Part shown: one piece after another, positions 1 to 64,000 of the stretch | Layout: each line of letters begins with the position of its first letter | How positions within the stretch are numbered: the first letter of the stretch is position 1 | Source: Anthoceros angustus | Taxonomy: Eukaryota; Plantae; Anthocerotophyta | Assembly: GCA_010909165.1 (NCBI GenBank) | Contig: MU008205.1 | Location: forward strand, 62,001-126,000 | DNA length: 64,000 bases | Reading direction: 5' to 3' | Translations under genes and position numbers: made by a program | Notes under the pieces: generated by a model | What the model was told of the DNA's origin: nothing | The model's database searches: none | What the model saw: only the letters and a program-made list of their open reading frames with translations

Positions 1-448
1 GGTCACGACCCAGTACCCGATCTGTCCACCCAGCACAACACCGGAGGGGTGAGATTGCCTCTCTATACCATCTGCCTGCCTAGCCCGAGTGCGCCGACGC
101 CAGCAGCTTGCGACTGGCAGTTGCTCGTCCACCAGCTCCTGGGCCTTTTGTTTCGTGGCCTTTCACGTGAAGCTCGTGACGAGAAACGAGCCATACAGGG
201 TAGTTGCATAGGTATATAATGAGCAGACAATTAAAAAATTACATCACGTCTGGTATTTGTTGCCATTTTCCCCGTTGGTGCTTGGGACAGCGGCACGGGA
301 GGCAGATGGGATGCATCACGAAACGGGCGGCTATCGGTTGTCACTGATGATCAACGTTGGCGAGGAATGATAACGGGTGCTTATTAGAGGAGCTGGAAGT
401 GGGGAGTGAGGAATTTCGTCGTTCGTCGCTCTGTCGGCTCATAACAAG

Positions 449-1475
449 ATGAGGAATGTCGATGGCCAGGACGATGATGATGATGGAGTGCAGCCGAAGA
501 AGAGAAAACTGACCAAATCCGCTTCCAGGAGTTCGTTGGACCAGTTTGGAGGCGAGTTGGACTCTCCTACTGCTTCTCTGTCGCAGATGTCAGCTGGGGG
601 TTCAGAAGGAGGATGGGACGAAGGACCCTCAGGTGGAGGAGGCGGAGGAGCGGCGAGTAAGGCAGCTGCGAACAAGGGCAAGGGTAAGAAGGTGGCAAAA
701 CCTTCTAGTCCTTTGAACAGCGATGACGAAGGTGAGCTACCGCCACTGTCACAGAATTCAGGGGGAAAAGGGTTGAAAGATGAGGAGGAGGAGGAGGAAG
801 AGGAGAACGTGGACCAAGAGTTCGCTAAGCAGAGTACCAGAGAAAAAGACAAGATAAAGTAAGAGGTCGGAGATGTCCACTGGTGCCGTGCAAGATTATC
901 TCGCCCTATCTTGTCTTTGTTGCTTCTTCCTGCTGCTAATCCTTGTCTTCCGACTTTGCAGCGCTGTTATGGTAAAATTCACACCCGACCAGATGAGTCG
1001 GTATGAATGCTATCGTCGTTCTGGTTTTCAGCGGTCCAACATGCGGCGGGTATGTGTCTTGCCTTTCTCCCTGGCTGGTTAAGTGTGAAGTCCGATGTTC
1101 CATGTGATCAATTTCTGGATCGCAATATGTACGTGCTGTGTGACCATCTGAGAAGTGAGTTGTTGCGCAGCTGCTATCAAGCGTGGCAGGGTGTCCAATC
1201 TCTGTGCCTATGACGATTGTTATGTCAGGAATTGCCAAGATGTTTGTTGGAGAGCTTGTGGAGACGGGTAAGTAGTGTGTTTGTTTTCCTTGGCCTTTCT
1301 GTGTCTTTCACCATGCTGGTTACTGATTGATGTGCCTTAAGGTGCAGGGAGAACAGTGATGACAGAGAGAAAGGACACTGGTCCCATTCGGCCTTGTCAT
1401 ATTCGAGAGGCTTACAGGCGTTTGAAGCTGGAGAACAAGGTGCCTTTGAAGCATCGTCCCAGGCTTTTCAGATAG
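449..1475 (+). CDS. TAF11: TFIID subunit 11 (TAFII28-like), 4 exons
   Basis: Acidic low-complexity N-terminus, then spliced exons FTPDQMSRYECYRRSGFQRSNMRR / LLSSVAGCPISVPMTIVMSGIAKMFVGELVET / RTVMTERKDTGPIRPCHIREAYRRL, matching the TAF11 histone fold. GT-AG introns; TAG at 1473-1475. Confidence 0.9.
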
Positions 1476-1731
1476 CAAGACTTTGTTTCATAGTACCTAC
1501 TCCAACTCGTTGCACTCTGTACCATTTATTCAAACTGAGCAACTTATTCAAACTGTTTAATTCCGTTGTGACTATTCAATTTCGAATCAATTCATGAGAG
1601 TTGCAAGTTGGACCTCGCCGAGGACCCAGCAAAAATTGTTAAATTAACAGACCTAATCTCCTACCGAGGGCACAAGAAAGGCAACCTCCAGGTTGCCCCA
1701 GAGGCACGCGGATCGCCTGAGGGATAAGCTG

Positions 1732-4087
1732 TCATACATAACCCACGCCGGGCAGTGGCTTGACGTATCGGCCGACAGCCTTCTGTCTATAACGGGTGCG
1801 CATGCGAGCAATCCGTTCCTTGTTTTTCTGTTTCCTGTCCATTTTCTCCTGAAGCCTTCCAAGCCTTTCCCTATCAACCATTCCTTGCCAAAATACTTCC
1901 CCAGTTTTAGGCCAGAGCCAATTTCTGGAAGTGCCATTTACATCAGCGAATTCCGCGAGGTCTTCATCCATTGCCTTCAACGTTGTCAGATTAAACCATT
2001 GAACCCACATAAGCCCTTGCCGCCATTTCATATCGTGAACCTCCTGCATGACACCTGTCTTTGGGTTCACATAGATGAGTTTCCTGGCGCTGTGATACGC
2101 CCACACGTTGACAATTCCTTCAAGTAAATTACAATAACAGTGCCGAGCCTGGCAACAACGTATGACACAGAGCAGTGAGTTTCAGGGTCAAGTACACATT
2201 GCGTTTACTAACAAGCACAGAAGGTACCTTCGTTACGCCTAACTGGCATTCACCACGGTCATGGTGTGCTGTATAATATAATTCATCCAAAGCATCTACG
2301 AACATCCTGCATACTCACAGCGTAAGCCGATATTCACATAGAAGAGAGTAGTGCAGAACTTGGAAGCAAACAGCACACAGCAATTACAGAACGTAAATAC
2401 CATACCTAACAAACATCACAAGCTCTACAAAAGAGGAGGTAGGCATAACCCAACAATGCATGCCTGGCCATTTACTACTCTCAGATATCATAGACGGCAA
2501 CTTTGTCCAACTTTCCGGCAATCCATACATCTGCTTCAATGCTGCAAGAAACACGGGTCTGCATAGGAAAAGTGACAACATCAGTTAGAGAGATTGTACA
2601 TAGCGCGAGGGATGTGGGGGCACAAGGCACAAAGGGGCAACACGCTTTCGTTGCTTAACAATGAGAATACGACAACTTGCCTGCAATTTCCAGCATTCAC
2701 ACTGTCGCAAAGTTTCCAGTAATCATAATGTTCCCTTTGCTCACTGGGACGATGTTCTGTTCCAGCTTCAGCCCAGAAGTAGACTGTGTCACCATCAACC
2801 CCATCGGTCAGCCTTTCAATTAACTTGATCTCAGCCGCTTCCGATAAAGCAACCTGGCAAAGTTCGTCATTCACAGAGCAGAAGACAACAGATTCAGAAC
2901 ATCAAACTGCAAGACAGCAGGGAAATCTGCCTGGACAGACTGCCGATTACTACGGTGAAGCAAACCACAGATGCACCAGAGAATTGAACAACCTGTTGGC
3001 CTTCCAGGGCTCAAACTCACCTACTGATACGAGCAAAATCAAGAATTTCTTCATTCATCCAAGCACTCCAACTTCCATTCCCCTCACAGCTGAACTTGAC
3101 TTGCCTTTCTACCAGCTGCTCGCCAGGGTTGGAAGCCAATCCAATCATTCTTGTGGACGCGGTCGATTCTGTGGGCAATTGCAAAGAGGCCAGCATAGTC
3201 GCAGAGCAGATCGAGATAATAAGATTCATTCAGAGACGGAAGTCTCAGTGATGCATCGACATCATCCCCTCCAGGTCTTCTGCCTTTCGTTGACTGAAAC
3301 AGCCACCGATCACCTGTGAGACTGAGTTTCACCAGACTGAAGCCGCAGAGAGAAATAACCCTTGCCAAACAAAGGGGATCCAGAAAGGCAGTGAGCCAAC
3401 TGTGAAACAAGTCTTGCACACAAGAAACTTACAAGACTGAGACCTCGATAAAGAGGTTTGCTTTGATGCAGATAGGGCCAAGCTGATTGCCCTGAATAAA
3501 TTTCGTATATACATAACGGCTGACCAGAACGTTCAAGTTCACCATCGTCCCTTTCATGGAGCTCCTCCTTCTCGGATTTTCTAACTATGCGGTTCACTTC
3601 CTCCCAGCTTCTGCGATTCTGCTCTGACCTCTCCTGGAACTGGTCACGATGACAAGAACATCTCAGCCACGACTGCAGCGGACCTCATGCGCCAACTCAA
3701 GCAGTAAAGACAACCTCAGACCTCCTCTTCCTCGGCCTCCGCTTTAATGCGCTCCAGCTCCGACACTCTCATAGCCTCGAACTCCTCAGCCCTGACGGCC
3801 GTGAAGTCCTCTTTCAGCAGCGAGGCATCATCGACGATTTGCGGAGCGTCATCGGCGCTCCGTCCGTCCCTCACCAGATTAGCTGAGGAGCCGGGATGCA
3901 CCACGATCACGCGCGATCCGTCCTCCCGCACAACAAACTCGGACGGAATGAGCCTGCCCTGTAGCAGCACGCTGAGGATGAAGCAGGAGGCAATGACCAG
4001 CAGGGGCACTCCGGAGTAGAGCTTGGTGTGCCAGCCGCACATGCTTGCGCCATGCCGTGCCCTGCCTACCCTCTCCTTCACCGGCAT
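1732..4087 (-). CDS. Type II membrane protein homologous to the C-terminal region of At5g04480/At4g01210-type glycosyltransferase-family proteins (multi-exon)
   Basis: Exons ERDDGELERSGQPLCIYEIYSG..AWPYLH..LYRGLSL, QMYGLP..LPSM..W..MHCWVMPTSSFVELVMF and WAYHSARKLIYVNP..WVQWFNLTTLKAMDEDLAE..WLWPKTGEVFWQG; N-terminal TM (GVPLLVIASCFILSVLL). Start codon uncertain (4042/4087). Confidence 0.75.
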
Positions 4088-4851
4088 GGCTCCGCTCCCA
4101 GATCTGCCGCGCAGAGACCCCTCATCGCCGCCGCAGCCTCGACATGCTTGCCCTCCCAAGCCGTGGCCCTGCTGCCCGCTGCATCACGCCCCGGCGCGCT
4201 CCACGGCACGGGCTGGCCTGCCAGAACATGCGGATAATGTGGAGCTGTAATGTGGCAGAGCAGAGTCGCTGTACCAACTTGCGATCATTTCAGCTTCAGG
4301 CTGCGAATCTTTCTATAGTGTGGCACGTCCTTGACATGTGTCTTCCGCAAACATACATACATACCTACGTACCTACCGGTATTCACATTTTGTAATTGGT
4401 GTTGGACCTACCCAGGTACTCCCCGATCCCGACCCCCGCCTTCGTTCCAACTTCCAACACCAGGCACCAGCCAAGACGGCTCTCTCTCTAGGCTATGAAT
4501 TGAAAGTTGATTTCACGGAATTCTGGAAGCGTAGGCAATCGGGGACGAGCAGGCGGGCCTGCGGTGAGCACCACATGGGTAGGATAGTGAAGGTGGAAGA
4601 GCGGCAGGCATCGGCGGCTAGTGGGCAGGGCGCCCTCATGCAGGGTCTGGCGCAGAGCCTTGTGGACGACCGAGAGCCGGCGGGAAATCGGGGATGCTGG
4701 ATCTCTTGCAGGCGGATCAGACAGGGGACCAGCGGCTGAGGAGCACCGGCTGCGGCGGAGCCGGAGCCAGGAGCCGCGGGCTGTGCAGCAGCAAGGGCAG
4801 GTTGTGCGGCACACGGTTCACCGGAGGCCAGGCTTGCCGAGCCAGTCCGTC

Positions 4852-5043
4852 ATGGGAAGCTACTACCCGGACCCTGTGTCGCAGCAGCTGCAGGAGCTTA
4901 TCGACCAGGAGCTTAACCGTCAGATCAACGAGCACGTCAATCGGGAGATTGAGCGGCAGATGCAGGAGCAGCTTCAGCGGTACATTGACCAGGAAATGGA
5001 GCAGCAGATTATGCAGCAGGTTATGGCTGTGAGGGGTCTTTGA
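4852..5043 (+). CDS. Putative small Gln/Glu-rich helical protein (63 aa, or the last exon of a longer gene)
   Basis: GC3-rich ORF MGSYYPDPVSQQLQELIDQELNRQINEHVNREIERQMQEQLQRYIDQEMEQQIMQQVMAVRGL; no family recognised. Confidence 0.3.
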   Translation: MGSYYPDPVSQQLQELIDQELNRQINEHVNREIERQMQEQLQRYIDQEMEQQIMQQVMAVRGL

Positions 5044-6309
5044 AGGAGCAATTGTTGCGTTGCGCGGGTGGAGATAGGAGTTGTGGCAGACGGGGCTGTA
5101 GTCGGTCTCTCGAATTAGGGTTAATTCTTGGCGAACGATGTGTTCTGGACTGGAGTTGTCATGTCGGGCAGCAGTGGGCAAGGGGCACTCGCTAGGCACG
5201 TTGCGACCCTTTCTTCCTCTAGCTGGGTTTCAGGGAGTTCGAATGGCTCCTGGTAGGTCTTGCATCGTGCTTGGCTTTCACATGTGCCATACTTTGTTCT
5301 CTTGTCATTGGTATATTTTGCCGTGATGATCCGCTTTTGCTTACCTTGTGTCGGTTGCTTGTCCAGATTATTGACGCCCAGTCTGTGGAATTGCCTTGGC
5401 TTCGCGTTTTGTGGAGTGGATACATAGCATTGTATAGCACTGATTTTGGAGGGTCGCCACGTCTCTCCAAACACGGGACATGCGGATCTATTTGTGAAAT
5501 GTCGCGTGTCCTGTTGCGTTTTCATCGATTGGACGTGCACGTGGGACAACGTGCTTTGTACATTGCCTTTATTGTCGTCCGCTCCTTATGTCACTGTCCT
5601 CGTTCCGGGGTTGCTTTTCAAATTCGCATGCAGTGCATTGTGTCTCTTTCTTCCTTGTACATACCTAGGGCTTCTGCGTCAGTGGTCCATACTGTACCTG
5701 GGGGTGCGTGTTCACGCTCTCCCCAGGGGAATGAAAGTCCCCTTCATGCGTCGTGCCAGACATGCAATGCACAGAGGCAAGGGCACCTACGGGTCTCTTT
5801 CCCAAAACTAGTGGGTGCATCAGGACGGAGGTTATCATTAGCAAGAAAAGGAGATCCATATGAACTGCCAAAAAACTTGGAACATGAAAGGCAGCAGAGA
5901 ACATTCGGGGCCTGTGATTCCAACATGTGGTTGGAACAGTTTGGGAGGTGGAATCACACTGGGGCCACAGGCATCGGATTGAAAATGCCCATCAGGCGCC
6001 AGGCCACAGACGCCACAGAAGTGTCGGGAGTGAAAACAAATGCCGCTGGCTGATATTGGATTAGCTGGGAAACTTCCACCTGATGGATCCAGCCCTAAAA
6101 TCCAGCTCGGCCAAGACCTGGATATTGACAAGCCCGCCTGCATTTGCATTTTGAAAGGGTCTCCAGAACCGAACCGTATGACGCAAAGTCATCTGGCAGT
6201 CGAATGTCAAACCACACAACCTTCAGCATTCCTCTGCGGAGCATTTCACGCCAGAGGAGCCCTCAGCCAATCAAAAATTCGAAATTAGCTCCAGGCAGCT
6301 GCCAAGAGG

Positions 6310-8244
6310 TCAGGGCAAAGCTATGTCCTTCGCCTCTGTGACCTCAGAAGAGTTGCAGGCCACTCCAGATGTGTCTACGGTAATGTTGGCATCCTTCAAA
6401 AGCCTGCGCGTGACTTCATTTGCATCACAACCAACCTCTTGCATTTCTTGGAAGACTAGAGTTGCCTCATCTCCAGCTCCTGACCAAATTAATGCTTCAA
6501 GAATCAGGTTGCAGATGTCGAGAAGAGGAAAGCCCCTGCCAGTCTTGACATCCTTCAAGAATTTTAGGGCCTCCTGAGCAAAAGCTTTCTTGCCCACGGA
6601 ACCAATAATGAAATTGAAGGTGCAGATGTCAGGACGGAAACTAGCCTCTTGCATATGATTAAGTGTAGCAAATACTTCAGCAACCAGCCCTTCCCTGGCA
6701 AGCCCATTGATCAGGGTTTTGAGGGTAACCTCATCCGCATCAAGCGCTCTTTCCCTCATCTCACTCAGCAATCTAAAGGCGATATGTGACGCATCTGCCT
6801 TTGTGAAGCTGTCAATAAGAGTGGAGTACATAGTGACACGAGGCTTACATCCTATTGCTTTCATTCCCTCAAACACATGAAGTGCTTCTTCCGTTCTCCC
6901 TAGGTCACAGAACCCTGTGATGATTGTGCAATACAAATCCATGTCACGAACTAGGCTTTGGACCTTCATCTCTTCAAAAAGTTTGAAGGCCTCATCTATT
7001 TCGCCGCTCCGTTTCAGGTGACCAATCAGGGCCGTGCAGCTGGACACACTGGGAAACAGATCCCTCTTTCTCATCTCCTGAACCACTTTGAACGCTTCCT
7101 TAGGTCTGTCCAACTTGATAGAGGCAGCAATCTGCATATTATAGGCTGGGAGATACGGAGTGCAGGCCGACTTTCTCAACTTTTGATAGGTGTCAAAAAC
7201 CGCTGCCGAATCATTTTGACCTTCAAGCGCTTGCATCATGGTGGTGTAAGCCTTGGTATCAAGAACGCAACCTTCCTCAACCATTTCCTTAAACACCCTG
7301 CGAGTGTTATGGTAATCCTTCGCCTTCACCAGCATTTGCAGGAGGCAGTTGTACGCTACGATATCTGGGAAGTAACCTATGTCCTTCAACTTCTCATATG
7401 TCTCCAGGGCATCCTCAACCCGTTCATAGCTCCTCAAAATAGGCGCATACACTAGCTTAGTAAGCTTTTCAGCCTCTTGCTGTTTCCTCTCCAGCAGCTC
7501 CCATACGTCCTGGTACCTTTTCTTGCTCAACAACATCTTGATCATGTACTGATACAAGTTGAGAGTAGGTTTACATCCTTCTTGTTGCCCTGCCCACCAG
7601 AAAAACTTGAGTGCCACTCTAGGATCCTTCTGGTGTTCCAGTATCATGTGTATCCGGCGGGTATTCAACGCTATTGCCAAGGGCTCTAAGTCCTCAATAG
7701 TTTTGGCTCCCCAGCCTTGCTCCTTCAAAATATTTCGCACAAGGGTGACATAATCACGTGTCTTCCACACGCTTTTGATAGCCACCTCCTTCCTCAGTCT
7801 TAACCTCTGCTTTTCCTGCCTAGCGTACTTGAGAGCTTGGCGAGGGGTAGTGGGCTTCTTCTTCTTGTAATGCTTGCCTACCTTGTCAGCAGCAGCACCA
7901 AAATCTCTGACTTGAATTGCTAAAGCGCCTGAAACCCGGCCTCTGATAATCCTAACAATGCCTCTACTAGAAACCCAAGTACGTGGAGCCGGCATTTCGA
8001 CATTCGGACTGAGCACAGAACTAGAAGGTGTAGACAGGAAGAGCTCTCTGCCAAACCAAGCCTGGGGTGGCCCCATTGATGCATGCTTGAAGATCGTAGC
8101 CCCCAGACCACAGCTGCCATCGCCTAGAACTGCCCAAAACTTGTTGGAAAATCCAGCTGCAGGCCCATTGCTTGCAAGACGAACAAGACTGCTGGTTTTC
8201 GTCACTCGCAGGCATTTGCAGAGCCAGGACAATCCACCCATCAC
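6310..8244 (-). CDS. P-type pentatricopeptide repeat protein
   Basis: 644-aa intronless ORF with ALKFFWWAGQQEG followed by about ten 35-aa PPR motifs (e.g. PDIVAYNCLLQMLVKAKDYHNTRRVFKEMVEEGC). No E/DYW extension seen. Confidence 0.9.
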   Translation of the reverse strand: MMGGLSWLCKCLRVTKTSSLVRLASNGPAAGFSNKFWAVLGDGSCGLGATIFKHASMGPPQAWFGRELFLSTPSSSVLSPNVEMPAPRTWVSSRGIVRIIRGRVSGALAIQVRDFGAAADKVGKHYKKKKPTTPRQALKYARQEKQRLRLRKEVAIKSVWKTRDYVTLVRNILKEQGWGAKTIEDLEPLAIALNTRRIHMILEHQKDPRVALKFFWWAGQQEGCKPTLNLYQYMIKMLLSKKRYQDVWELLERKQQEAEKLTKLVYAPILRSYERVEDALETYEKLKDIGYFPDIVAYNCLLQMLVKAKDYHNTRRVFKEMVEEGCVLDTKAYTTMMQALEGQNDSAAVFDTYQKLRKSACTPYLPAYNMQIAASIKLDRPKEAFKVVQEMRKRDLFPSVSSCTALIGHLKRSGEIDEAFKLFEEMKVQSLVRDMDLYCTIITGFCDLGRTEEALHVFEGMKAIGCKPRVTMYSTLIDSFTKADASHIAFRLLSEMRERALDADEVTLKTLINGLAREGLVAEVFATLNHMQEASFRPDICTFNFIIGSVGKKAFAQEALKFLKDVKTGRGFPLLDICNLILEALIWSGAGDEATLVFQEMQEVGCDANEVTRRLLKDANITVDTSGVACNSSEVTEAKDIALP

Positions 8245-8480
8245 AGCCTTGAATTTACATCACGAAAACGGTTTCATAATCGATTGAAGGGTAGGCCCCT
8301 GCAAGCAATCAACCATCACGTTTCATCAACTCCATTGCCATAATCCTGCTCTAACTCGCAAGGCTGCATTGTGCAAGCAGATCGATGGACACATTCTGCG
8401 TGAGGGTTTAAGCAAGGAACATGCTGGGGTAGAAAGGGGTTTATCTATCTGGTTGCCCTTTACAGCGTTTAGGGTCCAGC

Positions 8481-8488
8481 TAGGGTTT
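8481..8488. promoter_or_regulatory. Telo-box (TAGGGTTT) in the divergent PPR/eIF3K promoter
   Basis: Exact motif 200 bp upstream of the eIF3K ATG; telo-boxes are typical of plant translation-machinery genes. Confidence 0.3.
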
Positions 8489-8680
8489 CATTTTCTCTTC
8501 CCTTCTGCGACGAATCCTCACGCGGAAGGAGTTTATCTGGTTGTGCAATCCAAAGTTGGGTGAACTTTGTGCTCGCCTCTGTCCTTCCTTTCTGTTTTTT
8601 TTGGGTTCCACCCGGGGTTTAAGGTCGGCGATTCTCCACCCCTTCTGTTGCGTTGGGCCAACTGTGGAGCGGAAGGAACC

Positions 8681-10218
8681 ATGCCTGGAGCTCAGCAGCA
8701 TATCACGGTGGAGCAGCTTGTGCAGCTGAATCCTTACAACCCCGACATTGTCCCGGACTTGGAGAACTATGTCCATGAACAGGTAGGCCATCGAATGCTA
8801 TCCTCGTATGCGTTCCCCTAGGGGACATTCACGTCTGCCAGGTTCAACCAAGAACTGCGCAATGCCGTGTTGAGTGATCAACCAGTTTAGGTCATTGCGG
8901 ACTCTGCGGCATGGCACCTAAGTTTCCGTCTCGATATGCAGGTTGCAACGCAGGCCTACAGTTTGGATGCAAATCTCTGCCTCTTACGCTTCTACCAGGT
9001 TGGTTGCTTGTATATGGGGCCTTGTGGTTGAGGTGTGCTCCGGTCTAGTTTTCTGATTCCCTGGCTGGCTGCAGTTTGAGCCATCCCGGTTGAATGTTCA
9101 CATCGTCACGAAAGTTTTGGTGAAGGTGAGCTTTTTCTCTTTCCGGAAGGACTTTGGTATTGTTTGGCATTCGTAGGCGACTCCTTTTTTGTGCTCCAAG
9201 TGTGGCGTTCATTTTCGTTGTCTGCTGCTCATGTTGTGATCCGATGTACCGTTTCTCTGATTCAGGCTCTCATGGCTCTGCCATCCCCGGACTTCAACTT
9301 GTGCATGTGCCTTATTCCTGAACGGCTGGTATCCTGTCAAAGTGTTGAATAGTTTTTTCTTTTTGTGCGTTTCTCTGGTGCTTGAGAAATGAGCATGGGT
9401 GGTATCTGTGCTGTTCTCCATCCATTTTTCTTAACCGATAATTTCAGCAAATGGAGGAGTCATTTCTGACACTTGCCACACTGGCGCATTTCCTGGAGGT
9501 ATGGCAAGATTTGTGTATAAGTTTCTTGTTGCAAATCTGCGTACCACGGGCCTTCTGGATCCTTTTTGACAGCCTTATTTCTCCGACGTCTCTGCAGACT
9601 GCGAAGTTTCGGGAATTCTGGGATGAAGCCAACAGAAATAGGGACATCCTGGAAGCTGTACCAGGTGAGGGGAAAACTCAAGGCCTTGCTCTTTTTTCCT
9701 TCCTGTACCCTGCTGCTATCTTACGCCTTCTGTTGCCTCTATCTTCTTGGCAGGGTTCGAGGCTGCTATTCAGCAGTTTGCCATCCATGTGCTATCTCTG
9801 ACATATCAAAGACTACCACGGCAAATTCTCGCTGAGGTCTGCTTTCACTGCTATGTGAAATCAGTCCCTGAGGTCTGTTGCTTTGTTACTTGAGGTGACC
9901 TCTCGCATCGATGTGCAGGCCATCAACGTGGAAGGTGTTTCCCTGGACAAGTTTCTAGAGAACCGTGGCTGGCCTCTTGAGAAGGGCCATTCTGGGCAGG
10001 TACAGTCGTCTGTCACGTTTCCTGCTCCTGACCTGCCACCATCTTTCCACCGCAAGCTCTGTTCTAGAGTGTTATCCACCACACTCACGACAATCGTTGT
10101 CATCCTGCAGCTGATCGTGCTTCCGCAGAACGAGCATAATCATCCAGTATCAAGGAAGAATGCCGCAGACAGCATCCCCCTGGAGCAGGTGGCCAAACTT
10201 TTCCCACTGCTCGTCTAG
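8681..10218 (+). CDS. eIF3K: Eukaryotic translation initiation factor 3 subunit K (multi-exon)
   Basis: VEQLVQLNPYNPDIVPDLENYVHEQV / YSLDANLCLLRFYQ / ALMALPSPDFNLCMCLIPE / TAKFREFWDEA / LIVLPQNEHNHP..IPLEQVAKLFPLLV*, with GT-AG introns. Confidence 0.9.
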
Positions 10219-10998
10219 GACAAGCAGGATGAGCTCCGTGTACCAAGTAGGATCAGCTTCGTGCATCAAGCAGGCTTCGGCGTATAGGAGAGAGGTTCAG
10301 ACAGTGGGTGGAGGAAGGCGTCGATGACACCTTCCGAGATTTTGTTGAGGACACTATTTCCAGGCTCGATTTGGAGCTTTTGTCATCTCGTGTCTATTTA
10401 CGTGTATAAGTCTGACTCGATCGTGTTCTGTGGACTGGACATGGGCTGAGAAGAAGGAAACTGGTTACCAAGAAACTGGCAAGAATGCCAAGTTGTGCCC
10501 CACGTTGGTGCGACCGGATGCGATGTCAGATCAGGCTCCCTGGCTTCGAGGCTTGTGCATTGAAGCATTGGCCAATGGGGCGAAGTGGGGCCTTTTATCA
10601 TTCAACGCGGAAGTTATTTCGGGAATGTTGGATCCAAGTGGGATGGCGCTGCGTTGCAGTTGCAAGCGAGGCGATGACAGTTGTCGCTTGCCACGGACAA
10701 CGCTCCGGATGGCCGCCGGGGTCCACGCGGTGTGCTCCTTCCTTGCCTGCCTACCAAGACAGCTCAAAATCGTGCGTGTTGCTCGGTGCCCATTCAAGTT
10801 CCCCGACGTCCCCCGGCCCTGCTATCGGCGTCGCATTGCGGTCTGTGTCTCTTCGGCCAGAAGTTTGTCCTGAAGCAGGTCTGGGTTGCACGGATTCTGT
10901 CCCCGCACCGGTCATCACGACTGCTCCCGCTTTGTGCTCTGGGATCTGTACGTCTAGACTGGGCCTGGTGCTGCCGAGGTGATCTCGGGGGAGGAACG

Positions 10999-11841
10999 AT
11001 GGAGTACTGCAGGCACAGACGGAGACCGCACTCCCGGCGATGGCTCGCTTCATCGGGGCCTCCGCTGATGTTGCGAGCTTCGTTCTTGCTTCTCGCCTTC
11101 CTGTCGCTGAGCTGCAGCCGATCGAATGGGGCAAGGATCTTGGAGGGGTTTTATACTGGTGAACACCGCCTCGCAGAGAGAACTGGTGACTCCTGTGTGC
11201 ACGTGTTTAGTGTGATTGTGAACTTCGTGATGAGCGGATATGGTGGCTGGTGGCTGGTGAGCCGGACGATGTCCTTCCGGTGATGAGCGGGATGTTTGAC
11301 CTATTCGTGCTGCATTCTCACGACGTGGTGTGCTGCTTTGTGCAGAGGAGTTTGGAGTAGCGGATGCTTCCCATACAGATCAGCTAGGAGTGCCGCCGGT
11401 AGGTGTCTGGAGTGGACACACTGTTTTGGACTGCTTGTAGGTGTTCTTCCTGCCTGCAGGCACTCATGTTTCGTTCTGCGGTTGGCTGGACAGTTGCACA
11501 AAGATCGTGACGAGTATGAGGAGGAGGTTCCCAGGGGAGGCCACTCCCTGTTGCGGGGAGTGTCCTTGAAGGAGGAGAATGGTCAAGGGGATATCCGGAG
11601 GCTGCCTCCCTCTCCCCCTATCCCGCACGATGTTAATCCGTGTCCTGCACCTCCACCTCCTGACGTGCAAGGTTACATGTTCTCTTCACGGCCGCCTCCA
11701 CCGCCACCGGGTAAGGACAAGGACAAGGACAAGGACAAGGATAAGGATAAGGAGGACAAAGAGGATAAGAGGGGAACGACGGGCGACAACAGTCTGCTTC
11801 CTCCCTCTCCTAGTCCCGGCTGCACCGTACCAGATACATGA
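10999..11841 (+). CDS. Putative secreted Pro-rich precursor protein, 3 exons
   Basis: Hydrophobic signal-like stretch RASFLLLAFLSLSCSRSNGARILE; plausible introns at ~11159-11345 and ~11399-11493; last exon has PPSPP motifs, a (KD)n run and C-terminal LLPPSPSPGCTVPDT. Confidence 0.45.
11713..11770 (+). repeat. Hexamer microsatellite (AAGGAC)n encoding a KD run
   Basis: aaggacaaggacaaggacaaggacaaggataaggataag visible directly. Confidence 0.85.
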
Positions 11842-13066
11842 GGAGGGGTGACTGTTTTGCAGGCATGCTTTATGTGTGCCTCCAGCTTGGGAAGTGGAGA
11901 ATGCCTGGCGGTCCTGCACATCATCGTATCGTTTCGACAACCCTCTCGGGAGACTGTGTGGATGGGTCTATGGGACCCTCGAGCTCCTGGTTCAGCAAAC
12001 ATGTGACAGGAGGCTGCAGTAATATCTGCAGCTTCTGTTACTCCCCCCGCCAGAGTATTCGATGGAAATGGCAGCTAAGGTGGTCCAGGTCTCCAGATAA
12101 AGGTCTTCCCTCCTCAAGGCACAAGTGTTCCACGGATGAATTAGCAAGGAGTTTTCCCAATGAAGCTTATCATTCGAGGTGGAACCCAAGTGGAGTGCAG
12201 TAGCATCCATGTGTGTGCAGCTGCTGCAGTTGTTGTGGAGGCCTTCAGGGAAAAAGTTGAGTGGCATGTGCATGCCGAGGAAGATAGTTCCTACGTTCCT
12301 AATCCCGAAGAGGCTATCCGGTTCAGATCGTCCACAAGACAAAAGGTCCGTTGTCGGATAAGCGGTATTACTGAAATCGTAAAACTTTTCTCCATTATTT
12401 TTCATTTTATTTTAGTCGAATGTAAAGTGCTAGCAAAAAAACAAACTTTAATTATTTATGCTATTTATTAGTTGTTCTTACATTATCCTTGAATAAGGAT
12501 ACGTACCAATATAGCCAAGTGCTTGAATGAGAGCAAAAGTACAGCCAAACTATCGGTCTCTTCTTTCTAGAATTCAAAATAAGACTATTTATCTAATTTG
12601 CCAAGCTATCATCATATTCATTCGAAAATTGAAAATAAAACTATTTATTTAATTTTTTCATTTCTCAACATTTTATGATGTCATACAGTTTAACTGTTTT
12701 AAAAAGTGCATGTATTCCTATGTATATATGCATGAATGTTATCAACAACTTGACAAGCCAACGTCCTAAGGTAATAAATAGGTTATACAAACTGAAATTT
12801 CATCACTGCTGATGATGGTAATGATGCAAATCTGATGACTCACACATGAAAGTGTACCTAAGAAGTTGTCATTGGGTTAGAAATAATTAGGCAGAATATT
12901 AAAAAAGAAAAAAGTTTCATTATCGATTAATTAATATTATTTAATGTATTCTTTTACTATTAATTTGGTCAACAAGAATCTATTACTATAAAATATTGGT
13001 TGAAAACATAAAGTCTACTCTCACAAAGCGTTGACAATACTTAAGCATCTATTTATGCTCACAAAC

Positions 13067-13075
13067 TATATAAAT
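13067..13075 (+). promoter_or_regulatory. Candidate TATA box of the BURP gene
   Basis: TATATAAAT upstream of a probable 5' UTR exon and intron (gtaag ~13173 to ttgcag ~13574). Confidence 0.4.
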
Positions 13076-13599
13076 CCATGTGCTCTTTGACGTCTTTGAC
13101 CTTAAAGTTTCCGGATAGATTCAAGTTCTCATTCCCTTCTCTTTTGAAGTCTTACAGACTCCTACCTATAAAGTAAGAAATAGTTCAATGTGTAGCTTGT
13201 CGAACATGCATAAACTTAGTGTACTTTTGATAATTATTGCTAATAAGTAGTCTTTGCAAAAGTTAACACAATTTTTTTTACATTTGATGGTGGTAAGATG
13301 CATACGGAAAGGTTAAGACTATGTGTTGCCAATCATGATATTTGTTGCTGATAAGTAGAATTGCATAAAGGTTAGCATCATTTTTTAGTTTAAAAAATGT
13401 TTGAGGTATTGCCCTAAGTTATAGAGTAATATGTCAATTTTGACTTTCAGAAATGTTTGAGATGTTACTTTGAGTTTTTGAGAAATATGACCGACTCTAT
13501 TTAAACCATTCTTAAAAATTTATATATTTTTATATTATTATTAAATTCTGATGGAGTGTGGGTTAAACTTGCAGATTGCTGTGGTGGAAATCATCAACA

Positions 13600-15009
13600 A
13601 TGGAATATCATGTTTTTATTTTTTACTTATTAAGTTTCTTATTTGTAAGTAAAAACTTATCATGTTCTTTCCGTACGTGAAAGTATATTTTGAATTATAA
13701 ATAGTGATTTACACATGTATAACTTTTCCTACAGGTATGCACGCTTGCAATCAGTGCTAAGCAAAATGGAGGTGACTTGCCAGGATCTGGAAAATATTAT
13801 TGGGAACAACATTTGTCTCATATTAATATCCCTTATGTGTTACAAAAGTTAATGTCTCCATTGACGTTTGTTGAACCGAATAGCCTGAAACTTGAATTTG
13901 AGACAAGCTCGAAGGTTCTTGACTTTTGCACTGCAGCTGGCATCTTATGTGAAGACGTGAATCCGGCTAGTAAGGTTGGTCCTTACCCATGGCCCGATAT
14001 TGATCCGGCTAGTAAGGTTGGTCCTTATCCATGGCCCGATATTGATCCGGCTAGTAAGGTTGGTCCTTACCCATGGCCTGATATTGATCCTGCTAGTGAA
14101 GCTAGTCCTTACCCATGGCCTGATATTGATCGGGCTAGTGAGGTTGGTCCTTATCCATGGCCTGATATTGATCGGAATAGTGAGGCTGATGATAATATTC
14201 TAGTACAGAATGCGATTGACACTAAAAGCACGTTTGTTGGTGAACCCAATGCTCGAGAGAAATTGGTTTGGTTCCTTGAGAAAGACCTTATATCAAATAT
14301 AGGCACTCCCAAGGCATTTCAAGTACCAGCTACAAAATTTGCCTCCGATTTGGTGGCCACTCCACGGCAATTCCTACCTCGATCTATTACCACACAACTT
14401 GGAAAACTCACAGTAAATAATCTACCAAATATCTTACAGAAGTTTCACATTACAACAAACTCCCTTTTGGGACAAGCTACACATGAAACAGCGAGGTTAT
14501 GTGAACAATTGCCTTCAACTCCAGATAGTGAGGGATCCTCCAATGTAGCAAAGAAACAATGCATACTATCATTTGAAGATATGACAGACTTTATAGTCTC
14601 ATTGGTACCTGAAGGAAGTAAACTTATAAGTGTTGAAGTGCTAAACACTATAAAACCACCATCCAAGGAACAAATTTTAGGACATGGTAATTTTACGGTT
14701 ATAAATGTGGAATTGAAAGGTAACAACGACTACACAATTATAGCTAATTGCCATTCTCCATACTCGGCATTTAGAGTTGAGTTATGTCATAGTATGGACT
14801 TTGTTAGACCTTATACAATAACCTTAGAATCTCCAACTCAAAATTCAGGTCAAATAACCACACTAGCTATGTGTCATGGGGATACTTCAAATTGGAACCC
14901 TCATCATCTTGCATTTAAAATATTGGGAAGTCACCCTGGGGGAGCAGCAATATGCCATTGGGCAGAACCCAATGACATTCAGCTTGTTCTTCATATTGAC
15001 TTCAAATAG
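13600..15009 (+). CDS. Secreted BURP-domain protein (~439 aa) with fused repeated core peptides; candidate BURP peptide cyclase
   Basis: Exon 1 13600-13644, intron 13645-13734 (gtaagt..acag) and exon 2 give signal peptide MEYHVFIFYLLSFLFVCTLAISA. PG1beta-like N-terminus (YW..SPL..FCTAAGILC), five PYPWP repeats, then BURP WFLEKDL..CH-x10-CH-x27-CH-x25-CH. Confidence 0.92.
13954..14187 (+). repeat. 42-bp coding tandem repeat, 5 full units plus a partial unit (DIDPASKVGPYPWP)
   Basis: Units at 13954, 13996, 14038, 14080 and 14122; PYPWP is invariant while the spacer residues vary. Confidence 0.95.
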
Positions 15010-16061
15010 ATCACGTATACATATATATATAATAAAACTATCTATTATTCAATTAATTTTAGTTAAATGGTCTTAAATATGTGAAAGATGGAGCCTGTCT
15101 TAAGCAAGGGGTTTGTGAGTTGGATTGGGCGATCTCATTCTTTGTATTCCAATAAGTTTTGAGATAGGTACAAATCTCGTGGCCTCCACAACCTAAGATG
15201 TACCCACAACCCTGGCGTTACGGTTGGGGCCTTAGGCTGAACCGCTGAATGAATGTGCCTTTCCTTAGCTCGCGCCACCTCCTTCCTAGATTGGTGCACG
15301 GGACTATGGGACCTAGCCTCGCCACAAAAGCTGCCTCTTCTTCTGACGCCCCAGGCAATCGACCGCGGGCTCTGCGTTGCACTGCTCAACGAACACTAAC
15401 AACTGGCTTCACAAGGGAGATCATGAATTCGTTGCCCCACAACCAAATCCTCCTGAGCTGCACAGAAGTTTCTGCATAGTGCAAAGCAGAGACTGAGAGA
15501 AAAAGCAGAGTCATGCTCAGTTTCCAGGGCATTGCTGGTTTCCGTCCCTGTGAGCAACATGCTGATGTTGACCTATCAAGCTGTTGCTAAGGATTAGGGT
15601 TACATGCCTCCAGAAGTGAAGCCTTTTGTTTTCTCTGTGGCATCCACACGGGAGCAGGCAGTAAGCCTTATGTCTTTGGGCACGGTCTAATACCGGATTG
15701 CACAATGCGCAACGGTTCTGGTTAGAGGCACGCTAGAAGAGTAGGGGAATGTGGTGTTCCGTCTTTGGGAAAAGAGTTCAAATGCTATCGACGGATGCAA
15801 ACGCAGTATTAAGCCATCTATGTAGGGATCATGGTAAGTACCCTTGCTGCTGAAGGGGACAGGCATTGGCAGCTATGATGGAGTAATGGGATGCATAATT
15901 CTGCATATATGTTTCCAAGGACTCAGCTTTCAAGTACCACCTGGGTGAAGGGCAGCCTGGGCACGGTACATTTGTGAGTGTCGATACATGCCATCCACTT
16001 GTAGGACAGACTTGGATCGCATGGAGATGGGAGCATGTAGCTCCTCGCAATGGATCGCTCA

Positions 16062-16570
16062 TCACTGAGAGAAAAAATCTGTGCAATCGTCTCCGTCTGC
16101 GGAAGATGAGGACGGGATGAGCTGTGAGTTCATCGAAACCAGCATGGGATGTCACAACATTTGCAACAGCTGCAGATGCGGGCACAACACCCACCGGTAA
16201 CGAAAACGGCCCGACTCAGCCCCGTCACGATGGGGGACAGAGCGTACTTGAGCCAGCAGTAATTCTCAGGCGACGTGACGAAGGCCACGCAGTCGCGGTT
16301 GCCCCTGCAAGCCACGGCACAGGCGCGGAGCGTCAAGCCCGTGAGCGGCATGCCGTCCAGGTCGAAGCCGGGTGTGTCCTGAAACACTGCAGCCACCCTG
16401 CACTTCCCTGCGCACAGCCCACACATCCGTCACCTCCATCACCTCGCACCGCATGCATCCATTGCGGGATCATGCAGCATCCACGCATTACCCTCGCACA
16501 CAGCACAGACGGATGCCAGCAGCAGCAGCACCATAGCAGTAACAGCAGTCCCGCTTCCACGTCCGCCCAT
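16062..16570 (-). CDS. Small secreted Cys-rich PAN/apple-domain protein (~110 aa, 3 exons)
   Basis: Signal MVLLLLASVCAVCEG; intron gtaatg..gcgcag; DLDG..LRACAVACRGNRDCVAFV..NYCWLK matches PAN_4-type C-x3-C-x5-C..CWLK. Last exon (DGDDCTDFFSQ*) is inferred. Confidence 0.7.
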
Positions 16571-17206
16571 CTGAAGCCCTCTCACGACCGACTCCCACTC
16601 CCAGTTCGATCTGTCGCTGTCTCGTAGGGGAGCGTGACGATGGCCTGCTGCGATCTGCGATGATGATTGCTCGCGGTCACCGATGCTCACTGGGCAGCGG
16701 GGACCATGGCGCGAACATTCTCACTGTCCTGGGCCCGGATTCTCATGGCGAACCAAACGGCAGTCCTAAAAGACCGATAAGCGGCACCTTGCAAGCGGGT
16801 CCTTCGGGACCCAGCTGATGACGTACCAGCGTCCTCGATGCAGGTTGACGGGCTCCGTGTACGAGAAACCAGCCTCGTGGCGGCTGCACTCTCTGGTCAC
16901 GCGTGCACCGATTCCAAGTGTGGCCGGCAGCCGGCATGGGGATTCACGGATTCATGAGAGAGGATGGGAGGCAGTGAGCTGTCAAGGAGGAGCCTCTGCG
17001 TGATGACGCACAGGGGACGTTGAAACGCAGAAATCGTCTCAGAATTCTGGGCGGCTCGGCCAGGCCCCAGCATTCGCAGGCATCGCTTCTGCCGGGAGAG
17101 AAGGCCGGCCAGAATGCGCGGCACCAAGGGGGAAGAACGGACTATTTATCGCATTTGTATGGAAGGGGACGGGGACTGGGACTGGGATGCGGGAGCTCGA
17201 TGCGGA

Positions 17207-20033
17207 ATGGGACATTTGCTCACCATGTATCTCATCTGCACGGTCTTGGCGTGCGGGAAGCACGCAGCGGGGGACGTGATCCCGCCCGACGCGCAAGTTT
17301 TGCTCTCTGCTAAGCAGGAGCTGTACAGCACGGCGTCCAACCTTGGGAAGCTGGAGTTCTGGAACACCAGCGCGGGCAACAGCAGCTTGTGCAGCTGGCC
17401 CGGAGTGGGATGCTGCGGGGCAGCGTCCAGGGTTTGCTCCCTGTCTCTGCAGTTTCTAGGGTTGCAGGGACCTCTGCCGGGGGTGCTGGGATCGCTCGCC
17501 AACCTCACCGAGCTGCATTTGGATGACAACAACTTCACGGGGGAGATTCCCTCCGGCCTGTTTCAGGCTGTCGGGTTGCAGGATCTGAGCTTAGGGTATA
17601 ATGCGCTTTCCGGCCCCATCCCAGCGGACGTAGGGAAGTTGCAGGAGCTGGTATTGCTGGATCTGCGATGGAACGGGCTTGTCGGCACGTTGCAGCCCCT
17701 GCAGGGGCTCAACCCGGCCGCGCTGCAGGTTTTGTATCTGGACGGCAACAGCTTTACCGGGGATCTGAGTCCCTTGGCTGCCTTCACGGGGCTGCGCACG
17801 CTCAGTGTGATGCGCAACCAGGTGAACGGCACCCTGGATGCTTTGGCGGGGGCGCTCGCAGGGCTGGAGAGTCTCTATTTGGCGCACAATCAGATGAGCG
17901 GTACGGTGGATGCTTTGGGAACTGCTTCCGGGCTTCGAAGCCTGGATCTGGGATACAACCGGTTTGGTGGTCAGCTTCCAGCTTCCCTGGCCAAACTCTC
18001 ATCTTTGCAGTACCTGCGGTTGAATTCAAATGGTTTCGGAGGAGTGACTCCATCGTCCCTGCAGCTGGGAGGATTAAGGCTGCTCCGTGTTATCAATTTC
18101 TCGAGCAACCAGTTCACGGGGGAAATTCCTTTCAAGATCTGCGACAACCTGGCTACCATCGACCTGTCAGACAACCAGTTCAACGGCTCGATTCCCGAGG
18201 CTTTCTTCAACACATCGTGCTCGAGCATGCTGGATGTGAGGCTTGGAGGAAATGAGCTCACAGGAAACTTGGTTGGAATCTTCAGCACTGCGCTTCCTCC
18301 CTTACCGATCTTGACTCTGAATCTGTCGGGCAATAGTTTGAGCGGGAGTGTTTCTGGAATAAGGTTGCGGTTGAAATCCTTGCAGAGGCTGCTGCTGAGC
18401 AAGAACAATTTCAGCAGCGCTCTGCTTCAGGATGTTTTGGTTTCAGGGTTCAACAGTCTCGAGGAAGTTGACCTAAGTCACAACGGTTTGGAGGGAAATC
18501 TTGAGCGTTGCTTGCATCCTTCGACCAGTTGCAATCTCTTGATCTATCTTACAACCTTTTCTCCGGCTCGCTTCCTCCCTTCCCCTTCAACAGCAGCTAT
18601 GACTACTCTTTTGCGGGGAACTCGGGGTTGTGCAGTTCTGATCCAGCAGCGCAACTTCCAGCTTCATGTCAAATCCAGGGCCCGCCTTCACCAGGCTCAC
18701 AGTCACCAGGCTCACAGTCTCCAGGCTCACCAAGAGGTGCACCAGGTATAAATTTGCGAATGCATTTCTTCCATGTCAGGTGGTCGTTCCGGGCCCTTTA
18801 GTCTGACGAGTGACAAAGTTCCCTTCCTTTCCTTCAACAGTTACGACGGTGGTGGCGGCAGCTGTGGCGGGCTCCGTTGCTGTCGTGATTGTAATCTTCG
18901 CATTTGTTCTGTGGCGTTCGAGGGTCAAGGCTGCCAGATTGGAAACTACAGACCCGGATCTGACGGCAGCAATTCAGGAAGGGGTGAATGTGGCTCCCAT
19001 GCCTGTAAGCATACTGCGCCAGGCCACTCAGAATTTTTCTGACAGCAACAAGATTGGGGTTGGAGGCTTCGGCACGGTGTACAGGGGCACGCTCCCAGAT
19101 TGCCGCGAGGTGGCCATCAAGGTGAGCAAGCGGGTTGGATCTGAGGGGGGCAAACGCCAATTCCTGAACGAGGTGCGCATTCTCGCGCAAGTGAATTACC
19201 GCGGTCTGGTGCTGCTGGTGGGATGTTGCCTCACCCCCAACTTCGCGGCCCTGGTGTTCGAGTTTGTATCACAAGGGACACTGGAAGAGCATCTGCGGGG
19301 CAAGAGACGCCCCGTCGGCGGACTGACATGGGAGAGGAGGCTCACCATCGCCTTCCAGACAGCGGATGCGATTGCCTACCTGCATTCTCGGGCCAACCCA
19401 CAGATTATACACCGGGACGTCAAGTCTGCTAACATCCTGTTGGACGACAACCTTGATGCCAAGGTGGCAGATTTCGGCATTTCAAGAACGGCCGCCCTGG
19501 CTGCAACTCATCTGAGCACCTTGACCGCAGGCACCCCAGGCTACATGGATCCAGAGTCTTTCATCACCGGCCAGCTGACGGCTAAGAGCGACGTTTACTC
19601 CTTCGGGGTGGTGTTGATGGAGCTGCTCACTGCGAAGCCTCCCATAGGATTGGAGGGGAGCAATGTGGTGCCAGCAGTGGAGGCGACCAAGCGTGACGAA
19701 TTAGATCAGGTTCTCGATGCACCACTGAGGCACCAATATGAAATGGATGCAGGCAGCAGGAGCTCCATGCGCTTTGTGGCCGATTTGGCAGTACAATGCT
19801 TGCAGCAGAGACCCGCAGACCGACCCAGCATGACAGAGCTGGTGTCCGAGCTGGAACACCAGGTTCGATACCACCGACCCAAACCTGGCAAAACCGTTGA
19901 GGAGCACGAGGAAGCCCCTTTACTACCGGACTCCAACAACCCGGGCTCATCATCGGACGGCTTTAACCCGGGCCCTGATACGCTAGAAATAATCCGTGCC
20001 GGTATTACAACCGTCAATTTGTCAGGACGATGA
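17207..20033 (+). CDS. LRR receptor-like kinase (RD kinase, WAK-like kinase domain) with an apparent 1-nt frameshift near 18506
   Basis: Signal peptide, LRRNT (CSWPGVGC), many LxxLxLxxNxxxG repeats, capping FAGNSGLC, intron ~18746-18840, TM, then kinase motifs GVGGFG/VAIK/HRDVKSANILL/DFG/GTPGYMDPE. Confidence 0.88.
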
Positions 20034-20107
20034 AATCCAAGGCGGTTCTTCAGTGAAACCAGCTCTAGACCAATTTTCAGAAAGGGATGGTGTGAGGACC
20101 GGGAATG

Positions 20108-22050
20108 GGAAGCAGTTGGGCAATGTGGTCAGGTTGGAAATCTTACCGATTGCTACGAGAAGGATATGACTGCAGGCAGTGCAGTGAATAACTACATGAT
20201 GCCAATTGTGCATAGCATTGTTAGTCAGTGGTTGGCGGGGCAGGGTTGCTTGCGTCCACTGTTTACAGTTCCACCAACGCTAAGGGAAGGAATACAGGGT
20301 TGCGGGTTGATTCTGCAGCAGCTCGAAAAGACTCGAAAGAACTCTGTCGGCATGTTCTGAGCACCTGCAAAAGCGTACCGTGTCTGTCCCCCGTAGGTTT
20401 GGCGAGTGACTGTGCTTGTGTTGTACCCTCGGCTTATGCCCCTTATTTTGACAACTGACTTCGCCTGAACGGCCCCTTGTCAAAACGGCGTCATTTGGGG
20501 GTCTTCTCCATTCCGGAAATGACGAGCCAACCCTTGGCGGGATCCGGGGTGGTTAAAGCCTAGTCGGACGGGCGGGCTGGACGAGGGTCGGAGGACGTCG
20601 ACGCCCTCGCTGTGAAATAAGTACTCCTACTTTCTCAGCCCAGTGTCCGGAATTGAAGCGATTATTGCCCTTCCATAGGACAGAATGCGACATGGTCGGA
20701 TGTGCCGTGGGCGCAAGTGAAGGTGGTGTCATGTCAATCGTGGTTGTAGCTGTAGGCCGTGGGAAACGCGTATCTGAAGCGGAGAGTGGAATCCGTTTGG
20801 GCAGGGGCATGCAATCTCTTCCAAATCCTGCCAGCAAATCTGCCCACCCAGCAGGTACACTGTACTCCATGAGCTCTGTCGTTGCTTGTGGAGTTTGTCC
20901 CCACATCAAGTCCCCTCCCTGCTTGGTGATGGGAGTTCACTACTTTTAGAGTCAAATGTTTTTTAGCGAGAGACTTTTAGACACAAATTACCCCTAAGTT
21001 TGAGGTGGGTTCGTTGCTTTACATGATCTTACGGGTCATGATTTTACGTTGGTTTACATGATGGAGTTCTTAGCTAGTCAGCATCGTATAGGGGTGCCAT
21101 TGTGGCTTGGTCGGGTTGGAAGGTCACCGTCTGGTTCAATTGGCCTTCTGTTAAGCAACCCTCCAAATTTATTTCTTACTGTCCAGGGGCTTGAGAGTGG
21201 GAAGATTGGTTTAGTAGTTGGAACCCGGAGTCTTATCTCTGAATCTGTGACATTGGGAGAGCTATTGCTGTCATTGATGAACAGAATCATTTCGGGACAG
21301 ATCAGCGTGGACGCCTCCACAGCAACGTTCTGATTCTCTTGTTGTATCTCATGTTCAGGACTGGCCATTCAACCACCGACTGGAGTGTCACCGATGGTGA
21401 TGACTGCACTGGGAGCAAGATGAGCGCTCTTACCACATGACTTGCCAATGGCAAGTTGCCATGACTGCAGCACGAATACTGAGGCCTTTGGCTTTGGCAG
21501 AGCATGGACCCTGGCACTCAGTCAGGTCAGGGCTGAGGACCCATTGTGCTTGACAGTTTCATTGAATCCTATCACATGCGAGCTTTTGGCTACAGATACG
21601 GTTTCCAATTCTGAAAGTCATTATCTTGAGCTGTGAAGCAAATGAGAAGAATATGATGATGCCTGCAGTGGCAGAATCTCCACCTACCTGTGGTCTGACT
21701 GTAAACAGGGACAAGCAGGGCCATTTCTGGTTGACAGGCTGTGTTGCCATGGCATCAAACGCGAGGACGGATAACGCACGCATACTTTGAACAAACAATG
21801 GTGGTACCCACGCTGTCGTCAAGTGTCAGGTTGGACAATTGACGCATTGTATTCTGAAGAAAAGAAACGATGGTACATACCGAGTTGTTAGAATTCTGGA
21901 GGATTGCCTCGAAGCATGGACTCAGCGGCATTAGCGCCTTGTCTAAAGCTGTTCAGGTAATAGTCACTTGGAAAAGTTCAAGTCGCTGTGAAACAGGTAA
22001 ACCTAACTTTGTGGTTGCTCACTGAGAACCCTATTGAATAATCCCTTCTG
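20108..22050. repeat. Diverged segmental repeat, also present at ~27560-29460, ~30415-31880 and (partially) ~33120-33980
   Basis: Shared blocks such as caggttggaaatc, ggagttcactac/tag, ttaccacatgacttgccaatggcaagttgccatgactgca and aggtaaaccta. Confidence 0.8.
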
Positions 22051-22090
22051 CCGCCCCGAACGACCGATCCCTCGCCTGGTTGCGCTAACA

Positions 22091-27439
<5,349 letters not shown>

Positions 27440-29502
27440 CGTCGGCGTCTCCACCACCGGCGAGGTCCGCCTCAATTGCCACAACATCAACTGAAAGGAA
27501 AGGGCAGGGAAGGGAAGAAAAGGGAAGGAAAGGGCAGGAAAGCTCTCTCCCCAACCAGGTTGGAAATCTTGACTTAAAGATGAAATGTTACGAGAGGGAT
27601 GTGAAGGCATAGCATAGTCAGTGGTCGGAGGGACAGGGTGTCCACTGTTTGCTGTTCCACCAACGCTAAGGGAAGGAATTCAGGGTTGCGGTTTGATTCT
27701 GGATCGCAGCTCGAAAATACTTGAAAGCCTCTGTTCGCATCTCCTGGGCATCTGCAACTGCCTTGAGCATCTGCAACTGCCTTGAGCATCTGCAACTGCC
27801 GGTCCCCTGTAGGTTTGGCAAGTGCTTGTGTTGCGCTCTCAGCGTATGCCCCTGGTTTCGACAAATAACTTAAATCTTGGGCTGGATGTACGAAATTACT
27901 CCAGGGCCATGTGATTGCTTGCAAATTCTACAAGCAAATGTGCCCACCTAGCGGGTCCACATGAGCTGTGCTTGTTGCTTGTGGGATTTGTCTGCAAATC
28001 AACTCCCCTGCCTGCTTGGTGATAGGAGTTCACTAGTTTTAGAGTCAAAGCTTTTGTTTGGCGACAAAATATTGAGTCAAATTACAAATTAGCCCCAAGC
28101 TTGAGGCGGTTTCCGTATCAGCCATGATCTTACAGGTTGCCCAGATCTGGGGTTTCCGTGGCGTACAGGACTTTGTGGCTTTTCAATAGCTAAGTCACTG
28201 ATGGGCAAGTTGAAGAGAAAATCAAACTTAGGAAGCAACAGAGGGTGTGGTGAAATAATTTGGGGATCCATAGAGGCTCCGCATCAGTTTTCAAACTCAA
28301 TCTCAGGTGGCACCATATGAGTTCTTAGCCAGTCAGCATCATAAAGGAGCGCTATTGTGGTTTAGTAGAATTGGAAGTCCACAAGAGAGGCCTTTTGTGG
28401 CCTTGCTTACTGGATCCACCACCTCAAGTTAAGGCTTGTTCTATTCCATAAGTACTCCAATTCACGCGACCTTCAGGGTCTCCTTTGTCACACTGTATCA
28501 ACATAGATTGAATCGCAACCCTCAAAGTTTTATTTCTTACTGTCCAGGGCTTTGAGAGTGGGAAAATTGGTTTAGTAGTTGGAACCCAAAGGCTTATTTC
28601 AGAATCTGTGAAATTGGGAGAGCTATTACTGTCATTGATGAACAGAATCATTCCCGGGCAGATCAAAATGGGACGCGTGCACAGCAACGTTATGTTTTCT
28701 TCATGAACCCATGAACCAGTGTCTGCCTCTAGTTTTAAGGTGAAGCTGCTCTTGTTGTCTCGAGTGTTCAGGACTGGCCATTCAACCACTGACTTGAGTG
28801 TCACTGATGGTGATGACTGCACTGGAAGCAAGATGAGTGCTCTTACCACATGACTTGCCAATGGCAAGTTGCCATGACTGCAACACCAATACCGAGAACC
28901 TTTGGCTTTGGCAGTGCATGTTCCATGGCACTCACTCAGGTCAGGACTCAGGCTTGACATTTTGATCGTATCCTATTACATCCAAGCTTCTGGTTACAGA
29001 TATGGTTTGCATTTCTGAAGCCATTATCCTGAGCTGTGAAACAAATGAGAAGAATATCATGACGCCTGTAGATAGAAGAATCAACTCCACCTACCTGTGG
29101 CCTGACTGTAATCAGGGCCAAGCAGGGCCACTACTGGCTGACAGGCTGGGTTGCCATGGCATCAAACGTCAGAATGGATAACGCACGGATACTCGCATAC
29201 TCGAATATGTACTTCGAACAAACAATGGTGGTATCAATGTTGTCGTCAAATGTCCGGTTGGACAAGGACGCATTTTATTCTGAAGAAAGGACGGTAGTAG
29301 GTACATACCGACTTGTCAGAATTCTGGAAGATTCCCTCGAAGCATGAACGGCCGCTGCACCTTGCCTGATGCTCTGCCGCTAATGGACATTTGGAAGACT
29401 ATATGCTCGCTGTGAGAAAGGTAAACCTACGTTCTCATTGCCCACGGACAGCCCAGGGTCAGGAATTGACGGGATTACCATCACCGCGCGCAGTGCGTAG
29501 GA

Positions 29503-30237
29503 CTAGGGGCACGCCTCTTTGAAGCGTCTAGTGGAATCCGTGGGGCCTAGTCCCTGTCTCCTGATGGAGGAGATGGAGTAGCCACGGTTAAAGGACTCCA
29601 GCTGGCTATCGCCATCGCACAACTCGTACGTAGATATCGGAGACGGAGCAGGAGATGGGGTGCAGTCGGGGCCCCACGGAACGGTCCTGAGCCCGGTGTT
29701 GTAGGCATTCACATTGCTGACATCGTAGGAGTCGACTCTGCCAGGCTCGATGTTGAATTCCGCCAGATTACACATCTCCTTGCTGACAGGAGTGCCAGGT
29801 CCAGCCCGTCGGCCACGCACTGCGCATTCAGGGAACGCCATATGGTTCCCCTACGGCCAGTAGCAGGAAGGAAATCGCAACACCTGTGATGCTCCCTTCA
29901 GCAAGTCGTACTCATAAATTTCGTTCCCTCCCGACTGCGCAGATGCTCGCACGCCTTCGGAGCAGATATTGTGGAGGGTGATGCTGCAACGTGGACAGAG
30001 ATTGAAATTGGGATCATAGCTCCAGCAGGATGAGGAGACACCACCACCTCCCGCGCACATGCTCGCACGCCTTCAGAGCAGTTATTGTGCAGGGTGACAC
30101 AGGAACCTGGACAGATACGAAAATTGGGATCAGAACTCCGACAACGTTTAGCAAATCACACGAATGACAACTAACCGTGCACTCATACTGCCCAGCAGGA
30201 GCAGGATGAGAAAACAACACCACGCTGCGAAAGCCAT
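29503..30237 (-). pseudogene. Thaumatin-like pseudogene copy 1
   Basis: LAEFNIEPGRVDSYDVSNVNAYN..RRFKEACP then TAG; C-terminus missing; duplicated exon-2 start. Confidence 0.75.
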
Positions 30238-31919
30238 TGCGAGACCTGCTCAAGTCTTGCACCTGGACATCTCAACTTCGTCCAGCATTCAATCTAGATA
30301 TAAATTATGGCTCCTCCGGTTCAAATGATGTGAGCACTCTAATCTTCCGGTACAACTACTACAACCCATAGTACTGTCCGGCCGGCCGGGCGTCGCGCCG
30401 TGGGGCTGCCGGTGGATTTGTCTGCAAATCAACTCCCTGCCTGCTTGGTGATAGGAGTTCACTAGTTTTAGAGTCAAAGCTTTTGTTTGGCGACAAAATA
30501 TTGAGTCAAATTACAAATTAGCCCCAAGCTTGAGGCGGTTTCCGTATCAGCCATGATCTTACAGGTTGCCCAGATCTGGGTTTCCGTGGCGTACAGGACT
30601 TTGTGGCTTTTCAATAGCTAAGTCACTGATGGGCAAGTTGAAGAGAAAATCAAACTTAGGAAGCAACAGAGGTGTGGTGAAATAATTTGGGGATCCATAG
30701 AGGCTCCGCATCAGTTTTCAAACTCAATCTCAGGTGGCACCATATGAGTTCTTAGCCAGTCAGCATCATAAAGGAGCGCTATTGTGGTTTAGTAGAATTG
30801 GAAGTCCACAAGAGGCCTTTTGTGGCCTTGCTTACTGGATCCACCACCTCAAGTTAAGGCTTGTTCTATTCCATAAGTACTCCAATTCACGCGACCTTCA
30901 GGGTCTCCCTTTGTCACACTGTATCAACATAGATTGAATCGCAACCTCAAAGTTTTATTTTACTGTCCAGGGCTTTGAGAGTGGAAAATTGGTTTAGTAG
31001 TTGGAACCCAAAGGCTTATTTCAGAATCTGTGAAATTGGGAGAGCTATTACTGTCATTGATGAACAGAATCATTCCTGGCAGATCAAAATGGGACGCGTG
31101 CACAGCAACGTTATGTTTTCTTCATGAACCCATGAACCAGTGTCTGCCTCTAGTTTTAAGGTGAAGCTGCTCTTGTTGTCTCGAGTGTTCAGGACTGGCC
31201 ATTCAACCACTGACTTGAGTGTCACTGATGGTGATGACTGCACTGGAAGCAAGATGAGTGCTCTTACCACATGACTTGCCAATGGCAAGTTGCCATGACT
31301 GCAACACCAATACCGAGAACCTTTGGCTTTGGCAGTGCATGTTCCATGGCACTCACTCAGGTCAGGACTCAGGCTTGACATTTTGATCGTATCCTATTAC
31401 ATCCAAGCTTCTGGTTACAGATATGGTTTGCATTTCTGAAGCCATTATCCTGAGCTGTGAAACAAATGAGAAGAATATCATGACGCCTGTAGATAGAAGA
31501 ATCAACTCCACCTACCTGTGGCCTGACTGTAATCAGGGCCAAGCAGGGCCACTACTGGCTGACAGGCTGGGTTGCCATGGCATCAAACGTCAGAATGGAT
31601 AACGCACGGATACTCGCATACTCGAATATGTACTTCGAACAAACAATGGTGGTATCAATGTTGTCGTCAAATGTCCAGTTGGACAAGGACGCATTTTATT
31701 CTGAAGAAAGGACGGTAGTAGGTACATACCGACTTGTCAATTCTGGAAGATTCCCTCGAAGCATGAACGGCCGCTGCACTGCCTGATGCTCTGCCGCTAA
31801 TGGACATTTGGAAGACTATATGCTCGCTGTGAGAAAGGTAAACCTACGTTCTCATTGCCCACGGACAGCCCAGGGTCAGGAATTGACGGGATTACCATCA
31901 CCGCGCGCAGTGCGTAGGA

Positions 31920-32658
31920 CTAGGGGCACGCCTCTTTGAAGCGTCTAGTGGAATCCGTGGGGCCTAGTCCCTGTCTCCTGATGGAGGAGATGGAGTAGCC
32001 ACGGTTAAAGGACTCCAGCTGGCTATCGCCATCGCACAACTCGTACGTAGATATCGGAGACGGAGCAGGAGATGGGGGTGCAGTCGGGGGCCCCCACGGG
32101 AACGGTCCTGAGCCCGGTGTTGTAGGCATTCACATTGCTGACATCGTAGGAGTCGACTCTGCCAGGCTCGATGTTGAATTCCGCCAGATTACACATCTCC
32201 TTGCTGACAGGAGTGCCAGGTCCAGCCCCGTCGGCCACGCACTGCGCATTCAGGGAACGCCATATGGTTCCCCACGGCCAGTAGCAGGAAGGAAATCGCA
32301 ACACCTGTGATGCTCCCTTCAGCAAGTCGTACTCATAAATTTCGTTCCCTCCCGACTGCGCAGATGCTCGCACGCCTTCGGAGCAGATATTGTGGAGGGT
32401 GATGCTGCAACGTGGACAGAGATTGAAATTGGGATCATAGCTCCAGCAGGATGAGGAGACACCACCACCTCCCGCGCACATGCTCGCACGCCTTCAGAGC
32501 AGTTATTGTGCAGGGTGACACAGGAACCTGGACAGATACGAAAATTGGGATCAGAACTCCGACAACGTTTAGCAAATCACACGAATGACAACTAACCGTG
32601 CACTCATACTGCCCAGCAGGAGCAGGATGAGAAAACAACACCACGCTGCGAAAGCCAT
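31920..32658 (-). pseudogene. Thaumatin-like pseudogene copy 2
   Basis: Same lesions as copy 1 (ACP-TAG, internal deletion, chimeric 5' part). Confidence 0.75.
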
Positions 32659-33990
32659 TGCGAGACCTGCTCAAGTCTTGCACCTGGACATCTCAACTTC
32701 GTCCAGCATTCAATCTAGATATAAATTATGGCTCCTCCGGTTCAAATGATGTGAGCACTCTAATCTTCCGGTACAACTACTACAACCCATAGTACTGTCC
32801 GGCCGGCCGGGCGTCGCGCCGTGGGGGCTGCCGGTGGGCGTTGTAGCTCGCGCGACAGTCTTGCAGTTCACCTTGCAAAAAGGGGATGCAAACAGCATGA
32901 TTTTTTTGTACAATCGGGGCGAGAAAGTCTCTCCTATTGAGGCTGGTAGGAAATGTGAATCACAGTGTTGAGGTTTCAAGGATCGCGACAGGTCTAGCTA
33001 TGGCACCTTCTCGGCAACCTTCTCGGCAAAAGATGTTACTAGTCAGTTTTTTCAGGTACTGAAAGGTAAGGTGTGAGGGGGACCGGGAGTGAGTATCTCC
33101 AGATGTGGACTGTGCTTCTTGGATGCAAGCAGTTGGGACGATCTGGTCAGGTTGGAAATCACCAATTGCTACGAGAAGGATGTGAAGGCATGCCATGAAG
33201 TGAACAACTAGATGATGCTGGTTCTGCATAGCATCATACAGTCAGTGGTCGGCGGCACAGTGTTGCTTTCGTCCACTGTTTCCAGTTCCACCAACTAAGA
33301 GAAGGAATTCAGTGTTGCGGTTAGATTCTGGAGAAGCTCGAAATTACTTGAAAGTACTCTGTTGGCATCTTCTGAGCATCTGCAAGTGCATGTCCCCTGT
33401 AGGTTTGCGACTACTTGTGTTGTTCTCTCAACTTATGCCCTTGTATTTTTGACGCAATGACTCAAGTCTTGGTTGTTCTCTCAACTTATGCCCTTGTATT
33501 TTTGACAAAATGAGTCAAGTCTTGGGCTGCATCTACAAAATCACTCCAGGGGCATGCTACTTCTTCCAAATCCTGCAAGCAAATATGCTCACCTAGCAGG
33601 TGCACTGTACTACATGAGCTCTGTTTGTTGCCTGTGGGGTTTGTCTTCGCATCAACTCCCCTGCCTTCTTGGTGATAGGAGTTCACTACTTCTGGAGCCA
33701 AATTTGTTTTAGCGAGAAAACTTTCAGAGTTAAATCTCCGTTGCTTGAGGTGGGTTCTTCATTGTACACGATCTTACGAGTTGCCCAAATCTGGGGTTTT
33801 CATGGAATACAGGATTTTGTGGCATTTCAAGAGGCTAAGTCACAAATGGACAAGTTGATGAGCAAAGTTGATCCTTGGCTGTTCCTCTCAGCTAATCGTC
33901 ACTTCCAAGGAAGACAAGATGCTTGCAGTGAAACAGGTCAACCTATTTCTCATTGCTCACTGACAGCCCAGTGTAAGGAATTGTTTAGGA

Positions 33991-34741
33991 TTACCCGTTT
34001 GACGGACAGAAGGTTACATGGTAGGATGTGCCGTGGGCGCACGTGAAGGTGGAAGTAGCGTCATCGTGGTTGTAGCTGGAGGCCGAGGGGCACGCGTCTT
34101 TGAAGCGGCGAGTGGAAGTCGTGGGGCCTAATCCTTGCGACCCGTCGGTGTTGATGCAGGAGTGGAAACCGCCATAAAAGCTCTCCAGCTGATTATCACC
34201 ATTGCAGAAGGCGGGGATATCGGAAATGGTGCACTGGATGGAGTTGCACTGGGGGGCGTCCACGGGACCGATCCTGAGCCCGATGTTGTAGGCATTCACA
34301 TTGCTGAGATCGTAGGAGTCGTCTCTGCCGGGAACGATGTTAAATTCCGCCACATTAGCCAGGTTCTTGTCGTTAGCGGTGCCAGGTTGACCACCATCGG
34401 GCACGCAGTTCTGCGTGATGGAATTCCATAAGGCTCCTGACGGCCAGTAGCAGGCAGGGAATTGCAACTCGTCCGAGTCCGCCGGTCCAATTATGTACTC
34501 ATAGATTACGTCCCCTGCCGACTGCGCGCATACTACCACGCCGTAGGAGCAGTGGTTCTGGAGCCTGATACTGCAACCTGACAGACCACATAAAACCTCC
34601 AACAACATCATGGCTCACAATCCATCGGGATAAAGAGCTCTACGAACATTACGGCTTAGCGAATCAGATGAACGACAACTAACCGTGCACGGGTACTGCA
34701 ACAAGAAGAATGAGGAGACAACACCACGCTACGAGAGCCAT
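33991..34741 (-). CDS. Secreted thaumatin-like (PR-5) protein, 2 exons
   Basis: Signal MALVAWCCLLILLVAVPVHG, intron, then IRLQNHCSY..AEFNI..DSYDLSNVNAYN..FKDACPSASSYNHDDATSTFTC..YHVTFCP; TATA-like run at ~34810. Confidence 0.88.
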
Positions 34742-34954
34742 GGCTTCCCAAGTCTTGCAATGGACACCTCAACTTCGTCCAGGATGGTCAGTTCGCCTGT
34801 ATCCAAACTATATATATAAGCCATCCAATCTTCAGCTCCTACACTGAAAACGATCGTTGTACTCTCATGTTCCAGCAAATCAGGTTAGGTACCGAGTAGC
34901 TATGGTATACGGATCGGCACCGAGAACGTTTCCCTTTGCTGGCTCGATGGCACA

Positions 34955-35397
34955 GAGTTGGGGCTCCAGCTCCGTTGGCCGAGCTGGCCCTATCAAGCCC
35001 AGCGGCCGATCGAGCCTCATGGTCGTGTCCTGTCACGATCATGCCGGGCCCGAATTCCAATCGCCTGAATCGATTCAGGCCTTAGCCTCATGACTCACGC
35101 TCAGGCTCGGCACGATGCAGGAAGCTGGTCGTGCTTGACTGAGCGGGCCCGATTGGGCGATCGGGCTTGCCGAGTGGCTGCTTGGCCCGATCGGCCTAGC
35201 TGGAGCTCCAGCTGGCTCTTTGCACCAAGCTGGAGCTCAAAGAGCCAGTTGGAGCTCCACCGAGCTGAGCACCCAGCTAGGTGGAAAGCCAGCTTTGCTC
35301 AAAACAAATATAAAGAAGAATAATTTCCTCTATGCAACTCATAGGCAGCTTTGCTCAAAACAAATATAAAGAAGAATAATTTCCTCTATGCAACTCA
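34955..35397. repeat. GC-rich imperfect fold-back (MITE-like) followed by a 56-bp tandem duplication
   Basis: Mirror-like gagctggccc/ggccgatcg/cacgatc/gggcccga motifs; cagctttgctcaaaacaaatataaagaagaataatttcctctatgcaactcat occurs twice. Confidence 0.45.
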
Positions 35398-35399
35398 TC

Positions 35400-37000
35400 C
35401 TATGCAGTACACTACGTCGCTTCCGGGTGGAGGATTAGGAGGTCCTACAAGAGGAGAGCGGGTGCGTTGCGAGGTCTAGGTTGGACTCTGCCAAGGTGGA
35501 TCAGGTTCTTTCGGACCCTTGCTGGGCCGCGCCCGGGAATATACTAGGGCTGCTCGAGCCCTTCGTCCGAAACCGAAGGCGCCAGCTTCCGAGGCGACCA
35601 TCACTGCCCTTCGCACCCTTCATCCAACGCCGAATGACCCCATTTCACAAGATATTCTAGACTTCATCGCTGAGGAGTCTTTTTGTCTTGGCATGGGGGT
35701 CTTCGGATGGGCTCTTACAATTGCCCCACATCTTTCTTCGAGGGGTCTGTCAGGAAGGGTCTATGGCCACCTCCGGGCCTATTTTACTCTCGAGGATCCT
35801 TCTAGTAGTTTTTCGGAGCTGTTTATTCTAGAAGTCACAATTGCGTGGGGAGAGATACCTCTCCGGATTTCTAGAGTTTTAGGTGATACCTCTCCGGATT
35901 TCTAGAGTTTTAGGTGTTAGCAGGCTACTGGCTATGGAGAAGCCCACACCAAGGATGCGCTCTATTGCCGTGGGGAGGCATTCTTGCGGCTTATTTGTTG
36001 CAGTACTGCTATCCAGCTCCATGAGTAGTTCAAGGCCCATCTTAGTCCCCTCCAATTTTGGATTCCTACTCTGGGGGGCTGCAAGTCGACGGCTTTTGGG
36101 GTTGAGGCGGTTCTCGAGTCCCATCCGGAGTGGGTTGCTTTGTAGGTCGCGTGGAGAATGCCTTCAACACTGTCTCCAAGGCGGCATCTTCGATGAACTT
36201 AAGGACGCAGGTGGGTATTGGGGAGTCTTATTCCTTTGGTGTGCTTTTTCTATAGAGCTCCCTCTAACCTTTATTATTAGCATGGACTCTCAGTGGAAGG
36301 GGTTTTGTTCGACTGCCGACAGGCGTGGGGACCCCATGGGCAAGGCTTCTCTCGTATGGCGACTGGCTTTGTCCTTGATCGTGTCTTCGCCTCAATATTT
36401 GTATCCGTTTATGGGCATTTATACCCATATCCGGTCGGGGCCAAGGCCAAGAAGGCTTTTGAGCTTTTCTTCTTGGAGATCTCTAGCCTCGGTCTGAAAG
36501 TTAAGGTCTTGAAGTACCGTGTGTGGCCCCCTACAGGTGCTATCTCTCTCTTCATTATCCAGAGGGGCATATTGCTTCTCCGCAGGGTCTTCGCGCGGGT
36601 TTTAGGTGTGGGGATGGGGCCCCCCGACCTTCATACTGGAATTTGTGGATGTGGCATTGAAGGAGGACTTGGCGCATTTTGGGATCTTTCTCAATTGGGG
36701 GACCCATAGGTGGAGTTCGGCATCCTTTCCTTTGCTTGAGCATCGCCCGGTATCTGGTGGCCTTCTCGCTTTCTCTCTGAGGCCTTCACAGTTATGTGGT
36801 GCTAAGTGACATCATTGGCCCGGGCACCTTCGAGTATGCCGCTGAGAATCTAGCGTGGCGGCAAGGGGCCTCTACCTGTCGCTTTTGGGGGCAAAGGTCT
36901 ATTGGCCACATAGGCCTCTATGCCGACGACCTTTCTACGGGGTTGGACCCTCTTTGCCCCCATTTTGGCCTCTCATTTTTTAATCGAACACCATAATATT
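35400..37000 (+). mobile_element. Degenerate non-LTR retrotransposon RT region (CRE/SLACS-like)
   Basis: TITALRTLHP, SRLLAMEKP..RSIAVG, QFWIPTLGG(C), VENAFNTVS and RGDPMG fragments spread across frames; many frameshifts. Confidence 0.7.
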
Positions 37001-38613
37001 CATACCGGCGGAATAAACAGGAAGCGGCTTTTCCAATTAATGTACTGCTAACCGGCGGGAACATGGGCCCGAAACAGCTGTTCCTGCCAGTTTCCACAAA
37101 AAATGATATAAAAGTACGGTTGTTGTGTGTGTAGGAAGCTAGGAACATGCCATGAGTTGGGCTGAAAAAGGGATATAAAGCCTCGGTAGGCACACATTTA
37201 CCTTGAAATAATGCCCATATATGACACTCTGTTGGTGGCAGCGAAGAGGCCACGTGATGGGCCTTTTACTATTCATTCAGTACATAAAGGGTAAATGGTT
37301 TTGGAAAAACGGTTTTGAGGAGGGTGTAATAAGTATTGGAGATGACAATGGAAATTGAACATGCAGCGGTGAGAGTCCCTGTTTCCATCTTCCCAAAATC
37401 ATGGAATGCAATTGCCGTCTGCATGCCTGTGGTGTGTATTTTCTACCTATCGAGTCCCACCTTCATGGATTAGTGCTATCAAAGGGAAAACAATTTGGAA
37501 AGGGGAACAAAAATCTCCAGAAGAGACAGGAGATTGAAAATGTCGTCATGGGTGGCAATGTTTTTATTGTGGCACACTATGAAGAATATAGCCGTGGTCA
37601 CACCTCATGCCTTCCCTCGGCACACAACATTCGACAAAGACGGTGATGTGAAGTTGACTGCACATGCGCCTCGGTATGGCGGATCGCCATGCACTACATA
37701 TATAATATTTCGCCAATCAAATGATATGTATTTGTTTGATTAGAATAGTTACACATTATAATTATGGATGAGGTGATTTATTTGGTCTAGGGGAGAATGA
37801 TGGTAGGAAGTAAACTCTCCAAGAATGAGTTACCGAAAACCAAATTACCGAAATCAAGAATACGGCGGACCTCAACGCATGAAAAGGCTATACAGGACAC
37901 CGAGATGACTTATTTTGGGTGTCTGTTAAGGCAACGCTGCTCAGCGGGGTAGCCTATATAGAGGAGGCGCGGCATGATGGCGCCTGTCTGCTCATGGACG
38001 CCACTGCATGCCGGCGCCCAATCGTTATATCTACTACAAACGGTAGAAACAAGTGACTTACCTTGGAGAGAACTAGTGGACGCACGGACCCGCCAAATGC
38101 CATCCCTTCTGACGAACATTCAAACATATGAGGAGTGAACCGTGCGGGGTAGGTATTGTCAATGGAGGCACCGGCATGCCGGCGCCTCCACTGTTTATAT
38201 CTTCTACAAACGGTAGAAATAAGTGACTTACCTTGGAGAGAACTAGTGGACGCATGGACCCGCCAAATGCCGTCCCTTCTGACAAACGTTCAAACATATG
38301 AGGAGTGAATCGTGGGTAGGTTATTGTACCGCATGCCGGCGCCTCCACTATACATCTGCAATACAACTGGTAGACCACGTACAAGCATGGACATGGTAAA
38401 TGCTTTCATTAGATAGCGATGTCCAAACGTGTGAGCAGTGTAGTCTTCGCTACACTGAATTCTTTCGTCAACCAAAGGACATCCGTCATCCACTTCCTGT
38501 CGCTGTCCTCCTCTCCAGGCTGCAGATTGCAATGGTGTTGCAATTATGTTGAGATGAAGTGAGAGGTGCTTTTGTCCTCTCTCAAGATTGCAACAGGATT
38601 GCAACATTTAAAG

Positions 38614-39327
38614 TGTTACATAAAACCCTCAATACATATAACCTCCTCCTCTCCTTGGACTTGGATCCACTTCTCTTGGTCTCAAGCCTTGGGCACACTT
38701 TAGAGGGTCCCTTGCATACTTGCTTAAAGAGCTAGCGTTGCCTAGCACGGCCTAGTATCGCGTAGCACACTAAGCCTAACACGGCCTATCAATCCTAGCA
38801 CGCCTATCTAGCGTACACACACGAGATCATATTGTAACAGGAGGAGTAGCTGCACGTCGGCACAAACACACCTCCCACAAGAACAACACACATTCCTCAC
38901 ACATCGCCTCCTGAGTCATAGCTTGGCCTCCTCATAACGCTTTTGCATTGATATCTAGAAGACAAGCTATGATCCGAGCTTGTCCTCAATGAAGGGTCTA
39001 TATATACTAGCCTTGGCATCGGCATATTCCTAAGATATCCTATCATCAGCATACGGAAATATCCTAAGAATACACTATAATATGCAAGGAATATGCCCAA
39101 GCATATTACTTGAGCTTATCCACTTAGCTATTGTATCCTAAGAATACACTATAATATGCAAGGAATATGCCAAAGCATTGAGCTTATTTAATTAACACTA
39201 ATCATATGCCTAATTAATATAGTAACCTTAGATTAATTAACACTAATTACTTACTTAAAGATAAGTAATAAGATTAATTAATGCTAATCAAACACTAAAC
39301 CCAAGTGCGTAGATTAGTATCATCACA
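38614..39327. mobile_element. Possible LTR or solo LTR
   Basis: TGTTACA...CATCACA ends, internal duplicated tatcctaagaatacactataatatgcaaggaatatgcc, AT-rich core. No TSD or PPT confirmed. Confidence 0.3.
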
Positions 39328-39959
39328 TGATGGCCGCTCACGAGGTAAGCACTTGAATTCATATAAGCACTTCTCACCAACAACCAAGCAAACAAATCTA
39401 ATACATCTAGATATAGGTGCAACCAATCCCCGATAATGTGAGACTCTAAGTCAAAACATTATCATTAGTAGGACTACACACGTACGCACCTCATGTAGTG
39501 CATTGGCACAAAACCAATCTCCTTCGGAATGTCGTCAGAGGTTATAAACCTTGTCCATGAGTGGAGGGTTGTCTCTGATCCTCATGCCCGCCATGTGGAC
39601 TACTCTCCCACCCTGCTCGCCATTTTCTTCTTGCCTTTCGATCGGCCTCGCGAACACTTGTTCATCCTTGATTAGTTCTATGTGGAACTCCCTTGGTGTA
39701 CTTCCCCATCTCCGCAAGCGTGAAAGCAAACACATGTCGCGATGCCTCCAACAACTCCTTTAGCTAACGCTGATTGCTCTTCAACTCGATGCTGCTAACC
39801 ACTCTGTGGCCGTGGCTCGATGGCTTGCATGCTTCCTCACGTGCTCACTCTCCTTGCTCCAAACTCGCCTTCTCCGTTGAGATGCGAGTGTTGGAATGTC
39901 CTTCACCCACCGAACCCGCTGCTTCAACCCCGCCTTCGTTTCGTTGGTAAGCGACTCCG

Positions 39960-40229
39960 CTAAACAACCAAAGTCATCATGTTCATGTCAAATGCTTGCC
40001 CAAGCAATCGACACTGCCTTCCTGGCCACTCCTGTCTTCGTGGTCTCAAGAAATCCCATGGCCAACTCCTTCTATATCGTTGGCTCCTGGCCTCGCCATG
40101 TCTATCCACCACAACGCTGTGGCCATGGTTCGGCGTAAGACTTGACTTGGAAGAGTTGGCCAAGCCGCCATGGGGTGTCCAGTGTTCACGTGGAAGCAGC
40201 CTGTCTTTGACGACCCGATGGTTTGATGC
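39960..40229 (-). pseudogene. C-terminal half of the retroelement C5 cytosine methyltransferase
   Basis: HQTIGSSKTGCFHVNTGHPMAAWPTL, EPTIxKELAMGF (motif IX-like), RLLGQAFDMN (motif X-like). Confidence 0.7.
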
Positions 40230-40379
40230 GGGCGCCGGCATGCCGCCCCATGTCCCGTGAGAGGCGGGGAGGGCCGGCATGCCACGCCCCTCTCCTCCGA
40301 TATGGATGTGGTGCCGGCATGCCGGTGCCCCTCCCTTGGTGTTATAGCAATGACATTCCAACCGCATATGGCCACAGAT

Positions 40380-40767
40380 GGGGAGCGATCGCAGCGCCTA
40401 TGTTGGATGAAGATTATTTGAGCAAACTGCAGAATCGCGATGCAAAAAGGTGGTTCCGTAAAGCCTTGTGAAGCTCGAGAACTTGAGGCTCGCATCATTT
40501 CGACTCTCCATGCATGATCCGAATGTGGATGAGGCTGGGCTAACTATTTGGCGCATGTGATAGCAAAAGGACGTATAGAGGAAGGAGTCCTCCTTTCTCT
40601 CGTATGATTGACCCATCGAATGCGTGGATATCGAAGCTGGGCTGGATCAAGTTTCGCTGGCACGTGATGGGAGTCTTAGGTGGCAATCATACATATGCCG
40701 CCATGAAGCACCTTGGCGACATATCGCCAGGAAGGCAAGGTTCCAATGGATGGAGGCCCATGTATTA
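40380..40767 (+). pseudogene. ParB/Srx-like N-terminal part of the MTase gene
   Basis: VDEA..LAHVIAKG, MGVLGGNHTYAAMKHL, FQWMEAHVL, ending at the TATTA junction. Confidence 0.55.
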
Positions 40768-41027
40768 GGGAACGACGCCGGAGGCCACGGCCGAGAACGG
40801 TCGAGGCCGCTAGGCCGAGACCGTTTCTCTACTGCGGCGCCCATGAGTGTTCGCTCGGCATAAGGGAGCGAGGTCAGCCGACGCCGCCACCGACTTGTAA
40901 TCGAGGCGAGTCGAGGTCTGCATCTTTAGAATTGTTGCCTTGTGCAACCAAGTTAGAAGTCTTTTTCTCTCTCTCGTAGTTTTCACCTTCGCACTTCGTA
41001 GTTTTCACACACTTTACGCTTGTCTTT

Positions 41028-42760
41028 TCACACTTTGGGATTTATCTTTCTAACTTTCTTCTCGGCGTTGAAGGGTGTACACCGCGATTTCCTGCCTTCT
41101 TCGTAATAATACTTCTTTCTTTGTTCATTGTACGGTCCAGATAGAAAGTTAATCATTTCGAAAATTTCGTCCAAACGGGAATATTTCTGCAGGCAATGGT
41201 AAATGTCAGACATCGTACATATTAAATTTCACCACTGTAAATATGATATACTAACCTCAAATAGTGCAAACAACTCCTTTTGATTCTTCGATAACTACAA
41301 ACAAAAAACGGAGTTAATATTTTACCTCCATTTCAAGTCGAAGAAGATCTTGCTCAGAATACCTTTCTCACTAATGTGAGGCAATGGCTGTGAAGATTTC
41401 CCACACTACGGAAATGTGATTGAACGCTACGCAAAGAAATATCAACCTTAAATTTGCATATTTGGTAAATACCAATATTAATATTTTCCTTGTTTATCTG
41501 AAATTATTCTGAACTAACCTTTTGAATGTTTTTGTAGTTTCGGATCTTCCATCGAGTCAACAAGTCATGGTTTTAGCTCCTTATTTTCAATGGCTGATAT
41601 TTCTACATTACCAAAACACAAATTTCATTTACTACATAAAGCGATTCAAATAAACTATTAAAAACAATATAAACCGATAAAACTTACTTTTGGATCTCCA
41701 TGTCTTTGCTCTAGGGTTCTGTCGACCCATCTTCATTAATTGTCTTGGATCTTTGAGGCTATGTTCCCAAATGGGAACATATCTATTTTAAAATCTTGGA
41801 AGACTTGTGGATACTGAAAGTTATCCATCCATTTTCCAAAGTCGACAAATTCCTTCGACGGTCCATACGTTGGTGCATTATCTTCTGACTCCTCTTTTTT
41901 CCTCTTTTTGTCCTTTGGAAAAACAGTAATTAGTAAGTTATATACTAGTTACAAATATACTAATTATTAATTACAAATATACAATAGCAATTACCTGATG
42001 AGATATGGCTGTGTTGTTGATTTTGTCATCCATTGCTTCAATTTTCTCCTTAATTTTCTTAGCTGCAGCAACTTGTTCAGCAGCACTCTGTAAACAAATA
42101 TATTAGTACTTATTTGTGTAAACAAATACATATAATACTAAGTGTTGTTGTTTACCTCAAAATCGATGAATTGAGATCGATGTCCATTAAACCTCGGACA
42201 GAGTCATTGTTTCCAACTCTAATTGAGCCGTTGTTCGGAGATTCTTCTTAATATCCTGTAACCATATACAACTAAAGTTGCGAGACCTATATTTGTCTAT
42301 AGTCCTAGAGAAGTTGCGACCAAGTCTTTACCTTTTTAATTTTTTCGAGTTGGCACACGCAAAGGAGTCAAGTCCTTTTGTCCATTGATGTGAACATAGT
42401 GTGCTCCGTGAGTACTGTAACAAAGATATAGAGTTAGAAATGTTGACAGTAGATTCAATTGAGATAATTGTAATGTAGTACCTTTCTCAACTATCTTTCG
42501 TATCTCAATGAGAGGATTTCAACTTCACTGTCATCATATCCTGATCCCCATGGGTGGAACATGGTTGTTCGATCGCCAGTTAAGGTTTGTTGGGTCTCTA
42601 CTATTGTGGTCGCTCGAGAAACCATTTTAGCCATGGATTCATCAACCACAAAATGGATTTGGTGAGGTAGAAATTATCATTACCTTCTTGGATGTCGACC
42701 ATTTCATCGTTGCTCATTCTCGGATGCCATTCGAAAAAGCAACGCTAATGTACACAAAAC
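41028..42760 (-). pseudogene. Uncharacterised multi-exon partner gene of the Crypton-like element (copy 1)
   Basis: Exons conserved with 59.5-61.6 kb, e.g. PTYGPSKEFVDFGKWMDNFQYP vs PTYGPSLEFTEFGKWMSNFQYP, IGESKASCFHSL-like and QKYSRLDE; shared splice positions. Confidence 0.55.
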
Positions 42761-42999
42761 AACGCTCAAACTTGAACAAGTTGGGTACATACAAGCGTTG
42801 TTACGCACTGTAATCGTTTGTTCGTTGGAGTAACTTGCCGGTATCTTTGTGTTGTGTGGATCGTGTGGGCATCGGGTCGAGGTATGCTTGCGCAAGAACT
42901 ATTAGAGTCACGTGGGCAAGACACATAAGAAGGAGTCACCAAAACCCAAGCACGTAGACATACCGAAGCAAAAGACATGGTTAGCTTATCTTCAGCACG

Positions 43000-45900
43000 G
43001 GCAGGCCGCGGGTGGTACCGGTCGTTACACTCGATGTTGGGCTCCGTGAGGGACCCATCGATGCCGAAGACCCGCACTCGCCAAGACGGACTATTGCCTT
43101 TGTCTGGATTGAGTGTGGCCAAGGTCGAGGTATGCGAATGAGCGTTGGGAGAGGCGGAGAGCAACTGCACAAAAGAAGGTACAAAGGGTGTTAGCCCAAA
43201 ACCCAGAAGTACAGACGCCCAAATACGCAGAAATCAAAAGGAGATGAAACCCCTCAGCAGAAGGGAAAAGTGAAGTACCGGCCGATCTTTAGATATTGTT
43301 GGGCGCCACGAAGATCGATGATGCTTGCTTGAACACCGCCAAGATGTTGAAGACTCGCTCCGACAAATACGAAAGGCAGAAGCAAGCAAAGCAGCGGAGC
43401 ATAGCACTCCAAAACTCCAACTAATTCGAGAACGCTGAGCTCCGGACGCCGATCGCAAAGATGCAGTGAAAAAGGATCGATTGAACGCCGAAATGGAGGG
43501 GACATCCGTCGAGACCAAACGCGAGGCGCGTAACCCGACAAGCGGCGCCAAGGAGGGCGCAATTGGCGTGGGAGTCTCCAGCAGTGAGTTTGCAACAAAA
43601 AGTCCGAAATCAGTCAAGAAAATAAGCCACTGCAACTGTGAAGCGGACAAAAGTTAATGGACTACCTTTAAAGCCGGATGTCTTCACCACCATACCTTCA
43701 CAAGATGTCCAGATTGGCTGCAACTTCAAATCGCAGCGCCCGCTACTGAGTTGCACCGCATGAAAAACCCACATCGAAACAAAATTTTCGACTATCATCA
43801 CGGATGGCGTGACGGCGGACCAAGCTCAATCAGGGGGCAATGGCCAGCGCTACACCGGTCGAAGTGAGAAAGTGGGCGGACGAACGCGTGAGGGGGTAGT
43901 GGTTTAAATAGGGATTAGGGTTCCGGATGCTTCTGGCGGAGGCCTACGTCTATTTCGACCCGGAGTTTCGCTTTACCGCCGCTTCGAGGTTCGGGTTAGG
44001 TTGGTAAGGTTTGGTTAGGTTTGGTGAGCTTAACTTAGGTTTGAAGTGTCATGGCGAATCTAACCTAGAAAGGTTTGGAGTTAGGTTTGGATTTGTGTTT
44101 GGTAAATTCAAAGAGGTCCGTAGATGAGAGTGGCGGCTGAGAGAGAAGGGCTAGGGTTTCTTTGGCTATATAAGGTCTTACTTCAGTCCAACGTCTTTTC
44201 GATTGTAGGCAAGGCCAAGGGTTCTAGCGCCTTTGAACAGCGCCTCTCAAAGATAGGGGTTATTCTCCATTAAAGGGTTTGGGTCCCTAAAGACCAAAAA
44301 TGACCCCAAAACGGGCCAAAATGCATCATCTTTAGCAAAACCACTCTTAGACATGTCAAAGACATTGACCATGTTATTTTCTCGTGAATACTTACGCTAA
44401 GGTCAAGAAGGTTCATGGATTTCACCTTCACAAGGAAGGGATTTCAAGGATTTTAACAGTGCTAGGAATCCTAAACACCTCTTTCGCAGATAGTACTTCC
44501 TAGGTGGTGAACAGAGGCAAACCAAACAAAATTAGTCCAAGAAGCCAAACTACGGACGTCAAAACCAACACGCAAAAGTAGCACCGAAGTCGAAGAAGAA
44601 TCACGGACGCCCGAATTGTGAGAGAACATTAACCGATAGCTTGATCATGGCCATCTCGAGAGGACCAAACTACGACTCTAAAAGTAGCGCTGACGTCTGC
44701 ACTTTGAGTACACAACCCGGATCTCCATTGTTAGAGTGAAAACATAGAAGGAATTGGAACAATGCGCCGGACGCTCGCACATTGGCGCGAGTCTAAAAGC
44801 ACCGGACGTCCGCGATTTTCTGAGACCCCAATCTTGTGGGCGCCCATGAGATGGAAATGGTGGAGTGGATTGGACGTCCGACATCTATATTTATTGTTTG
44901 TCTTCTAGAAATATCCGCTGGGATAGGTGCATAGACTCAATGGCAAGAACTCAAGGTTAAGCACTCCAGGATGGGGTGCTTGACTGGTGCTTGAGACCAT
45001 GCATGGCTAGGATGCTTGCTTGGGCGCTTTGACTTTGCTAAGAATATGCACTCAAATTAGAACTAGGATGGCTTGCTTGTTTTGGCGCTTTGAAAACTTT
45101 GTAACAACTCCATCAAAGCAACCTAGAGGCGTATCAATACTAGGATGGAGTGTTGATTTTTAGTGGTTTGAAAAATTTGTAAATCATCCCGTATCTAGGC
45201 GTAAAGTCATGAATATTATTTTTGAAAATCATTTGTTGGTTGATGTTATATTCCACATTCGCTTTGTATACAACATGTTAAACCTTTTGGCCTTACTCTA
45301 TGTGATTCGACTTGCGGTGGATCTCTTTGATTGGTGCAAATGTCAAGCTCATTCGAGTTTGATGCACGTATAGATGCATAGGCCTTGGTTTCTAGATGAG
45401 CTACATTTTCCAAAATTACATGTATGATGGTGGTTTCTAATGGCCAACCTTTTGAAGACGACAATGTTTCACAATGTTTTGCGGAGAAGCGAAAATAAAT
45501 AGAATAGATGATTTTTCCTTGAGTAATGAAAGCACATCGGATGCGGTCGAACAAGCATAAGAGAGCATCTGCACGCCCTGCGAGCCCTAGTGAGAGCCGG
45601 TAGTGTCGAAGAGGGCTGGTCGCCGGGGTTTTGACCAAATGGCTGAGTATTTGTGAGGCTCGAAGGAGGACCTATCTATACCTTGTAGCGCCCACTACGG
45701 TACATGTTGGGTTTAGAGGCGAACTATAGCTTTTGAGATTTTGAATTTAAGATCGACTTGCTCCATGTGCCACCCATGGATAGATTAAGGTTGAAAGCGA
45801 TGCGGACTTGACAAGAAGAAATGTAAGCTACGAAGAGTTTGATCAAGAGCGGTTGAGGAGGCCTCACCATCCTTTACCTTGTCAATTCTGCGAGGCCAAT

Positions 45901-47300
45901 CTGCGGATCTAAGTGCGGCTTATCTCTCGGCGGAGGGGCCGTCGGGGCGGTATACTGCCGTGCAGGATTGCTCGAATCACGGGGTTTGAAAAGAGAATTG
46001 ATGTGAGTGTTGGTGCGGTGGCAAGTGTGCACAAGCAACTTGAACGAAAGTGCTTGCCTACACAAGTATTGACGCAACCCTCTCCAAACCCGGTATTGCA
46101 CCTCTTTGAGTATAAGCGCGGACGTTCGGTGCACTCTTGGAGCATAAGTCACCATCCGCCACTTGGTACAAAGTGTGTCCGCTATTTGTGTGACGGTGGG
46201 CATTAGGTCTTCCTTGGGCTCGGATGCATGGCATGGGTTCGCAAATCACTGAAAACAGTGAAATGAGACATGTGCATTTCTGGATGGTTGGGGCCAAAAT
46301 GGGGTTCGGAGGCAAACCCCTATGCTGAGAAACACTGTTTTTGTGTCCGAGCTCTTTATATGTCCGTGAGGAGTCTGTTGTTGTTTACGCTCAGTTTGAA
46401 GGCGTGCTTTTATGTTACGTTAGGGTCTTCCTCCGAAGGCTAAGGTTTCTCGGATGCAAAGGCGACATGGTCATGTTTTGCCAAACGCCGCCTCGAAGGT
46501 TTCTGCCTCTCAAAATGCCGCCTAGGTGAAAGTTCGCTACCTTTGTTCTGTCAGTGTTGTGTTTTGCGCGTCATTGCTCCTTCTTCGTTACTACTTGCTC
46601 CTTTCTTTACTGTTTGGTTGAGCATGTGTTTTTAGTCTTTAAGTCCTTCTCACGCTTTTCTTCAGAGTCCAAGGTGTTTTCGAGGCTTTGCTCATGAGAG
46701 TTTTAGTTTTCGCTCATGGTTCTTTTCAGCTCTGTCCCAAGGATAGGCCTTTTTGTAGTCATCAAGTCCAAGGTGGTCAAGCCTTGCTAGGTCAAGGTTT
46801 GTCGAAGTTTTTGGGCCAAGGTTCTATCATCCTCTTAAAAGGTTAAGGCCATTTCACGTCCTGTTCAAACGCCAAGGTTTCTGTAAAGTTTCTTTTCAAT
46901 GCCAAGGTCGTTTTTCTGCTGTGCTTGAAGGTTGGTTTTCGAAGGCCAAGAGGTCCCTAGGTCCGAAGGTGAGGGTGTCTTTGCTCCCGAGGTCCAAGTT
47001 GTTTATCCGAAGGCTTTTGTTGTCCAATTTGTTGGTTTTTGTCGCTTGCCAGTATGCTGGAACGCCCGCGGCGTGTGATTGCTTGCTCACAGTCATTACA
47101 TTTAGTCGACGTGCTAGTATTAGCGCGGCCTTAAGCGCCAATGCTTTTGAGCGCTAGTGTCTTCAGGTCTAGTACTTCTCAGCGCTAGCGCTTTTAGTTC
47201 TTGTGCTTTTTAGCGCTTGGTTGCCAGCGCTAGTGCTTTAAAGTGGTAGTGTTTTCAGGTTAGTGTGTTTTAGCTCTAGATTGTGCAGTTGGTTTTGTGT
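43000..47300. mobile_element. Unassigned insertion(s) inside Crypton copy 1, absent from copy 2
   Basis: The gap between the two element genes is ~6 kb here versus ~1 kb in copy 2; contains tagggtt/ttaggttt-rich LTR-like sequence. Boundaries approximate. Confidence 0.4.
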
Positions 47301-49070
47301 TTTTGTTGTTGCAGTTATCAGTTTGGAGTTTTGTTCCTTTGTTGCATACTATGATTTGCATGTTGCTGTCTGTCTGCTTCTTGCAAACATCTTCGTGCTT
47401 GCGAACTTATGTTTCTTTGGTGTGTTTTTGTTTTGATCATCTTGGTGGAAGGCGTTGAGATGTATCGTATCGATGCAGACGTAGAACACAGTATCATCGG
47501 TCTGTTGCAAACAGGTGTCCCAAACTGACAGCCCGTTGTGGTCGAGTTCTTAAATGTTTGTTTTTTAGTGTTAATTTGTTATGTTTTATAGGTTGGTTTT
47601 TGTGCTCGATTGTTTTGTGCTCTGGTGTGTCCCCGATGCATCATTGTAATTATTCATACTGTTTCTTTTCTTGTGTGCATTTTGTTCAGTTTTCTCAATG
47701 CTTCTTTTTGCTCATGTTATCTCGCTCTTGTTTTTGTATTGTCTCACTTGCATGCATGTGTTATTTGTCGTGTTTACGATTTGATTGTTGTAACTGTAAG
47801 TCCAGAAGAATAGTTGGTAAGGGGTAGGACGTCTTTTTTTGTTTGGAACAAAGAATTAAAGCGATTTGGACTAGGACTTAAGCATGCTATGATTTGTTTT
47901 GTGTTTTCCGGAAGCTTGGTGTTTATTTCATATTTCTTTTCCTTATCTAGTTGTGTGACTTTCTATCATGTCCTGTACAGGTTCAATTTGTTTTATTGTT
48001 TTGGAGTTTTGATTGTGTTTGGTTGTTTTTTTTCAGGTGCATCATTATGTCTCTTAGCGAAGAAGAGATTTGGAACAAGATCTGATTCCGTTCTGATTCC
48101 GTCACTCGCCAACTGTGGTATATTGCATGTCTATCAATCGTTTTTGTGTTTATGGCTCTCTGGCTGTGGCATGTTTACAGGTCTCTTTGTGGTTGCTTCT
48201 ATTGGTACATGTGTTATGTTTGTGTTATATATTGTTGTCTGACCGCTCCACATGTCCTTTCTGACTTGTGCATGTCTGCATCCTGCCTATTGTCTGATTG
48301 ATGTTTGTCTTATACACAGGCTTCTGCACTGTTGTGTTATCTTCCCCTTGCTGTCTTTTTTATGGTAATTTTTTGTTTTTGTTCGTGTGCGCTTACTTTG
48401 GTTTTCCCACTGGTGAGTGTGTTGTGTCTGACTATCGTCTCCCACTTGTTGCGTCTGACTGTCTGATTGTGTATGTGTATGTTTGTTTTGATGGGGCCTC
48501 AGTTGTGGCTGAATGCACGGCTGAAAGCATGTGTAACAATCTGTTTAAGTTTTTCTCTTATATTAGTTCATTTGTATTAACTACTTTGGCAACTCTTTTG
48601 TATGTAGGACTTGAATTTCAAGTTTGAAGGCTGTGGCAACATCTTTACTTTGGTCTGTTGGGGAATGAAAAAAAGTTTTTGCTGAATGGTTTGTATGGAT
48701 GTTTTTTCTGTGTGGGTTTCTTTTGGGGCTTTTGCTCTTTGCACTTACATCTCACTCGCCAAGGCATTTTTTTTGTTTCAGGAAGGTTGTGGGTATTTGT
48801 TCTCTCTAACATGGACGTATCTGATCTCTCTAACATAAAGCAGAGGGGATTTACAAGAATAACAATGTATAGATTTAAGGAGTTTTCTGTGTTACATCTC
48901 CCACAGTCCTTTTCTTCTCTAAGATTGTCTTATAATCAATTGTCAGACCTTCCAGCAGGTTTTCGTCTGGAAGTCGCAAACACAATGTAAGTGTCAAGAT
49001 TGTCAATTGATTCTCTGTTTAGTATACAGGTTTTTTTTGGATCAATTTGACGTTTTTGTGGTTATTGCAG

Positions 49071-52000
49071 ATGGCTCCCAAAAGAAAACCCACAGGTCCT
49101 GCTGGACCAGGAAAGAAACAAGGATCCCTGGCTGAAGTTATGGCCAAGCCATACACAAGACAACGTGTCAAATCTGCAGTTCTCCACACTGCAACTCATC
49201 CACTGCAGGATGATGGTAAAGTTGATGGTGTCTTGGTGCACAGCGAAGGAACTTATTTAGTTCCAAAAAAAGACATTCCCAAACCGCCAAGGCACTTCTC
49301 ATCCAAGAAGGATGCTCGACGGCATTGAGTTTGTGAAGAGGAGAAGGGTGGACACTGACTGTGGCATTGGTTGAAGGTCCTCTTGCGAGATTACTAACTA
49401 TGTCCCAAAGGTCCGAGAGAGGGGTCCAGTGGGGAGAATGATTTCTTGATAACCGACGATCCCATGGTTGTGAGGCCGCCAAAGCCTGAGTCTAGAGATT
49501 TGTGTGTGTGGTTGAACAGATGCTTTATGGCGCTTTTCCATGCCTGTGGTTCCCCGACCGAGTCATCCCGATCAAGAAGTGCTTGATATGTTTTGAGAGG
49601 CTAAAGTGTGATGATCCCAAGATGACTTTGCCATGGGTATGGAGGAAATTGATGATGAAGCAATTTTAGAGAGCGGGATTTGACCCAATAGTCCCGAGGG
49701 AGCCGTGAATGATGCTTTGAGTGGTGGGAGGATAGGTCCAAACGGTAATAACGTGTCAAGTCGTCTGGCCTTTATGAAAGTGAGTGTCAGGGATGGGATA
49801 CCGTTGAGGATATCCTCACAAGGATCTAAATCTTATTCGATATCCTTTTTCCATCAAGTTCGAATCGAAGGACAACAGATTTTCTCGTAAACGTAAGTGA
49901 TGTTTTTTTTGATTTTGATAGTTCGACTTCTTTCACATGACCGATTTCGATCTTCTGCAGTTGATGTCTTTCTTTCGTGGTTTTAACCGAATTTTAACAA
50001 GGAAGTGCATCTGAACCAAAGCCGCTTGGTATGTTCCTGATCAACATGTTTCATGGAATTTTCCATGGGTCCCGGGTTGCGCCCATGAAAATCGAAGGAC
50101 CTTGGGATTGTGTCATGTCGAAAAGAGGTGAAGTTGATTGATGATGATGAGCGATTCTTTCACACAGAGATCATCAATGCTCATTTGGGCGGGGCTCAAA
50201 AAGGTAATATTGTTGGTTTTGGGGTGCATTTTGATTGTTCATTTATGGTTTTAAACGGAGCCTTATGCCTATATTGTTTGGTGTGTGCATATTTTTGCAT
50301 GACCAGTTTGGAGTTCGAGGTGGTGAAGAGTTACATAACCCGCTCATTAGGGACTTCTCGCTCAGCAGATTCAAAGTGTGGACCTTTTGTTCAAGATGTT
50401 TTGATGTTTTGATGTTTTGATGTTTTGATGTTTTGATGTTTTGATGTATCAGATGAGCTCCTTCATTTGCGGTATGAAGAACTTCAAAAATTACAAAGTG
50501 GACATGAAGAATTACCAGAGTGAGCATTTCCGCCAAAAAGGTCAAGATCTACGGATGTTATCGAAACTTTTAAAGTCAAGTATTGATCACTCTCCCAAGT
50601 GGTGCATAGCGACAAAATTTGTCAATTCGGGGTTTCTTCAATTCAACCATTGATAACCCAAGATCAAATGTAAGTTTTGTTGTTATTGGGCTTAAGTTTT
50701 GTGGTTTGTATTTAACCGCTTTGTTTTTTGGCTAGGCTTGGTATGCAAAACTCGTGTTTCAAAAAGGAATGTTGTCAAGGTTCATGAAGACCATGATGAA
50801 GTGGGCTTGTTGGCTATTACACCAATAAGAGCTGCCGTGTAACGATGATTACACGCTTGACGATGGCTCGGTGCCTTGATCTTTGGGAGAAGTGTGACCG
50901 CCATAAACGGATGCATTTCAAGGTAATATGTTTTGAAAGCTTGTGACATTTGAGTCCTTTGTATGTTCCTTCGACGCTCGATGTTTTGCGATATGACCGT
51001 CCGTCAAGCAAAACAGTACCGCAGAAGAGTCCTTGTTCGGTGAACGCGATCCTATCAGGAGCTTTTGAACGAAGAACTTAATCGGATGCAGGATGATTTA
51101 AGGGGTGTTCTTCCGTCATCCTCAATGTGACTCAAATTGTATTTTCTAGTCACAAGATCACTTGCAAGTGCAACAGGTTAACAATGTAAGTGTTTGAGAT
51201 TTGTTGCAAGTATAGGGACTTATCAAAACTCGTGTCCCGACTTGTTTTTTTTGTGTCTTAGGTCTCCTCCACTCGTTCATTCATCATGAAAGGCATCTTT
51301 GAACAATGTCAAGACGAATCGAGTTTTCCGCACCATGTGGTCCATCGTGTCTCAAGTTCGTTGGTATTGTCAGTTCCTTTGTTGTAGCCGCCATGTTGGA
51401 TCTGTTTTAATCATCTTGGTTTATTCTTGGCGGTGGGAGGCTGTGGCGTTTTGGTTGCAAACATACCTCGAAAGCGATGGCCAAGGCATCCGGATGGATA
51501 CCAGCACAACATGGGTGTTCTAGTGAAATTCCATATGTTGACAAGGTTGATTCTTTGTTTGTTGTTGTTTTCATTCTTTTGGAGTTTCGATTATGTGTTC
51601 TTCTTGGCGGTTGTGAATCCTGCGACTAGTGGAAACATTCCCTCATTTCAACATTGATACAGCTCTGAGGGAAGTCGATGCAGTGGCCCCTTTGTTGGAG
51701 GGCATTGTGCAGAGTGAGTGTGATCAGTCATCTGAAGTTAACCAGGACAAAAATGTGGCTGTAGTAGCACCTCTGGATATCGCATTGCAACATGTGACTG
51801 CAAATGGAAATGGAAGTGGCTTTGAGCAGCGGCTTGCTGAGATCTCCCGAGTACGGGAATTGGAGTATGATAGACTGAAAGAAACTGGAGTTTCAACGGC
51901 AAAAGGATTTGGAGGCACTTATAGAGAGACAGGCGTAGCGCTTGAATTACGAGTCTCTAAGCAAAGAGAGAAAGCCCTTGAGATTCAGAGGCGAGAAATG

Positions 52001-52371
52001 TGGAGAGGAGACAAGAGCACATTAAGCATCAAGAGAAACTCAAGCAGCAGCAGAAAGAGCAGCAAGAGGTTCGAAGATTGCAGTGAAAGACAGGAGAAGA
52101 ATGTGCCTCGAGATATTTGCATCGCTATCTCGCGAAAATCCCGGATTGGTAAGTTTTCTTATGCTCTTTATTAATCGCAGTAGATTGAAAATCAATGGTT
52201 GTGTTTTATTGGGTTGTGACCTTGCAGGAAGACGGACAATTTCGTCCAAGTCCTCAGCTTCATCAATTGGTTGCCAATTATGATAATGTTGTACAAGTGC
52301 CAATCAAGCCAAGTGGTCGGGAAAATTACATTTTCAATCTGTATAATTGTACAGTGAATTTCCCTAAATAA
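49071..52371 (+). pseudogene. DUF3504/Crypton-type tyrosine recombinase, multi-exon, frameshifted
   Basis: MAPKRKP start; RGFNRIL; QFGVRGGEELH (catalytic R, ~50316); KNFKNYK; WY; TNKSCRVTMITRL (50821, K in place of H in HxxR); VT(G)HK; YDR (~50992); terminal FNLYNCTVNFPK*. Confidence 0.75.
50395..50447 (+). repeat. (GATGTTTT)6+ intronic tandem repeat
   Basis: Six full 8-bp units plus a partial unit. Confidence 0.9.
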
Positions 52372-52914
52372 GGTAAGTATCATTGCTTAAGTCTTTGTTC
52401 TGACTATTGCCAGGGTTTTCTAGTATCAGCGTAATTACGGTTTGGGTGCTGATTTTTGTTTTGTTTGTAGGTTTCATTGTTGTTGAAGCAGAGTTCAATC
52501 TATTCAGGTATTTACTCTTCATTAGTTGAATTTGTATTTCATGCCATTCGATATACAGAAACTCGCAAAGAAAAGGTTTCTTTGTTGGTTTTTGTATATC
52601 CCGGATCCGCATGAATATTATTTAACAGAAAATGTTTTGTCGATTAGCGATTTTGGTGGGATTTCTAGAATGAGCTTCTACTAGACGCACTGGTATTCAC
52701 TTGCCATTTTTCTACTCTAGTGCTCTATTTTCTACCTTGATGTTAGATCATTTTCACCCAACTTGGCATGTTTACTACTATATTGTAATGAATTTTACTA
52801 TATCGGGTAAAACAATGACCAAAAGGTCAATTCTCTCTAAAATTTACACTACCGAAAAAAAAAATCAACTAGGCGATCGAGGCCCCTGACGAGGCCGCAA
52901 TCAGACGCTTATTA

Positions 52915-54830
52915 ATGGGCTTACTATGGGAGATGAGGATATTGGCAATGTATCACAACACGATGTCGACAAGAGGAAGAAGATGAATTTCATCGAACAA
53001 GTTAGGTACCTGCGAGATGAGCTCCAAATTGCAAAGCGAGATGGTGTGACCATGAGCATGAACTGGAAGTTTAACCTTTATAAGGTGCTTGGGCTAATAG
53101 AGGACGATGAGGGCCGCGAGGATGAGCAATATAAACAAAACATGGTGGACAACATGACACATATTCTATGCATTGCGAAATTGGAGGGAAAGGTTTGGGA
53201 GAATGTTGATAGTATTTTCACAAAGTGGGAAGCCATGGAGCTACGAGGCGGGCAAAGCATGTGGCGGTGGGACCAAGAAGAGCAAAGCATAAAGTTGGTG
53301 ATGAAACAAAGTCATTGAAGGTGTATTTAGCGAAAGAAATGCAGGCAAGCCATGGCGATTTCAAGGTATTCCTCCGGGAGGCGGCGAGAAGATGCTAATG
53401 GTGTGGCGAGAAGGTGTTGTGGTCTTCTAGACTGAATGGAATGTCCAAGGAGGTGACACTGCGGAAGAAATTTCATGTCATACAAGTGGCTATGGCAAAG
53501 CATCCGGGTGTAGTTCATTCGACATGGTGAGAGAAGAATACCCACTACACTCATCGGATGCGATGTCGCGAGGTTCCAAACCGCTTTTGAGGAAAGGTAT
53601 GTCCTTCTATGTCCTGTTGATTAGATTGGTTGAAGGCGCGGCTTCGGCACCCCTCCTGTCGTTTTTCTTGTTTTTCAAGCGGGGAAGGAAGAGGCGGGCG
53701 GCATGCGCCCTCTTCTCCGGCGTGTGATTGTGAAGCTTTAGCGGTTGTCTTCGTGCAAGTAAAAGATGTTGAAGACACGAAATTGCGAGGATTTTCAAGC
53801 TTTCATACGAGAGGTGCACACATGGAAAGGCTTGGAGGACGAGCAAAGGGCACTTGCGGACATGGACATGGAGGAAGGGCTCCAATCTTTCGTGCCAAAA
53901 GCGGAGAATATTGTGAACTACGGTGGTATCAAGAGATGCCTTGGACATGCGGGGTTTCTGGGTTCAGAAGGTACACACTATTGTTGATGGATGTGCCGAT
54001 TCAATAAGGGACAACATGATGTGAAGATGGATCGAGCACGGTGAACACCATTTTCCATTCTTTCCATGACATGACAAGTTGCTCGGAGATTAGATTGATA
54101 GTCATGCATGGAGTAGAAGAGCTGCACATGGTGAGAGAGGCAATGCGGAAGTGGTGCAGTGTGGAGGGATGGTCTCCTTCGTTTGGGATAAAGCGAATAT
54201 GCTGGCGACCAAGGAGGCTATGACACATGGAGTACATCACGGTGGGTGGGGTTTCACCTCCAAGATCGGAAGATGTCTATGCTCCCGAATAACTTGCGGG
54301 GCTCTTTCAACAATGGGCGTCCTTGCCGCGACAACGTGAAGAAATTTATTGTATATGTCATTTGACAAGGCGGTGGTATGTGCATACCGAGGCCTCTAGG
54401 CACGATGATGAAGCTCATCAAGAACTTTTCGAAAGAGGGAGCGGGTTACGGATGTATGTCTTTGGGAGTGGTACTACGACATTGGCGGCATGTATGGCCA
54501 ATTGTATTGTCGTGGATATTGATAAGCGGTGTGAGTTTATTCCACGGAGGATCCATGGATATGAAGTGCTTGCGGATGAGGAGGAATTGACTCATGAGCC
54601 GCACTGCCGGGGACCCTCCCAGTGCAGGCTAAGGAATTGAGTTTTCGAGAAGGATGTCTCCAGCTCGTGGTTCCTTTGGGGTTGAATAGGATGAAGGAGA
54701 TCACGGAGATATTCGGGCGATGGCCAACAAACCTTGCCCACCTTATGGCAGCGAGAACAACGGGAAAGGAAATGATGGTGGCCTTTTGGATGCGGAGAAT
54801 GCCATGAGGAGAATGACGAAGATGCGGAGG
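52915..54830 (+). pseudogene. C-terminal part of the ParB-fused beta-class N4C/N6A DNA methyltransferase
   Basis: MGL..ILAMYHN, MNFIEQVRYLR, TLLLMDVP (DPPY-like motif IV, ~53990), FVWDK, PLGTMMKLIKNFSKEG, FGSGTTTLAACM..NCIVVDID (motif I after IV, i.e. beta order). Confidence 0.7.
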
Positions 54831-55105
54831 AGGCAAGGGTAAATGCGGTAGTCTTTGGATATGCAGGCGGTGCCACAGTCCCAACCATGCGGATTAATTG
54901 GGCGATTAGGTCAAAGTTAAGTGGCGGTGTCCCATGATTTGATTTCGTTATAGTGCAAAAGCATGCCGTCTTGACTTATATACATATTACGTGTTTGGGA
55001 TTTGAATCCTTTTATGCATATGTTACGTACCATTGTGTTCATAGTTTGCATACATTCTTTGCATGCATGACTTGATCTCCTCATTATCATATCCGCATAT
55101 CATAT

Positions 55106-55350
55106 CGATGAAATCGGACAAAACCATATGCCATTCGGATGCTTGCGGCCAAAACCGATGAATGAAAAAAGGCGCTTTTGTGTATGCGATGAAATCGGAC
55201 AAAACCATATTGTATGCCATTCGGATGCTGCGGCCAAAACGATGAATGAAAAAAGGCTTTTGTATGCGATGAAATCGGACAAAACCATCTTGTATGCCAT
55301 TCGGATGCTTGCGGCCAAAACGATGAATGAAAAAGGCGGCTTTTGTCGTG
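55106..55350. repeat. Three ~80-bp tandem units ending in TTTTGTCGTG
   Basis: cgatgaaatcggacaaaaccat..gccattcggatgc..ggccaaaac..gatgaatgaaaaa at 55106, 55187 and 55267. Confidence 0.9.
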
Positions 55351-55419
55351 GAGCGCAAGCGGTCGAGGTTTTACAAGGCGACATTATATTCAGCCCCTTC
55401 AAATATTAGCATGTTATGC

Positions 55420-56030
55420 CTTTCTGATGCTAGCACATCCTTGATAACATGATGAGGTCGCTTGGTGAACGACCTCGCACACTTCAAATGTTCCAAGGGA
55501 GCAAGGTTAGTCCACATGGACCTCAACCTATGAGCCCTCGAACCAAATTGAGCTGCATCCAATAGAAGCTCTTGACCCAACACTCCTCGGATCATGCCGA
55601 ATTCCTTATGAACTTGCTTCTTCACGCTCATGCATGCTGGCACATTCTCCAACATGTATCCACAAGGCCTTTCTTGCCCTTTCTAGATCAAGCGCAAGAT
55701 CCTCATCAGGTCATAGAACAATGCCGTTCGTGGATCCTTCAAACCTTGACCCTATCCTGCAGAGGATAGTCCTTGACACTCCCAACTGCGATGACAAGGT
55801 CCACCGCCCCAAGACAACTCAAATGGGACAACCCTATCATGCGAACATCCATCCAGCTCGTAACCCTTCACCGACTCCCACGCCGGAGGTTAGGTACTCC
55901 CCATCAAGTCCTTACGCTCGGACACAATCCTTGCTTTTGGATCCGGGTCACAATGCACGATCTTCGCACTTTGATGCCACACTTTACTGCTTCAAGCCGT
56001 GCGATGCCTCCAAAGAGTTCCACCATCACT
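55420..56030 (-). pseudogene. N-terminal half of the retroelement C5 cytosine methyltransferase
   Basis: VMVELFGGI (I), DLVIA.WECQGLSSAG..GLKDPRTALFYDLMRIL (IV), YMLENVP (VI), LDAAQFGSRAHRLRSMWTNL (VIII); contains stops and frameshifts. Confidence 0.8.
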
Positions 56031-56490
56031 ATGCCGCCTTCCCGAGGTCGCCATGTGATGACACAGGTGTTTAGGTCACAAACAGCTCAACCCTAGGCAG
56101 AACTTACGGCGGTTCTCCTCATAGGACCGGTCCTCTTGCACCATCCTCCATGCCTTTTGCACGGCTCATTTGCCACCACTCCCACCGACTTGAAGAACCT
56201 CCTCCGAGGGTGGTTGCAACCCTAGCTTGTCTTCCTCCTCCTCGTCGAAATCCTCCATCGTCGCCATGTTGTTAGACACACGCCAAGAGGTTCAAGCACG
56301 TATGGCGTGTCCTTCACCACCGCCAACACCTGGTAGACGCTGCTGGCAATGAGGTTCTCATGATCCTACCATGCACAGAGAGGGATGCGGGCAATCCGTT
56401 CATCGGTTTTGCTCCAGCCTTCTCCACCGGTCGATAGTAGACTGCTCACCACAACCACCATGACCTGTGTTACAAAGCTGCATCCCAAAG

Positions 56491-57859
56491 AAGACATCAA
56501 ATGTCTCGTGATCAAAGGACCAAGCAAAGGTAAAAGGTGAAGTCACCGTTTGGTTTGAATGAAACCTTCAGCTTGTACCTTGTCACCCCAACACATGCTC
56601 CGTGGTCCCAAATGGTCCGGATCTTCCACTTGGTTTCCTTCAACCTTTCTTGGTGGAGACCAACGCCTTCACTCTTCTTCCAACGATCACCTACTGCGGC
56701 TCTGTCAATCAACACCTCCTTGGTGCGAATCCATTGATTTCAATGTGCCTCCCGATTGTTGACCAAAGCCACCCCACTGCAGATTCCGCTTCCACGAGAT
56801 GCTTGTTCGAGGTCAAGAATGACATCATTGCTACCGCCATGGCAAATCTTGGACACTTGCTTCGCCTTCAAGGGTTGTCAACATCCGCCGAGTCAAACCC
56901 CGACTTCCTTCACGCCAACCCCATGTCTTGTAGGTGAAACATGGCATCTCCGAAGCTTTTGTGCCATCGCTCGTGTCTACGCATGGGTTTCTCCACATCG
57001 CCCACTGACTTTGATGTTGCTCCCACAGCTGTTCTCGCTGGCAATGGCTCAAACGACTTTGGCATCTTGGCATAGGTTCGGGAAGAGGATCCCAAGCTTC
57101 CTTCCGTGTCTTCCGCCTGCGTGTCAAGACATCCTCTTCCTCCTCGAGCTATCTTCTCGTAGTCGAGGTTTGTACAAAGCGTCCGCTCACAAGACATCAA
57201 ATATGCGCATCGGTGACCAAGCGGTGTACCTCGACAAAGGTGAAGTCTTGTTCTTGGTTTGAATGAAACCTTCAGCTTGTGTCACCCCAACACATGCTCC
57301 GTGGTCCCGGTGAGTCGGATCTTCCACTTGGTTTCCTTCAACCTTTCTTGGTGGAGACCAACGCTTCCTTCACTCTTCTTCCAACGATCACCTCGGTGTC
57401 AATCAACACCCTCCTTGGTGCGAATCCATTGATTTCAATGTGCCTCTCGATTGTTGACCAAAGCCACCCCCCTTACATTCCGCTTTTCCACGAGATGCTT
57501 GGTTGGAGGAGGTCGAGACATCATTGCTACTGTTGTGGCAAATCTTGGACACTTGCTTCGTCTTCAAGGGTTGTCAACATCCATGAGTCAAACCCACGAC
57601 TTCCTTCACGCTCAACCCCATGTCTTGTAGGTGAAACATGGCATCTCCGAAGCTTTTGTGCCATCGTCTCGTCGATCTGCGCATGGGTTTCTCCACATCG
57701 CCCACTGGACTTTGATGTTGCTCCCGTTGCTCCTGTTGGCAATGGCTCAAGCGACTTTGGCATCTTGGCATAGGTTCGGGAAGAGGATCCGAAGCTTCCT
57801 TCCGTGTCTTCCGCTGGTGTCAAGACATCCTCTTCTTCCTCGAGCTATCTTCTCGTAGT
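56491..57859. repeat. ~700-bp diverged tandem duplication of the retroelement protease region
   Basis: 56491-57163 resembles 57191-57859; both end in cgagctatcttctcgtagt. Confidence 0.85.
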
Positions 57860-59519
57860 GCGGAGGTTTCTTCCCTTGCCCTTGATCCGTCACCGCCATG
57901 TATCCAAGCTTGTGCTCATCTTCTTCGTCCTCGATGATGAGCTGCTCTCCTTGATCTTCGCCTTCGCACCAACTTCTCCATGCAGGCGTACAATGAGCTG
58001 CCCATCGCCTTCTTTGATGCTTCCCGTTTCTTTTGTCCATGGACTTCACGGTGCCTCCTCCACGGTGCCTTTGCTCTTGATTTTGTGGATGAGGCATAGA
58101 TGCATTGGCCGGGTTGCGAGCAAACTGTAGGCCGCAATCGGATGCTTCTCCCAACATGCCGCTTCATTGTGCCTGCAGTACTCCCACCCAGGGCATGGCT
58201 CCTCACCCTTGACTCCTCCGAATGCATGCTCGCACTCATGAGGGAATGGTCCATCTCGGCACCTCACGCAGGCTCGTCACTTGGGTGTGTGGGTTGTCTC
58301 GCCGAGCTCCTCCACTCGACCTCCGCGTCGGTCATGTCGTCCACCACTCCTACTTCAGGCCGGAGTAATCACTTGCAACAAAGACGAAAAGTGTCACGGC
58401 CCTATCTTGTCGACCATCTCGTACACTTCCTTGAGGGTGTAGTGTTGCCCTTCGTCTTGTGCACCACTTGTTGCACCTTCATGCGCAGTGATATGGCAAT
58501 GCATGCAAGTACTTCTCTGTACCGACCGGTCACTCATGATCTTGGTGTCACGTACTAACCGGTCGATTCTTGATAAGCCATCTTCAGCCTCCTCGACTTC
58601 ATCTTGAAGTGTGTCACCGAGATCTTCTCATCCATGCTTGAAACTCCACCGAAGATGTCAAACATCTCTTGATGGGATCGCCCACTAGCGCCGCCTGCTC
58701 CGACCGGTTCCTTCGAGCTTGAACGCTACTCATCGTCCTCCACGTGCTCAACAACCTCGCCTTGTGCTCGCGATAGCACGCCAATGCTTCATCCCCAAGT
58801 ACCGGGCAGGACGGGAATCGCTTCGGTATCCGGTCTTCAATTCCATCTCCGCACACCGTACTTCTCGATGAAGTCCTCCGGTGGCAAGGTGCCGCCTGTG
58901 AACAACTCCATTCGATCCTTGTCTCCTCCCATCTTGGCGACTCCTAGAGACAAGTCCTCCTCGCAGTCGCTTTCACTAAGTTGTCCCAGCAGCACCAACG
59001 TGTCTTGTGTGTTGCCACTCACAGATCCTTCAAAGATTGTTGATTGAGTCGCTGCGTTCCTCCGTGATAAAATCCTAGCAGTAGGATTGTGGAGCATGCA
59101 TCTAACCCATGATGCTACGCAAGATATGTTCTTCGTTAATTAGTTCAACAAAAGGTACACAAGGTATGTTTTAAGGTGGTGCAGGGTGTCCGTTCATGAA
59201 GGGGCACACCCTTTCGTAGTGACCTAACCCTCAGACTGAACCAGATTACGCAGAGCGATTAGAACGGAGGCGTCGCCGAACGGCCGAGGCCGGAGGCCGA
59301 GACCGTTCTAGGCCGTGCGCCCCGCGCGTCCGTTCCTGGCGTAAGGGAGCGCCGAGTCCGGGCCGAGACGCGCCTAACTCGATCGCGCATCGAGTGAGCC
59401 GAGGTCTGGAACTCTATAGACTTGGTGCCTAAACCACCCGGCTTATATGTCATTTCTCTCTCTCTTACGGTCATTTTTCTACATCATTTCGTTTTTGAAT
59501 CCTTTTACACAATAAAAGC

Positions 59520-61680
59520 ATTACCTTTCCACAAGGTAATTCAAATGGTTTTGGTAAATTCTACTCATCTTCTATTGGAGTAGATGGAGTGTAAAATGGT
59601 TCGTCTCTTGAATAGTACTTTTGAGCTGCTGATTGTATGGTCGAGATAAATGTATAATCATTTGAATATTTCATCCAAGCGAGAATATTTCTGCAATTTA
59701 AACCATTGTCGAATTCATATATAAAACATATTTGTTTTTAACTTTAGTACTCACCTCAAAGAGTGAAAACAACTCGCTTTGATTCTCCGATAACTACAAA
59801 CAAAAAGTAAAAGTAATTAGTCATTTACCTCCATTTCAATTCGGAGAAGATCTTTCTTTGCATATACCTTTTCGACAAGCGTTAAACACGTCTGTGAAGA
59901 TTCCCACATCGGAAATGTGATCGTATGTTCAAGAAACATAAACATTAGAATTCATCTGGAATGCAAGCGGATATTACCTTTCAAACGATGTACCTTTTGA
60001 ATATTTTCGTTGTCTCCGGTTCTTCCATGAGAGACAACAAGTCTCGTTTTCAACTCCTTATTTTCAATTGCTGCCCTATCTCGCATTCAATGCATATTAC
60101 ATATTACATAGAATTATATGTAATGAAAATAAGAAAGAGAAAGAGAAGTTATCGCTTACTTGCTTGGATCTCTGTCCGCTCGAATGTTGGGTTGGACCCA
60201 TCTTCATTCAAGATGGGCGCTTGCTCTTTTAGACTATGCTCCCAAATTGCGAATACTTATCTTTAAAGTCTTGAAAAAGTGGTGGATATTGAAAATTGCT
60301 CATCCACTTTCCAAACTCGGTGAACTCAAGTGACGGCCCGTAAGTTGGTCCATCCTCCTGAAGTCATCAATTTTCTCTTTTTGCCCGATCAAAACCAAAA
60401 TCATTACTTTCTTAAACCAAAATCATATTAATCCAAATTAAATACAAAATACATTTTGTAATTGATTGGAGATGGCGCATTGTCAATGTTGTTGTCAATC
60501 TATCGACTTTGTCCTTTATATTTTTAGCGAATTTTTTTTCCAAAGATTCAGAATGCCAAGTTAAAAGAAGGTAAATGTGAAGAAGCAAAGAAGGTATGAA
60601 TGTTAATTTGATTACCTCGATCTTGCTGGATTGAACTTTGATATCCCTCCAACATTGTTTGCATTGAAATCGGTGTCCATTAAACCTTTCCACAAGTGTA
60701 TGCGTTTCCAGCTCAATTGAGTCGTTGTTCAAGGTTCTTTTTATATCCCGCAGATAAATTTAGGGTTAAGATTTTGGATTTGAGCATACTTAGATCAAGT
60801 TTATGAAATTAAGAAAAGTGCTTACCTTCTTTATCTTATTCAATCAAGGTGCATCTCGCAAAGATGCTTAAGGTCTTGTTTGTCCATCACAGAGAACATT
60901 GTGTGCTCGCAGAGGACAAACCCACGGGTTTTGTTAGACTCGACCAACGAGAATATACAGGACTAACGACAATCATTTTTCCCGAATACCTTTTTCTACG
61001 ATCTTTCGATCTCCGGTGGTGGTTCAAACTCTGCGTTAGCGTCATATCCTGGATCCCCATGGGTGGGAAGTAATTTGTCTGAATGGCGCTCACAGGGTGG
61101 CGTCATGTGAGTTCTGTCTGCAGGGGGTTGACACGATAGATATTAGTAAAAGTAAAAGTAAAAGTAAAAGCAAAGTAAGAAACGTATAATACAAGTAGCA
61201 ATCAAGTACCTTCTTGGATTTGAAAATCGTTATTGCTTTCGTTGTCGATTCCATCCCGATTCAAATGAAAAGCCATCGAACACCGATCATAGTGGAGCCA
61301 CCACAACTGACCGCACAAGACGCATTGCGCCAAGAAAACAAAGAACGGGTTGAGCAAGGTATTACTTACGTCACGACACGTCGCTTCACGCGAAACCAAT
61401 TGTCCGCAAGATCCCGCAGAATTTTGTTAAAAGCATTCGTCATCACCAATCCGAATTGTTGGAAGCAACAAGCGCGAATATGTTCTCAAACTCGCACAAG
61501 ATTCATGTTTTACGCAGGATAGCTATGTTCGAAAAGACTTCAAGAACGAGACTCTTTTTGCTGCGAACCCCTTACCTCTGCCAACCCAATCATGCATTAG
61601 TTTCCCGGCACAACCTCCGTGACACGCCGTCAAATGAGCCCATAGAATTATTGTGACGGACGATTTACACTAGGATGGCG
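59520..61680 (-). pseudogene. Uncharacterised partner gene of the Crypton-like element (copy 2)
   Basis: Exons homologous to 41.0-42.8 kb, including NNDSIELETHTLVERFNGHRFQCKQC. Boundaries approximate. Confidence 0.55.
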
Positions 61681-62670
61681 CCTTCTTGGACCTTTACCGC
61701 ATTCAATTCACGGAGATGAGAGGGTCGAGTTTATTAAGTGCATGACAAATGTAGCATTGAAAACACTAGCCCATCAAAACTCCATGCCGGTTTACCAATG
61801 ATGCCCAACTAGTGGGATGTGAGACCAACCGAGATTTACAAACTCGGTCCTTTAAGGTGTAAGACTTGATTAATCACATGCGCCAACACCGAAAAGAGGG
61901 TAAGCTTACGTGTGACAACTATGGCAAAGCGTTGTTTGTTCTTAGTTCTGCGATCTATTTTTTGTTCTCTCGTTTATGCGGTTTGTTGTCGTTTTAAGTT
62001 GACTTTTGCGAGGTGTCGATAAAATGCTTTCTTTTGCGAGCTACATTTTGTCGTTGAAGACCCGTTTGTAGATTTGGTAATCATCGTACATGCTTGTGTC
62101 TATTGAAAAGTGAATCTGGATTGGGCATGGTGTATTGTGTGCATGTCTTGGAGCTTAATCTCATAGACCGGTGTTTATGTGCGGTATTGAAGTGTGCACG
62201 CGTTTGGAGGGTTTGCCTCCCAACATCTTTGGATGTTTTCCGATTCTAATCTAGAAATATGTGTTGTTGTGTGGCATGGATGAGTCTGTTGTCCAATGAG
62301 CGATTGATTGTTTTACTTGTGTGGTCCGATGTATATGTTGTACATCTATGGTTGTTTGTACGTCTAACTCTTGTTGTACTTGAAAAAGGGTTTTCACTTT
62401 ATTTTTCCCATATGTGGTGTATTTTGACAGTTCTATGTGTCATCCTTAATGAAAGTGGAAGGAATAACAACTCTAACAATGTCTAGCCCTGTTGTGTTTT
62501 GGGGCACGATATCCTCTCTTGTCTAGGCAGCCGATAATCAACTTTTAGACCTTCCAGCAGGTTCTCATCTGGACGGTTCAAGGCGCATGTGAGTTCTTTC
62601 TTTTCGTTTGTTATCTGTTATGTTGTTTGTACATCTCAACGTTGTTCTGATGACTTCTCCGGTGTTGCAG

Positions 62671-64000
62671 ATGGCTCTTAAAAGAAAACCTACTGGGCCT
62701 GCTGGACCGGGCAAGAAGCAGGCACCTTTGTCTGAAGTCATGTCCAAGCCGTACACTCGACAACGTGTTAAAACAGCCATCGTTCACACTGCAACCCACC
62801 CTCTGCAGGATGATGGTAAAGTTGACGGTGTCCTTGTGCATAGTGAGGGGACATATTTGGTGCCGAAAAAGTCCATCCCCAAACCGCAAAGGCACTTTTC
62901 ATCCAAGGAGGATGCCCGTCTTCGAATTTGCTCGGAGAGAAGAAGGGTTGACACCGACCTGCCCTTGGTGGAGGGTCCCTTGTCGAGATTACTAACTATT
63001 GTCCTGCTTCGAGAGAGGGGTTAAGTTTGTTGGTGAGAATGTCCATCGATTACTCACGATTCCATGGTCCTTGGCGAAAGCATGCCTGATCTCGAAATGG
63101 CGTGGCTGCTCCTGCGGCAAGATAAGTCTCTCAATTCCTTTCACCTGGTGAGTTTTCCATTCCGTGTCGCTCCCGAACAAGTTATCCACGGAGTGTATTG
63201 ATATGTTTTGAGAGAATGAGGTCTGCTGATCCCGAGGATGATTTTGCTATGGGCATGGAAGAAATTGAAGATGAGGCCCATTTTAGGGACCAAGGGTTTG
63301 ACCCCTCGATTCCTGAGGGAGCCGTGAATGATGCAATGAGTGGTGGTGAGGACAAGTCCAAACGCCAAAATAATTGGTGCGAGTCGTCTTAAGTCTTTCA
63401 TGAAAGTGAGTGGTGTGAGGGGTTGGGATAGTGCAATAGAGGACATTCCTCACAAGGACTTGAACCTTATATTGATACCGTTTTCCACCAAGTTCGAACT
63501 TAAAAGACAACTCAAGATTCTCTCTAACGTAAGTCTTCATCCCTTTCTGTTCCGTTGTGTTTCTTTTCATTTTATGTCGATTTCATTATATTGGTGCAGT
63601 TGATGTCCTTCTTCGAGGGTTCAATCGCATTTTGATAAGGAAGTGTGTTCGAGCAAAGCCGTCTTGGGTCCGATGTGCTGTGATCAATATGTTTCACGGC
63701 GTGTTCAATGGTTGTCGGTGCACTTGTTGCTTCCATGAAAATCGAAAGACCTTGGTATAGTATCTGCGAAGGTGGTGAAACCGATATCCGATGATGATGA
63801 GAGGCTTGCCCACGGTGACCATCAATGTTCTTTTGGGCGGCGCCCGAAAAGGTTTGTGTTCGATTCCTAGCTTCTTGTGTGCATTTTGCACTATTTGTTG
63901 TTGCTTCTAACGATTCGATGTTTTCGAATAGGTGTGCATATTTTGCATGAATCGTTTGAGCACGCGGGAGGAATTGCACAACAATCGTGGACTTCTCATT
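62671..64000 (+). pseudogene. DUF3504/Crypton-type tyrosine recombinase copy 2 (5' part)
   Basis: MALKRKPTGPAGPGKKQ.. collinear with 49071 onward, through LLRGFNRIL to the degenerate (R)G.EELHN block at ~63960. Confidence 0.7.

Follow-up and report, generated by a model that had tools for sequence, protein, structure and literature searches.

Does a gene that places five copies of a short Tyr- and Trp-containing, proline-rich motif in front of a BURP domain encode a burpitide cyclase acting on its own repeats? The locus raising this question was found in a 64-kb stretch of DNA, hereafter the window.

Gene structure and repeat array

The gene is real and intact. It consists of two coding exons, 13600–13644 and 13735–15009, encoding 439 amino acids; the initial annotation had placed it at 13600–15009, which fits this model, though the intron was not mentioned there. 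The features, all on the plus strand, are the following.

13067..13074, +, TATA-like box TATATAAA, putative promoter, called from sequence only
13173..13574, +, putative 5'-UTR intron with GTAAGA donor and TTGCAG acceptor, predicted from the splice consensus only
13600..13644, +, coding exon 1, ATG at 13600, 15 codons; hydrophobic, N-terminal portion of a probable signal peptide
13645..13734, +, phase-0 GT-AG intron of 90 nt, GTAAGT donor, CAG acceptor
13735..15009, +, coding exon 2, 424 codons and stop, frame uninterrupted
13792..13953, +, conserved N-terminal segment with a helix region (YW..P..L..PL) and the motif C-x-x-A-x-I-x-C, common to PG1-beta-type and bryophyte BURPs
13960..14169 (about), +, five tandem units of 42 nt (14 aa), 91% matches, predicted to be disordered
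13981, 14023, 14065, 14107, 14149, +, PYPWP candidate cores, one per unit
14269..15006, +, BURP domain: WF (FF) motif, surface Cys pair, four Cys-His pairs

The two-exon model is supported by the homologous locus L001, since the latter has a hydrophobic first exon of 13 codons and an intron at the same position and in the same phase; locus L002 contains a candidate for an equivalent short first exon. The exons were searched one by one, rather than as the joined protein. The signal peptide, also proposed earlier, agrees with the hydrophobic leader in exon 1 (mean Kyte-Doolittle value of residues 5–15, 2.65) and is a prediction by hydrophobicity per exon only.

The five 14-residue repeats with an invariant PYPWP and a varying spacer are present as initially described, and the stretch common to all five units is in fact two residues longer, PYPWPDI. 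The PYPWPD codon pattern yields five matches against 0.00 expected, by which a chance or simple-sequence origin of the repeat was rejected; open reading frames in the alternative frames across the repeat were rejected as well. The variable sites of the array comprise no replacements and two silent changes in the core, and five replacements and two silent changes in the spacer, a contrast that by itself is not significant (Fisher p 0.17). The second position before the Tyr is Gly or Ser, the third is Val, Ala or Leu, and the repeats contain no Gln. An Asp-Ile/Val pair is situated nine and eight residues ahead of the first Pro of the core, where it may bear a weak resemblance to the recognition sequences of split precursors. 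The array was said to lie directly upstream of the BURP domain, and indeed the distance from the start of the last PYPWP motif to the WF (FF) motif is 40 residues.

The BURP domain and its predicted structure

The domain matches the Pfam BURP family (PF03181) with E-value 8e-34 and 117.5 bits, the cut-off being 27. All four Cys-His pairs reported earlier are intact: they start at 14749, 14785, 14872 and 14953, and their spacing of 10/27/25 conforms to the family pattern CH-x10-CH-x25-27-CH-x25-26-CH. The domain starts with WF in place of FF, a variant common to the clade, and the surface Cys residues at 14500 and 14560 enclose a 19-residue loop, compared to C-x11-12-C in the family. In this subclade, Met residues stand beside the second and third Cys-His pairs (14785–14877 in the window) and are possible Cu(I) helpers, by analogy with the Met residues that border the copper sites of AhyBURP (PMC12164859).

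The AlphaFold model, built on an alignment of 137 sequences, has mean pLDDT 79.6 and pTM 0.79. Residues 80–147 of exon 2, that is, the repeats, have pLDDT below 50, and no repeat is placed confidently. Compared with the PDB, the model is closest to AhyBURP, 8SY3 (Z 14.1, 189 aligned residues, rmsd 3.9) and 8SY2 (Z 13.8, 183 aligned), the next match having Z 2.8. A phmmer search of the PDB with exon 2 gave no match, and a profile search of the PDB found 8SY2. The structure search of the Atlas returned BURP clusters only; the Atlas feature search on the repeats gave no result.

The His residues of the four Cys-His pairs are essential in ArbB2 (PMC12186524) and AhyBURP (PMC12164859). On the model, the catalytic fold and the four copper-binding His are in place, copper binding itself being predicted. 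This His set is not proof of cyclase activity, since nearly all BURPs keep it, including those without a known product.

Position in the BURP family

The tree was constructed for 52 BURP domains with a midpoint root only, and AhyBURP, introduced through its alignment, is the one known cyclase represented. The window protein groups with two homologs, P0001 and P0005 (support 100/99), and this trio belongs to a clade (99/96) that also holds the BURP protein MARPO_0056s0129 of Marchantia polymorpha (P0015), in agreement with the bryophyte-grade host suggested in the initial annotation. A branch with support 100/100 parts the RD22-like proteins from the window/Marchantia clade and the PG1-beta proteins. 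The window protein does not group with the RD22/USP-type proteins; it also lies outside the PG1-beta clade (100/99) and has no FxxY repeats. The N-terminal Cys motif is seen in 11 of 13 proteins on the bryophyte side, in 9 of 13 PG1-beta proteins and in none of 25 on the RD22 side. Judging by tree and motif, the window protein belongs to the PG1-beta side of the family, away from the RD22/USP-type cyclases. Where the papers surveyed name the type of a characterised cyclase, it is RD22 or USP, GheBURP being RD22-type. The phylogeny with known cyclases called for initially is thereby obtained in part: the clade with Marchantia emerged, the position is away from the RD22-like side, and the comparison with known cyclases extends to AhyBURP only.

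History of the PYPWPD motif

The closest proteins all come from one plant sequencing run, SRR33208241, which contains at least nine BURP paralogs of this type; its DNA is 68–71% identical to the window, hence it represents a different genome. The homologous loci are also AT-rich (36–47% GC). The slot between the conserved Cys motif and the WF motif varies in these paralogs from 36 to 227 residues and cannot be aligned.

Nevertheless, the slot of P0001, a protein 37% identical overall to that of the window and with the same top structural match (AhyBURP) by Foldseek, contains one SPYPWPD, exactly as in unit 4 of the window array. Only 3 of 100,000 shuffles reach six or more matches, and seven other paralog slots have at most two or three residues in common with the array. 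PYPW is absent from all other fetched proteins (155 to 160). Since the motif is preserved as a single copy within an otherwise hypervariable slot, it appears to be old and conserved: as far as the sequences tell, PYPWPD is older than the array, has been kept against a freely drifting background, and was amplified recently. This single-copy homolog makes the window gene a stronger cyclase candidate than could be demonstrated from the window alone.

P0005 has the closest BURP domain (45% identity) and an intact His set, and its slot has neither Tyr nor Trp, having in common with the window only a different, non-aromatic 7-mer. The grouping of the window protein and P0001 as sisters is not rejected (AU test, p 0.12). 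Either P0005 has lost the motif or the other two are sisters; the sequences are compatible with both. P0005 (L002:794-1942) itself may be a split, trans-acting cyclase or a core-less control.

The search with the clade profile yielded no further homologs, and no related locus was found in the JGI metagenomes. Thirteen tandem-pattern matches in these metagenomes were dismissed as chance, none having a BURP domain or the motif in the tandem frame.

Several other paralogs have peculiarities of their own. In P0009 (L005:2135-3796), a member of the same clade, all four Cys-His His are replaced and the slot contains a long Met/Asn/Ser-rich tract; it is probably a pseudo-enzyme. In P0010 (L007:1344-2333), the first and second Cys-His pairs have lost their Cys and kept the His. 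The slots of P0059 (L010:1799-3274) and P0016 (L008:1168-2427) have single Tyr-rich patches, HFYYY and QVWYY..LGYY, respectively, which are possible single cores.

Comparison with known systems

SkrBURP of Selaginella kraussiana, the source of selanines, has the fused type II layout seen here, with cores VLFYPSY, FLLYPY and ILLY (PMC11253845, PMC10349150). Going by the published descriptions of SkrBURP, in both proteins the N-terminal cores are repeated and lack Gln, the core contains Tyr-Pro, and the host is a seedless plant. However, Tyr is the final residue of the SkrBURP cores, which yield Tyr-O ethers, whereas the last aromatic residue in the window is Trp, followed by Pro-Asp. The elaeagnin precursor of Elaeagnus pungens (core LPIIY) likewise has fused repeats, a free N-terminus and a Pro, three positions ahead of the aromatic residue, that is cross-linked through its C-beta; its aromatic partner is Tyr-O, in a flowering plant, while the candidate in the window is Trp. 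Selanine VLFYPSY and elaeagnin LPIIY (PMC11253845, PMC10349150) show that the absence of an N-terminal Gln, pointed out initially, is nothing new.

In the lyciumin/stephanotic-acid-type cyclases (LbaLycA, CcaBURP1/2, KjaBURP, GheBURP), repeated cores precede the BURP domain and the rings are formed at Trp. The i/i+3 spacing in QILFW and QLxxW cores is comparable to that from Pro to Trp in PYPW. The known members have cores starting with Gln (QPx5W, QILFW, QLxxW), unlike the window repeats; at that, the absence of Gln does not bar this class, because the termini do not define classes in the nomenclature, and the window product would still be filed there if the bond were Trp-N or Trp-C.

AhyBURP (8SY2/8SY3) has the same fold (Z 14, 21–22% identity) and the four Cys-His pairs, but it is of type I, with a single core inside the BURP domain, and the equivalent stretch of the window protein has no Tyr/Trp core. 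In the cyclopeptide alkaloids, a Tyr-O ether is formed to an upstream C(sp3), usually of Leu, Pro, Phe, Tyr, Ile or Val two residues before a C-terminal Tyr. The Tyr of the window repeats is internal, with Gly or Ser at the corresponding position. The Marchantia protein shares the clade and, with PG1-beta too, the N-terminal Cys motif, but has no PYPWPD motif and no repeats. We found no report of cyclase activity for the Marchantia/PG1-beta branch.

Proposed function and alternatives

Taken together, the evidence makes it somewhat more likely than not that the gene encodes a fused cyclase of type II that depends on copper and cross-links its own repeats. The defining feature of fused burpitide cyclases is side-chain macrocyclisation of the core with copper and O2. 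In type II precursors the repeats are N-terminal of the BURP domain (PMC8672867), and here repeated Tyr/Trp core motifs precede the domain in the same chain, with the four copper-binding His in the AhyBURP fold. The fused burpitide cyclase of the initial annotation therefore stands as regards architecture, the four His and motif conservation across genomes, while secretion, copper binding, catalysis, the bond, peptide release and the role are proposed.

The protein would enter the secretory route, the His of the Cys-His pairs would bind two copper ions, and O2 would be used to abstract hydrogen from the tethered repeats. One side-chain ring per unit would be formed inside PYPW with the loss of 2 H, or of 4 H if the product is bicyclic. 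The likeliest bonds would be from the Trp indole to a carbon of Pro (i-3) or to the Tyr C-beta (i-2). In favour of the former, PYPW gives the same i/i+3 spacing as the Trp links of cercic and stephanotic acids, and in elaeagnin a Pro C-beta is known to take part in the cross-link; in favour of the latter, the i/i+2 spacing is that of Tyr-Pro-Tyr in SkrBURP FLLYPY, and the cross-link of selanine A is known to involve the Tyr C-beta. The burpitide literature surveyed contained no Trp-Pro bond and no bond from Trp to a Tyr C-beta. A Tyr-O ether to an upstream residue would be a less likely second ring, since the upstream residues vary. For the same reason, Gly/Ser and Val/Ala/Leu ahead of the motif are unlikely to be fixed cross-link sites; out of the links suggested earlier, one inside PYPW is retained, while the Gly carbon and a core starting with VG or AS become less likely. 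Proteases would then cut the charged spacers, releasing up to five small cyclic peptides, probably with a role in defence or stress.

Some observations go against the cyclase reading. The conserved unit continues beyond the Trp (Pro-Asp and Ile/Phe), whereas known cores end at Tyr or Trp. Fused burpitide cyclases typically release peptides of 4–8 residues with Tyr or Trp at the end, and the conserved Pro-Asp makes the core boundary uncertain here. The Pro following the Trp may block trimming, and Pro-Asp-Ile/Phe could serve as a follower or in recognition, or point to a product longer than known cores. Further, the apparent position off the RD22-like side, the PG1-beta-type N-terminal Cys motif, and the slot without Tyr/Trp in P0005, the closest BURP domain (45%), all seem to weigh against a cyclase.

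Since the protein is on the PG1-beta side, a cell-wall protein, not considered initially, has to be weighed: a secreted PG1-beta-like structural protein whose BURP domain may still oxidise the aromatic residues, the product being the entire repeat polypeptide of about 70 residues, which is modified where it stands or joined to the wall or to other chains, with no small peptide released. We consider this rather unlikely. It would account for the tree position and the Cys motif, for repeats that are Pro-rich, acidic and disordered, and for the lack of an obvious conserved cleavage site beside the core; the 14-residue repeats of tomato PG1-beta reportedly persist as the mature protein once the BURP domain is removed, which also favours it. 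However, a single copy, as in P0001, is more in keeping with a substrate motif than with a structural polymer, there are only five units, and the FxxY repeats of PG1-beta are unrelated in sequence. Unlikely, too, is that PYPWPD is a conserved binding or autoinhibitory linker element, or a partner docking site, multiplied by recent and largely neutral slippage, with the enzyme acting in trans or in another oxidative role. The 91% identity of the units speaks for a young expansion; P0005, which lacks the motif, is intact, as a split cyclase would be, and the slot varies freely between paralogs. On the other hand, Tyr and Trp with Pro are exactly the substrate residues of BURPs, the replacement changes in the array all spare the motif, and cross-linking by AhyBURP reportedly extends to non-native aromatic residues of its tethered core (PMC12164859).

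That the gene is a silent or decaying copy without a current product seems very improbable: although the receptor-kinase and peroxidase genes nearby have frameshifts in the assembly and some paralogs of the relative (P0009, P0010) have degraded Cys-His pairs, here the 424-codon exon is unbroken, the splice sites are canonical, all the conserved Cys and His are kept, and a TATA-like box is present.

All burpitides described so far come from vascular plants, of which a clubmoss is the deepest (PMC11253845). A literature search, with the main Nat Chem Biol papers outside its scope, gave no paper combining BURP and PYPW and none on hornwort BURP cyclases. We suggest, as a possibility about which we are more doubtful than confident, that this is the first burpitide pathway of a non-vascular plant (probably a hornwort), based on a BURP branch apart from RD22/USP and yielding a Pro-rich cyclic peptide closed by a bond not described before, Trp-to-Pro or Trp-to-Tyr. 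The type of system is known; the novelty would lie in the core, the branch of the enzyme and the host group. If so, peptide cyclisation would be basal both in the BURP family and among land plants; confirmation of the cyclase would mean a new ring chemistry and an activity that predates or parallels the vascular plants. The biochemical role of BURPs, especially on the PG1-beta side, is directly testable through one construct of the window gene, with P0001 (one copy) and P0005 (no copy) as natural single-core and core-less controls.

Genomic surroundings

The gene is situated in an AT-rich island, with 34% GC in 12001–14000 compared to about 50–60% around it. There is no second BURP gene in the 64-kb window, and neither a peptidase nor a methyltransferase was seen among the neighbours checked at the ORF level. 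The neighbourhood has a defence flavour, and several of its genes carry frameshifts in the assembly:

6310-8244, -, P-type PPR gene, intact and without introns, 644 aa, best match a Logan protein (SRR33208242, 49%)
17114-20033, +, LRR receptor-like kinase in two ORFs split near 18750 by a frameshift or small intron
23463-27612, +, class III peroxidase gene in two tandem copies, each with a frameshift in the assembly
29503-34611, -, thaumatin-like gene in three copies, of which one (33991-34611) seems to be whole

The region 40000–56000 features a strong strand skew.

Follow-up and report, generated by a model that had tools for sequence, protein, structure and literature searches.

A decayed, probably CryptonA-like relic and a diverged second copy in DNA of Anthoceros angustus

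Within a window of 64,000 nucleotides of the land plant Anthoceros angustus (positions 62,001 to 126,000 of contig MU008205.1, assembly GCA_010909165.1; all coordinates below are those of the window), the interval 40768-52914 is probably a decayed, non-autonomous relic of the Crypton kind, whose single recognisable gene would be of the CryptonA/DUF3504 type, and a second, diverged relic begins at about 59262. Together the two form a repeated family with a sharp 5' boundary, a terminal direct repeat and shared introns, and both copies are broken. A first-pass annotation, made from the sequence alone, had called the interval a Crypton-like transposon; what stands of this description is a bounded, repeated unit, a 5' end adjacent to ATTA and a match to CryptonA found by eye, whereas an intact recombinase and a proof of mobility do not.

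The Pfam gene content of the window places the region 40,763-52,914 in genuine land-plant nuclear DNA, in agreement with the land-plant setting first proposed: PPR, LRR-RLK, BURP, thaumatin and peroxidase genes are all present on the contig. The following were recognised by Pfam.

6313-8241, minus strand: PPR protein
13780-15006: BURP-domain protein
17114-18748: LRR ectodomain
33994-34611, minus strand: thaumatin
elsewhere in the window: class III peroxidase

A kinase open reading frame at 18813-20030 matched plant RLK/Pelle kinases only, at no more than 52% identity, and its matches include the liverwort Calypogeia and, of the mosses, Sphagnum and Ceratodon. The window is also rich in local tandem duplications, and its other tandem duplicates are 97-99% identical.

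The outline of the element and of its second copy is given by six features.

40763-40767, plus strand: left TATTA, a 5-bp direct repeat on the target side; copy 2 has ATTA (59258-59261) at the corresponding place
40768-42557, plus strand: 5' terminal module, non-coding, common to copy 2 (59262-61066; blastn HSPs 68-76% identical)
42558-48931: 6.4-kb middle specific to copy 1, without a counterpart in copy 2
52873-52897, plus strand: 3' subterminal repeat with two CGAGGCC motifs, resembling 40797-40823 in direct orientation
52910-52914, plus strand: right TATTA, the element-side end, from sequence reading
59262-64000, plus strand: copy 2, in the same orientation as copy 1 and about 70% identical to it in nucleotides, cut by the end of the window near box I

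Copy 2 provides the strongest argument that the unit is discrete and that its 5' end is correctly placed, give or take about 10 bp. By self-comparison, the copies align in two collinear blocks (40795-42557 with 59278-61066, and 48932-50205 with 62534-63853), and a strict local alignment starts at 40779 in copy 1 and at 59265 in copy 2, which is 11 nt past ATTA in the former and 3 nt past ATTA in the latter. Since this boundary adjoins ATTA in both copies and the flanks upstream of it show no relationship to each other, the repeat is a discrete unit. The last bases of the 5' flank are GATTA in copy 2 and TATTA in copy 1, a comparison that draws on one extra copy and one end. These are the two copies seen in the window, 18.5 kb apart, and where copy 1 has its 6.4-kb middle, copy 2 carries a different, unrelated 1.5 kb. 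With the alignment of the N-terminal exon as query, no further copies were found in metagenomes, viral contigs or prokaryotic genomes, collections in which the source genome is absent, and a degenerate DNA pattern had no match in metagenomes. ORFs of the window looked up by exact match gave nothing either, so that the source genome is missing from the protein collections too, which accounts for the lack of matches in these outside searches.

As had been noted at the outset, TATTA is directly repeated at both ends and terminal inverted repeats are absent, the two 200-nt ends giving an inverted local score of 15 against a shuffle mean of 15.7. A repeat search returned no long direct repeats, LTRs or split repeats, and LTR and TIR readings are thus ruled out by end comparison and repeat search, leaving a short direct repeat at both ends without TIRs or LTRs, as expected of a Crypton-like element. 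A Helitron was likewise rejected, because the ends read GGGAAC... and ...GACGCT, and not 5' TC and 3' CTRR with a 3' hairpin and insertion between A and T.

Within the 5' terminal module, GAGGCC occurs at 40781 and again at 40802, and the stretch 42534-42557 stands out as a strongly conserved island. Mismatches between the copies over this 1.8 kb fall on the three codon positions as 241/225/209, that is, without 3-periodicity, from which we conclude that the module is non-coding; a second gene inside it was rejected on the same ground. The two-gene architecture originally suggested could not be upheld, as checks of open stretches, families and periodicity found no second gene in 40768-49000.

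The 3' end is seen once, in copy 1, and a TATTA alone within 1 kb of the end of the gene is expected by chance. The exact end would lie at 52914, a placement suggested by a subterminal repeat common to both ends together with a dyad over the restored site. Half of the CGAGGCC sites in the window (four of eight) are subterminal on the plus strand (40802, 52878, 52890 and 59285), and the direct alignment of the 5' and 3' subterminal segments has a score of 21, equalled by 5 of 300 shuffles. Removal of the element yields GCCCAT-GTATTA-ATGGGC, in which 6-bp inverted arms surround a 6-bp spacer, which is how a recombinase core site is laid out; among random joins, 2.1% have arms of at least 6. The statistics for the subterminal repeat and for the dyad, with p of about 0.02 each, are both post hoc. 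An empty site, predicted to read GCCCATGTATTAATGGGC, was not found.

It had further been claimed that deleting 40768-52914 rejoins a single interrupted gene, and that this shows real mobility. The frame in question is indeed open across the join, for just 75 codons (52 + 23), which is ordinary for these flanks: when positions and frames within them are taken at random, 28% are open for at least 70 codons, and the join can be read through in a second frame too. Family searches with the flank ORFs found nothing, and a homologue search with the right-flank ORF was negative over the length range that it covered. Because the rejoined ORF does no better than randomly chosen sites and is without a homologue, the argument for mobility from an interrupted gene fails, and we rejected this ORF as evidence of insertion.

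The gene itself occupies the 3' part of copy 1.

48932-48986, plus strand: conserved non-coding leader exon, from the two-copy alignment
48987-49070, plus strand: GT-AG intron of 84 nt, present in both copies
49071-50205, plus strand: N-terminal coding part of the putative recombinase gene, common to copy 2 (62671-63853)
49893-49960, plus strand: GT-AG intron of 68 nt, conserved in both copies
50670-50735, plus strand: GT-AG intron of 66 nt, cleanly joining two frame-2 blocks; past the end of copy 2
51617-52368, plus strand: possible C-terminal extension, open for 185 codons and then, in a last stretch with FNLYNCTVNF at its end, for 60

Past purifying selection acted on this gene. In the first coding exon, copies 1 and 2 are 86% identical as protein and 80% as nucleotides, their mismatches are distributed 13/8/38 over the codon positions, and dN/dS is 0.057 with a dS of 1.28. 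A ratio this low at such a dS indicates that both copies are relics from lineages that were long kept functional, and the introns common to the two favour a DNA element over an RNA intermediate. Decay has since affected both. At 49320-49365, where copy 2 keeps an open frame, copy 1 differs from it by indels of +3, -2 and +1; further on, copy 1 has in-frame stops at 50521, 50571, 50607 and 50944; and two frameshifts, at about 50525 and at 50804/5 (frame 2 to frame 0), are needed to read through 50.3-51.0 kb. Copy 2 is broken by a shift from frame 0 to frame 1 near 63800-63830. With its frameshifts and in-frame stops, the gene of copy 1 is a pseudogene; the multi-exon recombinase of the first-pass annotation thus has real introns, but its motifs are split by frameshifts and stops as well. 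The segment 51617-52368 is possibly a C-terminal extension of the same gene; family searches matched nothing in it, and a homologue search with its 185-aa stretch was negative over the length range that it covered.

Judged by its sequence blocks, the gene probably, if not provably, encodes a tyrosine recombinase of the CryptonA/DUF3504 type.

50304-50363, plus strand, frame 2: box I, Q-FGVRGGEE-...-DFSL, with the putative first catalytic Arg (FGVRGGEE at 50307-50330)
50452-50669, plus strand, frame 0 to the stop at 50521 and then frame 2: Lys-loop, C-x-x... and F-F/Y...P blocks
50736-50922, plus strand: W-Y block (frame 2), then box II, TNKSCR...TRL...RHK (frame 0), with the 50804/5 frameshift between them
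50977-51003, plus strand: Tyr block, L-D-V-L-R-Y-D-R-P, presumed catalytic Tyr at 50992 (YDR at 50992-51000)

These blocks were compared by eye, after the motifs had been seen, with the CryptonA/DUF3504 cores that Kojima & Jurka 2011 give in their Additional file 4. In box I, 10 of 19 residues equal those of CryA2_SK, with one gap. The Lys-loop, the C-P-V-like C block and the F-Y-L-P-like F-F/Y...P block are in register with CryA2_SK and CryA1_LG, with the K-V-K stretch in CryptonA order and a C...P block of 14 residues in both, and the distance from W to TN, 30 residues, is equal to that in CryptonA. Box II (TNKSCR at 50821-50838 and His at 50902, plus strand) has about 15 ungapped identities in 50 positions to CryA1_LG, TRL among them; the position of the box II His is occupied by Lys in copy 1, the second Arg is kept, and the later His follows this Arg at 22 residues as compared with 23 in CryptonA. 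In the Tyr block, 4 of 9 residues equal CryA1_LG in register, and the pattern around the Tyr is x-V-x-x-Y-x-R-x-S. Between the His and Tyr blocks there are 63 extra nt (50914-50976, with a stop inside), and the His-Tyr distance is canonical (9) only if these are removed. By eye, then, the R, R and Y of the R-H-R-Y tetrad are in CryptonA register, with Lys in place of His, and about eight collinear blocks match those of the CryptonA cores and equal them in length; for the two best blocks taken jointly, we roughly estimate a chance of order 1e-2 to 1e-3 once the search space is allowed for. The G-H (not G-W) and T-N-x-S motifs are closer to CryptonA than to CryptonF, I, S or DIRS. Of the motifs listed in the first-pass annotation, FGVRGGEE, TNKSCR, YDR and FNLYNCTVNF (52333-52362) are present on the plus strand, while for VT(G)HK frame 0 reads D-R-H-K-R.

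All family searches were made on single exon pieces, which at 20-60 residues each have low power. When about 40 pieces free of stops, taken from the element and from its flanks, were run against Pfam, NCBIfam and PHROGs, nothing relevant was matched, and PF12012 matched none of the single exon pieces (20-60 aa, low power) even at E up to 10. A phmmer search of single pieces against the PDB returned nothing, the 48-aa box II piece had one spurious repeat protein among 1.84 billion representatives by phmmer and one chance match to phages by tblastn, and hhalign, comparing the pieces of box I and of box II with aligned XerD, XerC, lambda Int and Cre, gave probabilities of at most 0.1. This uniform lack of matches at the exon level, in profile, PDB, BLAST and hhalign tests alike, as well as a box II without His, would be natural if the repeated element or gene encoded something other than a tyrosine recombinase and the likeness of motifs were fortuitous. 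One would then have to explain the run of equal-length, collinear CryptonA-matching blocks, of which the best two have the low chance estimated above, while pieces this short give profile searches little power; we hold such a coincidence to be decidedly improbable. One could also speculate that the two copies are tandemly duplicated, pseudogenised host genes, for instance domesticated DUF3504-like genes, that were never mobile, with TATTA and the dyad coincidental. DUF3504 genes are often domesticated (PMC3212892), a low dN/dS is compatible with host gene and transposon alike, and the existence of just two copies, close together and in one orientation, in a window full of local tandem duplications, points the same way. 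This account is nevertheless unlikely in our view, as homology stops sharply by ATTA in both copies, with 1.8 kb of non-coding sequence aligning inside and nothing aligning in the flanks, a subterminal repeat is common to the 5' and 3' ends, and both copies are broken and, with a dS of 1.28, diverged much earlier than the nearly identical tandem duplicates of the window.

That the locus is what remains of a retrotransposon with a tyrosine recombinase, of the DIRS, Ngaro or PAT-like sort, whose reverse transcriptase was lost, seems highly improbable. DIRS-type elements with a recombinase do exist in green plants and algae (PMC3537659, PMC3212892), and the 6.4-kb middle could hide decayed genes; Pfam, however, matched no RT, RNase H, methyltransferase or DDE transposase in about 30 stop-free stretches of the decayed sequence at 40.7-52.4 kb. 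Inverted terminal repeats and split direct repeats are absent, spliceosomal introns are conserved within the gene, and box II with its G-H resembles CryptonA and not the H-S-x-R...G-R-W of DIRS.

For the Crypton-kind relic that we prefer, we infer the identity of the recombinase, its binding sites and a circular intermediate, and the element may have moved as follows. A recombinase would have been expressed from the gene with introns that lies in the 3' third, and it would have attached to the subterminal repeats, which contain GAGGCC, at either end, after which recombination of the two TATTA ends could have released a circle. A second site-specific exchange, this time between the circle and a (T)ATTA in the genome, might then have inserted it; at this locus the genomic ATTA would have lain within the short dyad described above. 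Insertion of this type would leave one TATTA on each side and no true target-site duplication.

Cryptons are rare and poorly bounded, and Chlamydomonas is, to our knowledge, the only host in which Crypton activity has been seen. The animal CryptonA/DUF3504 (PF12012) cores (Kojima & Jurka 2011, PMC3212892) resemble the gene described here in block order, spacing and many residues, with G-x-R-G-x-x-E, W-Y...G...L...M-K, TN-x-S-x-R-x-T-x-x-T-R-L, G/R-H and x-Y-x-R as common motifs, and in animal CryptonA as here TIRs are absent and the recombinase is the sole recognisable gene. The element differs from them in its length (12.1 kb versus 2-6 kb), in its several short introns and possible C-terminal extension, where animal Cryptons have no introns, in its terminal direct repeat, where animal CryptonA is reported to lack terminal repeats, and in its land-plant host and the Lys at the box II His position of copy 1. 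Described Cryptons in general are 1.8-6 kb long with 5-6-bp terminal repeats, and the present element is two to four times as long as they are.

DUF3504/CryptonA has been described as an opisthokont family that Glomeromycota acquired by transfer, and the Glomhoppers are DUF3504-encoding CryptonA elements of these fungi, which are symbionts of land plants (PMC13465315, 2026). Compared by description, Glomhoppers share with the element a CryptonA type outside animals, copies that are mostly truncated or intron-bearing, and a location in repeat-rich DNA; unlike it, they are fungal, with a single ORF and an intact catalytic set. CryptonF-1_cRei of Chlamydomonas reinhardtii, which ends in CACCG and targets CAYCG, and for which integration and excision have been observed (PMC9977147), is a Crypton of the green lineage with a 5-bp end motif identical or nearly identical to its target, as TATTA is here, but it is active, has a chlorophyte host and encodes a CryptonF recombinase (...S-H-x-x-R..., G-R-W). 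The CryptonS and CryptonF elements of oomycetes and fungi likewise have 5-6-bp, often AT-rich terminal repeats (TATGG, ATTATC, TAACTA), and they differ in belonging to other recombinase groups, in their accessory domains (GCR1_C, C48 peptidase) and in their size of 1.8-6 kb. Starships, with their DUF3435 'captain', are likewise large, mobilised by a recombinase and variable in their interior between conserved ends, but they are fungal, measure tens to hundreds of kb and use another recombinase family, and in the present element no cargo genes were recognised.

In the literature we found no curated report of a CryptonA-type element in a land plant, and the latest survey consulted (2026), which treats the type as opisthokont, makes no reference to plants. 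It is tempting to extend the reading to a land-plant lineage that has long been host to a diversified family of large, intron-bearing CryptonA/DUF3504 elements (dS between subfamilies of about 1.3), with subterminal direct repeats, a replaceable interior and a possible link to Glomhoppers by horizontal transfer, although we regard this as speculative and unlikely. A CryptonA family resident in land plants would, if true, widen the host range, add an element type that lies outside the models of plant repeat annotation pipelines and, with its readable ends and subterminal repeats, offer a case for studying site choice by the recombinase. As both copies are dead, the value of the locus is that of a pointer to the family genome-wide, and it is there that what is probably a CryptonA-like relic needs confirmation.

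The middle of copy 1 has features of its own. Its 10 open stretches had no match in Pfam, a 2.5-kb stretch at 46.3-48.8 kb is 44-47% T, and a 17-nt inverted pair lies at 42548/45763.

Within the 5' module, the non-coding stretch at the head of copy 1 that is matched in copy 2, conservation is highest in the island CCCATGGGTGG, and it is at this island that the alignment of the two copies ends. The same sequence is found again, inverted, 3.2 kb onward, within the middle of copy 1 that has no counterpart in copy 2, a recurrence that could mark the boundary of a segment that is nested or rearranged.

Occurrences of the conserved island CCCATGGGTGG
42547-42557, forward strand, end of the 5' module in copy 1
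45770-45780, reverse strand, middle of copy 1
61056-61066, forward strand, end of the 5' module in copy 2

The middle of copy 1 also holds 2.5 kb (46300-48800) with 44-47% T on the forward strand and an AT skew of -0.35, a T-rich stretch in which neither repeat structure nor coding signal is present. Further along, a perfect microsatellite, (GATGTTTT)x6.6, occupies 50395-50447, between box I (the recombinase block with the first catalytic Arg) and the following recombinase block, and probably lies inside an intron.

The flank to the left of the element has a forward-strand open frame (40544-40765) that ends at the exact insertion point. This frame contains G-G-N-H-T-Y-A-A-M-K-H-L-G, reminiscent of a ParB/sulfiredoxin motif, and its sole match is a weak, non-significant one to a ParB-like PHROG (E 0.56). 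Just upstream of the insertion site, at 40234-40328, three palindromic GCCGGCATGCC motifs are spaced by ~40 nt; similar to these are the G-G-A-G-M-P-coding repeats at 37.9-38.4 kb.

Between copies 1 and 2, an open stretch on the reverse strand (55374-55682) carries E-N-V and Q-F-G-S-R-A-H-R-L-R, which resemble motifs VI and VIII of C5 DNA methyltransferases; the stretch has no Pfam match. Also between the two copies are a tandem repeat of an 80-bp unit (55106-55346, 2.9 copies) and two adjoining 640-bp direct repeats, 88% identical (56533-57869).

Elsewhere in the window there are two very recent tandem duplications, 22091-27439 (unit 2.7 kb, 97.7% identity) and 27984-32837 (2.4 kb, 99%), containing peroxidase-like and thaumatin-like genes. 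The thaumatin-like paralogues at 20.1-22.0 kb and 33.1-34.8 kb are older. The N-terminal part of the BURP-domain gene contains, at 13961-14188, a coding tandem repeat with a 42-nt unit, P-Y-P-W-P-D-I-D...
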